This document shows positions 1 to 64,000 of a stretch of 64,000 nucleotides of DNA, piece after piece; position 1 is the stretch's first letter; the number at the start of each line of letters is the position of its first letter. The stretch lies in contig CBDDBZ010000036.1 in the NCBI GenBank assembly GCA_965225945.1, positions 160,001 to 224,000 on the forward strand, in the 5' to 3' direction. The notes beneath the pieces were generated by a model. It did not search any database. It worked only from the letters and a program-made list of their open reading frames with translations, and was not told the DNA's origin. The DNA is from Alphaproteobacteria bacterium (GTDB lineage Bacteria > Pseudomonadota > Alphaproteobacteria > GCA-2731375). The position numbers and the translations under genes are program-made.

Positions 1-76
1 TACCAAGGACAGCCTACGTGAGGCGATCGATGAGTTTCATCGCCGCGAGCGGCGATATGGCGCTACCAACGGCTGA
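1..76 (+). CDS. uppS: Undecaprenyl diphosphate synthase, 3' end only (partial)
   Basis: Frame from base 2 reads TKDSLREAIDEFHRRERRYGATNG*. RERRYG is the typical UppS C-terminus, and the gene sits directly before cdsA. Confidence 0.85.
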   Translation, partial: TKDSLREAIDEFHRRERRYGATNG

Positions 77-869
77 GCCCGCGGGCTCGTCGTTGCGAAC
101 GCGGCTCTTGGCCGCGCTCGTCCTCGCGCCCGTGGCGCTCGCCCTGGTGGTGGCTGGCGGCTGGGCTTTCGCCGCCTTCGTCGCGCTCGGCGCGGCGCTG
201 ATGGCGCGAGAATGGAGCGAGCTGACCGGCGATGGGGGGTCCTGGACGAGCGTTATTTCGTTGGCGGCCGCTCCGGTGCTCGCCTGTTTTCTCGCCGTCG
301 GAGGGTGGATCGACATCGCCTTGGGGCTCGTCCTGCTGGCCGTGCCGATGGTTGCGCTCGGCGCGCGGCTCCTGGGGGCGGCGCCGACCTGGTCGGCGGC
401 GGGTGCTGCGTGGATCGGCCTGCCCTGTCTCGCCCTCGTCTGGCTGCGCGAGGTGCCGGACCAGGGCCTCGTTCTCGTGCTTTGGGTCATGCTGGTGGTC
501 TGGGCCTGCGATTCGCTCGCATATTTCGCCGGCCGGGCCATCGGTGGCCCGAAATTGGCGCCCCGAATTAGCCCGAAGAAGACCTGGGCGGGTCTCGGCG
601 GAGGCTGTCTCGGCGCGGCGCTGGTCGGCGCCGCCATGTCGCCCTGGCTCGGCTTCGGCTCGGCCGTCGTGGCGCCGGCGATCGCCATCTTGTTGGCGGT
701 GGTGGCGCAGACCGGCGACCTCGCGGAAAGTTGGGTGAAGCGACGATTCGACGTCAAGGACAGCGGCCGGTTGATTCCGGGGCACGGCGGCATCTGGGAT
801 CGGGTCGACGGTCTGTTGTTCGCGGCCCCGGCGGTGGCGGCGTTCGTGTTTCTTGGAGAAGGGGGCTGA
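57..869 (+). CDS. cdsA: Phosphatidate cytidylyltransferase
   Basis: Polytopic membrane protein with ISPKKTWAG and SWVKRRFDVKDSGRLIPGHGGIWDRVD motifs. Confidence 0.95.
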   Translation: MALPTAEPAGSSLRTRLLAALVLAPVALALVVAGGWAFAAFVALGAALMAREWSELTGDGGSWTSVISLAAAPVLACFLAVGGWIDIALGLVLLAVPMVALGARLLGAAPTWSAAGAAWIGLPCLALVWLREVPDQGLVLVLWVMLVVWACDSLAYFAGRAIGGPKLAPRISPKKTWAGLGGGCLGAALVGAAMSPWLGFGSAVVAPAIAILLAVVAQTGDLAESWVKRRFDVKDSGRLIPGHGGIWDRVDGLLFAAPAVAAFVFLGEGG

Positions 870-870
870 C

Positions 871-2066
871 ATGAGCGCTTCGCTTGCTCGCGCGGATGGG
901 GAGCCGCGCCGCTTGTCCATTCTCGGCGCCACGGGGTCGATCGGTTGCAGCACTCTCGATCTGGTGACGCGCAATCCCGCGGCCTACGAGGTCGAGGTGT
1001 TGACGGCCTATCGCAACGTCGATGCGCTCGCCCGGCAGGCCCGCACGGTCGATGCCACGCTCGCCGTCGTCGGCGACGCGAACCTTTACAAGGAACTCCG
1101 TGACAGCCTGTCCGGCACCAAAACGGAGGTCGCGGCCGATCCGATGCCCTGGTGGAGGCGGCGACCCGACCCTCGGAATGGGTGATGGCCGGCATCGTCG
1201 GCGCGGCGGGTCTGGCCCCGACGCTGGCGGCGGTGCGCCGAGGCGCGGTGGTGGCGCTTGCCAACAAGGAATGTCTCGTCTGCGCCGGCGAGTTGATGCT
1301 GGCCGAGGTGAAGGCGAACGCGGCGACGCTGCTGCCGGTCGACTCCGAGCATAACGCGATTTTCCAGGTCTTCGACTTCGAGCGTCCGGAACGGGTCGAG
1401 CGGATCATCCTCACCGCCTCCGGCGGTCCGTTCCTGGAGATGGAAGTGGCGGACCTCGCCAACGTCACGCCCGAGCAAGCGGTGGCGCATCCCATCTGGG
1501 ACATGGGCGCCAAGATCTCGGTCGATTCCGCGACGATGATGAACAAGGGCCTGGAGATGATCGAGGCCAATCATCTCTTCCCCGTGGCGCCGGGCCAGAT
1601 CGAGGTGTTGATGCATCCCCAGTCGGTGGTTCACAGCCTGGTCGGCTATGTCGACGGCTCGGTGTTGGCGCAACTGGGCCAGCCGGACATGCGGACGCCG
1701 ATCGCCTACACGCTCGCCTGGCCGGATCGCATCGACACGCCGGCGGCGCGGTTGGATTTGGCCCGGATCGGCGCGCTCACCTTTCAGGCCCCCGACGAGG
1801 TCCGCTTTCCGGCGTTGCGTCTCGCGCGCGCGGCGATGGAGGCCGGGGGGGCCGCGCCGATCATTCTCAACGGCGCCAACGAGATCGCGGTCGAGGCCTT
1901 CCTGGCGCGCCGGATCGGCTTTCTCGACATCGTCGAAACCGTGGAGCGGACCCTGGCGACGATCCCGCATACGGACGTCACCAGTCTCGACGAGGTCCTG
2001 TTGGTGGACGGCGAGGCGCGACGGTTCGCGGGCGAAATCGTGACCACCCGGGCCGGAGCGGCCTAG
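871..2066 (+). CDS. dxr: 1-deoxy-D-xylulose-5-phosphate reductoisomerase, with a one-base frameshift near 1140
   Basis: N-terminal ILGATGSIG lies in the frame of ORF 853-1185. [14 protein letters not shown] and [15 protein letters not shown] lie in the frame of ORF 1152-2066. Confidence 0.92.
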
Positions 2067-2188
2067 TGCGGCGTCCGGCGACAGCAAACCACCCGATAGC
2101 CATCCATGGCGCGGTAGCCTCGGCGTGGTCGGGGGCGGGTGGCCGGGCTGGACCCGGGATGCGGATCGTGCTGTAGGCGGAGCCGACC

Positions 2189-3598
2189 ATGGAGTACGTC
2201 CTCGACGTTGCGATCTACGTCGTCCCGTTTCTCGTGTTGATAACGGTGCTCGTCTACATCCACGAAATGGGCCACTACCTCGTCGCGCGCTGGTGCGACG
2301 TCCGGGTCGATACCTTTTCCATCGGCTTCGGGCGGGAGATCTATGGTTGGACCAACAGGCACGGCACGCGTTGGAAGATCTCCTGGCTTCCGCTCGGCGG
2401 TTACGTCAAGTTCTTCGGCGACATGAACGCCACCAGCGCGCCGAACGGAGAGATCCTCGATGCCCTGACGCCCGAGGAGCGCGAGGTGGCGTTCCATCAC
2501 AAGCGGCTCTGGCAGCGGACGGCGATCGTGATGGGCGGACCGGCCGCCAACCTGATTTACGCCGTGCTGGTGTTGGCGGTGGTGTTCATGACTTTCGGCG
2601 ACCGGCTCACGCGGCCCGAGGTGGGCTATGTCGTGCCCGACGGCGCCGCCGCCACCGCCGGCCTCGAGCGGGGCGATGTCATCCTGGCGGTCGACGGACG
2701 CGGGGTCGATCGCTTCGAGGCTGTGGCGCAGGTCGCCTTTCTCAATCCTGGCAAGCCCATGGAGCTCGACATTCGCCGGGGCGATTCTGAGTTGCGACTG
2801 CGCCTCGTGCCGACGCCGGTGACCACGGACCGTCTGGATGGCGTGGAGCGGACGATTGGCGATATCGGCTTTATCGCGGCGAGCCCCCCGCTGGTGGGCG
2901 GCGTGCGGGTCGGCAGCCCGGCGGAAGCGGCGGGTTTCCAACCGGGCGATCGAATCGTCGCGGTCGACGGCGTGGCGGTGGACGTGTTCTGGCAGCTCCA
3001 GGACATCGTCCGCGCGAGCGCCGGGCGCTCGCTGGATGTCGAGGTTCGTCGTGGCGAGGAGATGGTGAGGCTCGGCGTCGCGGCGGAAAAGACGGCGCTG
3101 CCGGACGGCTCGGGCGGGACCGTGGAGCGCTATCTGATCGGCATTCACGGCGCCCCGCCACCGCCGGTCCGCCTCGGCGTGTCGAAGGCTTTGTCGAGGG
3201 CGCTGACGTATTCCGTCGATCTGGTCGATCAGACGGTCGAATACCTGGGCCAGGTCGTGGCCGGCGATCGCGGCACCGAGGATCTGGGCGGGCCGATCCG
3301 AATCGCCCATGTTTCCGGTTTAGCGGCGAAACACGGTTTGGAGTCGTTCATAATGCTCTCGGTCCTCCTTTCGCTGAATCTCGGCCTGATCAACTTGCTG
3401 CCCGTGCCGGTGCTCGACGGCGGGCATTTGCTGTTGTACGGCCTCGAGGCGTTGCGTGGGCGTCCGCTGACGGAGCGCATGCAGGAGTACGCTTTTCGAT
3501 TTGGGCTCGTGGTGATATTGAGCTTGGCCATATTCGTGACCTGGAACGACCTGGTGCAGCTCCGCATCGTCGACGTCGTCGCCGGCTTGTTCTCGTAG
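2189..3598 (+). CDS. rseP: RIP metalloprotease RseP with two PDZ domains
   Basis: HEMGH and NLLPVPVLDGG motifs; position between dxr and bamA. Confidence 0.96.
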   Translation: MEYVLDVAIYVVPFLVLITVLVYIHEMGHYLVARWCDVRVDTFSIGFGREIYGWTNRHGTRWKISWLPLGGYVKFFGDMNATSAPNGEILDALTPEEREVAFHHKRLWQRTAIVMGGPAANLIYAVLVLAVVFMTFGDRLTRPEVGYVVPDGAAATAGLERGDVILAVDGRGVDRFEAVAQVAFLNPGKPMELDIRRGDSELRLRLVPTPVTTDRLDGVERTIGDIGFIAASPPLVGGVRVGSPAEAAGFQPGDRIVAVDGVAVDVFWQLQDIVRASAGRSLDVEVRRGEEMVRLGVAAEKTALPDGSGGTVERYLIGIHGAPPPPVRLGVSKALSRALTYSVDLVDQTVEYLGQVVAGDRGTEDLGGPIRIAHVSGLAAKHGLESFIMLSVLLSLNLGLINLLPVPVLDGGHLLLYGLEALRGRPLTERMQEYAFRFGLVVILSLAIFVTWNDLVQLRIVDVVAGLFS

Positions 3599-3620
3599 AA
3601 CACCGGTCTCGGGAGGGGGA

Positions 3621-5897
3621 ATGAAGCTACGCGCCGCGTTCGTCGCGACCTTGGCCGCGATCGTGCTTCTGTTCGTCCTGCTCCAGGCGGCATGGGCACA
3701 GGGCGGCGTCATTCGTGAAATCCGCGTCGTCGGCAACAACCGCATCGAGGCGGACACCGTACTCTCTCGCATGCTGCTGGCGCCGGGCGACGCATACGAT
3801 GCGGCGCGCGCCGACCGCTCGCTCAAGGCGCTGTTTGATTCGGGTCTCTTCGCCGACGTCGTCTTCCACCTTCAGGGCGAGGTGTTGGTAGTGACAGTGC
3901 TGGAGAACCCGGTGATCAACCGGATTGCCTTCGAGGGCAACAAGCGCATACCCGACGAGAGCATGGAGCAGGAGGTGGCCCTCAGGCCGCGCGAGGTCTA
4001 CACGCGCAGCAAGATCCAGTCCGCCTCGAACCGCATTATCCAGCTCTATCGCCGCTCGGGTCGCTTCGCCGCCACCGTCGAGCCGAAGATCATCAACCTC
4101 GAGCAGAATCGCGTCGACGTCGCCTTCGAGATCAACGAGGGGCCGCTGACCGGTGTCGGCAAGATCGACTTCATCGGCAATCGCGCCTTCGACGACGGCG
4201 ATCTGCGCGATGTGATCGTGACCAAGGAGACAGCATGGTATCGCTTTCTGACCTCCGCCGATTCCTACGATCCCGATCGCCTGACGCTCGATCGCGACCA
4301 GCTTCGCCGGCACTACCGCGACGAAGGCTACGCCGATTTCCGCGTGCTCTCCTCGGTGGCCGAGCTCACCGCCGATCGCAGGTCCTTCTTCATCACCTTC
4401 AGCGTGGACGAGGGCGAGCCGTATGATTTCGGCGAGATCGACTTGACGACGACGCTCAAGAACTTGGATGTGGAGCAGCTGCGCGGTGAATTGACGACGA
4501 TCCAGGGCGAACGCTTCGACGCCTCCACGATCGAGGACTCGCGGGTCAATCTGGCCGACGCGCTCGGCCAGCTCGGCTATGCCTTCGTCGAGATCCGCCC
4601 CCGGATCAGCCGCGATCGGGAGGCGTTGACCATAGCGATTGCTTACGAGGTCAACGAGGGGCCGAGGGTCTATGTCGAGCGAATCAACATCACCGGCAAC
4701 GTGCGCACGCTCGACAAGGTGATCCGCCGCGAGTTCCGTTTCGCCGAGGGGGATGCCTTCAATACCTCGAAGTACCGCCGATCGCGTCAACGCGTACGCA
4801 AACTGGGCTTCTTCGACCGGGTCGAGTTGACTCGCCAGCCCGGCAGCCAGCCGGACCGCGTGATCGTCAACTTGGACGTGCAGGAGCGCTCGACCGGCGA
4901 GCTGATCTTCGGCGCCGGCTTCTCGAGCTCGGAGGCGCTGATCGGCGACATCTCGATCCGCGAGCGCAACCTGTTGGGCCGCGGCCAAGATCTCAGGATT
5001 TCCGTCGCTGCGTCTTTCGTTCGTCAGCAGATCGACATCTCCTTCACCGAGCCCTACTTTCTGGATCGCGAGTTGGCCTTCGGCGTCGACGCCTTTCACA
5101 CCCGCCGCGATCTCCAAGCGCGGAGCTCGTTCGATCAGAGGTTGACCGGGGGCCGCCTTCGCACCGCGTTCGACATTAACGAACGGCTGCGCGCCTCGCT
5201 CAACTACGGGTTACGGATCGACGTGATCAACGACGTCGATGCCTCCGCCTCGGAGTTCATTAAAGCCGAGGAGGGCGAGGAAGTGACCTCGTCCATCGGC
5301 TATCGGTTGGCTTACGATACCTTGGACGATCGGTTCCTGCCGACCACCGGCTACCGCGTGTCGGTGGTCCAGGAGTTCGCCGGTCTCGGTGGCAGCTCCC
5401 GCTATGTCCAGACCACCGCCAAGTTCGTCTACTACTACCCCTTCACCGACGACTGGGTCGGCAGCATTTTGTTGAATGGCGGTCAGATCATCGGGATCGA
5501 CGACGACATCGGCATCATCAATAGATTCTTCCTCGGCGGCGATAACCTACAGGGCTTTGAGTCCGGCGGCGTCGGTCCGAGGGACGCGGTGACCGACGAC
5601 TCTCTCGGCGGCAACATCTTCGCCGCGGCGACGGCGGAACTCCGCGTGCCGCTCGAATTTTTCAGTGACCTCGGCGTGAGCGGCCGCCTCTTTACCGACA
5701 TCGGTACCCTCTACGACATCGACGTCAACGGCGGCGGTACCTTGCTCGATTCGACCGCGCCCCGCATGTCGGTCGGTGCCGGGATTTCCTGGCGCTCGCC
5801 GTTCGGACCGATCCGGATGGACTTCGCACAGGCGATCGTCAAGGAGAATTTCGACAAGGAGGAGTTCTTCCGTTTCAGCTTTGGCACGAGGTTCTGA
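3621..5897 (+). CDS. bamA: Outer membrane protein assembly factor BamA
   Basis: Signal peptide, POTRA repeats, beta-barrel, SPFGP motif and C-terminal FRFSFGTRF. Confidence 0.97.
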   Translation: MKLRAAFVATLAAIVLLFVLLQAAWAQGGVIREIRVVGNNRIEADTVLSRMLLAPGDAYDAARADRSLKALFDSGLFADVVFHLQGEVLVVTVLENPVINRIAFEGNKRIPDESMEQEVALRPREVYTRSKIQSASNRIIQLYRRSGRFAATVEPKIINLEQNRVDVAFEINEGPLTGVGKIDFIGNRAFDDGDLRDVIVTKETAWYRFLTSADSYDPDRLTLDRDQLRRHYRDEGYADFRVLSSVAELTADRRSFFITFSVDEGEPYDFGEIDLTTTLKNLDVEQLRGELTTIQGERFDASTIEDSRVNLADALGQLGYAFVEIRPRISRDREALTIAIAYEVNEGPRVYVERINITGNVRTLDKVIRREFRFAEGDAFNTSKYRRSRQRVRKLGFFDRVELTRQPGSQPDRVIVNLDVQERSTGELIFGAGFSSSEALIGDISIRERNLLGRGQDLRISVAASFVRQQIDISFTEPYFLDRELAFGVDAFHTRRDLQARSSFDQRLTGGRLRTAFDINERLRASLNYGLRIDVINDVDASASEFIKAEEGEEVTSSIGYRLAYDTLDDRFLPTTGYRVSVVQEFAGLGGSSRYVQTTAKFVYYYPFTDDWVGSILLNGGQIIGIDDDIGIINRFFLGGDNLQGFESGGVGPRDAVTDDSLGGNIFAAATAELRVPLEFFSDLGVSGRLFTDIGTLYDIDVNGGGTLLDSTAPRMSVGAGISWRSPFGPIRMDFAQAIVKENFDKEEFFRFSFGTRF

Positions 5898-5900
5898 GCC

Positions 5901-6473
5901 GTGTTGGGGACTGTCCCGCGCGCGGCGTTGCTCGCCCTGGCGATTCATATGTGCTTGCCGCTGATCTGGGATAGCGGAGCGCGCGCCGCCGAGGCGATGC
6001 CTCCCGCCTTGATCGCAATTCTCGACTTCAAGCGGGTGATGCGGGACAGCGCGGCGTCCAAGGACATCCGGCGCCAGATCGAAGCCCACCGAAAGTCGTT
6101 TCAAGCGGAAATCAAGCGGGCCGAGGGTAAGTTGCGCGAGGAGGAGGAGAGCCTCAAACGGCAGCGCGCAACCATGGCACCCGATGTCTTCGCCAAGCGG
6201 CGGCGCGCATTCGAAAAAAAAGTGATCGCGCTGCAACGCAAGGTCCAGAATCGCACCCGCGCCCTCGACAATGCTCATAGCCGAGCCATGGCGGAACTCA
6301 GGAAGCCTTTCAGAAAGTTGATCTCCGACTTGGCCAAGGAACGCGGTTACAACTTCATCATCGACAACCGGCACATCTACATCAAAATCGACGGTTACGA
6401 CATCACTCCAGAGGTGATGCGACGTCTCGACGAGAAGGTGCCGAAGATCATGGTGCCCAGGCCGGAAAAATGA
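5901..6473 (+). CDS. skp: OmpH/Skp periplasmic chaperone
   Basis: Signal peptide, IAILD, long coiled coil, DITPEV; directly after bamA. Confidence 0.88.
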   Translation: MLGTVPRAALLALAIHMCLPLIWDSGARAAEAMPPALIAILDFKRVMRDSAASKDIRRQIEAHRKSFQAEIKRAEGKLREEEESLKRQRATMAPDVFAKRRRAFEKKVIALQRKVQNRTRALDNAHSRAMAELRKPFRKLISDLAKERGYNFIIDNRHIYIKIDGYDITPEVMRRLDEKVPKIMVPRPEK

Positions 6474-6925
6474 ACGAGGGCGAGGGCGAGGTCGTCGACA
6501 TCTCGCGGATCATGGCGATGATTCCCCATCGCTACCCGATGCTGTTGATCGATCGGGTGGTCGATGTGGTGGCGGGCAGCTCGGCCCGAGGGATCAAGAA
6601 CGTCACGATCAACGAGCCGTATTTTCAGGGCCACTTTCCGAACTTGCCCGTGATGCCGGGTGTGCTGATCGTCGAGGCCATGGCGCAGACGGCGGCGATC
6701 TTGGTGGTACATAGCCTCGGCGCGGAGGCGGAGGGGCGCCACGTCTACTTCGTGTCCATCGACGATTGTCGCTTTCGCCGCCCCGTCAGACCGGGGGACG
6801 TGATGTATATCGACGTCGAGAAGCTTCAGGCTCGGCGCAACGTCTGGCGCTTCAGCGGTACCGTCTTGGTCGGCGGACAACGCGCGGCCGAGGCGAAGTT
6901 CGCCGCGATGATCCTCGACGATTAG
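6470..6925 (+). CDS. fabZ: 3-hydroxyacyl-ACP dehydratase
   Basis: IPHRYPMLLIDRV and FQGHFP..PVMPGVLIVEAMAQ motifs; ATGA overlap with skp. Confidence 0.97.
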   Translation: MNEGEGEVVDISRIMAMIPHRYPMLLIDRVVDVVAGSSARGIKNVTINEPYFQGHFPNLPVMPGVLIVEAMAQTAAILVVHSLGAEAEGRHVYFVSIDDCRFRRPVRPGDVMYIDVEKLQARRNVWRFSGTVLVGGQRAAEAKFAAMILDD

Positions 6926-6988
6926 AGCCATTCAAGATTGCTAGAACCCACTCGTTCCCCCGGCCCGGCGCTTCGGCGGATGCCCATG

Positions 6989-7189
6989 CTATAGCAGGTA
7001 GAGGAGGGTGGCCGACGCGACCGCCACGAGCGCCAGCCAAGCGCTCGCGCGGCGAAACATTGGGCGCGGCGGCTTCGAATTGTCGTTCGCGCCCTGGAGT
7101 CGCGCGCGCCGGGCGAGGCCGAGGTAGCTGGCCGCCGTCCGCGTCGGTGGCGCCAGTGCCCGGGGCCGATGGTCCGCGCTCCGCTTCAT
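6989..7189 (-). CDS. Small hypothetical protein with a C-terminal transmembrane segment
   Basis: 66-aa ORF directly downstream of gltA, containing GANDN and ending in a hydrophobic stretch (WLALVAVASATLLYLL). Confidence 0.45.
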   Translation of the reverse strand: MKRSADHRPRALAPPTRTAASYLGLARRARLQGANDNSKPPRPMFRRASAWLALVAVASATLLYLL

Positions 7190-7222
7190 CCTCGCCCCTC
7201 GCCCCGGTCCGCGCTCGAGTCT

Positions 7223-8518
7223 TCAGCCCCGCCGGTGAAGTGGCACGTACTTGCGCGGCTTCTCGCCGGTGTAGATCTGCCTCGGTCGGCCGATCTTCTG
7301 CATTGGATCCTCGATCATCTCGTTCCATTGCGCGATCCAGCCGACGGTGCGGGCGAGCGCGAAGATCGCCGTGAACATGCTGGTCGGGAAGCCCATGGCC
7401 CGGAGAATGATGCCGGAATAGAAGTCGACGTTGGGATAGAGCTTGCGCTCGACGAAATAAGCATCCTCCAGCGCGATTTTCTCCAGCTCCATCGCCAGTT
7501 TCAGCGTCGGCTCGCTCTTGACCCCCAGCTCGTCAAGCACCTCATGGCAGGTCTGCTGCATCACCTTGGCGCGCGGATCGTAGTTCTTGTAAACCCGATG
7601 GCCGAAGCCCATGAGCCGGAAGGGGTCATCCTTATCCTTCGCCTTGGCGATGAATTGGTTGATTTTCGAGACATCACCGATCTCGCCCAGCATGGCGAGC
7701 ACGGCCTCGTTGGCGCCGCCGTGCGCCGGGCCCCACAGACAGGCGATGCCGGCCGCGATACAGGCGAAGGGATTGGCCCCGGAGGAGCCGGCGAGCCGCA
7801 CCGTCGAGGTCGAGGCGTTCTGTTCATGGTCGGCGTGGAGGATGAAGATGCGGTCCATCGCCCGGATCAACACGGGGTTGGGCTCGTAGTCCTCCGCCGG
7901 CACGCCGAAGGTCATGCGCAGGAAGTTCTCCGTGTAGCTCTGATCGTTCCTGGGATAGAGGAAGGGTTGGCCGATGGAATATTTGTACGCCATCGCCGCG
8001 ATCGTCGGCATCTTGGCGATCAGCCGGTAACTCGCCACCATTCGGTGATGGGGATCGTCGATATCCAGGCTGTCGTGATAGAAGGCGGAGAGGGCACCGA
8101 CCACGCCGACCATGATCGCCATCGGGTGCGCATCGCGGCGGAAGCCGCGGAAGAACTGCACCAACTGCTCGTGGATCATCGTGTGGTAGGTGACGTTGTG
8201 CTCGAACTCGTCCTTCTCATCGCGCGTCGGCAGGGCGCCATAGAGCAGCAGGTAGCAGACCTCCATGAAGTCGCTGTGTTCGGCCAAATCGTCGATCGAA
8301 TAGCCGCGGTAGAGCAGGATGCCTTCATCGCCGTCGATGAAGGTGATCTTGCTCTCGCAGCTCGCCGTCGCGACGAAACCGGGATCATAGGTGAAATGGC
8401 CAGTCTCCGCGTAGAGGCGGCGGATGTCGATCGCTTTTGGGCCCATCGAGCCACTCATCAGCGGGAGCTCGTAGCCCTGGTTCGTGGTGGCGTCGGTCAG
8501 CGTGACGTTTTCGGTCAT
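7223..8518 (-). CDS. gltA: Citrate synthase (type II)
   Basis: [32 protein letters not shown] and YPNVDFYSG motifs. Confidence 0.97.
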
Positions 8519-8721
8519 TCGTTGGTCCCGATTCGTTGTGGCACCGCGTCGTGGGGCGCCATGGCGCGGACGAGGCGTCATGAACCGCCGCGCGGCTCGA
8601 TGTATCCTTCCCCGTACTATAGGCGAAGCCGGTCAAGCCGGAAATGGGTTCGATTCCCAGGTCGCGTCGGGCGCCGATCAAAAAGATTAACCACGATAAT
8701 TAAGTGCTTGAATAACAATAA

Positions 8722-10128
8722 TTATTCGGCATTGATATCTTCCAGGCGAGCGAGACTTTCCGCGCGCCCGAGCGACCACAGCACGTCATAGATTCCGGGC
8801 GAGACGGCACGTCCCGTCAGCGCGGCGCGTAGCGGTTGGGCGACCTTGCCGAGCTTCAGCCCGCGGTCCTCGACGAAGCCGGCGATGCTCGCCTCCAAGC
8901 TTTCCGGCGACCAAGGCTCGATCGCGCCGAGGATTCCGGCGACCTCGCCCAGGAGTGCCCGCGCGTCGGCGTTGCTGAGCGCCTTGGCCGCCTTCTGGTC
9001 GGGAGCGAGCGGGCGTTCGGCGAGGCAGAAGGCCGCTGCCTCGGCCAACTCGACCACCGTCTTGGCTCGGCTGGCGAGCGCCGGCAGCGCGCGGCGGAGG
9101 CGGGAGACCGTCTCCTCGCCGAGGGTGCGACCGGTCTCCCGCTCGATTTGGGCGACGAGATGCGGCAACAGCAGGTCCTCGCCGGCGGTCCTGAGGTAGT
9201 GGGCGTTGACGCTGTTCAGCTTGGCGAAATCGAAGCGCGCCGCCCCCTTGTTGACGGCGGCGAGGTCGAACCATTCGATCGCCCTAGGCCGGCTGATGAT
9301 CTCGTCGTCGCCGTGGCTCCAGCCGAGACGCAGCAGGTAGTTGCAGATCGCCTCCGCCAGATAGCCCATGTCGCGATAGTCCTGGACGCCAAGCGCCCCA
9401 TGCCGCTTGGAAAGCTTGGCCCCGTCTTCGCCGTGAATCAGGGGGATGTGCGCGAAGGCCGGTGGCGTCCAGCCCATCGCCTGGTAGATCGTCAGTTGCC
9501 GCGCGGCGTTGGTCAGGTGATCGTCGCCCCGGATCACGTGGCTCACCTCCATGTCGTGATCGTCGACCACCACCGCCAGCATGTAAGTCGGCGTGCCGTC
9601 GCTCCGCAGCAGCACCATGTCGTCGATCTGCGCGTTCTGGGTCACCACGTCACCCTGGACCGAATCGTGGACGATCGTCTCGCCCTCGCGCGGCGCCTTG
9701 ATGCGAATCACCGGGTCGCCGCCAGCGGGCGCTTCCGCCGGGTCGCGGTCGCGCCAGCGCCCGTCATAGAGCATCGAACGTCCTTCGGCCCGGGCGGCCG
9801 CGCGCATCGCCGCCAACTCCTCCGGAGTGGCCCAGCAGCGATAGGCCTCGCCCTGGCGCACCAATTCGCGCGCCACCTCGGCGTGCCGCTCGGCCCGGGC
9901 GAATTGCGAGACCACCTCGCCGTCCCAATCGAGGCCGAGCCATTCGAGGCCGTCGAGAATGGCGGCGATCGCCGCCTCGCTCGATCGGGCGCGGTCGGTA
10001 TCCTCGATCCTGAGGCGGAAGCGACCGCCGTGGTGGCGGGTGAAGAGCCAGTTGAAGAGCGCCGTGCGCGCGCCACCGATATGGAGGAATCCCGTCGGCG
10101 AGGGGGCGAAGCGGGTGACGACGGTCAT
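8722..10128 (-). CDS. gltX: Glutamate--tRNA ligase
   Basis: [14 protein letters not shown] (HIGH) and KLSKR (KMSKS) motifs. Confidence 0.97.
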
Positions 10129-10214
10129 TCGTGTTCCCCGAAGGATGACAAGGGGAGCGGAAGAGCGGCACACTCCCTAGCACAACCTCCGGATCATGGC
10201 GATAGAACCCAATC

Positions 10215-12366
10215 ATGACGGTCGAGAGCAGATCGGGCCGACGTCGCGAAGGTGCCATCGGGGCAGCTTCGAGGTCCGTCTCCGCCTGGGCGCGAGGTCC
10301 GGGCTTGGTGATCGGGGCGCGGCTGGCGGCGGAGCGCGATCGTCTCGCGCTGTGGACGCCGGTGGCGATCGGTCTCGGCATCGCGGTCTATTTCGCCTTG
10401 CCGGCGGAGCCGAGCGATCACGTCGGTCCCGCGCTGCTGGCGCTCGCCGTCTTCGGGTTGCTGGTCAGCCGGTATCGAGGGCCGTTCCTGCTGCTGGCGC
10501 TTGGCTTCGGGGCGGCGGCGGTCGGCTTCCAGGCGGCCGCTTGGCGCACCGCCTGGGTCGCGGCGCCGGTGCTCGAGAAAGACATCGGGCCGACATGGGT
10601 CACCGGGCGGATCGTGGAGACCTCGATCAAGGGGCGGGGCTGGCGGCTCGTTCTCGACCAACTGGAGATTCCCCGTCTCGATCCGGCGCGTGTCCCGGCG
10701 CGCGCGCGGATCTAAGGTCTGGAGCCTCGGTGACGCGCCCGTCCGGGTCGGCGATTCCGTGCGTCTCCTGGCGAAACTGATGCCGCCATCGGGACCGGCC
10801 GCGCCGGGCGCTCACGACTTCGCCCGCGCCGCCTACTACCAGCGATTGGGCGCGGTCGGCTTCGCCCTGTCGTCGCCCGAGCGTTCGGCCCTCGGCGAGG
10901 CGAGCCGGTGGGATTGGCGGATCCACGTGGCCGCCTGGCGGGAGGCGATCTCGGCCCGGGTGCGAGACGCCCTCCCGGGCGCGCCGGGTGCCGTCGCCGC
11001 GGCCCTGATGACCGGCGATCGCGGCGCCATCGCCGAATCCGTCCTGAAAGATCTCCGCAATTCCGGTCTCGCCCATCTCCTCGCCATATCGGGGCTGCAC
11101 ATCGGCTTGATCGCGGCGGTGCTGTTTTTCGCCAGCCGCGCCGGCCTGGCGCTGATCGAGCCCTTGGCGCTCTGTCGGCCGATCAAGAAATGGGCGGCGC
11201 TGATCGCCCTCGTCGGCGCCTTCGGCTATCTCGTCCCCACCGGAGCGACGGTGCCGACGCAGCGTGCCTTCGTGATGACCGCCTTGGTGCTGATCGCGGT
11301 GCTGATGGATCGACGGGCGATTTCGATGCGGCTCGTCGCGTGGGCGGCGGCGCTGGTCCTGCTGTCGGCGCCGGAAAGCCTGCTTTCGGTCAGCTTCCAG
11401 ATGTCCTTCGCCGCGGTCGTGGCCTTGATCGCGGGCTACGAGACTCTCGGTCCGCGATTCTCAGCGTGGCGCGCGGGCGGCGGGCCGGGCCGGAGAATAC
11501 CGCTCTACGTCGCCGGCGTCGCGCTCACGACGGTCATCGCGAGCCTCGCCACCGCGCCCTTCGCCGCCTATCACTTCAATCGCATCGCCCATTTCGGCCT
11601 TCTGGCGAACCTCCTCGCCGTGCCGACCATGGCGCTCTGGATCATGCCCTGGGCGGTGCTGACCTATGTCGTGATGCCGCTCGGCCTCGAGGCCGCGCTG
11701 CTCGCCATGATGGGCTTGGGCATCGAGGCGGTCCTGGCGACGGCGCGGACCGTCGCCGAATTGCCGAACGCCACGAGCCAAGTCGCCTCGATGGCGCCGT
11801 TCACGCTGGCGCTCACCGCTCTCGGCGGCCTTTGGCTCTGCCTCTGGCGTGGCAGATGGCGCCTGTTCGGCCTCGGTGCGGTTCTGATCGCTTTCCTCGC
11901 GGTCCCGTTCTCGCGGCCGCCGGACATTCTGATCGACGGGCAGGGCAAAATCGTCGCGCTCAGGGACGAGGCGGGCCGAGTGCACCTTTCCATGCGGCGG
12001 GTCAAGGGATACGTGCCGTCCGTCTGGCTTCGCCGCGCGGGCGAGGCGGCGTTCCACCACGATGCCTGGCGTTGTGACGGGCTCGGCTGTATCGCGCGGC
12101 TAAAGACGCGGCGGATCGCTCATGTCTGGGACGCGCGTGCCTTGCACGAAGACTGTACCCTCGTCGCCATCGTCCTCAGCAGGACACCCGTTCGCGACTG
12201 CCCGGGCCCGCAAATCGTGCTCGATCGATTCGCTCTCTGGCGCGAGGGACCGCATGCCATTTGGCTGGAGGAGGGCGGCGCGCGCGTCGTCTCGAGCGCC
12301 GCCGTGCGAGGCGACTGGCCCTGGGTGCCGAAACGCGCCCGGGGTGGGCGCCGGGGAACTCAATAG
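10215..12366 (+). pseudogene. comEC: ComEC/Rec2 competence protein, split by a frameshift at about 10713
   Basis: N-terminal membrane part is ORF 10215-10715. The core (GLAHLLAISGLHIG, SFQMSFAAV) is in the frame of ORF 10501-12366. The junction cgg atc T aag gtc looks like one extra base, so this could be a sequencing error. Confidence 0.8.
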
Positions 12367-13049
12367 CGGCGAATGAGGCCGACCAGACGGCCCTGGATGT
12401 GAACGCGGTCGGGCGGGAAAATACGGGTCTCGTAGGCTTGGTTGGCGGGCTCCAGCGCGACCGAATTGCCCCGCCGGCGCAGCCGCTTCAGCGTCGCCTC
12501 CTCCCGATCCACGAGGGCGACCACGATGGTTCCGTTCTCCGCCGTCTCGCACCGCTCGATGATCGCGGTATCGCCATCCAGAATGCCGGCTTCCAGCATC
12601 GAATCGCCGGCCACTTCCAGCGCGAAATGCTCGCCCCCGCCCAGCATGCCGGCCGGCAGGGTGATCGAACTCGACGGATCGCTCAACGCCTCGATCGGCA
12701 TGCCGGCGGCGATCCGGCCAAATAGCGGTATACTCACGAAGTCGTCGTCGATGTCCCGCGCCCGGGAAGTGCCATCGTTGCGCCCCCCTTCCACCACGCT
12801 CGGTCGGAAGCCGCGACGCAATTGCGGCACCACCGCCGCCGGCAGCTTGATCACCTCCAACGCCCGCGCCCGGTGCGCCAAGCGGCGGATGAAACCGCGT
12901 TCGTCCAGCGCCGTGATGAGGCGATGAATGCCACTTTTCGACTTGAGGCCGAGGGCGGTCTTCATTTCGTCGAACGACGGCGAAATCCCCTTGTCGCGCA
13001 AGTGTTTGTCGATGAAGACGAGAAGTTCGTGCTGCTTTTTGGTCAACAT
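12360..13049 (-). CDS. lexA: SOS repressor LexA
   Basis: MLTKKQ winged-HTH, SPSFDEM, RIAAG cleavage site, GDSM and TLKR. Confidence 0.97.
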
Positions 13050-13085
13050 CTTGTCACCTGCCCCCTGTCGCTTGCACAAGATATG

Positions 13086-13125
13086 GAACAAATCCGAAAC
13101 GTTCACTGATGTTCTAGTTTGGTTC
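13086..13125. promoter_or_regulatory. Alphaproteobacterial LexA boxes upstream of lexA
   Basis: GTTC-tagtttg-GTTC (13111-13125) is a perfect GTTC-N7-GTTC. GAAC-aaatccg-AAAC (13086-13100) is a degenerate copy. Confidence 0.85.
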
Positions 13126-13192
13126 CGGTCGTTCGTCAAGGGGGAAATCGGCCTCAGCCCCGAATTTTTGCCGCCGCACCGCGGGCGGCCGG

Positions 13193-14410
13193 TCAGATCC
13201 CGCCGAACTCGGCCCCCAGCGGCACGATCTCCACCACCTCGCCCGCCGTTGCGGCCGGAGCGTGGGGCGCGCGCACCACCAGGCAGTCGGCGCGGGCGAG
13301 AGCGGAGAGCATCGACGAATCCTGCTGCCCGAAGGGCGTCGCCACCAGGGCCCCCGCCTCGTCCCTATGCAGTTCGGCGCGCAGATAGTCCTCGCGCCGG
13401 TCGTTGGCCGCGAGATCGCGGCCGAGCCGGGCCGTCGCGCGGGCATCGGCCGTCGGTTCCAAGCCCAACATGGCGCGGATCGCCGGGCGCAGAAAGATCA
13501 AGCCGCAGACCAGCGAGGAGACGGGATTTCCCGGCAAGCCCAACATCACCGTGCGATCCAGGCGGCCGAACATCAGCGGCTTTCCGGGCCGCATCGCGAT
13601 CCGCCAGAAATCGAGCTCGAGACCTCGCCTCGATAGCGCGTCGCGCACCAGGTCGTGATCGCCGACCGAGGCGCCCCCCAAGGTCACGAGCATGTCGGCG
13701 CCCACCGCGCCGTCGACCAGACGGTCGATCGAGGCCTCGTCGTCGCGCGCGATGCCGAGATCCAGCGCCTCCCCACCGCTGCCCTGGATCAAGCTGGCGA
13801 GGGCGAGGGTGTTGGAGCTGACGATCTGGTTGTCGGCGATCGGCTCGCCCGGTCGGACGATCTCGTCGCCGGTCGCCAAGAGCCCCACCCGGGGGCGCCG
13901 GCGGACCACCAGCCAGGGCACGTTCATCGCCGCCGCGAGCCCGATGTCGCGCGCGCCGAGGCGGGTGCCCGTGCTCAAGCCCACGGTGCCGGCGCTGAAA
14001 TCCAATCCGGCGGGGCGGATATAGCTACCAGCCTCGACGCTCTCGCTGATTTCCACCACGCCCCCGGTGACGGTCTCGGTGTTTTCCTGGATGACGATGG
14101 CGTCAGCGCCCGCCGGCACCGGCGCCCCGGTGAAGATGCGCACCGCCTCTCCGGGGCCGAGCGCGCCGTCGTGGGCAGCGCCCGCCGGCGCCTCACCAAC
14201 GACCCGCAGGCGCGCCGGCACCGTGGCGACATCCGCCGCTCGGACGGCATAACCGTCCATTGCCGAGACGTCCTTGGGCGGCTGCGTCACGCGGGCGGTC
14301 ACGTCTTCCGCGAGTGCCCGGCCATGGGCGTGCGCCAGATCGACGACTTCCCTCGGCGTGCGTCCGAGGGGGGCCAGAATGCGCGCGCGCGCTTCCGAGA
14401 CGGAAATCAT
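13193..14410 (-). CDS. moeA: Molybdopterin molybdenumtransferase
   Basis: [36 protein letters not shown] and QDSS motifs. Confidence 0.96.
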
Positions 14411-14419
14411 CCAAACACT

Positions 14420-14896
14420 CTATTTCGCATTGTAATCGTCTGATTTTCCGCCAGATTTGTGCGTCAGGCGAATGGCGTCGATCCGCATGCCCCGGTCCAC
14501 GGCCTTGCACATGTCGTAGATCGTCAAGGCGGCGACCGAAACCGCCGTGAGCGCTTCCATCTCGACCCCGGTCCGCCCCGTGGTCTTGACCGTGGCCTCG
14601 ATCGAGACCGCTTCGCCGCCGGCTTCCGGCGCCAGCGCCAGCTCGATCGAGGCGAGCGAGAGCGGATGGCAGAGCGGGATCAGATCGGCCGTCCGCTTCG
14701 CCGCCATGATGCCGGCGAGGCGCGCCACTTGGAACACGTCCCCCTTGGCGATGCCGCCCTTGGCGATCCGGGCGAGCGTCGCCGCCGCCATTTCGACCCG
14801 TCCCCTGGCGACGGCGATGCGGGCGCTCTCGGCTTTTTCGGAAACGTCGACCATGCGGGCGTTGCCGGCATCGTCGAAATGCGTGAGATCGCTCAC
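14420..14896 (-). CDS. moaC: Cyclic pyranopterin monophosphate synthase
   Basis: LTHFD..MVDV, LIPLCHP, GVEMEAL and KSGG motifs. Confidence 0.97.
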
Positions 14897-15717
14897 GAAT
14901 TCACCTCCAGGGCTCGCTCGCCGGCCGGCGGGGCCAGCAGGGCACGGGTCGCGGCCGCCACATCCGTTTGCCGCATCAAGGATTCGCCGACCAGGAAGCC
15001 CCGGTAACCGGCCCGCGCCATCCGCGCCAAGTCCTGGGGACCGTCGAGGCCGCTTTCACTGACGCGGAAGGCCGCGTTCGGCATCCGCGCCGCCAGCGTC
15101 TCCGAAGTCGCGAGATCGACCGCGAGGGTCTGGAGGTTCCGGTTGTTGACGCCGACGAGACGGCTGTTCAACCGAAGGGCACGATCCAGCTCCTCGCCGT
15201 CGTGCACCTCGACCAGCACGTCCATTGCCCAGGCTTCCGCCTCGGCTTCCATCTCGGCCGCCGGCCCGTCGGCAAGCGCCGCCATGATCAATAGGATGCA
15301 GTCGGCGCCGAGGGCACGGGCTTCCGCGACCTGGTAGGGATCGACCATGAAGTCCTTGCGCAACACCGGCAGCCCGACAGCCTCGCGGGCGGCGGTCAAA
15401 TAGGCGTCCTCACCCTGGAAATATGGCGGGTCGGTCAGCACCGAAAGGCAAGTGGCGCCACCCGCCTCAAAGGCCCGGGCGAGCCTCGGCGGATCGAAAT
15501 CGGCCCGGATCAACCCCTTGGAGGGCGAGGCCTTCTTGATCTCGGCGATCAGCGCCGGGCGACCCTGCGCCGCCGTCGCCTCCAGCCGGGCGCGGAAACC
15601 CCGAGGCGGCGGCGCGACCCGGGCCGCCCGCTCGACCTCGGCGAGGGGACGATCGCGGCGCCGGGCCGCGACATGGGCCCGCTTGGCCTCGCAAATCTCG
15701 TCGAGCACGGTGCTCAT
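14893..15717 (-). CDS. trpC: Indole-3-glycerol phosphate synthase
   Basis: [23 protein letters not shown] and GVNNRNL in the C-terminal part of ORF 14893-16896. Confidence 0.96.
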
Positions 15718-16754
15718 TGCGGGCTCTCGGCGCGATTGGTGATCTCCACCAGGCGGTCGAGGCAAATTTGCGCGCGCCCGGCATCGATCGCCTCGGCCGC
15801 GATGGCGACACCGTCGCACAAATTTTCGGTGCGTTCGGCGATCAATAGGGCGGCCGCGGCATTGTAGAGCGCTGCGTCGCGAAAGGCGCCGGCCTCGCCT
15901 TCGAGGAGGTTGCGAAGCGCCGCCGCGTTCGCCTCCGGAACGCCGCCCTTGATCGCCTCCAGCTCGTGCACCGGGAGGCCCGCCGCTTCGGGCGAGATCT
16001 CGAACTCGCGGATTTCGCCCTCCTCGAGCGCCGCGACGTGCGAGGGGCCGGTCGGCGTCAGCTCGTCGCTGCCGTCGCCGCCGTGCACCACCCAGACCCG
16101 CTGCGCGCCTAATTCGCGCATGGTTTCGGCCATCGGGCGGACCCAGTGACGCGCGAAGGTGCCGATCAGCAGCCGCTTGACGCCCGCGGGATTGGACATC
16201 GGTCCGAGCAAATTGAAGATGGTGCGGGTGCCGAGTTCCACCCGGGCGCCGGCGACGTTGCGCATCGCGCCGTGATGGCGCGGGGCCAGCATGAAACAGA
16301 TTCCGGCCTCCCACACCGCCTCGCGCACGAGCGCCATGTCGGCGTCCAGATTTACGCCGAGATGGCTCAGCACGTCGGCCGCGCCGGTCTTGGAGGAAAG
16401 CGCGCGGTTGCCGTGCTTCGCCACCGGCAGGCCGCAGGCCGCCGTCACCAGCGCCGAGGCGGTCGAAATGTTGAGGGTGCCGATCCCGTCGCCACCGGTG
16501 CCGACGATGTCGATCGCATCGTCTGGCGCCTCGATCCGGGTCATCTTGGCGCGCATGGTCATGGCACCGCCGGTGATTTCCGCCACGCTTTCGCCGCGCA
16601 CGCGAAGCGCCATCAGGAAGCCGCCCATCTGCGCCGGTGTCGCGTCGCCCGACATCATGATGTCGAAGGCACGGTTCGCCTCCTCGACGCTCAATGTGGC
16701 GCCGTCGGCGACACGGGCGATCAAGGCCCTGAAGTCGGTTTGCTGCTCCGCCAC
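15714..16754 (-). CDS. trpD: Anthranilate phosphoribosyltransferase
   Basis: [21 protein letters not shown] and RTIFNLLGP motifs; GTG start after GGAGAGG. Confidence 0.96.
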
Positions 16755-16982
16755 GACCCACCTCTCCGATGGACGTCGCGCGCGCCCGCCGCGCCGCGCC
16801 CTGCCCATATATACGCCACCGCCAAGCATCGCGCGACGGGGCAATTCGCGCCGCCGAGTTTTGCCGAAGGTTGGATCGAAAGGGCGCAAGCCCCAACCGA
16901 GGCGCGCTCGCGGCAACGTCCTGGCTCGCGTTCCGGTCCCTCTGTATAGTCCGGTCGAGTCGTTGGCAAGCAGGCGCGGGCG

Positions 16983-18185
16983 ATGCAACAGGACGTCATC
17001 GGCAAGTCGGCGCTCATCGCGCTTGCCGGCTTCATGACCAGCGTCGTCATCGTGGCGGGAGGCGTGATTGTGGCCCCCCCCTCGGAGATGGAGCGGCCGC
17101 GCGAGCTACCGGCGCCCGCCGCGCCGCGCCCCACCGAGGTCGCTGCCGCGCCAGCCCCACTCGCCACGCCGGAGGTCGCGCGGGAGCGGGCGGGCATCGA
17201 CGATGCGGTGGAGCCCTGGCCCTCGTTGCTGGCCTCGGTCAGGGGCCCGAGGGAGCTCGAGGGGCGGGTCCTGGCGCCGCGTCCGGCACTGAAATCCGCT
17301 GGCGTCGTCGCCAAGGCGCCCGCCGCGCCGAAGCCCAGCTCACCGAAGTCCGAAACGACCACGCGGCTCGCCGCCGTGGCGCCGAGCCGCGACGCGGATC
17401 CAGCGAGAGCATCTTCGGGGCGGCGCACGGCGCCCCGCGACGTTCCCGCCGGCCCGCCCGGCGTGCCGCCTTGGCGCCGCTACGCGGCCTTGCCTCCGAG
17501 CGACGACAGCCGTCCGATGATCGTCGTGATCATTGACGATCTGGGCCTCAACGCCGGGCGCATGCGCCGGGCGATGGCCTTGCCGAAACCGATGACGCTG
17601 GCGGTTCTGCCCTATGGCGACGAGGTCGCGCGGCTTGCCGGGCTCGCCCGCCAGGCCGGCCACGAGGTGCTGCTGCACCTGCCGATGGAGCCGCATTCAC
17701 GGCGCGAGAATCCCGGTCCGAATGCGCTTCTGGTCGATCTCGATCCGGGCGAGGTGGCGCGTCGGATCGAGTGGAACCTCGACCGTTTCGCCGGCTATGT
17801 CGGCGTCAACAACCATATGGGTAGTCGTTTCACGGAACGTTGGGACAAGCTCGACCCCTTGATGCGTCGCCTCAGGTCGCGGGGCCTGCTATTCGTCGAT
17901 TCGGTGACCTCCGTCAACTCCGTCGCCGGCGAGGCGGCGCGGAGCTACGGCATCCCCACGGTCTCGCGCGACGTCTTCATCGACCATGTGATCGATCGCC
18001 GCAGTATCGAGGCACAGCTTCGCCGGGTGGAGCGGGTGGCGCGCCGGCGGGGCCAGGCGATCGCCTTGGGCCATCCCCACCGCGAGACCTTGGAGGCGCT
18101 CGAGCGCTGGTTGCCGAGCCTGCGGGCGAAGGGTTTTTCGCTGGCGCCGGTGAGTGCCGTCGTCGCCCGGCGGAGAACGGGATAG
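16983..18185 (+). CDS. Divergent polysaccharide deacetylase family protein
   Basis: N-terminal TM and Pro/Ala linker, then [32 protein letters not shown] and GHP. Confidence 0.9.
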
Positions 18186-18190
18186 GCGCG

Positions 18191-19534
18191 GTGTCCCGGG
18201 CCGGCCGTATCGCTGAAAGCAATTCCGACTGGACGGATGCTGCTCTAGCGGCCGGGCTCGCGGCGGCTTTCCTCTGGATTTTTCCAAGCCTCGCACAAGA
18301 CCTCGGGACCGCGAGCACCGTCGAGGGGCTGCGCTGGGTCGACCCCGGGACGGGCCGGATCGGCGTGGTGGAGCGACCCCGGCGATATCTGGCCGACGTG
18401 GTCCGGGGTGGTCGCCTCTCCAACCTGGCGCGACTGGGTGAGCTCGCCTTTCGCCAGCCGGGCGTGCTCGGGGGCGAGGCCCGTCTCGCCGCGCTCTCCT
18501 GCGCGACGTGTCATCCGAACGGCGGCGCCAATACCGATTTTCTGGTGCCCGGGCTCTCCGACAAACCCGGCAACGTCGACGTCACACATAGGCTCTTCGC
18601 CGACTTTCTCGACGACGGGCGCTTCAACCCGCTCAACATCCCGAGCCTGCGCGGGATCGCGGCGACGGCGCCTTACGGTCGTGACGGGCGGATTGCGAGC
18701 CTCCGCGAGTTCACCCGGCAAGTGATCGTGCAGGAGTTCATGGGCGAGGAGCCGGCGCCTTGGCTGCTGGATGCGCTGACCGCCTATCAGAATCAACTCG
18801 CCTTTCCACCGGCGCCAGACGGTGTGAGCGACGATTCGGCGATAGCGCGGGGGCGCGCGCTCTTCCGGCGGCCGTTCCCCGCGGCGCCGGGCTCGAGTTG
18901 CGCGGCCTGCCATCCCGCTGGCGCCGCCTTCCTGGACGGGCGGCGGCACGACGTCGGGACCGGGCGCCCCCCCGGGCACTTGTTCGACACGCCGAGCCTG
19001 CTGGGGCTCGCCGAGACGGCGCCCTATTTTCACGATGGACGGGCGCCGGACCTCGCGGCGGTGGTGACGCACTTCGATACCGCTTTCGCCCTCGCGCTGA
19101 CGAGGGGAGAAGTCGACGACCTGGTGGCCTATCTGGGCCACGTCGGCCGCGTGCCGGAGGCGAGGACGCCGATCATGCTCGAGCGCGAAGTCGGGCGGCT
19201 GTTGTCGTTCCTTCCGCTCCTCGATTGGGCGGGGAAGCGGGAGTTCGCGCAAATCGGCGGCTTCGTTTCGACCGCGCTCCGGCGGGAGGCCGGGTTGATT
19301 CACGCGCGGCTGCCACGTGCGGAGGGCGCGCGGACAATCCTGCTCGGCTGGTCCAGGGCTCTCCGCGCGATGCGGGAGCGTTTCGAGCGCCGCGACTTCA
19401 TCGCCGCCAGGCGCGCCTACCGGGGCCTGGCGGAAAAACTGTCGTCCGAGGCGAGGGGGGTGACGGCGGCCGCGCCGGGCTCGCTCTATCGAGACGGCGA
19501 AATCGAGGCGGAGCGCCAGCGTCGTCAGCGATAA
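18191..19534 (+). CDS. Di-haem cytochrome c peroxidase/MauG-like protein
   Basis: Two CxxCH motifs (CATCH, CAACH), PSLRG..TAPY and TPSL..TAPYFHDG; signal-like N-terminus. Start is uncertain. Confidence 0.8.
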   Translation: MSRAGRIAESNSDWTDAALAAGLAAAFLWIFPSLAQDLGTASTVEGLRWVDPGTGRIGVVERPRRYLADVVRGGRLSNLARLGELAFRQPGVLGGEARLAALSCATCHPNGGANTDFLVPGLSDKPGNVDVTHRLFADFLDDGRFNPLNIPSLRGIAATAPYGRDGRIASLREFTRQVIVQEFMGEEPAPWLLDALTAYQNQLAFPPAPDGVSDDSAIARGRALFRRPFPAAPGSSCAACHPAGAAFLDGRRHDVGTGRPPGHLFDTPSLLGLAETAPYFHDGRAPDLAAVVTHFDTAFALALTRGEVDDLVAYLGHVGRVPEARTPIMLEREVGRLLSFLPLLDWAGKREFAQIGGFVSTALRREAGLIHARLPRAEGARTILLGWSRALRAMRERFERRDFIAARRAYRGLAEKLSSEARGVTAAAPGSLYRDGEIEAERQRRQR

Positions 19535-21429
19535 TTCGGACTGTCGAAGATCGAGTTCAGGACGCGGTCGTTGACCTCGACGACATGGATCTTCTCCAGG
19601 CCGCGATTGAACTGCTCCAGCAGGTCGTCGGTCATCGATTGCTCGAGCCCCCGCGCCAGCGTCTTCAGCTCGTCGCCCGACTTGGCGAATTCCACTTCGA
19701 CCACGTCGAGGACGCGCACGACCACCTGCGCCTCGCCGCCGACCGCCCCGCCCTGGACCACGTCATCCAACTTCGCGGCGAAGACCTCGTCGACCACGCC
19801 GGGGGAAAGCCCGGCCGCGCGGCCCATTTGCCGCCGATCGAGCTTTTCGCGTTTGGCGACGCTCATCCCAGCGCCCTTGGCGAGGCTCGGGAGCGCTGCG
19901 CCACCCCGAGCCTTCCGGGCGAGTTCCTCGACCCGCTTTTCGGCCGCCGCGCGCCGCGCCTCCCGGGTCCAGTCGGCCAGCACGGACTCGCGAATTTCCG
20001 CCAGCCGGCGCGGCGCCGGCGGCTTGATGGCGTCGACCCGCACGGCATAATAGGCGCCGACGTCGGTCTCCTCGAGCCTCGGCTCCTCGCCGCGCTCGAT
20101 CGAGAACGCCTGTCGAAGGAGGCCGGGAATTCGGGGAATGGCGGCGACCGGCTTCCCGTCGGGACCCCGGCCGTTGGCGTCGACCTGGGCGACCTTGGTC
20201 ACTTTCAAATCCAGCTCGCCCGCCGTCTGCTCGAGCGTGGCCCCGCCGGCGAGCGCGTCCTCGACTTTGTTGGTGAGCTCGAAGAGCGCGTCGCCCGCCC
20301 GTTGCAGCCGAATCTCGCCCTCGATCCGCTTGGCCACCTCCTCGAAGCTCCGCACGCCGCCGGGGGTGAGTTTCGTCACCCGGAACAGGTACCAGCCGAA
20401 CGGACCTTGCACCGGCTGGGAAATCTCGCCCTCTTTCAAGGCCTGAATCGTGGCCTCGACCTCGCCCGGCAGATCGCCCTTGCGGACGGTGCCGAGCTTG
20501 ACCTGGCCCTCCCCGAGGCCCGCCATCTCCTTGGCCAACGCGAGGAAGTCGCCACCGGCGGCGAGTCGCTCCGAGATCTCGCGGGCCTTGTCCTCCGCTT
20601 GGACCCGGATCTGCTCGACCTCGCGCGCCTCCAGGACGGTGAATTCGTCGATGCGATTATCGTAACTCTCGCGGACCTCGCCTGCGGTGACGGAGACCAG
20701 CTCCAGGAGGTTCTCGGGCCGCAGGACCAGGAAGGAAAGGGTGCGATACTCCGGCGCGATGTAGCGGGTGAGGTGCGCCTCATGATAGCTCTCCAGCACA
20801 TCGTCGCCGGGTATCTGGGGCGCCGGCAGGGCGTCGTGCTTCAAGGTCAGGACCTCGACCGAGCGGCGCTGGCGCTGATGGCGCAGGATCGCCTCCACCA
20901 TCGCCTTCGGCGCGTGGCCGCCGAGGGTTACGGAATCGATGAGCTGCTGGAGGCGCAAATCGCTCCGCCGGTTCTGCAGAAAGAACGGCTCCGACATGCC
21001 GTTCTGCCGCAGGACCTGCTGGAATGTTTCGGCGTCGAACTGGCCGGTCGGCCCCTGGAAGGCGGGGTTGGTGGCGATCTCTCGGCGGATGACGTCGTCG
21101 GCGACGGCAAGGCCCAGATCGCGCGTCGCCTGGTCGTAGAGCGCGCGATTGACGAGGCTCCGTAGTGTCTCGTCGGCGAGGCCCATCTGGCGGGCCTGCT
21201 GAGCGTCCATGTTGCCGCCGAATTGGCGCTGCAAGCGCGAGAGGGCGTTGTTGAAGGCGGTCGTGAATTCGCCCTGGCCGATCTCGATGTCGCCGACCTC
21301 GGCCACCGCCGTGTCGGGGCTGACGCGGAAAATGTCGCCGATGCCCCAAACCGCGAAACTCAGGACGAGGACGCCGAGAAAGATCTTGACGATCCAGGTA
21401 CCGGCGCCGCGCCGCAAGGAATCCAGCAT
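19525..21429 (-). CDS. ppiD: Periplasmic folding chaperone PpiD (SurA N-terminal plus rotamase domains)
   Basis: MLDSLR..LSFAVWGIGD N-terminal anchor and ISQPVQGPFGWYL; divergent from tpiA. Confidence 0.88.
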   Translation of the reverse strand: MLDSLRRGAGTWIVKIFLGVLVLSFAVWGIGDIFRVSPDTAVAEVGDIEIGQGEFTTAFNNALSRLQRQFGGNMDAQQARQMGLADETLRSLVNRALYDQATRDLGLAVADDVIRREIATNPAFQGPTGQFDAETFQQVLRQNGMSEPFFLQNRRSDLRLQQLIDSVTLGGHAPKAMVEAILRHQRQRRSVEVLTLKHDALPAPQIPGDDVLESYHEAHLTRYIAPEYRTLSFLVLRPENLLELVSVTAGEVRESYDNRIDEFTVLEAREVEQIRVQAEDKAREISERLAAGGDFLALAKEMAGLGEGQVKLGTVRKGDLPGEVEATIQALKEGEISQPVQGPFGWYLFRVTKLTPGGVRSFEEVAKRIEGEIRLQRAGDALFELTNKVEDALAGGATLEQTAGELDLKVTKVAQVDANGRGPDGKPVAAIPRIPGLLRQAFSIERGEEPRLEETDVGAYYAVRVDAIKPPAPRRLAEIRESVLADWTREARRAAAEKRVEELARKARGGAALPSLAKGAGMSVAKREKLDRRQMGRAAGLSPGVVDEVFAAKLDDVVQGGAVGGEAQVVVRVLDVVEVEFAKSGDELKTLARGLEQSMTDDLLEQFNRGLEKIHVVEVNDRVLNSIFDSPNYR

Positions 21430-21599
21430 GATCTTATTGCTTCCCGTCGTCTCGTCGTCGGCCCCCGCCCAAAACCCCCGGCGAAGACGCCGCATCATAA
21501 ATAGGCCACCATTCGGGAACAAGCTGGCGAGCCCCCGAGGCCTCTGCTAAATGAGCCCCGGAACGACCGGCGTCAACGCTGGAAGAAGGGAGGCGGACC

Positions 21600-22358
21600 G
21601 TGGCCGAAATTCGCCCGCTGATCGCCGGGAACTGGAAGATGAACGGCGCGCGACGCCAAGCCCTCGCGGAGGTGCGAAAAGTGGCCCGCGCCCTGGCGCG
21701 GCGCAGCCGAGGCGAGGCGGAGGTATTGCTCTGTCCGCCCGCGATCCTCGTCCCCGTCCTGGCCGAAACGCTCGCCGCCGCCGGCATCCACGTCGGCGGC
21801 CAGGATTGCCACGCCCGGGAGGCGGGCGCCCATACCGGCGATCTGAGCGCCGAGATGTTGGCCGAGGCCGGCTGCGGCTATTGTCTCGTCGGCCATTCCG
21901 AGCGCCGGGCCGACCACGGCGAGACCGACGCGATGGTCCGCACCAAGGCGGCGGCGGCGCATCGCGCGGGTTTGGTCGCGATCGTGTGCGTCGGCGAGAC
22001 CAAGGCGGCTCGCCGCCGGGGCCAGGCGCTCGATGTCGTGGCGCGCCAGCTCTCCCGCTCGCTCCCGACGGCGTGCACCGCCACCGACACCGTCGTGGCT
22101 TACGAGCCGGTATGGGCGATCGGTACCGGCCTGGTGGCGACCGTGGCCGACGTGGCGGAGATGCATGCCATGATCCGCGCCCGTCTGCGCCGTCGCTTCC
22201 GGGGCGAGGGTGCGGCGATGCGAATCCTCTATGGCGGCTCGGTCAATGCCGGCAACGCGGCGGAACTGCTGTCGGTGGCGGAGGTGAACGGCGCCCTGGT
22301 CGGAGGCGCGAGCCTGACGGCCGAGGCCTTTCGGCCGATCATCAAGGCGGCGGGCTGA
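21600..22358 (+). CDS. tpiA: Triosephosphate isomerase
   Basis: [25 protein letters not shown] and YGGSV motifs. Confidence 0.97.
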
Positions 22359-22454
22359 GCGAAACGGTGGCACGACGGCGATGTCTGGTGTAAAAGCGGC
22401 GCCGCCGACCCTATCTATTCTGGGGTGCGCGGCGCAGCGGGCGGTAGAGCGACC

Positions 22455-22775
22455 ATGACCGAAGGCTTAGTGGTGATCCACCTGATCCTGGCGATCTCGA
22501 TCGTCGTGCTGGTCCTGCTGCAACGTAGCGAGGGCGGTGCTCTGGGCATCGGCGGCAGCGGCAACCTCGGCGGGTTGGTGAGCGGGCGGGCCGCCGGCAG
22601 CTTCTTGACCAAGGCGACGGCGGGAATGGCGGCGGGCTTTATGCTGACCTCGATGCTGTTGACGATCCTCGCCGGCAATACCGGGGAGCGGCGCTCGATC
22701 GCCGACGAAATCGAGGGTCGGGGCGCGAATCAGGAGGCGCCGGTCAGCGGGCCGCAGGTGCCGAAGAGCAAATAG
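22455..22775 (+). CDS. secG: Preprotein translocase subunit SecG
   Basis: LVLLQRSEGG.LG, two TM segments; between tpiA and pyrG. Confidence 0.93.
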   Translation: MTEGLVVIHLILAISIVVLVLLQRSEGGALGIGGSGNLGGLVSGRAAGSFLTKATAGMAAGFMLTSMLLTILAGNTGERRSIADEIEGRGANQEAPVSGPQVPKSK

Positions 22776-22797
22776 CACCCGAAAAAGGCGCTGAATT

Positions 22798-22870
22798 CCG
22801 GCATTCGTTCGCGACGATCACGGTTTTGCTTGGGTGGCCCGGCATTCGTTCGCGACGATCACGGTTTTGC

Positions 22871-22884
<14 letters not shown>
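22798..22884. repeat. Perfect 41-bp tandem duplication upstream of pyrG
   Basis: ccggcattcgttcgcgacgatcacggttttgcttgggtggc at 22798 and 22839, followed by ccggc. Confidence 0.95.
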
Positions 22885-24536
<1,652 letters not shown>

Positions 24537-24612
24537 GGACCACCGCCGTTCGTTTTGACAGCCGGCGAGGCCGACGTTAAGGAGGCGGGCGCTAGTGGAT
24601 AGAATCCACTAA

Positions 24613-25914
<1,302 letters not shown>

Positions 25915-25976
25915 GCGCCGAATCAAACCAGAACAAGGATTCCGAGGCGAAGCCGAGGGATATTTTTTACGATCGG

Positions 25977-27158
25977 CTAGCGGGGCTCGACCCTGAGGAT
26001 GCGTCCCTCGGCGGAATCGGTCAGCAGATAGAGGTAGCCGTCCGGGCCTTGGCGGACGTCGCGGATGCGCTCGTCGAGCCCTTGCAGCATGCGCTCCTCC
26101 GCCACGATCCTTTCGCCGTCGAGCGTGAGGCGCGCCACCAGTTGGTACTTGAGGGCGCCCACCAGCAGGTTGCCGCGCCACTTCGGAAACTTGTCGCCGG
26201 TATAGAAGGCCATGCCCGACGGCGCGATCGAGGGATCCCAATAGTAGATCGGTTGCTCGAGGCCGGCCTTGTGGGTGCCCTCGCCGATGCGGCCGCCCAA
26301 GTAGTGGCGGCCATAGGCGATCAGCGGCCAGCCGTAGTTCAGACCCGCCGCCGGCACGTTGATCTCGTCGCCGCCCCGGGCCCCATGCTCGTGAATCCAG
26401 AGCTTGCCGGTCTCTGGATGCAGGGCCGCGCCCTGCGGGTTGCGGTGGCCATAAGACCAGACCTCGGGTCGCCTGCCGGCCACGCCGACGAAGGGGTTGT
26501 CGGCCGGGATTTGGCCGTTGGGCCGGATGCGGATCACCTGCCCTCGGTTGATGGTGAAGTCCTGCGCCCGATCGCGCTCTCCCCGCTCGCCGATGGTGAT
26601 GAACAGGCCGCCGTCGCGCGCGAACACCAGGCGGGAGCCGAAGTGCACGCCACCGCCGCTTTTCGGAAGCTGGCGAAAAATCACTTTCAGTTCGCTCAAC
26701 CGATTACCGGCGAGATCCAGCCGCGCCCGGACCACCGCCGTGCCGGCCCCGCCGCGACCGGGCTCGGCATGGGAGAGATAGATCCAACGATTTCTCGGAA
26801 AGTCGGGATCGATCGCCACGTCCAGCATGCCGCCCTGACCGGAGGCGACGACGCGGGGCGCGCCGGCGAGCGGTGCTCCGAGCCGCCCGCGCGCGTCGAC
26901 CACGCGGACCGCTCCCTCGCGCTCCGTCACCACCATGGCGCCGCCGGGGAGGAAGGCCAGGCCCCAGGGATGATCCAGACCCTCGACCAGGGTGACGACG
27001 CCGAGGTCGTAATGCTCCGAGGTGAAGGTCTGTCCGCCGGCGCCGGACGCCGCCGGGAGTGTGGCGGCGAGAGCGGCGAGGAAGCGGGCCAGATGAACGC
27101 TTTGCAGCAAGCCCAGGGGCCTCGATTGGTGTGGCGAGTTCGAAGGCGCGCACATCAC
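25977..27158 (-). CDS. PQQ-dependent soluble aldose/sugar dehydrogenase (YliI/GSDH family)
   Basis: GLDHPWGLAF, GQGGMLDV, HFGSRL, YGHRNPQG and SIAPSG motifs. Start is uncertain. Confidence 0.88.
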   Translation of the reverse strand: MMCAPSNSPHQSRPLGLLQSVHLARFLAALAATLPAASGAGGQTFTSEHYDLGVVTLVEGLDHPWGLAFLPGGAMVVTEREGAVRVVDARGRLGAPLAGAPRVVASGQGGMLDVAIDPDFPRNRWIYLSHAEPGRGGAGTAVVRARLDLAGNRLSELKVIFRQLPKSGGGVHFGSRLVFARDGGLFITIGERGERDRAQDFTINRGQVIRIRPNGQIPADNPFVGVAGRRPEVWSYGHRNPQGAALHPETGKLWIHEHGARGGDEINVPAAGLNYGWPLIAYGRHYLGGRIGEGTHKAGLEQPIYYWDPSIAPSGMAFYTGDKFPKWRGNLLVGALKYQLVARLTLDGERIVAEERMLQGLDERIRDVRQGPDGYLYLLTDSAEGRILRVEPR

Positions 27159-27284
27159 GTCTCCTTCCCGGCTGGGGGAGGTCTGCGATTATTGTGGCAT
27201 CGACGCGTCCCGAACGCACCGCCGGCGTGCCCGGGCGGGGTGAAACCTATAGCATCGGGGCGGTCCATTCCCGGGAGGTGAGCC

Positions 27285-27797
27285 ATGATCCGACGCTGCG
27301 GCGAGGCGGACACCGAGCGGATCCTCGACATCATCAACGACGCGGCCGAGGCCTATCGCGGCCAGATACCCGAGGACTGCTTCCACGACCCCTACATGGG
27401 GGCGGGCGAGCTGGCGGCGGAAATCGCCGCCGGCATCGAGTTCCGGGGCTGGGAGGAGGCGGGGCGGCTCGTCGCGGTGATGGGTTTGCAGGCGGTTCGC
27501 GACGTTACCTTGATCCGCCATGCCTACGTCGCCACGGCGCTGCGGCGACGGGGCATCGGCAGCCAGTTGCTGAGGCGGTTGCTGGCGGAGTCCGAGACAC
27601 CGCTGCTGATCGGCACCTGGAGGGCGGCCACCTGGGCCATCGACTTCTATCTGAAGCACGGCTTCGAGGTGGCCTCGAGGGCGGAGACTCGCGATCTCCT
27701 GAAGCGCTATTGGACGGTGCCCGATCGCCAGATCGAGAGCTCGGTCGTGTTGGCGGCCGGGGGCTGGTTGGCTTTGAACCGAGGGGAAACGAGATGA
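27285..27797 (+). CDS. GNAT family N-acetyltransferase
   Basis: RHAYV...RRRGIG acetyl-CoA motif and AIDFY.KHGF. Confidence 0.88.
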   Translation: MIRRCGEADTERILDIINDAAEAYRGQIPEDCFHDPYMGAGELAAEIAAGIEFRGWEEAGRLVAVMGLQAVRDVTLIRHAYVATALRRRGIGSQLLRRLLAESETPLLIGTWRAATWAIDFYLKHGFEVASRAETRDLLKRYWTVPDRQIESSVVLAAGGWLALNRGETR

Positions 27798-29011
27798 GCG
27801 ACATTTTCGAACGCCTGGGCGTGGCGACCATCGTCAACGCCAAGGGCACGTCGACCCGGCTGAGCGGCGCCATCCTGTCGCCCGAGGTGGCCGAGGCGAT
27901 GCGCCAGGCCTCGACCTCTTGCGTCGAGATGACCCAATTACAGGCCCGGGCGAGCGAGATCATCGCCGAGGCGACGGGGGCCGAGGCGGGCTACGTCACG
28001 TCGGGCGCGGCGGCCGGCCTGCTGCTCGGCACGGCGGCGGCGGTCACCGGTCTCGATCCGGCGCGGATGAACCGGCTGCCCGATACCACCGGCATGGCGA
28101 ACCAGGTTGTGGTGGCGCGAAGCCACCGCAACTTCTACGACCATGCGGTACGAACCGTGGGCGTCGAGCTGGTCGAGGTCGGGCTCGCCGATCGCTTCGC
28201 CGGCGCGGGCGTCCGCGACACCGAGGCATGGGAGATCGCCGAGGCGATCGGCGAGCGGACGGCGGCGGTGCTCTATGTCGCCCAGCCGCATGCGCGGCCC
28301 TCGCTGGCGGAGGTGGCGGCGGCGGCGCATGGCAAGGGTGTTCCGGTGATCGTCGACGCGGCCGGGCAACTGCCGCCGGCGGCCAACCTCACCCGCTTCC
28401 TCGCCGAGGGCGCGGACCTGGTGGCGTTCAGCGGCGGCAAGGCGCTAGGCGGGCCGCAATGTTCCGGCATCCTGGCCGGCCGCCGCGATCTGATCCAGGC
28501 GGCGGCGCTGCAGAACCTCGACACCGACATCTTCTTCGAACAGTGGAATCCGCCGCCCGGTTTCCTCGACAAGTCTCGCCTGCCGGGGCTGCCACAGCAT
28601 GGAATCGGCCGACCCTGCAAGGTCGGGCGCGAGGAGGTGGTGGGCTTGCTGACGGCGCTCGGCCAATTCATCGAGGAGGGCGACGAGGCCCGCGCTCGGG
28701 TCTGGACGGCGACGGCCGAAGCCCTGCGCGACGCCCTCGCCGGCACGCCCTCGGCGGAGATCACGCTGGTGGCGGACAGCTATCGCCCCGGCATGGCGGG
28801 CGTCGTGCTCAAACTGGACGAAGCGGCGGCCGGCATGAGCGCGATGGATCTGCTGTGTCGCCTGCAGGATGGCGAGCCGGGCGTGCATGTCGACAACGCG
28901 CGGGTCCATGACGGCGTCATCGGCTTCGCGCCGGTTTGCCTCCGCCCCGGCGACATCGAGATCATCGCGCGCCGCGTCGGGGAGGAACTGGGCCGGAACT
29001 GGCGCCCTTAG
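27794..29011 (+). CDS. SelA-like/DgaE-family PLP-dependent enzyme
   Basis: VNAKGTSTRLSG, VIVDAA and FSGGKALGGPQ (PLP lysine), KVGRE. It lacks the SelA N-terminal tRNA-binding extension. Confidence 0.8.
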   Translation: MSDIFERLGVATIVNAKGTSTRLSGAILSPEVAEAMRQASTSCVEMTQLQARASEIIAEATGAEAGYVTSGAAAGLLLGTAAAVTGLDPARMNRLPDTTGMANQVVVARSHRNFYDHAVRTVGVELVEVGLADRFAGAGVRDTEAWEIAEAIGERTAAVLYVAQPHARPSLAEVAAAAHGKGVPVIVDAAGQLPPAANLTRFLAEGADLVAFSGGKALGGPQCSGILAGRRDLIQAAALQNLDTDIFFEQWNPPPGFLDKSRLPGLPQHGIGRPCKVGREEVVGLLTALGQFIEEGDEARARVWTATAEALRDALAGTPSAEITLVADSYRPGMAGVVLKLDEAAAGMSAMDLLCRLQDGEPGVHVDNARVHDGVIGFAPVCLRPGDIEIIARRVGEELGRNWRP

Positions 29012-29278
29012 CCCGCATTTCTCACCGTGCCCACGGCCTCAGTCGACCTGGGCCGAGTCGATCGCCGAGGAGAAAGCCTGAAAGCGTAGCGGGGCCTACG
29101 GTGAAGGCCTTCGACACGGCGGGCGGCCGGCCCAGGTCGACCCCCTGGGCGTCGCTGTCGGCCCGACAGGGTGCGTCGCGCCGCTTGCCCGATGCGCCCC
29201 CGCATCGCGCGGCGCGGCGCTCCTGCCCTGTCGGGCCGACAGCGACGCTGAGGCCATGGGCACGGTGAGAAATGCGGG
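29012..29278. mobile_element. MITE family A, copy 1 (267 bp)
   Basis: About 30-bp terminal inverted repeat cccgcatttctcaccgtgccca.ggcctcag, TTAG/CTAG flanks, internal nested inverted repeats; near-identical to 47710-47975. Confidence 0.9.
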
Positions 29279-29291
29279 CTAGCCTTCGTAG

Positions 29292-29759
29292 TCAGAAGAT
29301 CCCGGCCTCCAGTCCGGCCGCCATCAGCGTTCCGATCTCCTCGCACTGCGCGACGAAGGCCTCTTGCCATGCGCCCCGACAGATCAGCGGCTCGGCGACG
29401 GCGCGCCATCTGAGGCCGGTGACGATGGCCTCGACCCCGCGCCGGGTGCCGGTGCCGTCATGGCCCGCCCGGATATAGAGCGCGTAGGCCAAGCCCTGCG
29501 TCTCCTCCAGGCAGGGGTAGTAGGCACGATCGAAGAAGTCCTTCAGCGCCCCGCTCATGTAGCCGAGGTTCTCGGTCGTGCCGAGGATGATGGCATCGGC
29601 CGCGAGGACGTCGTCGGGACCGGCGTCGAACGGCGCCCGTAGCACCACCTCGACGCCGGCGATATCGCGATGCCGCGCGCCGCGCGCCACCGCCTCGCGC
29701 AAACGGACCGTGTTCTCGGACGGTCCGTGCGCGACGATCAGCAGTCGGCGCTCGGCCAC
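29292..29759 (-). CDS. Flavodoxin-like NAD(P)H-dependent oxidoreductase
   Basis: GTTENLGYMSGALKDFFDR and AGHDGTG motifs. Confidence 0.85.
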   Translation of the reverse strand: MAERRLLIVAHGPSENTVRLREAVARGARHRDIAGVEVVLRAPFDAGPDDVLAADAIILGTTENLGYMSGALKDFFDRAYYPCLEETQGLAYALYIRAGHDGTGTRRGVEAIVTGLRWRAVAEPLICRGAWQEAFVAQCEEIGTLMAAGLEAGIF

Positions 29760-29789
29760 CGGTCTCGAAGCCTCGCGCCTCGCCCGGCG

Positions 29790-30104
29790 CTACCTGATCG
29801 GCGAGAAGGGGGCTGGGATCAGGATCCGGCTCTTCTGGCTCTTGATCCAGGTCCGCACCTTGGAGACGTAGCCGAGCCACTGTTTATTCTCGAACAGCCG
29901 CGCACGCCGGCTGGCTCGGTCGTTCAGGTCCGTATAGCCCCACATGTGGATCAGCAGGTTCAGATCGCCGATGTCGGTGGTGAAATAGCCGACCATGTTG
30001 CCCAGGATCTCCTTCTGGACCTTCATGCCCTCGGCCTCGTAGAGCGCCAACATCTCCGCCAGCTTGCCGACCTCAATCTCGTAAATCCGTTCCTCGACGA
30101 TCAT
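29790..30104 (-). CDS. NIPSNAP family protein
   Basis: MIVEERIY, GYFTTDIGDLN...HMWGY..L.DR..RR and L.PAPFSP; 104 aa. Confidence 0.9.
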   Translation of the reverse strand: MIVEERIYEIEVGKLAEMLALYEAEGMKVQKEILGNMVGYFTTDIGDLNLLIHMWGYTDLNDRASRRARLFENKQWLGYVSKVRTWIKSQKSRILIPAPFSPIR

Positions 30105-30176
30105 CGTGGCTCTCCTCCCCTGGTTTCTCCGGGCGCCAGTCTAGCGGTCGAGCGTGGCGGCGGGAAAGCCGTTGGT

Positions 30177-31499
30177 TCAATCGTAGCCGAGCAGCACCCG
30201 GGGCAGCCAGAGCGTCAGCTCGGGAAACCACATCACCAGGCCCAGCACCGCGAAGTGCAGCGCGATGAACGGCGTCACGCCGCGATACATGTCGAGCAGG
30301 GTGATTTCCGGCGGCGAGATCGCGCGGAGATAGAAGATCGCGCCCGCCATCGGCGGGGTCAGCAGGCTCGTCTGCATCATGATCAGTAGGAGAATCGCGA
30401 ACCAGACCGTGTCGAAGCCGAAGCCGACCATCAGCGGAATCGCCAAGGGCACGATGATCAACATGATCGTGATGAGGTCGAGGATGAAGCCGGCGACGAA
30501 GGTGATCAGCAGGATCATCCAGAGCGTGCCCCAGGCGCCGAGCCCGAGGCCGCCCATCAGCGCCTCGATCCGCGCCAGGCCGCCGGCGGCGGCGAAGACG
30601 CCGCCGAACATGGTGCCGCCGACGACGATGGTCAGAATCATCGCCGTGATGGTGATGGTCTTCACCATCGCCTGCTTCAGCACCGCGTGCGAATAAGTGC
30701 GGTAGACGAGGGTCAGTATCACACTGCCGGCGGCACCCACGGCCGCGGCCTCGGTCGGCACCGCGACCGCGAAGATGATGGAGCCGAGAACACCGGCGAT
30801 CAGTGCCAGCGGCGGCACGAAGGCGACCAGCGTGATGACCAGCTTCTGGACGAAACTGGGCTCGTCGGTGGCCCGGGGCAGGCTCGGGCCCGCCGAGGGT
30901 TGGAGCGTGCAGCGGGTCAGGATGTAGATGATGTAGAGCCCCGCCAGGCTCAGCCCCGGCAGCAGCATCGCCGCGAACAGGTCGCCGATGCCGAGATCGG
31001 CGATCGTCGCCAGGATCACCACCAGGACCGAGGGGGGGATGATCGAGCCGAGCGAGCCGCCGGCGCAGATCGTGCCGGAAATAAGGTCGTTGTCGTAGCC
31101 GTGGCGCAGCATCACCGGGATCGCGAGCATGCCGACCACGGTTTCGGTCGCGCCGACGACGCCGCTGGAGGCGGCGAAGACCACGCACATCACAATCGTG
31201 GCGACGGCGAGCCCGCCGGGCAGGCGCCGGGTCCAGAGGTGGATCGCCTCGAACAGGCGGTTGGCGATGCCGGAGCGCTCCAGCATCGCGCCCATGAAGA
31301 TGAACAGCGGCGCGGCCGCCAGGATATGCGAGGAGGAGATGTCCTGGACCTTGTGGGCGAACATGGTGACCACGCTGTCGCCCAGCACCGCGAGGCCAAA
31401 GACGAAGGCGACCGCCATCAATCCGAAGGCGACGGGCACGCCGAGCAAGATCACCCCCAGCAAGACCGGAAACATCCAGAGCGCGAGGGCGCCGCTCAT
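30177..31499 (-). CDS. dctM: TRAP transporter large permease
   Basis: APLFIFMG, GSLGSIIPPS, PTEAA and LLTPPM motifs. Confidence 0.92.
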   Translation of the reverse strand: MSGALALWMFPVLLGVILLGVPVAFGLMAVAFVFGLAVLGDSVVTMFAHKVQDISSSHILAAAPLFIFMGAMLERSGIANRLFEAIHLWTRRLPGGLAVATIVMCVVFAASSGVVGATETVVGMLAIPVMLRHGYDNDLISGTICAGGSLGSIIPPSVLVVILATIADLGIGDLFAAMLLPGLSLAGLYIIYILTRCTLQPSAGPSLPRATDEPSFVQKLVITLVAFVPPLALIAGVLGSIIFAVAVPTEAAAVGAAGSVILTLVYRTYSHAVLKQAMVKTITITAMILTIVVGGTMFGGVFAAAGGLARIEALMGGLGLGAWGTLWMILLITFVAGFILDLITIMLIIVPLAIPLMVGFGFDTVWFAILLLIMMQTSLLTPPMAGAIFYLRAISPPEITLLDMYRGVTPFIALHFAVLGLVMWFPELTLWLPRVLLGYD

Positions 31500-32011
31500 G
31501 GGGCGTCGCTGGCCTTGTCGTGGCCGAGGACGACGCGGCCGCGCTTCACGATCTCGGCCACGATCTGCAGGGCGAACATCGCGAAGCCGAAGCCGACCAC
31601 CGCGTGGAGCGGCCAGATCACCGGGTTCCAGGCGCTCTCGCCCGAGACCTCGCCGACGGCGAAGGCGGTCCAGGCGATCTCGAGCAGGCGCCAGGTCAAC
31701 CACCCGACCACCGGCAGCAGAAAGCCGACATGGAGCACCAGGTCGATGCCCGCGCGCAGGCGCCGGGGGAAGCGGGCATGCAGGAAGTCGATGCGGACAT
31801 GCGCGTCCTCGCGCAGCACGTAGGCGACGCCGAGCGCGTAATGCGCGCCGGTCATCATGTAGGCGAGTTCGTAGGCCCAGAAGGTCGGCAGATCGAAGAA
31901 GAAGCGCGCCACCACCTCGTAGACCATGACGGTGAAGAGAGGCAGCACGAGACAGGCGCCGCCGAAGCCGACGGCGCCCGTCAAACGATCCATCAGGCGC
32001 ACCAAACCCAT
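31496..32011 (-). CDS. dctQ: TRAP transporter small permease
   Basis: Four TM segments, YEVVARF, W.YEL and HVRID; overlaps the dctM start. Confidence 0.92.
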   Translation of the reverse strand: MGLVRLMDRLTGAVGFGGACLVLPLFTVMVYEVVARFFFDLPTFWAYELAYMMTGAHYALGVAYVLREDAHVRIDFLHARFPRRLRAGIDLVLHVGFLLPVVGWLTWRLLEIAWTAFAVGEVSGESAWNPVIWPLHAVVGFGFAMFALQIVAEIVKRGRVVLGHDKASDAP

Positions 32012-32088
32012 CGCCCGCGCCTTCCCCTGGTCCCGCCGGCCGCCAGCCGTTAAGCAGGAGGATCATCGATTACGCTTGGGAGGAAGTC

Positions 32089-32433
32089 ATGGAAATTCTA
32101 CGTTTGAGCGGACATGCGATAGGCCGCAACCGAGCCGTCGCCCACGGCGATCTGGTCTTCACCGTGGCGACGGCGGGCGATGCCGGCCCGGACCTCGCGG
32201 CCCAGACGGTGGCGGCGCTGGCCCTGATCGAACGGAGTCTCATCGAGGCCGGCAGCGACAAGACCAAGCTCCTGCAAGCCACCGTCTACGTCACCGAAAT
32301 CTCGCGCAAGGCGGAGATGGACGAGGTCTGGAACGAATGGATCGGGCCGGACAACTGGCCGCAACGGGCCTGTATCGGCGTCGATTTGGCGCCGGGCGAC
32401 TTGGTCGAGATCGTGGTGATCGCTTCTCGTTGA
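32089..32433 (+). CDS. RidA family protein (YoaB-like)
   Basis: AGSDK..LL.ATVY, MDEVW..W, P.RAC and VEI motifs. Confidence 0.9.
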   Translation: MEILRLSGHAIGRNRAVAHGDLVFTVATAGDAGPDLAAQTVAALALIERSLIEAGSDKTKLLQATVYVTEISRKAEMDEVWNEWIGPDNWPQRACIGVDLAPGDLVEIVVIASR

Positions 32434-32436
32434 GCT

Positions 32437-33111
32437 CTAGTCGCGCGTGCGGGTGTTCAGCACGCGGATCGCGGCGGCCGCGGCCGCGAACCCCGAGTCG
32501 ATGTTGACCACGACGACCCCGGGAGCGCAGCTCGCCAAGGCCGAGGCGAGCGCTGTCTCGCCGCCGCGCGCCGCGCCGTATCCGGTCGAGCTCGGCACCG
32601 CGATCACCACGCCCCCCACCAGGCCGCCGAGGACGCTGAAGAGCGCGCCGTCCATGCCGGCGACGACGATCAGCACCGGAAAGCGGCGAAGCTCCTCCAG
32701 CCGCGCCTCGAGGCGCCACAGGCCAGCGACGCCGATGTCGCCGATTATCGTGCTGGCGAGGCCATGAAAGGCGAGGGTCCGGGCCGCTTCGCCCGCGATC
32801 CCCAGGTCGGAGGTTCCGGCCGTCACCACGGCGAGGGCGGGGGCCCCGTCCGGCGCCGTCCAGGGACCGAGGATGGCAGTCCGCGACAAGGGGTCGTAGT
32901 CGAGCCCGCCCGCCGCCGGGCCCAGCGCCTCGAGCGCCGCCGGCGCCAGCCGGGTCAGCAGCAAGGGGGTGCCGCGAGCCTCGGCGGCCCGGATCGAGCG
33001 GGCGATCTGGTCCGTCGTCTTGCCGGCCGCCAGCACCGCTTCCGCGATACCGATCCGCCCGCTCCGCGCGACATCGAAGGTCAGTCCCGGATCGCCGCCG
33101 TCAGCCGCCAT
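32437..33111 (-). CDS. larB: Nickel-pincer cofactor biosynthesis protein LarB
   Basis: GKT, AGTSD, DIGVAGLWRL, AGMDGAL, PSSTGYG and VVNIDSGF motifs. Confidence 0.93.
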   Translation of the reverse strand: MAADGGDPGLTFDVARSGRIGIAEAVLAAGKTTDQIARSIRAAEARGTPLLLTRLAPAALEALGPAAGGLDYDPLSRTAILGPWTAPDGAPALAVVTAGTSDLGIAGEAARTLAFHGLASTIIGDIGVAGLWRLEARLEELRRFPVLIVVAGMDGALFSVLGGLVGGVVIAVPSSTGYGAARGGETALASALASCAPGVVVVNIDSGFAAAAAAIRVLNTRTRD

Positions 33112-33925
33112 CGCCGTCGGGCCTGAGAAAGGCGCTGCCGCGCCGGTAGGGTCGATATTCCGGCGCCGAGCCTGCCGTCAAGTCCCGGCAGAGCGCGCTG
33201 ATTCGTTCGCGAAGGCTGGCGCCCGCCGGCCCGCTGGCGGCCTCGAGGCTGGCCTCGTCGAGCTCGATGCGGACGCCGTCGGCCAGGATCCGGCAGCGCG
33301 CGGTCGCCGGCCTCAGCGCCTCGACGAGCGCGCGCTCCACGGCATGGACCACGGCGAGCCGCGCCGCCGTGACCCGGGTTCCGGTCTCCAGCCGGCTGGA
33401 AAGGCAGGGTGCCGCCGGCAGCTCGGCGATGTCGTCCAATCCCAGGTGCCGGGCGATGGCGCGCACCGTCGCCTTGTCGATGCCCGCCTCGACGAAGGGA
33501 TGGCGCACGTCGTGCTCCTCGGCCGCGATCAGCCCCGGGCGGTAATCGCCCAGATCGTCGGTGTTGGTGCCGGAAGCGATCGTCGCCTCGGTCTTGGCCG
33601 CGATCGTGCCGTAGAGGTTGGCCTTGCAGAAGAAGCAGCGATTGTGCGGGTTGGCGAGGTAGTCGGGATCGTGGAATTCGCCCGCGTCGATCACCTGGAG
33701 GCGCCAGCCGAAACGCGCGGCGTGACGGCGCACGCGCGCCGTGGCCTCGGGCGGCACGGCCGGCGAGGTCGCGTGATAGACGGTGGCGGCCTTCGACGCC
33801 GCGCCCCGGTGGGCGACGTGGGCCAGCGTCAGGCTGTCGACCCCGCCGCTGACGGCGAGCGCCAGCGGCCCCGCCAGGCGGGCCTGCAATTCCTCGAGGG
33901 CCAGATGGTCAGCCATGGCGGTCAT
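33101..33925 (-). CDS. larE: LarE-family ATP-dependent sulfur transferase
   Basis: PP-loop SGGVDS, NRCFFCK, GTNTDDLGDYRPG and PCLSSR; lies between larC and larB. Confidence 0.88.
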   Translation of the reverse strand: MTAMADHLALEELQARLAGPLALAVSGGVDSLTLAHVAHRGAASKAATVYHATSPAVPPEATARVRRHAARFGWRLQVIDAGEFHDPDYLANPHNRCFFCKANLYGTIAAKTEATIASGTNTDDLGDYRPGLIAAEEHDVRHPFVEAGIDKATVRAIARHLGLDDIAELPAAPCLSSRLETGTRVTAARLAVVHAVERALVEALRPATARCRILADGVRIELDEASLEAASGPAGASLRERISALCRDLTAGSAPEYRPYRRGSAFLRPDGDGG

Positions 33926-35130
33926 CCATCCTCGTCCTCCAGTGCGGCCCGTTCGGCCTCCAGGCGGGCTCGTACCCGTTCGTCGTGGCCGCCGACGCGC
34001 GCGGCGACGGCGTCGATCTCGGCCTTGGCGCTTCGGCCAGCCTCGCCCCGATCTACCACCTTCACCGGGATCGCGCCATCCTCGCCCGGCACCGTCCGGC
34101 TCACTCGGGGGAGCACGATGCGTTGCTCGACGCGCCAACGAAGTCCGATCGTCGTGGTCTCGGCGAAGCAGGCCTCGGCGATTCGCTCCCGGCGAGCGGG
34201 CTCTGCGAGGATTTGGACCGAGGTGGCGAGGCGCCCTTTCTTCGTCAGCGTCGCGGTCTGGCGGACATCGAGCACGCCCGGCAGCGCCCTCAAGCGGTCG
34301 AGCCCCAGCGCCAAATCCTCCGCCGTCTGGTCGTCGACCTCGAAGGAGAGCACGGCCACGGCGGCGCCGAGGGGTCGCTGGTTCGCGCCGGCGAAGGCGA
34401 TGGCCCTCAGCACGTTGGAGAGGCCGGGGAGGCGGCGGCTGCCGAAGCCGGTGCCTTCCCCCACCAGTGTCGTCGTTCCGGCGACGGCGCGCGCGGGCGC
34501 CAGATGGCGCAGGATCGCGGCGCCGGTCGGCGTCACCCGTTCGCCGGGGACGCCGTCGTCGAGCACCGCGAAGCCCTGGAGCAACGTTGCCGTCGCCGGC
34601 GCGGGGATGGGGAGGGGGCCGTGTGCCGTCGCCACGCGCCCAGCGCCGAGCGGCAGCGGCGATACCGACCAGCCGGGCGCGCCCAGCGCCTCGACCAGCC
34701 AGGCGGCGCCGACGATATCGGCGATCGAATCCCAATCGGCGATCTCGTGGAAATGCACCTCGTCGACCGCAACGCCGTGGACTTCCGCCTCCGCCTCGGC
34801 CAGCAGGGTGAAAATCCGAACCGCGCGTTTTGCCACTTCGGGCGCGAGGTCGGCCGCCTCTATCCGCGCGCGAATTCCGGCGAAGGCGCCCGTCGGGCGC
34901 GACTTGCCGCTTGGCGGGGCTGAGATGGCGACCCGGGTTCCGCTGAGCGTTCCGTCGCCATGGCGCTCGATGGTGACCGTCCAGTCCGCCGGCAGCCCCG
35001 CCCGGCGCATGGCCTCGATGCAGCCTTCGGCGAATTCCGGGCACAGGTCCAAGAGTGCTGCGAGAAACATGTCGCCGCTGGCGCCGCCGAGGGCGTCGAG
35101 ATGGACATGGTCGATCGTCGGGCTCGCCAT
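33922..35130 (-). CDS. larC: Nickel insertion protein LarC
   Basis: GASGDM, EAEVHG..VHFHE..DSIADIV, PAPAT, TPTGAA, KKGR and ETTTIG.R motifs. Confidence 0.93.
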   Translation of the reverse strand: MASPTIDHVHLDALGGASGDMFLAALLDLCPEFAEGCIEAMRRAGLPADWTVTIERHGDGTLSGTRVAISAPPSGKSRPTGAFAGIRARIEAADLAPEVAKRAVRIFTLLAEAEAEVHGVAVDEVHFHEIADWDSIADIVGAAWLVEALGAPGWSVSPLPLGAGRVATAHGPLPIPAPATATLLQGFAVLDDGVPGERVTPTGAAILRHLAPARAVAGTTTLVGEGTGFGSRRLPGLSNVLRAIAFAGANQRPLGAAVAVLSFEVDDQTAEDLALGLDRLRALPGVLDVRQTATLTKKGRLATSVQILAEPARRERIAEACFAETTTIGLRWRVEQRIVLPRVSRTVPGEDGAIPVKVVDRGEAGRSAKAEIDAVAARVGGHDERVRARLEAERAALEDEDG

Positions 35131-35149
35131 CGCCTCGATTCCGCTGCTG

Positions 35150-35917
35150 CTATCGCTGGCTGAACTTGGCGCGAAGTCGCCGCATGCCCTTCAGCCAGCG
35201 GTCGTAGTCGGCGGTCTTGAGGCGGGTGTATTCGAGCACCTGGGGGTGCGGCAGGATCAGGAACGCCTCCCGCGCCATGGTCTCGATCACGCAATCCGCC
35301 AGTTCCCCCGGCTCGACCACGCCGTCGAGGCTGGCGATCTCGGCCTCGGGGCCTTCGAGCATCGCCGTGCGCACCGCTTGCGGGCAGAGCACCGAGACCT
35401 TGATGCCCTGATCGCCGTGGGCGATGGAGAGGTATTCGGCGAAAGCGACGGCGCCATGTTTGGTCGTCGAGTAGGTGGCCGAAAAGACATGGCTCAACAG
35501 GCCCGCGGCCGACGACGTGTTGACCAGATAGCCACCACCGCGCGCGATCATCCCCGGCAGCAGGGCGCGGGCGGCGTAGACATGCGCCATCACGTGGATG
35601 TCCCAGTTGCGGGCCCACTCGGCATCGGCCGTGTCGGCATCTCCGAGGCTGAGGATACCGGCGTTCGAGCAGAAGACGTCGATGGGGCCGAGCGCGGCCT
35701 CGGCGCGGGCGACCAGGTTGGCGATGTCGGCCTCGCGGGCCACGTCGGTCGGGACCGCGAGGGCGCCCAGCTCCGCCGCCAGCTCAGCTAGCGGCCCCTC
35801 CGCCACGTCGGCGAGTGCCAGCCCCTTGGCGCCTTCCGCCTTGAACTTTCGCGCCAGCGCCTGGCCGATCCCGCCCGCGGCACCCGTCACCACCACCACC
35901 TTGCCGTCGACTTTCAT
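35150..35917 (-). CDS. Short-chain dehydrogenase/reductase
   Basis: TGAAGGIG, NAG and YSTTK motifs. Confidence 0.92.
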   Translation of the reverse strand: MKVDGKVVVVTGAAGGIGQALARKFKAEGAKGLALADVAEGPLAELAAELGALAVPTDVAREADIANLVARAEAALGPIDVFCSNAGILSLGDADTADAEWARNWDIHVMAHVYAARALLPGMIARGGGYLVNTSSAAGLLSHVFSATYSTTKHGAVAFAEYLSIAHGDQGIKVSVLCPQAVRTAMLEGPEAEIASLDGVVEPGELADCVIETMAREAFLILPHPQVLEYTRLKTADYDRWLKGMRRLRAKFSQR

Positions 35918-36077
35918 CCGGCGCCTCCCTCCGACAGGCCCGCCAATCTAAGCTACTTTCCGGCCCGAGCGAACTCCTCGCCGTAGCGTCCCTCGAAACG
36001 TGCCGCCGATGGTCATCGTGGGGCGCCCTAACCTCGCGAGCCCGGCGAGAGCTAGTATGGTGATAATGCCTTATGGT

Positions 36078-36398
36078 TCAACGCGATCCGAGTTCGTATT
36101 CATAGCTGATCAACCTCTTTCTAGCGCTTTCAATCTCTTCGACTGTAAACAACTCATGCCATTGCGTTTCATCCACGATCATTACCTCGACGGTGAGGTC
36201 TAGCCGGCCTCTAAGGTAAAGCTGCGTATATCCATCGGATGGATTGGCCGTGTTAATAAGGAATTTCGCCGTTCCCAACCCGCCACGTTCATGCAACATC
36301 TTTAGAAATACCGTGGCATTGTATTCAGCTTCGGCCTTGGCCCGTCGGTAAATGTCTAGCATTGCCACGTCGAATTTTTGTTTCAAGGTCACCGTCAT
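36078..36398 (-). CDS. Hypothetical protein of the AT-rich islet
   Basis: 106-aa helical ORF (YNAT.F..M...GG..TAK, SDGYT.L...GRLDLTVE...W.ELF..EEI..ARKRL). This pattern is recalled from nuclease-associated proteins and is unverified. Confidence 0.7.
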   Translation of the reverse strand: MTVTLKQKFDVAMLDIYRRAKAEAEYNATVFLKMLHERGGLGTAKFLINTANPSDGYTQLYLRGRLDLTVEVMIVDETQWHELFTVEEIESARKRLISYEYELGSR

Positions 36399-36462
36399 CG
36401 TTAGTCACCCTCTAGAGATGTGGAAATTGTCATCGCCATAGAAGTTGCCAATGCAATACAAG

Positions 36463-37211
36463 CTATTCACTAGCGTAGTAGGCGAACGTATCAAGCGGAG
36501 CTGCTCGAATATGCCAAATGCCTTTCTCTTCAGTGTCCTCTGGTAGCGGAGCCATATGCCAGTTCTGATTTGCCACCCAATCAATCAGTGCCCTGTAACT
36601 ATGTTCTTTCCCGGTCAACGTTTCTCCCGTAACTTCACGTAACCAAGGTCTGGATTTTCCGTTAATGACTACATATATATCTGGACGTGCAATGTCATCA
36701 GGCGTGAAGCTAACCGCTTTCCAATCCCGCCCAATCTACAAAAATCACGAAATATCACTCCGGCGTTCGTCGCAACCTCGAAATCACTGGCACTCCTCAC
36801 CTGCTTCAGAATTTGAAGCACTGTATTTCGATCGCCAGCGCGGTTGCTATCTCGCAAGAAGCTATTGGTTGCTAAAACTCGACGCCCAATACTGCCCAAG
36901 AGGGCGTCGCCATGCATAATATCGTGGATAGGCGCTATAAGATTTTGTTGGTCTCCATCCAAATCACTCCAATCAGCAGCATCAAATAAATACTGCGCCC
37001 GCGCGATTGTGTCTCTCCAACTTGGTCTATCGCCAAATACGCTCAGCTTGTTCGAAAACTTGCGTTTTTGCTTCCAAAGATCATCCTGTGCCTGTAGCAA
37101 CGCCAAATACTTTGCCCAGTTTGGTCCATTCTCCTTTCGGAAAACATCAAGCACTCCCCTAATATAGGGGGTCCGATTCAGTTTCGCGACCATAGCTCTT
37201 CCTATTCTCAT
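36463..37211 (-). pseudogene. Frameshifted gene resembling the C-terminal part of PLD-type restriction-like proteins
   Basis: ORF 36669-37211 ends ..LASRLMTL. Other frames continue ARPDIYVVINGKS..Y..LIDW....W..P.P.D and IWHIRAAPLDTF..*, implying two frameshifts. Confidence 0.55.
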
Positions 37212-37963
37212 CAGTGGTTCAGTATAACGGCATCGCCGTTCTTCGCAACGATCAACGCCGAGCTTTCCAATAGTCTCCGCTCAGTCTGGCTACTTAGGTT
37301 AACTGACATTTTTTCTTCATTTATCGTTAGTGCTGCCTCTGCGCCAATCGTCCACAAGGTTACCAATGACTTCGACTTCAAAGTCTCTGTTAGAGATTCG
37401 TTGAGACGTATATTAGTTTTTTGGCTGGAGCCTGGAGTTCTGTAATGTTGCATTCTGCGCCTTAGGTTCTCGGCTTCGCCAATGTAAACTCGTATCTCGC
37501 TCCCGGTATCGACTTCAAACATATAGACGCCCGGTCCGGCCCCGAGTGGCGGGAAAACCAAACGTTGCTTCCAATCAAGGTTAATCGAACCGGCAAGCTT
37601 CCAATCGAACTTAGCGGTTATGGTGTAGGCTCTTTGGGCATCAGCATTTGTGCCCGCAAGGGTGTGGGCCTCTTCAACATCAGCATCGCGGGGGTTGCTC
37701 AGGTGGCCATCCACCACGTCAATCGGTATAAAGGTAAGGCGCTCTTCTCTCAGCTTCACTTCGCTAGTCCGCCAGCCGGCGTCAAGCCACGAATGGCTCT
37801 GGACGTGCGATGACGTGCTTTCGTTTGCCCACCATGCCGGATAGCGCCTAGCACTTGCCGGCAAGGGGAAACCCAAAACATCTTCAATGTCCTCGAATGT
37901 TACTTTCCATTCTTGGAGTGGCCGGCTGGCCAGATAATCCCGTAATGGCGCGTATTTACTCAT
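37211..37963 (-). CDS. DUF7662-like N-terminal domain fused to a GIY-YIG-like nuclease
   Basis: MSKY.PL..YL..TF.DIE.VLG.LP.SA....WWAN...W..AGW N-terminus, then GVY...YIGE..NL.RR..HY. Confidence 0.75.
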   Translation of the reverse strand: MSKYAPLRDYLASRPLQEWKVTFEDIEDVLGFPLPASARRYPAWWANESTSSHVQSHSWLDAGWRTSEVKLREERLTFIPIDVVDGHLSNPRDADVEEAHTLAGTNADAQRAYTITAKFDWKLAGSINLDWKQRLVFPPLGAGPGVYMFEVDTGSEIRVYIGEAENLRRRMQHYRTPGSSQKTNIRLNESLTETLKSKSLVTLWTIGAEAALTINEEKMSVNLSSQTERRLLESSALIVAKNGDAVILNH

Positions 37964-38020
37964 AATCCTTCCCGATTTGATTGGTCAAATTGCCTCGGAG
38001 TGACCTGTCCGTCACATTTT

Positions 38021-38251
38021 CTACCGAATACAACTCCCACAGAACGTCACATTCTCGATACGGATGGCGCGGCGCGCAGCAACCAAGGCGCCGTTCGGCT
38101 CTTCATGCTCGCCCAGCATACGCCAACGGCCATACTTTGGGTTGGTGCCGCCCTTCTGGCCTCGCCCGCCATTGCAGTGCGGACAACTCTCGCGATGCAC
38201 CTTCACTTTGTGTCCGTCTGCCTGCCAGTTTTCATATGCGTAATATTGCAT
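38021..38251 (-). CDS. Small putative zinc-binding protein
   Basis: 76 aa with HxxxCxxC and a C-terminal CxxC; AGAGGA ribosome-binding site upstream. Confidence 0.7.
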   Translation of the reverse strand: MQYYAYENWQADGHKVKVHRESCPHCNGGRGQKGGTNPKYGRWRMLGEHEEPNGALVAARRAIRIENVTFCGSCIR

Positions 38252-38286
38252 TGGGGTTCCTCTTTGTGTCCCGTCGAAGGAGCACC

Positions 38287-38335
38287 CCAATACCACACGA
38301 TAGTATATTTGTCAATAAAAAAGGTTAACCTTTTT
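38287..38335 (-). promoter_or_regulatory. Putative promoter and operator for the AT-rich islet
   Basis: Minus-strand TTGACA-N17-TATTGG (38315-38287), abutting the perfect palindrome AAAAAGGTTAACCTTTTT (38318-38335). Confidence 0.5.
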
Positions 38336-38499
38336 ATAGAAAGTACATGCCGCCCCGATTCACGGATCGGGGAGACCGACCAACGCTGACATGATGCCGC
38401 CGGTGAGAAATATATCCATCGTGGGAGCCTTGCTCGCTAGGGAAGGTTGTTTTGGCGCCCTTACCCGTTGTGCGCGAACAGGACTCCCTATCGATTCCG

Positions 38500-38528
38500 G
38501 CGAGGAAGACGACGGGTCGTTCCTTCAC
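38500..38528 (-). pseudogene. Possible 5' stub of a ParE/RelE toxin
   Basis: GTG overlaps the antitoxin stop (GTGA). MKERPVVF resembles a RelE/ParE start, after which similarity is lost. Confidence 0.4.
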
Positions 38529-38823
38529 CCACTCCCCTTCCGGCTGGCGGCATTATGGGCGCGAATCTCGGAGAGGATGGATTCGGCGTCGACTCCTCGC
38601 GAGGGATCGGATTTCATGGCATCGTAAACTGGGACGACTTCTGCGCGTACCGCTTCGCCGCCCTTCGCCATGTTTCCACGGCCGCATCGCGTTGCCGCAA
38701 CGCCCGCAGGCCTTCTCGGACGACTTCTCTCGCCGAGGCGTAGTTGCCGGACTTCACCATCTCGTCGAGATAGGCCGCCTGTTCCGCAGGTAGGCTGATT
38801 GTACGTTTTTCAACGTTCGGCAT
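38525..38823 (-). pseudogene. ParD-like ribbon-helix-helix antitoxin, frameshifted by a short insertion
   Basis: RTISLP..SGNYASAREVVREGLRAL..RDAAVETW, then the expected RAEVVPVYDAMKSDPSR..* continues in another frame. Confidence 0.8.
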
Positions 38824-38868
38824 GATAAATCTCCTTGGGATCGATCATGCCCAAATGTATGAATAATT

Positions 38869-39638
38869 CTTGCCTATCCGGTTATCACCCACACCCACTA
38901 TATGTAGTGTGTCTCCTTGGACTGCAGGCAAGGGCCGGCGCAGGCGCATTGAGGAGGCGATCCGGCTAATTCTTGATTGTTCTGAAAACCGAACCGGAGT
39001 TTAATTCACGTCACGTACTTAACATCGGGGGACGGAACGGTGGCGACCAAGGGAAAAACGAAGAAACCCACGGCCAGACGGGAAGCTGCTGATGAAACGA
39101 CATCGTCTGAGCGATTGACGGCACTAGTCGAAGAAAGCGACGCGCTGGCACGAATCGTTGCGAAGAACCCGTCCGCGCCTGTTAGTCTCCTGCGCGTTTT
39201 GAGTCGCAGCGAAGACGAAGCGACACGCAAGAACGTGATCCTCAATCCGTAATATTGCATTGGGGTTACTTCATATGACGTATTGAGCGAACTTGAAAAC
39301 CAGTTCACAGAGCTATTTGTGAATAATCCGGCACTCGAATCCTACAATTCAATGAAGCTCTGATTTCCTGGAATATTCCATCGGTGTCGTTCACCTCCGA
39401 TTTCAGATAAATTTCAATGAAGTGACGGTCCTTTATGCAACGTGGCGTTTTGCCAAATCCGACTCAATGATTAGGATTTCCACCACGCTAAAGTGTCGCC
39501 TAAAAGGCGCTACAATGCCGTCCGAGTCCCTGCTCGGCATCGCCGGAGATATCTCCGCTTCGACCTGCACCGAGCTTTACTCAGGAAAATGGGTGCACAC
39601 TACATATAGTGGGTGTGGGTGATAACCGGATAGGCAAG
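38869..39638. mobile_element. Non-autonomous IS1595-family (ISSod11-like) cassette, 770 bp
   Basis: Perfect 43-bp terminal inverted repeats starting CTTGCCTATCCGG, 8-bp target duplication GAATAATT (38861-38868 and 39639-39646), no transposase. Confidence 0.88.
39040..39363 (+). pseudogene. Passenger remnant with LRV/HEAT-like repeats
   Basis: VAKNPSAPVSLLRVLS.SED..TRKNVILNP*, then in frame TSYDVLSEL..QF.ELFVNNPAL. Confidence 0.6.
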
Positions 39639-39746
39639 GAATAATTCATACCGGCCTGATGAGGTCTTTCTCCCCTTCGGAGACCGGCACAGCCGCGCTC
39701 GATTCGCGCCGTCTAATCGGCGGTGCCGCCCGCCTCGCCGCCCGCC

Positions 39747-42065
39747 TCAGGCGCACTTGGAATAGCCGCAGCTCATGCAGAGGTCGCAGTTCTCCTGCAC
39801 CACCATGGCGGGCTCGCCACAGCGCGGGCAGCCCTTGCGGCGGGCACGGGCTTCGCCCACGGGCAGGGCCACGACCCTGCTTGCCTCGAACGGCGCCTCC
39901 GCCTTGCGATCCGGTAGGAATCCGATCGCCACCATGTGGGTCTCGATGACCTCGCCGATCGCGGCGAGCAGGGAGGGCACGTAGCGGCCCCCCATCCAGT
40001 GCCCGCCCCGGGGATCGAACACCGCCTTCAGCTCCTCGACGACGAACGAGACGTCGCCGCCCCGGCGGAAGACGGCGGAGATCATCCGCGTCAGCGCGAC
40101 CGTCCAGGCGTAGTGCTCCATGTTCTTGGAGTTGATGAAGATCTCGAAGGGGCGGCGGCGGCCATCCTGCACGATGTCGTTGATGGTGATGTAGATCGCG
40201 TGGTCGCTCTCCGGCCAGGCGATCTTGTAGGTGTTGCCGGGTAACGCCTCGGGCCGGTCGAGCGGGCGGGTCATGTAGACGACGCCGCCCGCGTCGTAAG
40301 CGTCGAGGGGCCGGGGCGCCGGCGGCGCCAACGGCAGCTCCGCTTGCACCGCGGCCGCGTCGTCGTCGTCGGCGCGCGTCTCCAGCACCGCGCCGGTCAC
40401 GTCGTTCGGCCGGTAGGTGGTGCAGCCCTTGCATCCGCCGTCATAGGCCAGCCGATAGATCTCGCGGAAATCCTCGAAGGAAATGTCGGCCGGACAGTTG
40501 ATGGTCTTGGAGATAGAGGTGTCGACGTAGTTCTGCGCCGCCGCTTGCATCGCGACGTGATCGGCCGGCGCCAGCCGTTGCGCGTCGACGAAATAGTCCG
40601 GCAGCGCCGCCGTCTCGCCGAAGCGCGCGCGCCAGGTCCGGAAGGCGTAATCGCTCACCTGCTCCTCCCGGCGCTCGCCGTTCGGCTGCAGGACGTGGCG
40701 GCTGTAAGTGAAGCTGAAGACCGGCTCGATACCGCTGGAGACGTTGTCGGCCAGGAGCGAGATCGTGCCGGTGGGCGCGATGGAGGTGAGGGTGGCGTTA
40801 CGAATGCCGTGGCGTCGGATCGCCGCCCGCGTCTCCTCGTCCAACGCCTGGAGGTTGGGCGAGGCGAGGAACGGCGCGGCCTCGAAGGCGGGGAAGGGGC
40901 CCTTCTCCGCCGCCAGCGCCGCGCTCGCCCGATAGGCGGCACGTCGGATCCGGTCGAGCCAGGCCTCGGTCAATTCAATCGCGCGGGCCGAGCCGTAGCG
41001 CGCCCGACAGAAGATCAGGGCGTCGGCCAAGCCGGTGACGCCAAGGCCGATGCGGCGCGTCGCCCGCGCCTCCGCCTGTTGTGCGGCCAAGGGAAAAGCC
41101 GAAACGTCGATCACGTCGTCCATCATCCGGACCGCCGTGGCGACCAGGTTTTCCAACCCGTCCTCCGGGATCGCCGCCTCCGCCTCGAAGGGCGTTTCCA
41201 CCAGGCGCGCCAGGTTGATCGAGGCAAGCAGGCAAGCGCCATAGGGTGGCAACGGTTGCTCGCCACAAGGATTGGTCGCCCGGATGGTCTCGGCGTAGGC
41301 GAGGTTGTTCCGCGCGTTGACGCGGTCGATGAAGATCACGCCCGGCTCGGCATAGGCGTATGTGGCCCGCATGATTCGGTCCCAGAGGTCCCGGGCGCTG
41401 ACGGTATTATAGGCGACGCCGCCGAAATGAAGCTCGAGGCCGTCGTCGATCGCCACCGCATCCATGAAGGCATCGCTCACCAGGACCGAGAGGTTGAACA
41501 TCCGCAGCCGGCCCGCGTCCTGCTTCGCCTCGATGAAGGCTTCGATATCGGGATGGTCGCAGCGCATCGTCCCCATCATCGCGCCCCGGCGGTGGCCGGC
41601 GCTCATGATGGTGCGGCACATGGCATCCCACACGTCCATGAAGGTCAGCGGCCCCGAGGCGTCGGCGCCGACACCGAGCACCACCGCGCCCTTGGGCCGC
41701 AGCGTCGAGAAGTCGTAGCCGATGCCGCCACCCTGCTGCATCGTCAACGCCGCTTCCTTCAGGTGCTCGAAGATGCCGGACATGTCGTCCGGGATTTCGC
41801 CCATGACGAAGCAGTTGAACAGCGTGACCCGCCGCGCCGTGCCGGCGCCGGCGAGGATGCGACCCGCCGGCAGCAGCTTGAAGTCCTCCATCGCCTCGAC
41901 GAAGCGGGGCTCCCACTGTTCCGGCGCCGCCTCCACGGCGGCGAGCGCGGCCGCGACCCGGCGCCAACTGTCTTCGATCGTGTTGTCGATCGGGGTGCCG
42001 TCCGCCCCCTTGAAGCGGTACTTCATGTCCCAGATCTGCTGCGCGATCGGCGTGACGGTGGGCAT
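39747..42065 (-). CDS. nrdJ: Adenosylcobalamin-dependent (class II) ribonucleotide reductase
   Basis: TLFNCFV, GGGIG.DFS.LRP, TNPCGEQ, IAPTGTIS, ISKTIN, KG.T.YR; C-terminal domain and zinc ribbon ending GYSKC. Confidence 0.95.
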   Translation of the reverse strand: MPTVTPIAQQIWDMKYRFKGADGTPIDNTIEDSWRRVAAALAAVEAAPEQWEPRFVEAMEDFKLLPAGRILAGAGTARRVTLFNCFVMGEIPDDMSGIFEHLKEAALTMQQGGGIGYDFSTLRPKGAVVLGVGADASGPLTFMDVWDAMCRTIMSAGHRRGAMMGTMRCDHPDIEAFIEAKQDAGRLRMFNLSVLVSDAFMDAVAIDDGLELHFGGVAYNTVSARDLWDRIMRATYAYAEPGVIFIDRVNARNNLAYAETIRATNPCGEQPLPPYGACLLASINLARLVETPFEAEAAIPEDGLENLVATAVRMMDDVIDVSAFPLAAQQAEARATRRIGLGVTGLADALIFCRARYGSARAIELTEAWLDRIRRAAYRASAALAAEKGPFPAFEAAPFLASPNLQALDEETRAAIRRHGIRNATLTSIAPTGTISLLADNVSSGIEPVFSFTYSRHVLQPNGERREEQVSDYAFRTWRARFGETAALPDYFVDAQRLAPADHVAMQAAAQNYVDTSISKTINCPADISFEDFREIYRLAYDGGCKGCTTYRPNDVTGAVLETRADDDDAAAVQAELPLAPPAPRPLDAYDAGGVVYMTRPLDRPEALPGNTYKIAWPESDHAIYITINDIVQDGRRRPFEIFINSKNMEHYAWTVALTRMISAVFRRGGDVSFVVEELKAVFDPRGGHWMGGRYVPSLLAAIGEVIETHMVAIGFLPDRKAEAPFEASRVVALPVGEARARRKGCPRCGEPAMVVQENCDLCMSCGYSKCA

Positions 42066-42180
42066 GAGCCGAAGGCTCCGAATTGGGGCGCGATTGTCCA
42101 GGCTGGCAAGCCAGGATTGAGGCAAATCCCGTCGACCGACCAGACCGATGATTTTATGCCATGGGCGCCCTCGGGTCAAT

Positions 42181-42195
42181 GTTCATGTTTCGTTC
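42181..42195. promoter_or_regulatory. LexA box upstream of nrdJ
   Basis: GTTC-atgtttc-GTTC, an exact GTTC-N7-GTTC about 115 bp upstream of the nrdJ start. Confidence 0.6.
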
Positions 42196-42254
42196 CAACA
42201 TCCAACGACAACGTGGATACAGAATAAATCGTTGAAATTATGCCGGTATTTATT

Positions 42255-42376
42255 TTATCCACAAAATTCACATCCTCTCGACGCGGAGGTTTGGCTTCGG
42301 TGGGGCGGGCATCGGGGAGTTATCCCCAATTTTATCCCCACGGTTATCCCCAAGGTTATCCCCCGAGTTGTCCACG
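42255..42376. promoter_or_regulatory. DnaA-box cluster
   Basis: TTATCCACA at 42255; TTATCCCCA at 42320, 42332 and 42344; TTATCCCCC at 42356; TTGTCCACG at 42368. Confidence 0.72.
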
Positions 42377-43093
42377 TCCCTCGGCGACCAGGCGCACCGT
42401 CGCGGTCTCGATTGCGTCCTCGAGCGCCGCCATGAAGGCGCGCCGGTCGAGGCCGGGCGCGATCGGCGCCAGATACTCGAGCACGATTCGGCCCGGGTAA
42501 CGGAAGAAGCTGCGCCGGGGCCAGTAGAGGCCGGAGTTGAGCGCCACGGGCACCACCGCCACGTCCAGGCCACGATAGAGCGCGGCGATCCCCGGTTGGT
42601 AGGGGACGATGTCGGTGCCGAGGTCGGGCGCCGCGCGCGTGCCCTGGGGAAATATGATGATCGGCCGGCCTTCCCGGATGGCGGCGCGGCCCGCCTCGAT
42701 CATGGCGCGAAGCGCCGTGGGGCCGCCCTGGCGATCGACCGGGATCATCCGTGATTTGCGGCAATAGGCGCCGTAGATCGGGATCGCCAGCAGCTCCCGC
42801 TTCATCACCACCGCCGGGTCGTCGACGATCAGATGCCAGATCAGCGTGTCCCAGGCCGACTGGTGCTTGGCGGCGATCAGATGGCCGCCCGGCGGCCGCC
42901 GCTCGGCCCCTCGGATGTCGATTTCGATGCCCGCGAGCACACGCATCAGCCAGACCACGTGACCCGCCCAGCGGCGCTGCCCCGATACCGTGACCCGATG
43001 CGACATCCAGAGCCCCGGCACGTAGGCCAGCACCATGATCGTGGTCCAGAGATAAAACGCGAGGTTGAAGCCGATCGAGCGGAGCAGGATCAT
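42356..43093 (-). CDS. plsC: 1-acyl-sn-glycerol-3-phosphate acyltransferase family protein
   Basis: KHQSAWD, K.EL, VDR, IFPQGTR and PVALNSG motifs. Confidence 0.88.
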   Translation of the reverse strand: MILLRSIGFNLAFYLWTTIMVLAYVPGLWMSHRVTVSGQRRWAGHVVWLMRVLAGIEIDIRGAERRPPGGHLIAAKHQSAWDTLIWHLIVDDPAVVMKRELLAIPIYGAYCRKSRMIPVDRQGGPTALRAMIEAGRAAIREGRPIIIFPQGTRAAPDLGTDIVPYQPGIAALYRGLDVAVVPVALNSGLYWPRRSFFRYPGRIVLEYLAPIAPGLDRRAFMAALEDAIETATVRLVAEGRGQLGG

Positions 43094-43734
43094 CCGCCAC
43101 GCGACCCCGCTCCCGCCTCCGTCGCTTCCGCGTCGGCGAGCCTGACCGTCAACAGGCCCAGGATGTATTTGTTGAACTCTTTCGCGAGCAGCCGCGCCGT
43201 CCCCGGGTAGCGCCACCATTCCTCCAGGTGGACGGCGGCCGGAAACACCGGGTGCGCCAGCACGTCGACTTCCGGCATGCGGTTCTCGAAGAACAGCAGG
43301 CTTCGCGGCATATGATAGCTCGTCGTGACCAGACGCAGGCTTTGGTAGCCGGCCTCCCGCATCCAGATCGCCGTCTCGATGGCGTTGCCCTGGGTGTCCA
43401 CCGCCTCATAGCCCAGCGAGACGCAGCAGGCGAATGTCTCGGCGGCGGCCGAGCTGCGGCGCCGCAACTCGGCCAGGCCGACGCCCCGATCGACGCCCGA
43501 GATCAGCACCCGCTCGGCCCGGCCCGCCTCCAACAGGCGGAGCCCCTCGTCGATGCGCTCGGCGCCGCCGGTGAGCACGACGACGGCGTCGGTGTCGCGC
43601 CCGTCGTTCGGGACCTGCGTCGGCAGCGACGAGACGAACTGCAGAAATCCGCCGCACCAAAGTGCGAGCAGCGCCGCCAGGGCGATCCCGAGCCGCCACC
43701 AGGAGGACGATTTCGATCCACCGCCACGGGCCAT
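43090..43734 (-). CDS. YdcF/ElyC (DUF218) family protein
   Basis: VVLTGG..RI, ISG, T..NA.ET and VT..YHMPRS motifs. Confidence 0.9.
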   Translation of the reverse strand: MARGGGSKSSSWWRLGIALAALLALWCGGFLQFVSSLPTQVPNDGRDTDAVVVLTGGAERIDEGLRLLEAGRAERVLISGVDRGVGLAELRRRSSAAAETFACCVSLGYEAVDTQGNAIETAIWMREAGYQSLRLVTTSYHMPRSLLFFENRMPEVDVLAHPVFPAAVHLEEWWRYPGTARLLAKEFNKYILGLLTVRLADAEATEAGAGSRGG

Positions 43735-44609
43735 CACGACATTCGCCCGAGCGCCCCGAGCACGGTCAAGCGCGCCGTCACGAATGCGATCGCGGTGCTG
43801 GCGATCGGCACCAGCGCCAGCGAAAGCAAGGTCGTCGGCCCGATGGCGAGCTGATCGAGCAGCGGCGCCTCCAGGCGCGCGGCGAGCCGGGTCAGCGCAA
43901 AAAGCGTCAAGGCCGCCAGCGCCAGGCCGACGACACCGCCGCGAAGGCCCATCCACATCGCGTGATTCTGAAACTGCCGGGCGATATAGGAATCTCGCGC
44001 ACCCATGACGTGCAGCAGGCCGACGATCGCGTGGTGCACCGAGAGCGTCGCCCTGACCGCGAAGATCACGACGGCGGCGAGCGCGCCGGCGATCAGCACC
44101 ACGGTCGCGGCGGCGACGAACTGCACCCCCCTGGCCAGCCGGACGAGCTGCCCTACCCAGACCTTGTGATCGTCCAGCCGGACCCCTGGGACCGCCTCGG
44201 CGAGACGGCGTGCGAGATAGGCGAAGTCGAGCTGGTGGGCGTCGTCCAACTCGACGTCGATGAGGCGCGGGATCGGCAGGTCGCCAACCGGATTGTCGGG
44301 GCCGAACCAGGGCGCCAGCAGGCGAGCGTGCTCTGCGTCGTCGAGCGCGTGGGCGCCGCGCACGCCGGCGGTGCCGCGCAGGACCTCGAGCGATTTGGCG
44401 ACCCGCTTGTCGAGGTCGGCGCCCTTGCCGGCCGGCACCTCCACCGTCACGTGGCCCTCTAGGCCGGATTGCCAACTACGCACCGCGCCGTCGAGGGCGA
44501 GGCCCCCCGCCACCGCGAGGGTGGCGAGAAACGCCATCACCGCGATCACCCAGGGCAGGAACCGGCCGGCCCCGGTGTGGTCGGGAATGAGGTTCTTGGG
44601 CGCGCTCAT
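43734..44609 (-). CDS. ftsX: Cell division permease FtsX
   Basis: LPWVIAVMAFLA, LL.PW.G, LPIPRLI, DDH..W and GA.D.YIARQF; downstream of ftsE. Confidence 0.9.
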   Translation of the reverse strand: MSAPKNLIPDHTGAGRFLPWVIAVMAFLATLAVAGGLALDGAVRSWQSGLEGHVTVEVPAGKGADLDKRVAKSLEVLRGTAGVRGAHALDDAEHARLLAPWFGPDNPVGDLPIPRLIDVELDDAHQLDFAYLARRLAEAVPGVRLDDHKVWVGQLVRLARGVQFVAAATVVLIAGALAAVVIFAVRATLSVHHAIVGLLHVMGARDSYIARQFQNHAMWMGLRGGVVGLALAALTLFALTRLAARLEAPLLDQLAIGPTTLLSLALVPIASTAIAFVTARLTVLGALGRMS

Positions 44610-45289
44610 GCCGTGGCTTCGCTTTGCGCCTCCGCCGCCGTCGCCAGGTAGCCGTCTTCCAGATGCAGCCGGGGGTAGTCGAACGGGGCGACGAGTGTCT
44701 GGTTGTGGGTGGCGACGATGATGGTGGTGCCGATCCGGTGTAGCTCCTCGAATAGCCCGATCAGGCGATGGCCGATGACGTCGTCGACGTTGCCGGTCGG
44801 CTCGTCGGCGACGATCACGCTCGGCTGCGCCACCACGGCGCGACAGATGGCGACCCGCTGCTGTTCGCCGCCCGAGAGCGTTGCCGGCGAGACCTCCAAG
44901 CGGTCGCCGAGCCCGACCCATTGCAACATCTCGGTGGCATGGCCGTGGACCCGCAATTCCGTCTCGCCCGAGATTCGGAGCGGCAAGGCCACGTTCTCCA
45001 GCACGCTCAGATGATCGAGCAGGCGAAAGTCCTGAAATACCACGCCGAGGCGGCGGCGGATGGCGGGAAGATTGCGCCGCGAGGTTCGGGCGATGTCGCT
45101 GCCGAGAAGGCTGATCACGCCCCGGCTCGGCCGGAGCGCCAAATACATCATCTTGAGCAGCGTCGACTTGCCCGCCCCGCTCGGCCCGGTCACGAAATGG
45201 AACGAGCCCGCCTCCAGATGGAACGAAACGTCGCGCAGTACCTCCGGTCTCTGACCGTAGCGCAGGCCGACGTTCTCGAAGCGGATCAA
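44606..45289 (-). CDS. ftsE: Cell division ATP-binding protein FtsE
   Basis: GPSGAGKS, VFQDFRLL, LSGGEQQR and ADEPTGNVD motifs. Confidence 0.95.
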   Translation of the reverse strand: MIRFENVGLRYGQRPEVLRDVSFHLEAGSFHFVTGPSGAGKSTLLKMMYLALRPSRGVISLLGSDIARTSRRNLPAIRRRLGVVFQDFRLLDHLSVLENVALPLRISGETELRVHGHATEMLQWVGLGDRLEVSPATLSGGEQQRVAICRAVVAQPSVIVADEPTGNVDDVIGHRLIGLFEELHRIGTTIIVATHNQTLVAPFDYPRLHLEDGYLATAAEAQSEATA

Positions 45290-45458
45290 GCGACCGAAAC
45301 TCCCGGCGTGAAATCGGGGCCGAGGATGCCATGGCGTCGCGATGGCGTCCAGATTTGCCGCCGAACGGCGTCGCCGCCGGTCCCGGGCGTTGCTTGTTTG
45401 GTAACCATCGTCGCCTTATAAGGTCTCCACCGGTTCGTGTCCCATGAGGACGAACAGG

Positions 45459-46166
45459 ATGATATTGACGTGCCCGGCTTGCGAAACGCGATACCTGGTG
45501 GACCCCGGCGCGCTCGGCGTCGGCGGCCGAGAGGTCCGGTGCGCCAAATGCGGTCGCGACTGGCGTCAAGCGCCGGCTGATCGCGAAGCAGTCGCGCTTC
45601 CGCCCGAGGCGGCGGACGACACGCATTTGCCGACCGGCATGGACCAGCCGCCGCCGATCTCGACCCCGCCCGAGGGCGTTCACCCGCTTCCCCCCGGCTC
45701 GAACCTGCCGGTATTGCCGAATCGGGCGCATGCGGGCCCGGGCTGGGTCGGCTGGGCGGCGCTCGTATTGGTGCTGTGCGCGGGCACCGCGTCCGCCGTG
45801 GTCTGGCGTGATGCCATCGTCGCCGGCTGGCCGCCGGCCGGGCGGCTCTACGAGTTCGTCTCGCTCCCCGTTACGCCGCCCGAGAGCTTCGCCTTCGATA
45901 TCCGCAACGTCGCCTCCGACGTCGGCTTCGAGGCCGGACAGCGGGTCCTGAAGGTGAGTGGGCAAGTCGTCAACATCGGGCCCGAGCCGAAGTCGGTGCC
46001 CAGGCTCAGGGTGAGTATCATCGACGAGGGCGATCGCGCCCTCTACAACTGGACCGTGGCGATGCCGACGACGCTCTTGGCCCCGGGCGAAGCGGTGCCG
46101 TTCACCACGCGCCTGCCCAATCCACCGAAGAACGTGAAGCGAATTTCGGTTACCTTCGAGGCGTAG
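45459..46166 (+). CDS. MJ0042-type zinc-ribbon membrane protein (DUF3426)
   Basis: CPAC.TRY...VRCAKC...W, Pro-rich linker, TM segment, C-terminal beta domain; divergent from ftsE. Confidence 0.85.
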   Translation: MILTCPACETRYLVDPGALGVGGREVRCAKCGRDWRQAPADREAVALPPEAADDTHLPTGMDQPPPISTPPEGVHPLPPGSNLPVLPNRAHAGPGWVGWAALVLVLCAGTASAVVWRDAIVAGWPPAGRLYEFVSLPVTPPESFAFDIRNVASDVGFEAGQRVLKVSGQVVNIGPEPKSVPRLRVSIIDEGDRALYNWTVAMPTTLLAPGEAVPFTTRLPNPPKNVKRISVTFEA

Positions 46167-46276
46167 AGCATCAAACGATTCCATAGGGTCGGATCATGCT
46201 CTAAGTGTCCGACTCGAAGGTCCCCGAGGCGGGCCCTTTCCCCCGGTCAACCACGCCGAGGCCAGCGGAGGAAACC

Positions 46277-46813
46277 ATGCCCGACACGCCCCGAATCGAG
46301 ATCCTGTTCTCCGCCGCCGAAATTCAGGCCCGCGTCGAGACGCTGGCCGAGGTGATCGCCGACCGCCTGGGCCCGGAGCCGATGGTCGTCGCCGTCCTCA
46401 AGGGAAGCTTCGTCTTCACCGCCGATCTGCTGCGCGCGCTGCATTACCGAGACTGCCACCCGAGGATCGACTTCCTGACCTTGTCCAGTTACGGCGCCGG
46501 AGCCGAGAGTTCGGGCCAGGTGAGCGTGCAGCGCGATATCACCGACGATCCCGCCGGCCACTCGGTCCTACTGGTCGACGATATCCTGGAAAGCGGCCGC
46601 ACGCTGGCCTTCGCCAAGCAACTGCTGCTCGAGCGAGGCGCGGCGGAGGTCGATATCTGCGTGCTGCTGGAGAAGCCCGGCAAACGCAAGGCGGTGATCG
46701 AGGCCGATTTCGTCGGCTTCGAATGCGCCGACAAGTTCGTCGTCGGCTATGGTCTCGATTACGCTCATCTCTATCGCGAATTGCCGTATATCGGCGCGAT
46801 CACGATCGTGTGA
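46277..46813 (+). CDS. hpt: Hypoxanthine phosphoribosyltransferase
   Basis: VLKGSF.F.ADL, SSYG, LVDDILESG.TL and FVVGYGLD motifs. Confidence 0.95.
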   Translation: MPDTPRIEILFSAAEIQARVETLAEVIADRLGPEPMVVAVLKGSFVFTADLLRALHYRDCHPRIDFLTLSSYGAGAESSGQVSVQRDITDDPAGHSVLLVDDILESGRTLAFAKQLLLERGAAEVDICVLLEKPGKRKAVIEADFVGFECADKFVVGYGLDYAHLYRELPYIGAITIV

Positions 46814-46842
46814 GCAGGCTCGCTGGAGGCCGGGTCGGAGCC

Positions 46843-47211
46843 ATGGCGCGAATTCTTCTGGCTGAAGACGACGAGGGTGTGCGCGGTTTCGTGGCCCGGG
46901 CGCTCGAGGTGCATGGCCACGAGGTCACGGCGGTCTGCGACGGCGCGCTCGCGCTGGAGGCGCTGACGGCGAGTGACGCGCCGGCCTACGAGCTGCTGTT
47001 GGCCGATATCGCGATGCCGATGATGGACGGCATCGCGCTCGCCCTCAAGGTCAGCCGCGACCATCCGGGCTTGCGCGTGCTGCTGATGAGCGGCCATGCC
47101 GAGGAGCGCCGCCGGGCCCACAATTTGGATCAGATCATCCACGACGTGGTGGCCAAGCCGTTCTCGTTGGACGACATCGTGGCTGCCGTGAGCCGCACGC
47201 TCGCGGCGTGA
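46843..47211 (+). CDS. Single-domain response regulator, CpdR-like
   Basis: MARILLAEDD, DIAMP.MDG and KPF; receiver domain only. Confidence 0.85.
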   Translation: MARILLAEDDEGVRGFVARALEVHGHEVTAVCDGALALEALTASDAPAYELLLADIAMPMMDGIALALKVSRDHPGLRVLLMSGHAEERRRAHNLDQIIHDVVAKPFSLDDIVAAVSRTLAA

Positions 47212-47272
47212 TATCCGACGGTGTATGCCTTGCGTGCGTGTCGCCCGCCGGGGCGTGAGGGGAGAGCACCGC

Positions 47273-47611
47273 ATGGCCGAGATCGGCTTCGACGATTTTC
47301 TCAAGCTCGACATCCGCGTCGGCACCATCCGCCGGGTCGAGCCCAATCGCGAGGCGCGCCAGCCCGCCTACAAGATCCATGTCGACTTCGGGCCCGAGAT
47401 CGGCGAGCGCAAGACCAGCGCCCAGGTCACGAAGCATTACGAGATGGAGGCGCTGGTCGGGCGACAGGTGGCGGCGGTGGTGAACTTCCCGCCCAAGCAG
47501 ATCGGCAAGTTCATGTCCGAGATCCTGGTCCTCGGCTTTCCCGACGCGGCCGGCGAGGTCGTCCTCGTCGGCCCGGACAAGGAGGTTCCGGACGGCGGGC
47601 GGATGTTTTGA
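47273..47611 (+). CDS. csaA: tRNA-binding/export chaperone CsaA
   Basis: DF.KLDIRVGTI, DFG..IG, SAQ.T..Y and VNFPPKQIG.FMSE.LVLG motifs. Confidence 0.93.
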   Translation: MAEIGFDDFLKLDIRVGTIRRVEPNREARQPAYKIHVDFGPEIGERKTSAQVTKHYEMEALVGRQVAAVVNFPPKQIGKFMSEILVLGFPDAAGEVVLVGPDKEVPDGGRMF

Positions 47612-47709
47612 GGCTAGCGGGGCTTCGCGGGCTGGAGCAGCGAGGCCGACATGAGCCGCGCCGAGCGGGAAGGCGCCGCCGGAGCATCACGGCCAATTCC
47701 CGGATCTAG

Positions 47710-47975
47710 CCCGTATTTCTCACCGTGCCCACGGCCTCAGTCGACCTGGGCCGAGTCGATCGCCGAGGAGAAGGCCTGAAAGCGTAGCGGGGCCTACGGT
47801 GAAGGCCTTCGACACGGCGGGCGGCCGGCCCAGGTCGACCCCCTGGGCGTCGCTGTCGGCCCGACAGGGTGCGTCGCGCCGCTTGCCCGATGCGCCCCGC
47901 ATCGCGCGGCGCGGCGCTCCTGCCCTGTCGGGCCGACAGCGACGCTGAGGCCATGGGCACGGTGAGAAATGCGGG
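47710..47975. mobile_element. MITE family A, copy 2 (266 bp)
   Basis: Near-identical to 29012-29278; CTAG/CTGG flanks. Confidence 0.9.
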
Positions 47976-48376
47976 CTGGGCTGAACGGTTCCTCCCCGGC
48001 TCCGGACCTCCGAATCGGCGTGGTCTCCAAGGCGTCATTCTCCCTCCGGCGCCACCGGCCATGACATCTGGGCGGCGGTCGCGGGCCCGAAGGTCGCGAC
48101 CCGCTCCCGTTCTTCTTTTCGCTTATGGAGTGTGTCGAGGGTGCCCTCCGGCGGCGAAATGAGCATTAATGAGGCATTCATTGTTCGCTCGAAAATGAAT
48201 GCTTTTCGGCCAAAATGAATGCTTTTGCTTCGCTCGGGGCAAGAATGACGTCCCGAGCGGTGTGGTTCCCGCGCCGCCGGGAGGGCCTAATACCGTCGAG
48301 CATGTGAACTGGCCTGTCCGCCACGACGGATGTCATCGCGAGCGAAGCGTTGCGATCCAGAGCCACCCGAATGATA

Positions 48377-49273
48377 ATTACGGTGACAGATAATTACGGT
48401 GACAGTGCATTTATAATTACGGTGTATAATTACGGTGACAGTGCATTTAATTGACCCGGGTTCCACGAGCTGCCACGGTCCGCGCATGGCCCGTCCGGCC
48501 AGGATGGTCGTTCCCCATGTCGCTGACCAAGTCACCCAGCGCGGCAACGGCGGTCAAGTCCGGATTCTGCTGGGAATTTTCTCCGGGGTTGCCTCCGTCG
48601 AGGCCTGTTCTGGTAGTTCCAGCTGGGCTTGGTATTCCTGATCGACAATTACGGTGACAGTGCATTTAATTGACCCGGGTTCCACGAGCTGCCACGGTCC
48701 GCGCATGGCCGTCCGGCCAGGATGGTCGTTCCCCATGTCGCTGACCAAGTCACCCAGCGCGGCAACGGCCGGCGGCAGACGTCTTCGGTGCCGATGATCA
48801 TGCGCTCATTTCCGATCTCCTCGGCCGCGCGTGCCGGGCCGCCGATGTCGAAGTCTGGGCTTGGTGCCTCATGGCCAATCACCTCCATCCGATCCTCGTA
48901 CGCGGGGCCGCGACGGCCTCGGGGGCGCTCCGTCGCGCGGACATCGCGCCCATGGCGGTACGATCCATGCGCGCCAAGCCCGCCCAGGCACCTCGGGTTG
49001 AGTGCACTGTCACCGTAATCTGCACCGTAATCTGGGTTGAGTGCACTGTCACCGTAATCTGTCACCGTAATCCCGCACCGTAATCCCGGGGGCCGCGACG
49101 GCCTCGGGCGCGCTCTGTCGCACGGACATCGCGCCCATGGCGGTACGATCCATGCGCGCCAAGCCCGCCCAGGCACCTCGGGTTGAGTGCACTGTCACCG
49201 TAATCGCTAATCGCCACAAGCCCGCCCAGGCACCTCGGGTTGAGTGCACTGTCACCGTAATCGTCACCGTAAT
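48377..49273. repeat. REP nest: five forward ATTACGGTG(ACAGTGCA) and eight reverse (TGCACTGT)CACCGTAAT copies
   Basis: Forward cores at 48377, 48393, 48416, 48429 and 48648. Reverse cores at 49011, 49023, 49050, 49063, 49076, 49196, 49253 and 49265. Confidence 0.9.
48486..48995 (+). pseudogene. Decayed REP-associated tyrosine transposase (RAYT, HUH/Y1), 5' end duplicated
   Basis: MARPARMVVPHVADQVTQRGNG occurs twice (48486 and, frameshifted, 48705). A later frame gives DVEVWAWCLMANHLH (HUH motif). The C-terminal half is absent. Confidence 0.85.
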
Positions 49274-49275
49274 CG

Positions 49276-49356
49276 CGACGCGGCCGGCGAGGTCGTCCTC
49301 ATCGGCCCGGACAAGGAGGTTCCGGACGGCGGACGGATGTATTGAGGTTATCGGGG
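49276..49356 (+). repeat. Second copy of the csaA 3' end (81-bp imperfect direct repeat of 47542-47622)
   Basis: cgacgcggccggcgaggtcgtcctc(g/a)tcggcccggacaaggaggttccggacggcgg..., with 5 mismatches. Confidence 0.9.
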
Positions 49357-49458
49357 CGGCGAGGCGTTTGGGCTTGGTGATCACCACGACATCGCCCGCG
49401 CGAGGATGCCGCTCGACACCTCATCGCTGCGGACGAGTCGGTGAGAGCTGCGAATTCA

Positions 49459-49534
49459 TGGTGCCGGCGGAGGGACTCGAACCCCCGACCTGAGGTTTAC
49501 AAAACCCCTGCTCTACCAGCTGAGCTACACCGGC
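49459..49534 (-). tRNA. tRNA-Thr(UGU)
   Basis: Reverse complement GCCGGTGTAGCTCAGCTGGTAGAGCAGGGGTTTTGTAAACCTCAGGTCGGGGGTTCGAGTCCCTCCGCCGGCACCA; 76 nt with encoded CCA. Confidence 0.97.
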
Positions 49535-49584
49535 GCGCCGCGTCCCCCCTCCCTAGCCGATTTCGCCGCCGGCTCCAAGGGGCG

Positions 49585-49757
49585 CAGGGCAATCGCGTGA
49601 ACGCGATTGCCCTGGAGTCTTCTTGTTCCCTCAGACGCCGGGCGCGCCCATCCGGGCGCTTGGCTTCGCTCGCATAAGCTCGCGGGGCCTCAATGGCCCA
49701 TTCGCGGCGATTGACGCGCTATCATGGCCGTGGCCATCACTTCATGCGATTGCCCTG
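49585..49757. mobile_element. MITE family B, copy 1 (173 bp, ISAs1-like ends)
   Basis: CAGGGCAATCGC...GCGATTGCCCTG ends with a 10-bp target duplication CCAAGGGGCG. Confidence 0.9.
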
Positions 49758-49903
49758 CCAAGGGGCGCCGCCAAGTGGCGATGCCCAGAACCAGGCGATA
49801 AACTGTGCGTGAGGCGGGCGTTTGGCCCTTCCGCGCGGGGCCGGCGCCGCCCATCATCGGGACCGGGCCGGGAAGCGAGGCGAGGATGCGACGCGGCGAG
49901 AGC

Positions 49904-50524
49904 ATGCCGTCGAGGTGGGGCTTGATCCTGGCGGGGGCCGGCCTGCTCGCGCTCGCCGTCGCGGGCGCGGCGGCGCAGTCGGACGATGGCGAGTTCCGCC
50001 AGACCGAGCACCTCAGAATTGAAAACCCCGAACAGCTCGACGGCGTGAAGGCGGAGAAGATCTACCAGTCGATCGCCGGCGAGCTGGTGACCTTCTATGC
50101 CATGTCGCGCGAACCCACGGCCGGCGCCTATCGGAACTGGCGGCGCTACAACAGCGCCCCCTACCTCTCGGCGACCCACGGTAACCGCTACGTCAACAAC
50201 TACGCCAACGCCAAGGGTGCCGGCTATGAGAGCTTGAAGTCGGGCGTGAAGATGCCCGTGGGCGCGATCTTCGCCAAGGACAGCTTCACCGTCACCGCCG
50301 AGGGCGAAGTGTTCGGCGCGGCGCTGTTCATGATGGAGAAACTAGCGCCCGGGACCAGCCCGAAGACCGCCGAGTGGCGCTATGTCGCAATCCTGCCCGA
50401 CGGCAGCTACTCGGGCGATACGACCGGCGACAACGCCGCCGACATGGCCTATTGCCACGCCTGCCACAAGATCAAGGCGAAGGTCGACTACCTCTATTAC
50501 GTGCCGAAGAACTATCGCCGCTGA
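49904..50524 (+). CDS. Cytochrome P460-family periplasmic protein
   Basis: Signal peptide, S.THG.RYV..YAN, P.G.IFAKDSF, FMMEK, W.Y and a single C-terminal CHACH. Confidence 0.78.
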   Translation: MPSRWGLILAGAGLLALAVAGAAAQSDDGEFRQTEHLRIENPEQLDGVKAEKIYQSIAGELVTFYAMSREPTAGAYRNWRRYNSAPYLSATHGNRYVNNYANAKGAGYESLKSGVKMPVGAIFAKDSFTVTAEGEVFGAALFMMEKLAPGTSPKTAEWRYVAILPDGSYSGDTTGDNAADMAYCHACHKIKAKVDYLYYVPKNYRR

Positions 50525-50874
50525 GGCGCGCCGCGATCGATCGGGGGTCGTTCTCGAGACGCCGGGTGCTTGGCCACGCTATTGCGCTCTAGGTGCATGC
50601 GGCTGCCGTGCGCATGGATGCAGCTCTCGCCGTCGGGCAGCCGCTCGATCAGCGTCCAACTGCCTCGGCGCGAGGCGAAGAGCTGCATCTCGTTGCCGTT
50701 CTCCATGAGCGCCTCCGCCACCCGCGCTTCGCTGAAGGCGCGGTCGAGATAGACCGTCAATTTCTCATGCTTCAGGCAATTTCCGACCATGTCGGTCTCC
50801 ATTGCCAGTCCAGGGCTCGCCGTCAAGGCCAGCGCCAGCGCCGCGCCCGCCAGTGTCTTCAACCTGCCCGTCAT
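50512..50874 (-). CDS. Exported hypothetical protein
   Basis: Signal peptide; C...L...FSE......G..MQLFAS..GSWT....PDG.SC pattern. Confidence 0.7.
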   Translation of the reverse strand: MTGRLKTLAGAALALALTASPGLAMETDMVGNCLKHEKLTVYLDRAFSEARVAEALMENGNEMQLFASRRGSWTLIERLPDGESCIHAHGSRMHLERNSVAKHPASRERPPIDRGAPQRR

Positions 50875-51015
50875 GTCCGATACCTCGTTTCCCGGCCCCG
50901 CGGGGCCGAGGGTGCCGCTCGGGGCGGCCACCGTCGCTTGTTACAAGTCTCGGTCACGAGATGGGAGGGGCGAAGACACTTGCTTTCAAGTAGCCGAGAG
51001 GGGTCCGTGAAAAGC

Positions 51016-52215
51016 TCATTCGGCCGGCCGGCCTCGGCCGGACCAGAGCCGCTTCGAGGCGATGGCGGCACCCTGGCCAAGCGCGGCGAGCTTGGCCCAG
51101 ACCACCTCGGGATGGCATTCGAAGGTGGTGGCGAAGCTGGCGAAGCCGCAGTCGGCGCCGGCGATGACGTTCTCGGCGCCGACCACCTGGGCGAAGCGCT
51201 CCAGCCGCTCGGCGATGGTCTCGGGATGCTCCACCAGCACGGAGCTGTGGGTGATCACGCCCGGCACCAGCGATTTGCCCTCCGGCAGGTCGACCTCGGC
51301 CCAAAGCCGCCATTCGTGCTCGTGGCGGGGGTTCGCCGCCTCGAAGGAATAGGCCCCGGCGTTGACCTTCACCATGATGTCGATGATGTCCTTCAGCTCC
51401 ATGTCGTGGACCCGGGGACCCATGTTGATGGAATAGCAGGTGTGGTAGCGGATCCTCTCCTGCGGGATGCCGCGCAAGCCGTAATTCAGGGCCTCGACCC
51501 GGCGCTCCGCCCAGGCCCGGCATTCGGCGACCGAGAGCTCCGGGTGCAGCACGTAATAGGTCGCCAGCAGCGGATCGTCGATCTGCAGCAGGAAGCCGGC
51601 CTCGACGATGGCGAGATACTCCTCGCGCAAGGCCTCGACGATCGCCGCCAGATAGTCTTCCTGGCTGCCGTAATGCTCGTTCGAGTGCCAGTCCTCGATG
51701 TTGGCGGGGGAGATCGCGGGGATGAAGGCCTCTTGCCCGTCGACGCCGTCGAGCGCGCGGCGCAGCCGCGCGATGTCGGCTTGGATCGCCGCCTGGCCCT
51801 GGTAGGAAATCGGCCCGGTGCAGACCCAGCGCGTGGGACCGACGTCGCCGGCCGTTCCCGGCAGCTTGGCGGCCCATTCGTAGAACCCGGGAAAGGCCTT
51901 CACCTCGCGCGATTGGCCCCAATAGCTGCCACCGGGGACGTAGGAGGGCCCTGTATTGGGTTCGAAGCCCCGCAGTCTCTCGTTGATGTAGGGGATGAAG
52001 CCGATGCGGCCCATCTCGCCGTCGCTGACGACGTCGATCCCGCGCTCGGCCTGGAGGCGAATGGTCTCGGCCACCGCGCTCTCGACCCGGGCCTCGAAGG
52101 CGGCCTCGTCGACCGCCCGGCCGGCGAGCCTGTCGCGGATCAGCGCCACCAGATCGGCGGGCCTGGGCAGGCTGCCCACATGCGTCGTCAGAATGCGCTT
52201 CGTGCTGCGTTGCAT
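51016..52215 (-). CDS. Cobalamin-independent methionine synthase II family protein (catalytic domain only)
   Basis: TTHVGSLPRP, SDGE, LQIDDP, HTC, EAANPRH, VEHPE and DCGF zinc ligands. Confidence 0.9.
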   Translation of the reverse strand: MQRSTKRILTTHVGSLPRPADLVALIRDRLAGRAVDEAAFEARVESAVAETIRLQAERGIDVVSDGEMGRIGFIPYINERLRGFEPNTGPSYVPGGSYWGQSREVKAFPGFYEWAAKLPGTAGDVGPTRWVCTGPISYQGQAAIQADIARLRRALDGVDGQEAFIPAISPANIEDWHSNEHYGSQEDYLAAIVEALREEYLAIVEAGFLLQIDDPLLATYYVLHPELSVAECRAWAERRVEALNYGLRGIPQERIRYHTCYSINMGPRVHDMELKDIIDIMVKVNAGAYSFEAANPRHEHEWRLWAEVDLPEGKSLVPGVITHSSVLVEHPETIAERLERFAQVVGAENVIAGADCGFASFATTFECHPEVVWAKLAALGQGAAIASKRLWSGRGRPAE

Positions 52216-52297
52216 TTCACTCTCCCCACGCCCGGCCGGGCGCGCTCGATCATGGCAGCGGGGCGCGCGAGGCGGCGAGGGCGCCCTCGGCTGCCTT

Positions 52298-53612
<1,315 letters not shown>

Positions 53613-53692
53613 CCCCTCGCGGCGGAAGCTCGCGTTGACAGCGGAGGGGGGGCAATCGTATCACCACGCCCGACCACGCGAGGCGGGAAACC

Positions 53693-54832
53693 ATGGACTT
53701 CGAGCTTTCCGAGGAACAGCGGGCCTTCCAACAGATGGCCCGGCAGTTCGCCGAGGCGGAGATGGCGCCCAAGGCCGGAAAGTGGGACGAGGACTGCATC
53801 TTTCCCACAGACACGCTCCGCGCGCTGGCGGCGCTCGGCTTCGGCGGCATCCTCGTGGCGCCCGATGTCGGTGGTTCGGGCCTCACACGGCTCGATTCGA
53901 CCCTCGTTTTCGAGGAGCTGGCGGCCGGCTGCACCTCGACCGCGGCCTATGTCTCGATCCACAACATGGCCGCCTGGATGATCGACACCTATGGCAGCGC
54001 GGCGCAGCGGGAACGCTGGCTGCCCGAACTCTGCGCCATGGGGAGCTTCGCCAGCTACTGCCTGTCCGAGCCCGATGCCGGTTCCGACGCGGCCAGCCTC
54101 TCGACCCGCGCCGTCAGGGAGGGCGAGGATTACGTGGTGAACGGCGCCAAGGCCTTCATCTCCGGTGGCGGCGTGTCGGACCTCTACGTCACCATGGTGC
54201 GGACCGGGGGCGAGGGCGCGGCGGGCATCACTTGCCTGGTGGTCGAGAAGGACTCGGTCGGTCTCTCCTTCGGCAAGCAGGAGAGGAAGCTCGGCTGGCG
54301 CTCGCAACCGACGGCGACGGTCGGTTTCGAAGACTGCCGCGTCCCCGTCGCCAACCGGCTGGGCGCCGAGGGCGAGGGTTTCAAGATCGCCATGCGGGGC
54401 TTGGACGGCGGCCGGCTGAACATCGCCGCCTGCTCGCTCGGCGCCGCCCGGGCCTCGCTCGACGCCGCGGCCGCGCACCTGGGCGTGCGCAAGCAGTTCG
54501 CCCGCCCGCTCGCCGAATTCCAGGCGCTCCAGTTCCGCATCGCCGACATGGTGACCAACCTGGAGGCGGCGCGGATCTTGCTGCGCCAGGCCGCGAGCAA
54601 GGTCGACGCGGAGGCGCCCGACGCCACCCTGCACGCGGCGATGGCCAAGCGCTTCGCGACCGACGCCGGCTTCGAGATCGTCAACCAGGCACTGCAGCTC
54701 CACGGCGGTTACGGCTACCTCAAGGACTATCCGATCGAGCGCTATTTGCGGGACGTCAGGGCGCACCAGATCGTGGAGGGGAGCAACGAGATCATGCGGC
54801 TGATCATCGCCCGCGAGGTGCTGGGCCGGTGA
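53693..54832 (+). CDS. Acyl-CoA dehydrogenase (isobutyryl-CoA dehydrogenase-like)
   Basis: SIHNM, YCLSEP.AGSD, NG.KAFISGG, R.QF, LHGGYGY and EGSNEIM; valine-catabolism context. Confidence 0.92.
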
Positions 54833-55911
54833 GTGCCGCCGGCGGCGACATCGTGTTCCGGCGCCTGGGCGCGCTCTCGATCGTCACCCTCGACCGGCCG
54901 CAGGCGCTCAATGCGCTGACGCTCGACATGGCCCGCGCGATCGATGCGCATCTGGTCGCCGTGGCGGCGGACCCGCGGTGCCGCGCGGTACTGATCGAGG
55001 GCGCCGGGAAACGGGCCTTCTGCGCCGGCGGCGACATCCAGCGGATTTACCACGCGGGCCGCGCCGGCGAGACCTACGCCCACGACTTCTTCCGCGCCGA
55101 ATACCGATTGAATGCGCGGATCCACCATTTCACCAAACCCTATATCGCGCTGATGGACGGCATCGTGATGGGGGGGGGCGTCGGCCTGTCGATCCACGGC
55201 GGGCTTCGTGTCGCCACCGAGCGCTTGATGCTGGCGATGCCGGAGACGGGCATCGGCCTGTTTCCCGACGTCGGCGGCGGCTACGTGCTGCCGCGCCTTG
55301 CGGGCCAGACGGGGATGTTCATGGCGCTCACCGGAGCCCGCCTGGGGCAGGGCGATGCCGTGGCGCTGGGCTTCGCCGATGCCGCCGTGGCGAGCGCGCG
55401 GCTGGAGGACCTGAAAGACGCCTTGGCGGGCGACGCGCCCGCCGATCTTCCCGCCGCGCGGGCGATCGTCGCAGGATTCGCCGAGGATCCGGGCGCCGCT
55501 CGCCTCGCCGAGGCGCGGGCGCGGATCGATGCCCACTTTGGCGCGGAGTCGGTGGCGGCGATCATTGCCGCGCTCGAAGCCGACGGCGGCGAATGGGCTT
55601 CGAGGCAACGCGACATCATCGGCGCCAAGTCGCCGACCAGCCTGAAGATCACCCATCGCCAGCTTCGCGCCGGTGCCCGGCTCGACTTCGACGACGTCAT
55701 GGGAATGGAATACCGCATGGCGCACGGCTGCCTCGCCGGCCACGACTTCTACGAGGGCGTTCGCGCGGTGATCATCGACAAGGACCAGACGCCGAAATGG
55801 CTGCCGGCGCGGCTGGACGAGGTGAGCGAGGCCGTCGTCGCCGCGCATTTCGAGCTGGAGCCCCCGGGCGGCGATCTGGTGCTGCCCGGCGAGGGAAGGT
55901 GTGCGAGTTAG
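54829..55911 (+). CDS. 3-hydroxyisobutyryl-CoA hydrolase (enoyl-CoA hydratase family)
   Basis: [34 protein letters not shown] and [12 protein letters not shown] motifs. Confidence 0.92.
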
Positions 55912-55921
55912 GGAGGGAGCG

Positions 55922-55998
55922 ATGGCCAGATTAGGATTCATCGGCGTCGGCAACATGGGCGGGCCCATGGCTTCAGACGCAACCTCATCGCCTCGCCA
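55922..55998 (+). pseudogene. mmsB: Truncated 3-hydroxyisobutyrate dehydrogenase
   Basis: MARLGFIGVGNMGGPMA, a 5-nt extra tcaga, then RNLIA; cut off at an IS end at 55999. Confidence 0.8.
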
Positions 55999-56600
55999 TG
56001 TATCGCACCCGTCCGACAACGCTCAACAAGAGGTGACGCTAAGCATTTTGAAATGCTGCCAGCGGCAGGTAATGCTCACGGCGTTACGACCTGGTATCTC
56101 ATATGGAAACCGAGGGCGCCATGCCCACTCCTAACGGAAGACGCCGATTGAGATGACTGACGAGACCGCCACCAAGATCTCACCGCATGGGGATTTCCGC
56201 CACGGCGGCGGCAGCGATGGGGCGAGAGCAGGTTGTTCTCGCGCATCACCCGGAGCACCCGCTTGCGGGAAACACGGATGCCACGACAGACCCGAAGCCG
56301 AGCCCAGACCTTGCGGTGTCCCTCGCCCTCCCAGGGGGATGCCTCCAGGTCGGCCTCGATGGCCACCAGCAGAGCCTCGTCCGAGATCGAGGGCTTCGGT
56401 CCCCGGCGCTTTGCTGGTGGGCGCTCAGCGGTGGCCTGCTGCCGGGATTTCATGGCGTAGAACGAGGAACGGGCAAAACCCCAGGCCGCACAGACCCGCT
56501 GGAGGCCGTAGGCCAAACCCGTGCCGGGAGAGGTGGCGGCACTCATCGCCGCGACCTCCGCCGCCCCAAAGGGCCACGTCTCCGTCTTGGCCTCCAGCAG
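55999..56600 (-). mobile_element. Fragmented copy of the IS3-like element
   Basis: TGTATCGCACCCG end at 55999-56011 is identical to 63153-63165. Sequence from 56176 is near-identical to 63728-64000. About 160 bp of unrelated DNA lies between them. Confidence 0.85.
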
Positions 56601-56609
56601 ACCGATGGG

Positions 56610-56825
56610 GCGGGCACGGGCGCCCGAGAAGGTCAGAGTGCATTACGGCGGCGATGCCTCGCTCCTGCTGGACCTGACTCGTAGCGCCTTGATCGTCCAC
56701 TCCCTCGACGAACTCAACGCTGCCCTCGACAATATCAAGTCGACTTATAAGATCGTTCGTATCAAGGACCACACCGCTGAGCCGACCGAAATGGGATATC
56801 AAGGGACATCGCTCTCAATGTGCTC
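56610..56825 (+). pseudogene. Fragment of a RelA/SpoT-like (small alarmone synthetase) domain
   Basis: EKVR.HYGGDAS.L.DL.R..LI..SLDEL..AL..I.....IVRIKD....PT.MGY, then RDIALNV after a 2-nt shift. Confidence 0.65.
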
Positions 56826-56847
56826 TCAGATGTCGAGCGCATACTAA

Positions 56848-57025
56848 GGGTCAGGTCTTGCTTCTTGCATTGGAAGGGGTGTGGCACATGAGGACCCCGG
56901 GCAACTTTATCAGTTCCCGCCCGATAGGCTCGACTGTCGGGAGGATGTACGCCAGTTTCCGAGACGAGACTTCAGAGGCAAATAACAAGACCTGACCCCA
57001 AGACCGTGACCCCAAGACCTGACCA
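56848..57025. repeat. Second REP type: GGGTCAGGTCTTG ... CAAGACCTGACCCC inverted pair with tandem echoes
   Basis: Left arm 56848-56860, right arm 56986-56999, followed by caagaccgtgacccc and caagacctgacc. Confidence 0.75.
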
Positions 57026-57524
57026 CCGTCCCCGACCGCCTACTCCTCGCTCAGGCGGGAGCGGGAAGCCGAGGTTCTGGAGCTGGACTACGATGTCGCA
57101 TAGGGGGAATGGCCGCCATGTCCGGAATTGCCAATCCATGTCTTGTATACCCCCAGGTTTCCCCGTAATATTAGACGGCGCTAAACGGAGATAGTTGACC
57201 CATTTTCTCTGTCGATGCGCTCTTCGACCGATGGGCATCACTTGGAACGGTCATTCTGGATTACCGGCCTTTCGGAGGCTGTCGAGCAGGGAAATTAATG
57301 GCACGACATGCATGCCGATAAAATGGTCGCGAACGAAGGCAACCAAAAGACGCGGCTGCATCTCCAGGGCCTTTTCGCGCGCGGTTGGCTATCAACTGAT
57401 TTGCCTCGCGCGAGTGGTCACCCAACCAAGTTGTATCTCGCGAGCCGTCGGCGATTGATTCGATTGCCTCGCGAACTCCCAATACGGTTACCCATTGCCG
57501 TTTTCTGTCTTCCAACTCCCAATG

Positions 57525-57605
57525 ACCGTGGGGAGCAAGTTCTTTCGCCTCGATTAGGATCTGGCACGCTGCCACGGCGTGCTCGATAGTCCCTTCGAAA
57601 TCCAC
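57525..57605 (-). pseudogene. Possible DUF3102-like fragment
   Basis: IEHAVAACQILIEAKELAPHGHW resembles the A...G..L.EAK...HG.W pattern; similarity then stops. Confidence 0.4.
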
Positions 57606-57663
57606 GGACAGCAGCTTCGTGTTCGTGATGGAACGCGCTGCGCCTGCTGCACCGCCAGAAGGG

Positions 57664-58455
57664 TTAAGATCGGCGCGCGAAGTGCCGCTTCAGTTTTTGG
57701 TAGTAGAAGGCCGGGTAGGAGAGGCACATCGTTACCAGGACGTACTCGGTGAAGACATAGACCCACTGGCGCTGCATCCGGCCGCCGAAGGTGTCCATGC
57801 CCTTGGTCAAGAACATGAAGCAATAGAACGCCGAGCCGAGGAGTATCAGGATGGCAAAGATCGTCTTGTCGTCGAGCCCGCGCCACCCTGGCCGCTTGCC
57901 CGCCGCCCCGGCCCGCGACAGCAAGACCTCCAGGCTGGCGTCCGCGATGAAGGCGAGCGGCAGGGCGATGAAGAGGACGATCGAGAACGCCATGTGGCTC
58001 TCATTGCTGACCTTGAGCGTCACGATCGCCAGCAGCGTCAGGCTCAGACAGATGACGACGCCGCCGAAGAGCCAGATATTGTTGAGCCCGCGACAAAGGC
58101 CGGCAGGGCGAAGGCGCGCGGCATCGGCGGCGGCGATTCGATCACGGTTCAGGCGCCAGACCAGCCACCAGGCGGTGAGGGCGCAAATCGCGACGATTGT
58201 CATGCCGGGCGCGAAGAGATAGCTCGCGGGCTCAAGGGCGCTGGTCTTGGAGATCGTCGGCACGCGGGTGGCGACGTAGTCCGGGTAATAGGCCGCGAAT
58301 ATGTAGCGGGTCGCCATGATGACCGGCACGCCGACAAGACTGACCAGTCGGCTGGAGACGACCAGGCGTTCGGGCGCAAGAAGGCGCGGTAACGATGAGA
58401 GCACTGAGTTCGAGCCTCCGGCAGTGTGCGCGGCGGCGCGCATCCTAGCCGACAT
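57664..58455 (-). CDS. Six-TM membrane protein, Frag1/DRAM/Sfk1-like
   Basis: Six hydrophobic segments, PTISKT...P..Y.F after TM1, H in TM4, Q...EY in TM6. Start is uncertain. Confidence 0.55.
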   Translation of the reverse strand: MSARMRAAAHTAGGSNSVLSSLPRLLAPERLVVSSRLVSLVGVPVIMATRYIFAAYYPDYVATRVPTISKTSALEPASYLFAPGMTIVAICALTAWWLVWRLNRDRIAAADAARLRPAGLCRGLNNIWLFGGVVICLSLTLLAIVTLKVSNESHMAFSIVLFIALPLAFIADASLEVLLSRAGAAGKRPGWRGLDDKTIFAILILLGSAFYCFMFLTKGMDTFGGRMQRQWVYVFTEYVLVTMCLSYPAFYYQKLKRHFARRS

Positions 58456-58474
58456 TCCCCAATAGAACGTCGGT

Positions 58475-58862
58475 TGTCAACGGCGGAGAAAAAGGGGCTA
58501 TTCGGCGGTTTTATAGAGCGCCACCATCGCTCTGGCAGCTTGTCCACGTAGTCCACGGCAGGGACCTGTGGGCCCACGTGGTCAAGCGTTGGGGCGTGGT
58601 CTGTCCGCTTTAGCTTTCTTGGAGGCGCGAGCCTGCTTGAGGCGGTAGCTCTCGCCGTTGCATTCGAGAATGTGGACGTGGTGCGTGAGCCGGTCCAGGA
58701 GCGCGCCGGTGAGCCGCTCGGAGCCGAAGACCTCGGTCCATTCATCGAACGGCAGGTTCGAGGTAACCAGGATCGAGCCCCGCTCGCATCTTTGAGAGAA
58801 GATCTCGAAGAGGAGTTCGGCGCCGGTCTTGGAGAGCGGCACGAAGCCGAGTTCGTCGACGC
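58475..58862 (-). mobile_element. istB: IS21-family remnant: istB 3' half plus right end
   Basis: VDELGFVPLSKTGAELLF..TSNLPF.EW..ALLDRLTHH..GESYRL; end TGTCAACGGCGGAGAAAAAGGGGC at 58475. Confidence 0.85.
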
Positions 58863-59041
58863 GGAGGATGGACCGTGGCGCCGGTGGCGCCGCGTAAGCC
58901 ATCCGACAAGAGGCGGTATTTCGCTTGTTGTTAGCGGTGGTTCCAGGGTGCGCTTATATGGTGCTCTTTTTGAGCGGTCGGTGGCGGTTGGCTGACGGGA
59001 TGCTTTTGGGCTTGGCTGATTTTGTTTCGCGCTGTGGCTAT

Positions 59042-59933
59042 TCAGTCGAGGGGCCGGTCATCGATCTGGAGCGGTTCGCCGGCGCGGTCGCGCATGAGCA
59101 TGTCGTTCCAGTCCAGGGCGTCGAGGGCAGGGCGCAGGCGGACGACCCTGCTGTCGTTTCGGATGAGCCGTGCCGCGGCGTCATCGCCCTGGCGGGTGGC
59201 GTCGTAGGCGCAGAAGATCCGGCCGGGGTTCCAGGCCTCGATCCATTCGGGGAGGCTTGCGGTGGCGCCGCCGGTTGAGACCACGGCGCATCCCTTGCGC
59301 CCGGCCGGGACGAGGTGGAGGGAGAGGACCGACAGGGCGTCGATTGCGTTCTTGGCGAGGATGACGGAGTTCGGCCAGTCGGGTTCCCACGACATCCAGA
59401 AGCCGCCGCGCGCGGCGGCGCCGGTCGGCGCGAGGCGGCGTGGCGCCGCGGCCGGCGAGGCTCTCGGCGCCGAGAGCCTCGCCGGCCGCGTTTCGGCGGA
59501 CGAACACGGCGTTGCCGTGGCGGTCGGCGTAGAGCAAGCCGAGGTCGCGGCACAGGGCGACGAGCACATCCGCGAGGCCGCGCTGCTCGACGAGGTAGCT
59601 CTGGATGGCGGGCCAGTGGCGGTCCGGGCACGGCGGCTTCGGGTGGCGATCGGCCGGGAACCGGTCACGGCACGGCAGTTCCGAGAAGAAGCCGAGGGCC
59701 TCGGGCACGGTGCACCGGCAGGCATGGATTACCAGGTCGATCGCTCCGCCCCCGCCGCGCAGATGTTCGTAGAACATAAAGCCGTTGATGCTGACGACGG
59801 ATCCGGGACGCCTCCAGCGCGCGGCATCGGTGGGATCGCGGCGGTAGCCGAGGCGGCGGACGACGTCTTCGAGGGGATAGCCTCGCAGGGCCTCGGCCCG
59901 CACCCGCCGGTCCCAGAGGCGGGGACCATCCAT
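59042..59933 (-). pseudogene. DUF3991/Toprim (primase-like) protein, frameshifted
   Basis: N-terminal L..LGY..D...W...F.E...GGGAIDLV.H and YL...RGL...LYAD..GNAVF. C-terminal ..AIDALS, VSTGG, I.CAYDA...GD.AA and DWND.L. Spread over ORFs 59181-59933 and 59042-59725. Confidence 0.78.
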
Positions 59934-59935
59934 GG

Positions 59936-60724
59936 CTACGCCGGCGGCGGTTCCCCGCGGTCCTGCGCGCCGGCCTTGCCGGCTCGCCGCCGGCGGCGCT
60001 CGGCGCTGCGCTGCTTCTGGCGTTCCTCGGCCTCCTTGCGGCGCCAGGACTCGGCGTCGATGGCGATGATCTCGGCGTTGTGGACGAGGCGGTCGACCAG
60101 GGCGACGAGGCAGGCGGCGTTGGGGAAGGCCTCACCCCACTCGGCGAAGGGCCGGTTGGTGGTGATTATGGTGGAGTTCTGCTGGCTGCGGCTGGAGACG
60201 ATGTTGAACAGCAGATCGGCATGGCGGTTGCTGTAGGACAGGTATCCGACCTCGTCGATCACCAGCAGGTGCTGGCGGGCGTAGAAGCGCAGCCTGCGCT
60301 GAAGCAGGGTGTCGCTGTCGAGGGCGGCGAGCTCGCCGAGCATGCTGGCCGCGGTGGCGAAGCGCACGGTGTGGCCCTCGAGGACGGCGCGGTGGGCGAT
60401 ATTGGCGGCGATGGTCGACTTGCCGACGCCGTTTGGGCCGACCAGGACGACGTTGGCGGCCTCGTTGAGGAACTCGAGGCTCATGAGATCCTCGACGGCC
60501 ATGCGGTCGCAGCGGCGCGGCCATGCCCAGTCGAAGTCGGCGAGCGGCTTGAACTGTCCGAGGCGGGCGTCGCCGAGGCGGCGCTTGAGGCTGCGGCTTC
60601 GCCGTTCCTCCTCTTCCCAGGCGACCAGCGCAGCGGGCCAGTCATGCCCGGCGACCTCGCCCCAGTGGGCGGCGAGGCCGTGCAGGCCGAGCGCCCGGGC
60701 ACGGCCCATGAGGGTATCGTTCAT
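59936..60724 (-). CDS. istB: IS21 helper ATPase IstB
   Basis: [26 protein letters not shown] and LVDRL.H motifs; ATGA overlap with istA. Confidence 0.95.
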
Positions 60725-62226
60725 TGCTCGCTGTCCTCCTCGGGTTCGCCGGCCAGCCCGTCGTATCCGACGAGGTCGTGATCGCGGACAGTGATGTCGC
60801 GCACTCTCGGATCGCCGGGCAGTTCGACGGGGATGGGCGGGGGTTGGTGCCGCAGCTCGCGCCGCCGGGTCAGGCTCAGGCGCACGGCGTTGGGATGGGG
60901 AACGTCCCGCTTCAGGGCCTCGTCGATGGCCGCCTCGAGCTCGGCGGCGCCGTAGGCGTCGAGGAGGCGCAACAGGGCGGCGACGGTGGCGCCTATATAG
61001 CCGCCGCGCTGGGCGGCCTCGGCGAGCAGGCGCTCGCTGTTGGGCGCGGCCTGGACCAGCCGGTCCTGGCCGCGAAGGCGGCGGGCATGGCTCTTGCGCC
61101 TGACCAGCTCGGCGATGTGCTCGGGGTTCTCGATGCGGGCCGCCTTGTCGAAGCTGCGCGGATGGCTGGCGATGACGTCCACACCGTCGAGGATGCGCAC
61201 CTCGTCGAGCGTCGCGACCACGACGAGGGTGCGCCGCACATGGGTGTGCGGCACGCTGTAATCGTTGAGATCGAAGCGGGCGTAGGGGGTCTTGCCGATG
61301 GCGACCTCGACCCGGTCGTGGTCGGGGAAGGGATCGCCGGGCAGCGCGATGAGAGAGCCGCGTTCCCGCTCGAAGGCCTCGCGCACGGTGATCGAGCGGT
61401 CTTCGGGCCAGGGGCGGTCGGCGGCGATGCCGTGGCACCAGGCCAGGGCCTGGGCGTTGAGATCGTCGATATCGCGCCACCGGCGGGCGGCGAAGAAGCT
61501 GGTCCGGACATAGCGAATCGCCCGCTCCACGCGCCCCTTCTCGTTGCCGCGCGCGACCGCGACGGGCTTGGGCAGGAAGTGGTAGTGGCCGGCGAGGTCG
61601 AGGATCCGGGGATTGAACCGGATGGCGGCGCCGCGGCGCTCCAGCACGACGCTCTTCAGGTTGTCGTACCAGAGCTCGCGGGGCACGCCCTGCCACGCCT
61701 CGAAGGCTTCGACATGGCCGCGCAGGAAGTTGCTCATCCCGGCGTCGAGGTAGAAGCGCAGGAAGATCCGCCGCGAGTAGCTGAGAACCATCACGAAGCC
61801 CATCAGGCGGCGCTCCGCGCGGCCGATCGTCACCTTGCCGAAGTGTCCCCAGTCGACCTGGGCCTGCTCGCCGGGAAGGGTCTTGAGGCGCAGATAGGCC
61901 TCGGCCACGGGCCTGGGCCTGAAGTGGCTGAGCAGATGACGGAAGTGGTCGCCGCCGCCCGGATAGCCGCGTTCGCGCACCATCTGGTAGAGCCGGCTGG
62001 CGGGCAGCGTCGGCCAGGATGCCAGCGTCTCGGCGATGAACGGCACGTATGGATCGATCATCGACGGCCTGGGCGACCTCGCGTCCCGGGGCTCGCCGGC
62101 CGCGGTGAGGAGGCGCTCGACGGTGTAGCGATGCACGCCGAGCTGGCGTGTGATCGTGCCGACCGTCCACTTCTCGACGTGATACAGGCGAAGGATCTCC
62201 GCGCGGGTCTCCTTGTCGATGGTCAT
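60721..62226 (-). CDS. istA: IS21 transposase IstA
   Basis: N-terminal [29 protein letters not shown] and NDYSVP motifs. Confidence 0.96.
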
Positions 62227-62663
62227 CTCACCCCCTTTCCCGTCGGGCGCAGCCCCGGATAGACCGCCTGCCCGCAGAACCGGCCGCAGCGATCGCAGCG
62301 GAAGACCCTGGCGGGCCGCTCGTGCCCGAAGGGCCGTGTTCCGGGACGCCCTGCCGGCGTCCGCACCACAACAGGACGCCGCCGCGCGGCGGTCAAAGGG
62401 TGATGCGTCACTTCCTGCCCGCGGCGCCGATTCACCGGCGTCCGGCGCCGCCGGCGTTCGCGATAGCGCCGCTGGCGCTCAGCATGCTTGTGACGGCCCC
62501 GCCGGCTGTTCTGGTAGCGCTGCCCGGCATGGCGCTGCGATCGCCGGCGCACCCGATCGCTGCAGCTCCGTGAACAGTAGATGTTGCCGTGGTCGCAGTG
62601 CCGGCAGAGAACCACCTGTTGATGGCACGAGGCGCAGTTGAACAGGCGGGCGGTGTTCTTCAT
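62223..62663 (-). CDS. Cys- and Arg-rich hypothetical protein translationally coupled to istA
   Basis: CxxC-x5-CxxC-x6-CxxxC, basic helix [12 protein letters not shown] and a C-terminal CDRCG; ATGA overlap with the istA start. Confidence 0.8.
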
Positions 62664-62893
62664 CGCGCAGCCGATGAGAACGGGCTGGACCCACGCCCAA
62701 ACCCGCACGATACTGCGCATATGGGTCGTGCCTTGCATGGCTTGGGGGGTGCGGTGCCGGTCGTTGCCAGCAAGCAAACGGGGCCGGCGCCGCATCGTTC
62801 TCAGCGGCCCGAGTGTACTCCCGCGGCTCCCCTTGTCAGGTCCGCGGAACCGCCGCCGCCAGCCAGCCAAAACAGGAATCGAGACGCCCGCCC

Positions 62894-62961
62894 GCGGTGG
62901 ATAAGCAGCCCGCCGCCGCCAGACTCTTGGCGGTCGCTGCGGCGAGCTACTTACCCACCGC
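62894..62961. other. Long imperfect hairpin in the leader of the IS21 element
   Basis: gcggtggataagcagcccgccgc pairs with gcggcgagctacttacccaccgc; inner stem cgcca/tggcg. Confidence 0.6.
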
Positions 62962-63090
62962 TGCGCCGAGCCAACTCCCGCCTGCAAACCACGCAGCTAC
63001 AGCGCCACGATGCCCGATGTCGCTGAAATCACCATCTAAGCGCGGTTTTTCATCGCCACCGACAGCTAGTGTACCGACTCTAACGCCTGT

Positions 63091-63152
63091 TGTGGAACGG
63101 CGTGCAAAGTTGACCCCTGTTGAGGGGTGATCGGCGTCCAAATTTGACCCCC
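63091..63152. mobile_element. End of another IS21-type element, interrupted by the IS3-like insertion
   Basis: TG start and a repeated GGCGT.CAAA.TTGACCCC motif, typical of IS21 multiple terminal repeats. Confidence 0.65.
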
Positions 63153-64000
63153 TGTATCGCACCCGGTTCCTTGGGCACAAGTTTGTCTCATGCGGCGGGC
63201 CTGAGTGACATCGCGGTGTGCCACGCCTGACGAGCTTGAGCGGGGCTCAGGTAGCCGTTCTTCTCCACGATCCACTGGGCATTGTACTGTTCGACGAACC
63301 CGCGGACGGCGTTCCGCAGCTCCGCGATGTTGCGGTAGATGCGGCCATGGATGATCTGTTCCTTGAGCGTGCGATTGAACCTCTCGGCGACGCCGTTGGT
63401 CTGGGGCTGTTCGACGAAGGCGTAGGACGGCTGGATGCCCCAGAACTTGATCTGGTTGGTGAAGTGGTCCGACAGATACTGGGAGCCGTGATCCATCCGC
63501 AAGGCCAGCCCCCGCGCCGCACCGGCGGAGGTCGAGGCATACAGCCTCGCAAGCCCCATGGAGATCGGCTGAAGGGCGGCGAAGCGGTCGCCTCGCTTGC
63601 ACACATGCCAGCCGACGCACTCGGCGTTCCAATGCTCGATGGCGGTGAATATCCAGCCCCAGCCGTCGTCCACCGTGAACACCCGAACGCCGTCCGTGCC
63701 CCACATGAGGTTGGGGGCATGGGTGATGATCTCACCGACATGGGGATTTCCGCCACGGCGGCGGCAGCGATGGGGCGAGAGCAGGTTGTTCTCGCGCATC
63801 ACCCGGAGCACCCGCTTGCGGGAAACACGGATGCCACGACAGACCCGAAGCCGAGCCCAGACCTTGCGGTGTCCCTCGCCCTCCCAGGGGGATGCCTCCA
63901 GGTCGGCCTCGATGGCCACCAGCAGAGCCTCGTCCGAGATCGAGGGCTTCGGTCCCCGGCGCTTTGCTGGTGGGCGCTCAGCGGTGGCCTGCTGCCGGGA
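63153..64000 (-). mobile_element. IS3-like insertion sequence (right end plus transposase, stop codon at 63188; runs off the window)
   Basis: G.RKV...LR...VSRKRV.R.MRE, W.TD, DHGSQY and NGVAERFNRTLKE (DDE); TG end at 63153. Confidence 0.9.

Follow-up and report, generated by a model that had tools for sequence, protein, structure and literature searches.

Probable genus-wide loss of the lipid A and lipopolysaccharide system in two-membraned Alphaproteobacteria, with a candidate replacement lipid module

The collapsed bamA-skp-fabZ-gltA locus

The window analysed here is a stretch of 64,000 nucleotides on contig CBDDBZ010000036.1 of an alphaproteobacterial genome, hereafter G000. Its left end carries gene calls for cdsA (3-869) and dxr (1152-2066), followed on the forward strand by rseP (2189..3598; TIGR00054, 277.6 bits), which we used as the synteny anchor upstream of bamA, and by bamA itself (3621..5897; TIGR03303, 750.9 bits against a cut-off of 297). 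The latter is an intact gene for the outer-membrane protein assembly factor, with 82-83% identity to its congeners and a dN/dS of 0.13-0.16. Next on the same strand is skp, coding for an OmpH-like periplasmic chaperone (5901..6473), whose match to NF008047 is weak (40 bits, below the cut-off) but which occupies the same syntenic place as skp in 10 loci of sister genera and shows a dN/dS of 0.24-0.29 within the genus. It is joined directly to a forward-strand fabZ (6470..6925; NF000582, 189.5 bits against a cut-off of 113), which begins at the position held by lpxD in the sister genera; in the raw sequence the ATGA at 6470-6473 contains both the stop of skp and the start of fabZ. A spacer of 297 bp (6926..7222) then separates fabZ from the convergent citrate synthase gene gltA (7223..8581, reverse strand; TIGR01798, 790.6 bits), beyond which lie the glutamate-tRNA ligase gene gltX, a further synteny anchor (8722..10173, reverse strand; TIGR00464, 488.2 bits), and a gene call for comEC (10501-12366).

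The source genome belongs to a genus of three sequenced species, with genomes of 6-8 Mb; the two congeners are designated G001 and G002, and the order to which they belong consists of a single family of 33 genomes. Two genomes from sister genera of the same family, G004 and G009, served as LPS-positive controls, and the locus was compared with 10 loci retrieved from five sister genera. All 10 have the order cdsA-dxr-rseP-bamA-skp-lpxD-fabZ-lpxA-lpxI-lpxB, with gltA next in nine of them, which bears out the gene order that the sequence-only reading had given as usual for Alphaproteobacteria. Thus, lpxD, lpxA, lpxI and lpxB are found in every sister-genus locus, as against the skp-fabZ|gltA arrangement in all three loci of the genus. 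Where the window has its 297-bp spacer, the sister genera have lpxA-lpxI-lpxB, spanning about 2.8 kb. The sister genome G004 shows overlaps of 4 nt at both the skp/lpxD and the lpxD/fabZ boundaries, so that the deletion joining skp to fabZ preserved the coupling of start and stop.

A very lax tblastn search of the interval 5800-7300 with sister-genus LpxD, LpxA, LpxI and LpxB recovered no lpx remnants: the best E-values, 0.04-0.06, are at chance level for a 1.5-kb target and 19 queries, and for LpxB the top-scoring fragment is in the wrong orientation. Hence, the skp/fabZ overlap, the gap of roughly 300 bp to a convergent gltA and the lack of lpx remnants, as first read from this stretch, were all confirmed. 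The spacer is partly conserved across the three congeners, with a mean column identity of 69%. It contains, just downstream of gltA, an open reading frame of 66 codons with a hydrophobic C-terminus (6989..7189, reverse strand; GC3 0.86), whose status as a gene is uncertain: tblastn matches were restricted to G001 (51% over 41 aa) and G002 (41% over 63 aa), amounting to weak conservation, with none of the 10 sister-genus loci matched and no Pfam match.

Genome-wide absence of LPS genes in a diderm lineage

Family searches covering LpxA, B, C, D and K and LptA, D, F and G returned nothing above the family cut-offs in G000, G001 or G002, with both controls strongly positive for every family searched (E 1e-63 to 1e-122). 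Lowering the threshold to E 1e-3 yielded no homologues of LpxA, C, D, B or K other than generic hexapeptide acyltransferases. A tblastn search of G000 with 19 sister-genus LPS proteins, the sole search to include LpxI, recovered just a WaaA-like gene and one weak hexapeptide-repeat match. An orthologue of MsbA was likewise not found in G000, where the best match to the G009 MsbA is a paralogue of 38.6% identity. KdsA (TIGR01362) had no match in G000 and G001, nor KdsB in G000; in G002, kdsA is present in a divergent form that shares 54% identity with that of G004, along with kdsB-like fragments, so that this species may have kept part of its Kdo chemistry. LpxC, for which G000 gave no match, was recovered from 21 of 24 genomes of the family, with G001, G002 and one 81%-complete genome in 700 contigs as the misses; among the non-genus genomes of the order with at least 90% completeness it occurs in 20 of 20.

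The window holds a second deletion scar, the 103-bp junction (24537..24639) between pyrG (22908..24536, forward strand; Pfam CTP_synth_N and GATase) and the enolase gene eno (24640..25914, forward strand; Pfam Enolase_N and Enolase_C), from which kdsA is missing: the corresponding order is pyrG-kdsA-eno in G009 and pyrG-kdsA in G004. Elsewhere in the genome, pepA adjoins surA on contig C33 without the intervening lptF-lptG-lptD, and no lpxC follows ftsZ on contig C32. The gene after ftsZ, which at 332 aa is about the size of LpxC, was considered as a deacetylase and rejected, being a PEP-mutase/isocitrate-lyase-family protein beside PrpF. Further, from the operon msbA-244aa-waaA-lpxK-lpxL of G009, waaA alone has a counterpart in G000. 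The earlier suggestion of separate losses on both sides of fabZ was therefore right but understated, as at least three more syntenic gaps accompany them.

These patterns have to be weighed against the possibility that the lpx, lpt and kds genes were relocated, left unassembled or binned out, such that the collapse of the locus is a mere rearrangement. The G000 assembly is in 39 contigs, at 96.55% completeness and 5.58% contamination, and its gene order downstream of ftsZ differs from that of G009, both of which leave some room for this explanation. However, the genes are without a match in three independent assemblies, two of which, those of the congeners, are in 5 and 20 contigs; the deletion sites lie deep within contigs of 311-445 kb (above 300 kb for the C33 and C32 sites); the flanking genes directly abut at five sites; and the controls were recovered with the strong E-values given above. 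We accordingly rejected relocation or an assembly gap, which we regard as extremely improbable. The sequence-only reading had itself named an intact lpx set elsewhere in the genome as the finding that would overturn its interpretation, and the genome-wide searches of G000 and both congeners found none.

In a phylogenetic tree, the genus forms a clade with 100% SH-aLRT support nested inside its own family, which is also supported at 100%, and this nesting indicates that the loss of LPS genes is a derived state. Taken together, these observations make it very probable that the common ancestor of this free-living genus lost the whole lipid A/LPS system while its cells remained two-membraned. The loss of the genes themselves is shown: it takes in lpxA, C, D, I, B and K, an lpxL-like gene, kdsA, kdsB, the MsbA orthologue, and lptA, D, F and G, and it proceeded as a series of clean deletions at no fewer than five separate chromosomal sites, two of them in the window. 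No pathway that makes lipid A while lacking LpxA, C, D and B is known; lipid A is therefore predicted from the gene content to be chemically absent.

The machinery of an outer membrane is nevertheless in place, in agreement with the initial proposal that the organism is diderm. Beside BamA and Skp, G000 has intact SurA, a second OmpH-like gene, three TolC-family (OEP) loci, and a PpiD-like periplasmic chaperone encoded in the window (19525..21522, reverse strand; Pfam SurA_N_3 and Rotamase_2). MlaA is retained in all three genomes of the genus, with two copies in G000 and G001. It could be argued that the lineage is moving towards a monoderm state, with the loss of LPS as one step, and that the lack of any TonB-dependent receptor barrel at E 1e-10 or better in G000 and G002 reflects this. 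Yet the LPS-positive control G004 equally lacks these receptors, for which reason we discarded them as an uninformative marker of the diderm condition. The low dN/dS values of BamA and Skp and the intact SurA, PpiD, OmpH-like, TolC-family and MlaA proteins also speak against such a drift, to which we give scarcely any credence.

With respect to its affinities, the tree, which was built without any Sphingomonadales genome, places the order among Rhodospirillales-like lineages, and the named relatives of its BamA come from Rhodospirillaceae and Minwuiales MAGs and from Oceanibacterium. G000 has only two alpha-oxoamine synthase loci, and both fail the NF047603 model for alphaproteobacterial serine palmitoyltransferase (222 and 185 bits against a cut-off of 670). 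These results support the initial view that the lineage, which constitutes a single-family order of its own, is not a sphingomonad.

The retained WaaA-like gene and a genus-specific lipid module

The WaaA-like gene is found in all three genomes of the genus and its dN/dS of 0.19-0.22 points to purifying selection. Its product contains the N-terminal domain of the GT30 glycosyltransferases (PF04413, 164.9 bits), aligns over residues 47-380 to the structure 2XCI (E 3e-17), and is 42-51% identical to sister-genus WaaA proteins. It shares the GT30 domain and this fold alignment with WaaA/KdtA of Aquifex aeolicus (2XCI/2XCU); however, it falls below the cut-offs of all five NCBIfam WaaA models (best NF004387, 335.8 bits against 617), its gene has moved away from lpxK, and the lipid IVA pathway is gone. 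Judged by its genes, G000 lacks both substrates of a Kdo transferase, namely the donor (no KdsA or KdsB) and the lipid IVA acceptor (no Lpx pathway). Hence, this glycosyltransferase, as the sole remnant of the msbA-waaA-lpxK-lpxL operon, presumably acts on a new substrate.

A different reading of this gene would be that unrecognisably divergent or non-homologous enzymes continue to produce a glycolipid resembling lipid A, with the WaaA-like transferase acting on that glycolipid. The persistence of a GT30 homologue under purifying selection and the divergent kdsA of G002 are compatible with it. Nevertheless, the failure to detect LpxA, C, D, B or K homologues at E 1e-3 beyond generic hexapeptide acyltransferases, the concomitant disappearance of the MsbA orthologue and of LptA, D, F and G, and the absence of KdsA and KdsB in G000 render this very unlikely.

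The sequence-only reading had further proposed that another lipid is used in the outer leaflet. In this regard, we identified a candidate gene module comprising an alpha-oxoamine synthase (AOS) resembling serine palmitoyltransferase (SPT), a short-chain reductase (SDR), a second cytidylyltransferase of the CdsA kind, a CDP-alcohol transferase resembling phosphatidylinositol-phosphate (PIP) synthases, a xylulokinase-like sugar kinase of the FGGY family and an ABC exporter of the MsbA type; that another lipid is used is an inference from these genes. Among the three species the AOS proteins share 83-85% identity, against no more than 39% for matches elsewhere in the family. Similarly, the genus copies of the CdsA-like paralogue share 62-100% identity, with matches elsewhere confined to the housekeeping cdsA at no more than 43%. 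The confinement of the module to this genus within its order suggests that it was horizontally acquired. All six genes are contiguous in L133, an unrelated metagenome contig and the one informative locus among seven recovered in a metagenome scan for AOS relatives. In G000 and G002, three unrelated genes lie between the AOS-SDR pair and the head-group genes. The G001 module is divided between two contigs, and no FGGY kinase was found adjoining it. A 678-aa fusion of an unknown domain with a CdsA-like domain was discarded, as it proved to be an artefactual antisense reading frame over a LigB-like gene on the opposite strand.

The SDR gene begins at the AOS stop, indicative of translational coupling, and this linkage is kept in all three genomes of the genus and in L133. 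The best PDB matches of the AOS are serine palmitoyltransferase entries (8guh and 3a2b, 236.7 bits), followed by solved BioF/KBL structures at 211 bits and by E. coli BioF at 169 bits. It nonetheless lies below every NCBIfam cut-off, with BioF as the top model (356 bits against 426) and the CFB-type (324 against 640), beta-type (275 against 500) and alpha-type (222 against 670) SPT models below it. Its relatives in the ESM Atlas bear mixed automatic names, mostly 8-amino-7-oxononanoate synthase with one set labelled serine palmitoyltransferase, and do not decide the matter. Gamma- and Betaproteobacteria, in which LPS is presumably present, commonly have homologues with 55-65% identity to it. 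As G000 showed no further bioF candidate, the AOS could simply be BioF. Archaetidylinositol-phosphate and PIP synthases are the nearest matches of the CDP-alcohol transferase; it scores below the curated PIPS/AIPS cut-offs (NF040950, 140.5 bits against 180; NF045883, 90.8 against 170; NF052561, 74.4 against 350) and is a relative rather than a demonstrated member. Neither a ceramide synthase nor an inositol-phosphate synthase was identified, and the module itself contains no MIPS, IPC synthase (BT_1522) or PIP phosphatase.

Acinetobacter, Neisseria and Moraxella mutants that were made deficient in LPS in the laboratory live with phospholipid outer leaflets, and their survival shows how lipid A might be lost without any special replacement. 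On this account, ordinary glycerophospholipids, possibly along with ornithine lipids or hopanoids, would form the outer leaflet, and the module would be unrelated, serving for example biotin synthesis and an inner-membrane phospholipid. The standing of BioF as the top NCBIfam model for the AOS, the split module of G001 and the lack of a close AOS homologue in four of five other LpxC-less genomes all favour such an explanation, and we give it a little under an even chance. It is harder to reconcile with the retention throughout the genus of MlaA, which strips phospholipid from the outer leaflet. The proximity of the AOS to solved serine palmitoyltransferases rather than to BioF, its coupling to a reductase, the possession by the module of its own ABC exporter, and its restriction within the order to the LPS-less genus also count against it.

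That the acquired module fills the outer leaflet in place of lipid A is the reading that we prefer, although with low confidence. In such a scheme, the module would synthesize an anionic lipid of the phospho-polyol type, which may contain a sphingoid base, and the MsbA-type exporter would flip this lipid for delivery to the outer membrane. By analogy, its role might resemble that of the anionic sphingolipids in lipid A-less Caulobacter.

Comparison with known systems and other LpxC-less lineages

The Sphingomonadaceae are LPS-free Alphaproteobacteria with glycosphingolipid outer leaflets. Like them, the genus described here is an alphaproteobacterial diderm without lipid A genes that has kept the outer-membrane assembly machinery and has a sphingolipid-type enzyme as a candidate. 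Unlike them, it has no alphaproteobacterial-type Spt, its candidate module instead combining an SPT-like enzyme nearest the Bacteroidetes (CFB) kind with a PIP-synthase-like transferase; it also retains the WaaA-like gene, belongs to another lineage, and has undergone the loss recently, given that the sister genera keep the full LPS system. Heaver et al. (2022, Nat Microbiol, PMC9246714) name the Sphingomonadaceae only as sphingolipid producers and describe, in Bacteroides thetaiotaomicron, an inositol-lipid cluster (BT_1522-BT_1526) with the PIP-DAG synthase BT_1523. The CDP-alcohol transferase of the module is related to BT_1523 (NF052561 and NF045883, at the sub-cut-off scores given above) and both organisms have an SPT-type enzyme, so that the cluster can serve as a model for an anionic (sphingo)lipid with a phospho-polyol head. 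The module differs in carrying its own CdsA-like enzyme along with a sugar kinase of the FGGY family and an ABC exporter, and Bacteroides differs in keeping its LPS.

According to Zik et al. (2022, Cell Rep, PMC9393093), Caulobacter crescentus lacking lpxC and fur builds an outer membrane without lipid A, in which anionic sphingolipids (ceramide phosphoglycerate) are key to fitness. The outer membrane is there maintained without lipid A much as is proposed for the genus; however, the Caulobacter strain was made in the laboratory and is impaired in growth and envelope, as opposed to a natural genus-wide state, and its spt and cpg genes differ from those of the module. LOS-deficient Acinetobacter baumannii provides another parallel, with viable mutants in lpxA, C or D. 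Its lesions are reported to be single-gene and colistin-selected, with the Lpt system and late genes remaining and the intermediates being toxic. In the genus, by comparison, the pathway and the transport system have both been erased.

Lipid A is regarded as nearly essential in Gram-negative bacteria and is an antibiotic target, by way of LpxC, the Lpt system and the polymyxins. To our knowledge, natural exceptions are few and mostly ancient, and for that reason give no means of retracing the steps by which lipid A became dispensable. The present loss is limited to one genus whose sister genera have every gene in order, and the accompanying changes can be read by direct comparison: what was gained (the lipid module), what was selectively kept (the WaaA-like gene and MlaA), and which genes were erased. 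The genus thus offers a recent natural case for Gram-negative life without lipid A, together with a candidate for a new outer-membrane lipid pathway and testable predictions that parallel the Caulobacter work.

Finally, we observed the same collapsed locus in ten other alphaproteobacterial genomes that also lack LpxC, one of them the cultured isolate Desertibaculum subflavum, which implies that such losses have occurred repeatedly. In five of these LpxC-less genomes that were searched for the two genes, the AOS has a 46% match in one and matches of at most 38% in the other four, and the WaaA-like gene is absent from all five. We therefore discarded both the AOS as a marker common to LPS-less Alphaproteobacteria and the keeping of WaaA as a trait that generally accompanies the loss of LPS; this patchiness indicates that neither is generally required for it. 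A fuller scenario, in which LPS was replaced in the genus by an acquired and undescribed anionic phospho-polyol (sphingo)lipid, the WaaA-like enzyme decorates this new lipid, and the disappearance of lipid A, far from being peculiar to sphingomonads, took place on at least four or five occasions among free-living Alphaproteobacteria with a different solution each time, would accommodate these observations but is, taken as a whole, unlikely. Subscription-only papers and supplements aside, we found no report of lipid A loss in these lineages in the literature, though a taxon-specific one could exist. The ten LpxC-less genomes suggest that LPS-free outer membranes are commoner in Alphaproteobacteria than the searchable literature indicates.

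The bamA-skp-fabZ locus in the window and in related genomes

As read from the listed ORFs, their NCBIfam matches and the sequence itself, the locus comprises cdsA (3-869), dxr (1152-2066), rseP (2189-3598), bamA (3621-5897; 750.9 bits against a cut-off of 297), skp (5901-6473), fabZ (6470-6925; 189.5 bits against a cut-off of 113), gltA (7223-8581) and gltX (8722-10173), both convergent with fabZ, and comEC (10501-12366). The sequence-only reading had described lpxD, lpxA, lpxI and lpxB as cleanly absent from this cluster, and this description is confirmed as accurate: the atga at 6470-6473 places the fabZ start on the skp stop, the spacer between fabZ and gltA, put at about 300 bp, measures 297 bp, and very lax tblastn searches of 5800-7300 with LpxD, LpxA, LpxI and LpxB from sister genomes returned only chance-level fragments. 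Within the spacer, directly downstream of gltA, lies a 66-codon ORF (6989-7189, minus strand) with a hydrophobic tail, weakly conserved and only in the two congeners.

A FabZ search of the 33 family genomes recovered fabZ in 32, and about 19 kb around it was fetched for 12 of these 32, namely both congeners and ten genomes of five sister genera. The order previously taken as usual holds in all ten sister loci, which run cdsA-dxr-rseP-bamA-skp-lpxD-fabZ-lpxA-lpxI-lpxB, with gltA-gltX following in nine; all three genomes of the genus have bamA-skp-fabZ followed by gltA-gltX-comEC. In the LPS-positive control G004, from a sister genus, 4-nt overlaps occur at both skp/lpxD and lpxD/fabZ, so that the loss of lpxD left skp and fabZ coupled by an overlap of the same type.

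Elsewhere in the window, a low-GC island (36000-39700; GC 0.49-0.56 against about 0.68) adjoins a class II-like ribonucleotide reductase gene. Its content is small ORFs that match no family, plus a 250-aa DUF7662/GIY-YIG protein (37211-37963, minus strand); the island was probably acquired. Rfam yields a single match in the window, a tRNA gene (49462-49534, minus strand; 69.4 bits).

Genome-wide absence of LPS genes and further deletion scars

Whole-genome family searches covered the window genome G000 (6.27 Mb, 39 contigs, 96.55% complete, 5.58% contamination), its congeners G001 (7.4 Mb, 20 contigs) and G002 (8.0 Mb, 5 contigs), and the same-family controls G004 and G009. LpxC, LpxB, LpxK, LptD, LptF/G and LptA (LptD_N domain) gave no match in the three genus genomes, while LpxA and LpxD gave only sub-threshold hexapeptide-repeat matches there; both controls were positive throughout, with LpxA and LpxD above cut-off. 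KdsA, found in both controls, was absent from G000 and G001, and KdsB, likewise found in both, had no match in G000, weak matches in G001 and fragments in G002. Alone within the genus, G002 carries a divergent kdsA (C2:921968-926977, locus L126), 54% identical to that of G004, with two kdsB-like fragments nearby; this region could represent a Kdo cluster of the capsule type or acquired DNA in decay.

LpxC is present in 21 of the 24 family genomes other than G000, the exceptions being both congeners and a genome that is 81% complete. This family makes up the whole order, in which all 20 non-genus genomes with at least 90% completeness have LpxC. An independent check by tblastn, run against G000 with 19 LPS proteins of sister genomes, matched only a WaaA-like gene and, weakly, one LpxD-like hexapeptide region. 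An intact lpx set elsewhere, which would point to simple relocation, was found neither in G000 nor in its congeners by the family searches, nor in G000 by tblastn; as far as these assemblies go, relocation is excluded.

Further sites show the same pattern, all well within contigs longer than 300 kb. In the window, 103 bp separate pyrG (22908-24536) from eno (24640-25914), the corresponding order being pyrG-kdsA-eno in G009 and pyrG-kdsA in G004; this junction is a second LPS-related deletion scar within the window, one that the sequence-only reading had not listed. On contig C33 of G000, surA follows pepA by 456 bp, where G009 has lptF-lptG-lptD, and on C32 no lpxC follows ftsZ. Of the G009 operon msbA-(244 aa)-waaA-lpxK-lpxL-like, waaA alone has a counterpart in G000. 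At the C32 site where sister genomes carry lpxC, we observed a PrpF gene and a PEP-mutase/isocitrate-lyase-family gene, beside a second OmpH/Skp-like gene near ftsZ (C32:150962-151672; L140:963-1673). LPS-positive G009 has a second LptF/LptG pair adjoining a divergent alpha-oxoamine synthase paralogue (C2:5890199-5895391, L117).

Outer membrane, orphan WaaA-like gene and candidate lipid module

The proposal of a diderm lacking lipid A, with BamA and Skp intact, is supported. BamA, Skp and PpiD are encoded in the window, and SurA, the second OmpH-like gene, three TolC-family loci and one or two MlaA genes outside it. Purifying selection acts on BamA and Skp across the three species (dN/dS 0.13-0.16 and 0.24-0.29, respectively), and MlaA retention weakly favours a membrane that is asymmetric, its outer leaflet made of something other than phospholipid. 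TonB-dependent receptors proved uninformative as a diderm marker, since the barrel (PF00593, E at most 1e-10) is absent from the whole genomes (5-8 Mb) of G000, G002 and LPS-positive G004 alike, with six in G009.

Two features stand out, an orphan GT30 gene and an acquired lipid module. The former, WaaA-like (PF04413; G000 C37:96167-97315, L110:7940-9442), matches in all three genus genomes (E about 1e-49); its G000 product is 42-51% identical to sister WaaA and falls below every curated WaaA cut-off, and it aligns to the Aquifex WaaA structure. A dN/dS of 0.19-0.22 among the three genomes indicates purifying selection, and thus that it is maintained, though G000 lacks a Kdo pathway or lipid A acceptor. 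It is absent from five other LpxC-less genomes. Upstream in G000 are IS21, IS1595 and IS3 transposase genes and a GGDEF-EAL gene.

The module (G000 C35:129924-139999; L108:7925-18000) encodes a serine palmitoyltransferase (SPT)-like alpha-oxoamine synthase (AOS), a short-chain reductase, a methyltransferase, an unknown 350-aa protein, a LigB-like protein, a CdsA-like paralogue, an ABC exporter, a PIP-synthase-like CDP-alcohol transferase and an FGGY kinase. G000 has only two AOS loci, the other being 5-aminolevulinate synthase (ALAS). The C35 AOS is 83-85% identical in the congeners and at most 39% anywhere else in the family; it is closest to solved serine palmitoyltransferases, and scores below all NCBIfam cut-offs, with BioF as top model. 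The reductase gene begins at the AOS stop codon, the second CdsA-like cytidylyltransferase is genus-specific within the family, the CDP-alcohol transferase is closest to archaetidylinositol-phosphate and PIP synthases, and the nearby kinase is xylulokinase-like. An unrelated metagenome contig (L133) carries the six core genes as one uninterrupted block surrounding an AOS with 70% identity; in G001 they are split over two contigs. Lipid A-free Caulobacter needs anionic sphingolipids (PMC9393093), and the Bacteroides inositol-lipid genes (PMC9246714) provide a second comparison. By analogy with both, we propose that the module would make an exported anionic phospho-polyol lipid; this product is a candidate for what fills the outer leaflet, a role we consider somewhat less likely than not.

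The ALAS gene of G000 (C33:93866-94980; L109:7735-9023) is broken into two ORFs that overlap (319 and 122 aa), and is a single 403-aa ORF in G002; the split is a frameshift, reflecting either a pseudogene or an assembly error.

Phylogenetic position and recurrence of the loss

A tree of five proteins (Dxr, RseP, BamA, GltA, GltX; 2300 columns) was built for 47 rows, the window plus those 46 of 92 examined loci with at least four markers, by a quick IQ-TREE search (LG+G4, SH-aLRT support only). The three genomes of the genus group together with 100% support inside the family, itself at 100%, with G004 branching first, which indicates that the LPS loss is derived. The family is placed among Rhodospirillales-like lineages; BamA relatives that carry a name are limited to MAGs with the labels Alphaproteobacteria, Rhodospirillaceae or Minwuiales, and to Oceanibacterium hippocampi (59%). 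LPS-free diderms are already known, and the genus is a new, recent and unusually clean case in an unstudied order; full-text searches of literature available without subscription returned no publication on LPS or lipid A loss in these lineages.

The same collapse is seen in 11 or 12 of 80 named loci retrieved with a FabZ query, a sample drawn with peptide patterns from G000 FabZ that gives no measure of prevalence. LpxC is absent genome-wide in all ten collapsed-locus genomes tested, whose completeness is not given (bamA-(skp)-fabZ loci L016-L019, L036, L037, L040, L054, L083 and L086; genomes G049-G058). The ten comprise one isolate, Desertibaculum subflavum, the closed chromosome of a 'Reyranella sp.' MAG, three MAGs with the labels Defluviicoccus, Aestuariivirga and Paracoccaceae, and five further genomes. 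No fewer than five changes are needed on the tree to account for the lpx-free state, and well-supported branches force four of these. Collateral evidence thus points to recurrent LPS-gene losses in Alphaproteobacteria. The MAG at L019, labelled Asaia bogorensis, clusters with the 'Reyranella' MAG, and hence its label looks wrong.

Follow-up and report, generated by a model that had tools for sequence, protein, structure and literature searches.

IS21 elements and related systems

Insertion sequences of the IS21 family have inverted repeats that begin with TG and carry repeated sub-terminal motifs, and their target duplications are short and direct (4-8 bp). The helper protein IstB and the helicase loader DnaC are related. 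In the Mu, Tn7 and Tn5053/Tn552 systems additional dedicated proteins assist a DDE transposase and its AAA+ partner. Canonical IS21 elements (IS21, IS100, ISSen3, ISPsy4, ISEc57, and ISPsy20; RefSeq names) carry only istA and istB, a typical but not a defining trait. Their two genes overlap by stop and start codons and encode IstA, with HTH, DDE and Mu-transposase C-terminal domains, and the AAA+ ATPase IstB. In PMC12486865 IS21 is described as encoding IstA and IstB, and IstB is considered analogous to MuB and TnsC.

Here we describe an IS21-family element with four open reading frames inside its ends. It is located in a stretch of 64,000 nucleotides of alphaproteobacterial DNA that was analyzed as a whole and is referred to as the window (Table 1).

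Table 1. Features of the four-gene element, in window positions.
Feature	Position	Strand	Remarks
Right inverted repeat (IRR)	58929..58963	-	Follows the Toprim stop after about 110 bp; same end base in 19/19 copies
DUF3991/Toprim gene	59042..59933	-	Split in the window copy into frames 59181-59933 and 59042-59725
Perfect 44-bp palindrome	59447..59490	.	100% complementary; window copy only; includes the frameshifting base
istB, AAA+ helper ATPase, 262 aa	59936..60724	-	ATGA overlap with istA; Pfam and NCBIfam
istA, IS21-family DDE transposase, 501 aa	60721..62226	-	NCBIfam and Pfam
Cys-rich accessory ORF, 146 aa	62223..62663	-	Stop overlaps the istA start (ATGA)
Leader	62664..63029	-	Long hairpin at about 62865-62985; one sigma-70-like site
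Left inverted repeat (IRL)	63030..63064	-	Upstream of the genes; same end base in 19/19 copies; TGT and 14-nt block at offset 22

Boundaries, copies and family membership

The exact ends of the 4.1-kb element are at positions 58929 and 63064. A BLAST search against the window's own genome retrieved 19 full-length copies (4133-4166 bp, 98.99-100% identity), which all start and stop at identical bases. Exact flanking target duplications were present at 15 of the 19 copies (5 bp, n = 7; 6 bp, n = 5; 7 bp, n = 3). The initial annotation had read GCTTGT/GCTAGT around the window copy as a 5-of-6 target duplication. There is no duplication at this site, the window copy being one of the four copies without an exact flanking repeat. 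Its flanks derive from two further, different insertion sequences, with an IstB fragment next to one end and the terminus of a two-gene IS21 next to the other. The window copy is a dead-end copy that lies between these fragments without a target duplication of its own. The kinds of ORF defects looked at across the 19 copies were absent from 14 of them and affected the Toprim gene in the window copy, istB in C37:18791, istA in C25 and C26, and the Cys-rich ORF and istA, as a fusion, in C33. The element is a real, mobile and recently active IS21-family insertion sequence. The host genome is also rich in competing insertion sequences, and the abundant IS21 in it is 2.5 kb long and has two genes.

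The inverted repeats are about 35 bp long. As originally noted, both ends begin with TGT and have GCGCTTA[G/T]ATGGTG in common, at offset 22. IRL reads TGTCGGTGGCGATGAAAAACCGCGCTTAGATGGTG in sense orientation, and GTCGGTGGCG occurs again 49 nt inside the IRR end. An end of the form ...GCTAACA, homologous to the right end of the element, was found about 100 bp past the Toprim stop in the relatives L036-L039. All four genes, including the Toprim gene, are enclosed by the inverted repeats, and the bounded IS21-family element that had been proposed is hereby confirmed. The TGT starts, the 14-nt block common to both ends and the repeated GTCGGTGGCG correspond to the TG-starting inverted repeats with repeated sub-terminal motifs of canonical IS21, and the 5-7 bp duplications (15/19 copies; none at the window copy) fit the short target duplications of this family.

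IstA scored 249.1 bits against the NCBIfam model NF033546 (transpos_IS21; cut-off 160), and its Pfam domains comprised Mu-transpos_C_2 (6.1e-22) together with HTH_23 and rve slightly below their cut-offs. IstB scored 204.3 bits against NF038214 (IS21_help_AAA; cut-off 200) and matched the Pfam family IstB_IS21 (1.8e-53); a weak DnaC match was also listed by NCBIfam. Domain architecture and the istA-istB overlap are those of canonical IS21. Since the two-gene content was treated as typical and not as defining, the element was classified as a variant member of the IS21 family. It differs from the eight named or generic two-gene plasmid elements examined, which contain istA and istB only, in its four genes and its length of 4.1 kb. 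The IstA protein is 27-36% identical to canonical IS21 IstAs and groups in a clade of its own with other elements that carry the Cys-rich ORF.

Operon structure and conservation

Inside the ends the gene order is Cys-rich ORF, istA, istB, DUF3991/Toprim. The tight operon described in the initial annotation was recovered in full, with ATGA overlaps between the Cys-rich ORF and istA and between istA and istB, and with the Toprim start 2 bp past the istB stop. This was also the case for the leader of roughly 400 bp with a long hairpin: the leader of 401 nt contains a long, almost perfect hairpin. The minimum free energy of the whole leader was -206 kcal/mol compared with -191 +/- 6 in shuffled sequences (z -2.4), and 1 of 100 shuffles was equally good. 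A promoter scan returned one site (0.2 expected), the sigma-70-like CTGACA-16-TACACT at 62812-62839, which is a consensus match only.

The same four genes were found in the same order, with all frames open, in three contigs from metagenome-assembled genomes (L036, L037, and L038). Their identity to the element was 77% for the Cys-rich protein, 79% for IstA, 84-90% for IstB and 65% for the Toprim protein, and the four-gene layout is conserved at 79% IstA identity. The dN/dS ratios between the element and these contigs (Nei-Gojobori) were 0.38-0.47 (Cys-rich ORF), 0.38-0.40 (istA), 0.18-0.26 (istB), and 0.55-0.59 (Toprim gene); all of these values are rough because dS was low (0.3-0.45) for the protein divergence, with GC-rich codon bias as the probable cause. 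The literature searched yielded no description of the four-gene architecture, of the Cys-rich gene, or of larger sets of IS21-related elements with added genes, which agrees with the initial view of the element as the best candidate for an undescribed system. The element points to such larger groups of IS21 relatives carrying extra genes.

The Cys-rich protein

The N-terminal part of the Cys-rich protein has the layout C-x2-C...C-x2-C...C-x3-C and is followed by a basic helical hairpin and, at the C-terminus, by C-x2-C-x3-C. The search for homologs yielded 218 proteins at E <= 1e-3, and no Pfam domain was present in any of them. In an alignment of 92 sequences C10, C13, C23, C30, and C34 were invariant and C20, C123, C126, and C130 were at least 90% conserved. 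The AF2 model (mean pLDDT 73.7) consists of a small zinc-ribbon-like hairpin and a very basic helical hairpin. The protein had no sequence match in Pfam, NCBIfam or the PDB, and its neighbors in the Atlas were all unnamed. The best Foldseek match was weak (YacG zinc finger, E 0.86) and the best VIA-align match (Z 5.5) was to generic helical hairpins. No match to defense-system or known regulator families was obtained with Pfam, NCBIfam, and the Atlas.

The Cys-rich ORF adjoins istA in all 10 members of the IstA clade examined, including all seven complete loci at 55-65% IstA identity (L041, L042, L136, L140-L143), and it lacks annotation in the RefSeq entries of the clade elements. From its position, its conservation and a model without an informative structural match we infer that the protein is a nucleic-acid-binding accessory or a regulator of the transposase, acting for instance at the ends or at the leader.

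The Toprim protein

The initial annotation had reported a frameshift in the Toprim gene of the window copy. It is caused by an extra C at 59456 and is private to this copy; the ORF is intact in the other 18 copies (296 aa, n = 6; 298 aa, n = 12), and the unshifted form is also present in contigs of four public runs. The intact 296-aa protein scored 36.5 bits against Pfam DUF3991 (PF13154; cut-off 24.5) and was borderline for Toprim_2 (PF13155; 22.9 bits, cut-off 22.1), for which an IS21-linked metagenomic homolog (L095) scored 40.4 bits. Its AF2 model (pLDDT 85.1) has a DnaG-primase fold composed of an N-terminal subdomain and Toprim. Foldseek returned 25 matches at E <= 1e-3, the best of which were the primase domains of DnaG (Aquifex and Escherichia coli), T7 gp4, and Twinkle (2au3, 2e-6; 1dde, 2e-5).

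According to PMC6755086, metal binding and catalysis depend critically on the Toprim Glu and DxD. Two motifs of the family consensus, ESAIDALS and D-A-D-x-A-G-D, reach at least 90% conservation; the element has AKNAIDALS and DATRQGD in their place. The invariant Glu, present in at least 90% of 32 sequences, is K in the element, A in P0121, D in L036, and G in L037-L039, and D-A-D is replaced by D-A-T in the element and all close relatives. By inspection of the alignment, the N-terminal domain that aligns with the zinc-binding region of primases has no C-x2-C pair in any member of the family. Acidic residues near the site are kept (D244 and GDD at 249-251, 296-aa numbering), which may allow a residual or altered metal chemistry. 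An active primase from this element is unlikely on these residues, and the primase role initially suggested for the gene is not supported, although its product has the DnaG-type fold.

Plasmid-borne MobV-Toprim fusions are about 30% identical to the Toprim protein of the element and have Pfam DUF3991 and Toprim_2 in common with it. The protein of the element differs from these modules and from DnaG-type primases in having neither the invariant Glu nor the second Asp of DxD, in standing alone without a relaxase or helicase domain, and in its place within a transposase operon.

Related elements and origin of the Toprim gene

Elements composed of the Cys-rich ORF, istA, istB and a small ORF were found on proteobacterial plasmids of Burkholderia, Paraburkholderia, Mesorhizobium, Rhizobium, Alicycliphilus, and Methylotuvimicrobium and also in genome G568, and they are named only "IS21 family transposase" in RefSeq. 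They share with our element the IstA clade (55-65% identity), a Cys-rich ORF abutting istA and the number of four genes. Their fourth gene, however, encodes 61-73 aa with a WTPEQA..ELLDDL motif and overlaps the istB stop, in the place where the element has Toprim. The seven loci at 55-65% IstA identity all have this small ORF behind istB and no Toprim gene.

In the IstA tree the three Toprim-bearing sequences formed a subclade (support 100) within the 10-sequence Cys clade (support 100), and in the Toprim tree the clade of the element nested with the stand-alone proteins P0128, P0129, and P0133, apart from the IS21-linked metagenomic Toprims (both trees from quick IQ-TREE runs, midpoint-rooted and with SH-aLRT as the sole support measure). 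Since the Toprim elements form a subclade among the small-ORF elements, the Toprim gene looks like a later, secondary acquisition that replaced the small acidic ORF, although the polytomy of the Cys clade may leave room for an ancestral Toprim gene and several losses. Both extra genes had initially been suggested to be core components. This view stands for the Cys-rich ORF, a core accessory in 10/10 clade members, and falls for the Toprim gene, which is confined to a subclade and has the small ORF in its place in the sister elements.

Among the 80 metagenomic Toprim relatives with the best matches, 70 lie directly behind istB in more distant IS21-like elements of about 5 kb. These elements (L048-L122), which are common in metagenomes, encode a Cys-rich ORF1, a ParB/KorB-like ORF2, istA, istB, and DUF3991-Toprim, and their ends are inverted repeats of tandem sub-terminal motifs that enclose the Toprim gene. 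They resemble our element in the Toprim gene right behind istB and in the Cys-rich first ORF. They differ in the extra ParB-like gene, in IstA and IstB proteins that are 25-30% identical and belong to a separate deep clade, and in a Toprim of a different lineage that retains the Glu and DxD. An hhalign comparison of the two Cys-rich families gave a probability of 11.9%, which does not establish their homology. The pairing of istB with a primase-like gene is thus seen repeatedly, even though our element has a degenerate version of it. The metagenomic Toprim relative L046 adjoins an AAA_22 ATPase rather than IstB.

Mu, Tn7, Tn5053, and Tn552 are comparable to the element in having a Mu-type transposase, an AAA+ target ATPase and extra element-encoded proteins; no relationship of their accessory proteins to the Cys-rich or Toprim proteins was established here.

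Putative function of the accessory genes

The element is probably an active four-gene IS21 that moves in the ordinary IS21 manner, with a Cys-rich accessory and a secondarily acquired, non-catalytic Toprim protein. In the host genome it has spread to about 20 almost identical copies, with 5-7 bp target duplications. By the route known from the family, IstA would act as the DDE transposase, and target DNA would be captured by the AAA+ ATPase IstB. The Toprim protein would no longer synthesize primers or cut DNA and would be under weak constraint, being either retained for a non-catalytic function, for instance in DNA binding or as a scaffold, or slowly decaying. It is unlikely that the gene is nothing but a dying passenger, acquired a single time at the operon's 3' end, devoid of activity and of any role in transposition, and persisting only because a young element multiplies faster than the gene decays. 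Such a history would agree with the secondary acquisition seen in the trees, with the broken or truncated relatives in the same-genus genome G028, in host C30 and C38, and in L043 and L044, with the loss of DxD, and with a Toprim dN/dS that, for all its roughness, is the highest of the four genes (0.90 between L037 and L038, from very few changes). The ORF is nevertheless open in 18/19 copies, in L036-L038, and in P0121, despite about 35% protein divergence at a dS of about 0.4, and across this divergence the rough dN/dS does not reach 1. The close spacing to istB (2-8 bp among the relatives) has also been kept, as have most of the non-catalytic conserved positions of the family. Given the dN/dS and the unconstrained Glu position (K/A/G/D), decay fits as well as a non-catalytic role.

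That an active Toprim primase primes the replication of transposition intermediates, the mechanism put forward in the initial annotation, is very improbable for this element. The DnaG-primase fold and the tight coupling to istB speak for it, as do the intact Glu and DxD behind istB in 70 of the 80 best metagenomic relatives, and the idea is reasonable for those metagenomic elements because a catalytically intact Toprim lies directly behind istB there. In our element and all close relatives, however, the Glu and the second Asp of DxD, critical for catalysis according to PMC6755086, are replaced, the domain aligned to the primase zinc-binding region has no C-x2-C pair, and sister elements of the same IstA clade manage without any Toprim gene. 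It is also quite improbable that the extra genes serve the element indirectly, outside the transposition reaction and through effects on the host or other mobile DNA, for example by interfering with host replication or topology, by excluding competitors or by helping entry with conjugative DNA. In favor of this, the DUF3991-Toprim module is elsewhere a typical component of conjugative or mobilizable plasmids (MobV relaxase fusions and stand-alone genes), the fourth operon slot can hold either a small acidic ORF or Toprim, an exchangeability that is frequent in cargo slots, and the host genome is crowded with rival insertion sequences. Against this stand the position of the Cys-rich ORF, fixed and overlapped with istA throughout the clade, the lack of a match of its product to defense-system or known regulator families among the profiles searched, and the lack of evidence for any host target.

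A wider reading, which we consider distinctly unlikely, is that several deep IS21 lineages recruited a DnaG-like primase module beside IstB. The 5-kb clade would then encode its own priming and partition apparatus (intact Toprim, ParB-like and Cys-rich proteins), the window element would be a non-catalytic offshoot, and the Cys-rich zinc protein would be a third, previously unrecognized core protein of a whole IS21 subfamily. If this were true, the 5-kb elements would replicate the strand-transfer intermediate or an excised circle without the restart machinery of the host.

The lesion in the window copy

The window copy differs from the other 18 copies at four clustered positions (59453, 59456, 59459, and 59461), and these changes convert an imperfect palindrome into the perfect palindrome of Table 1. 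A templated mutation that made the quasi-palindrome perfect would have broken the Toprim gene of this copy.

Gene content and boundaries of the element

The four genes of the 4.1-kb element (see table) are joined by ATGA overlaps at the first two junctions and separated by a 2-bp gap at the last, as determined by ORF inspection. Searches against Pfam and NCBIfam agreed with the initial annotation in assigning IstA (NCBIfam transpos_IS21, 249 bits, cut-off 160), IstB (NCBIfam IS21_help_AAA, 204.3 bits, cut-off 200) and the fourth gene (DUF3991 and Toprim_2), while no curated family in either database matched the Cys-rich ORF. RNA folding of the 401-nt leader recovered the long hairpin reported earlier as a near-perfect stem (z -2.4), and a single sigma-70-like site lies within this leader.

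Features of the element and of its flanks (window coordinates)
Feature	Position	Strand	Remarks
IstB fragment, left flank	58582-58902	-	106 aa, C-terminal part
IS21-family element	58929-63064		
DUF3991/Toprim gene	59181-59933 and 59042-59725	-	two frames in the window copy
Perfect palindrome	59447-59490		44 bp
istB	59936-60724	-	262 aa
istA	60721-62226	-	501 aa
Cys/Arg-rich ORF	62223-62663	-	146 aa, start is the ATG conserved in homologues
Sigma-70-like site	62812-62839		within the leader
Terminal-repeat region, right flank	63069-63160		of a 2.5-kb two-gene IS21
rve-type transposase gene	63188-64000		3' part

The claim of a bounded element was borne out by BLAST searches of the host genome (6.27 Mb, 39 contigs), in which 19 full-length copies (98.99-100% identity) end at exactly the bases initially named; fragments and two copies split by other DNA are also present. 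Both ends carry TGT and, at offset 22, a shared block of 14 nt. Exact direct repeats flank 15 of the 19 copies (5 bp in seven, 6 bp in five, 7 bp in three), and no duplication was found at the other four, the window copy among them. The element is thus bounded and mobile. Its defining proteins, its ends and its duplications place it in the IS21 family, and its gene content is atypical.

Condition of the window copy and of the other copies

The end of the window is an insertion-sequence graveyard. The left flank of the window copy is an IstB fragment of a different IS21-family element, cut at the insertion point. On the right, two ..AA[AG]TTGACCCC.. motifs mark the terminal-repeat region of an abundant two-gene IS21 of the host genome, whose IstA type occurs at several dozen places (tblastn), and behind it lies the transposase gene part from yet another insertion sequence. 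Since the two flanks are parts of two other IS elements, the similarity of GCTTGT and GCTAGT, previously read as a target duplication, is coincidental.

The previously noted Toprim frameshift is real and is caused by an extra C at 59456 that is present in the window copy only; in the other 18 copies the frame is open (296 aa in six, 298 aa in 12). This C is among four clustered differences from the other copies (59453, 59456, 59459, 59461), which turn an imperfect palindrome into a perfect one that the other 18 copies lack, so that the left arm now complements the unaltered right arm exactly. As four clustered changes that perfect a palindrome are the signature of a templated quasi-palindrome (template-switch) mutation, the frameshift looks like the product of such an event.

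Defects elsewhere comprise a 4-bp insertion in istB of one copy, two 1-bp deletions in istA of another, one further copy whose istA ORF was not in the ORF list, and a 25-bp insertion late in the Cys-rich ORF that joins it to istA in one 763-aa frame (host contig copy G000:C33:78699-82864). No ORF defect was found in 14 of the 19 copies. Two copies on different host contigs (G000:C18:73087-77221 and G000:C37:75401-79541) do not differ in their flanks or in the 7-bp duplication (AACGTCA) and are told apart by a 6-bp indel in the Toprim gene; either a duplication of the region or the merging of two strains in the assembly could account for the pair.

Distribution of the four-gene layout

The Toprim protein matched two of 33 genomes in the order sample (the host, and a second genome with broken remnants only) and three of 401 in the class sample (two by 40-aa fragments only), and in the phylum sample the Cys-rich and Toprim profiles matched three and five of 401 genomes, respectively; all three genome sets are samples, in which few matches do not prove absence. 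A scan of one genome per species yielded four MAG contigs, three of which have all four genes in the same order, with identities to the element of 77% (Cys-rich protein), 79% (IstA), 84-90% (IstB) and 65% (Toprim). In these three contigs every frame is open and a homologous right end lies about 100 bp past the Toprim stop. A 5-bp duplication is present at one MAG contig. The four-gene layout, first seen in the window, therefore recurs outside the host.

The Cys-rich gene as a partner of istA

A search with the Cys-rich protein retrieved 218 homologues (E-value cut-off: 1e-3), none with a Pfam domain. Cysteines 10, 13, 23, 30 and 34 are invariant in their alignment, and those at 20, 123, 126 and 130 are nearly so. 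The tblastn matches in plasmids fall in unannotated DNA directly upstream of istA. Among complete sister loci with an IstA 55-65% identical to that of the element, an ORF of this family abuts istA in seven of seven (from Methylotuvimicrobium, Burkholderia thailandensis, B. aenigmatica, Alicycliphilus, Mesorhizobium, Rhizobium and genome G568). Judged from these loci, the proposal that the Cys-rich gene is a conserved partner of istA holds well, and the gene is a clade-wide one. In RefSeq the ORF is uncalled in all plasmid loci examined, so that genome annotation would benefit from its recognition; a small ORF described below is labeled hypothetical, and the generic "IS21 family transposase" is the sole product name in all 37 plasmid records with IstA at E ≤ 1e-60.

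The AF2 model of the Cys-rich protein (mean pLDDT 73.7) consists of an N-terminal beta-hairpin pair, two long basic helices (pLDDT >90), a disordered linker and a small C-terminal beta element. With this model Foldseek gave no matches at E ≤ 1e-3 and VIA-align against 48,161 chains returned generic helical hairpins only (best Z 5.5). Atlas neighbors of the protein fell in unnamed clusters only, and sequence searches of the PDB with the Cys-rich and the Toprim protein gave nothing meaningful. Its position, conservation and model suggest that the Cys-rich protein, made together with IstA, would be a nucleic-acid-binding accessory or regulator. Judging from what is known of the family, the element itself would transpose through IstA with IstB, the route given for IS21 in PMC12486865.

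Exchange of the fourth gene

The seven sister loci have no Toprim gene and carry a conserved 61-73 aa ORF (WTPEQA..ELLDDL motif) that overlaps the istB stop. The absence of the Toprim gene from these IstA relatives speaks against its being a core component, as the initial annotation had suggested. A quick IQ-TREE phylogeny of 56 IstA sequences unites the ten Cys-ORF elements in a single clade (support 100), outside of which fall the named two-gene elements IS21, IS100, ISSen3, ISPsy4, ISEc57 and ISPsy20 and the 2.5-kb IS21 of the host. Since the three Toprim-bearing elements are nested as a subclade (100) among those with the small ORF, the simplest reading of the tree would be that the small ORF was replaced by the Toprim gene in one sublineage. 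The small ORF was also considered as a remnant of a Toprim gene; this was rejected, no similarity being seen by eye.

Function of the Toprim protein

A search of 1.84 billion representatives with the E-value cut-off at 1e-3 gave about 1004 relatives of the Toprim protein. In plasmids this module usually forms the C-terminal portion of a MobV relaxase or stands alone as a "DUF3991 and TOPRIM domain-containing protein," and the papers found on DUF3991 deal with conjugation. The initial annotation envisaged a primase-like enzyme, and an active primase would agree with the fold, as the AF2 model (pLDDT 85.1) resembles DnaG primases, T7 gp4 and Twinkle (best match E 2e-6; 25 matches at E ≤ 1e-3). 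According to PMC6755086, metal binding and catalysis depend critically on the Toprim Glu and DxD, and ESAIDALS and D-A-D-x-A-G-D were present in at least 90% of a 32-sequence Toprim alignment. The element has AKNAIDALS and D-A-T-R-Q-G-D, the Glu and the second Asp of DxD being replaced by K and T, and among its relatives the Glu position is taken by A, G, D or K, with D-A-T in every case. Because these motifs are altered in the element and its relatives alike, an active primase or nuclease is unlikely. With the catalytic residues lost and the frame nevertheless retained, the protein would be non-catalytic; it may be retained for DNA binding or a structural task, or it may be slowly decaying.

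The gene might instead be a pure passenger. It appears the least constrained of the four by Nei-Gojobori dN/dS (0.55-0.59, as against 0.38-0.47 for the Cys-rich gene, 0.38-0.40 for istA and 0.18-0.26 for istB), and the ratio is below 1 for all four genes. The predicted complex of IstB and Toprim scored 0.00 in two runs without controls, which counts neither for nor against binding. Less probably, the extra genes could be cargo directed at the host. The compaction of the operon and the conservation of its layout are plain from the copies and contigs.

Two Toprim paralogues that lack their N-terminal part (63-67% identity to the protein of the element) and share its K and DAT substitutions are present on two host contigs with no istB upstream (G000:C30:9313-10140 and G000:C38:323-1150). 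Being similar to the L043/L044 lineage, they look like remnants of a second related element.

Related elements in metagenomes

A metagenome scan with the Toprim alignment gave 406 relatives. Of the best 80, a sample biased by the search patterns and by this choice, 70 are immediately preceded by an IstB homologue in the same orientation, in three the upstream sequence is shorter than 300 bp, and seven lie in other contexts (two MobV fusions, two further large fusion proteins, one stand-alone gene, one gene that follows an AAA_22 ATPase and a degenerate relative of the element). The IstB-linked proteins retain LCESAIDA[IL]S and D[AS]D. The metagenomic IS21-like elements (contigs L048-L122, e.g., L095 1-4988) are about 4.9 kb long, and all seven loci inspected contain a Cys-rich ORF1, a ParB/KorB-like ORF2 (checked against Pfam in two loci), istA, istB and Toprim. 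ORF1 was located by motif in 22 loci, and inverted repeats of up to 61 nt, composed of tandem motifs, lie outside ORF1 and Toprim in most of 13 loci checked.

These larger elements differ from the present one in their IstA, which forms a separate deep clade (37 rows, support 100), and in their Toprim proteins, which form a lineage distinct from that of the element, the latter nesting with stand-alone proteins. Profile-profile comparison of ORF1 with the Cys-rich family of the element gave a probability of 11.9% (E 0.0025, 45 columns). One 35-kb metagenome contig has at its start (L046 267-1954) a Toprim relative with intact motifs (40% identity) that directly follows an AAA_22-type ATPase gene, stop and start overlapping; this may be another transposon type that pairs an AAA+ protein with a Toprim module.

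Relation to described IS21 elements

IS21, which has been described as a two-gene element, serves as a structural model for transposases that need an AAA+ partner. No description of a Toprim, ParB-like or Cys-rich gene in an IS21 element was found in the literature searched, and from that literature we provisionally regard the element as undescribed. The families revealed are of greater interest than the degenerate window copy itself. They alter or extend the picture of IS21 by a whole IstA clade with a conserved, unannotated zinc-finger-like gene that overlaps the transposase start, by a slot behind istB that is occupied by a small acidic protein or a primase-fold protein, and by the position of most close metagenomic relatives of the latter (best 80 of 406) behind istB in larger IS21-like elements. 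If the extra proteins do join transposition, they would be new players in a well-studied reaction, and it becomes testable whether a transposon supplies its own priming or end-binding factor.

Occurrence in public sequencing runs

The element is present in near-identical form in 20 public runs from eight studies; for 16 runs, sponge metagenomes included, the match amounts to 0.81-0.94 of sampled words. Two of the libraries that carry it are RNA (metatranscriptome) libraries, and a 4171-nt contig from an RNA library spans exactly the element, which, DNA carry-over being possible, is no proof of transcription. No joint between the two element ends was found in contigs of four public runs, a result that carries no weight, as contigs drop rare forms. 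The unshifted form of the Toprim gene was seen in contigs from four public runs.
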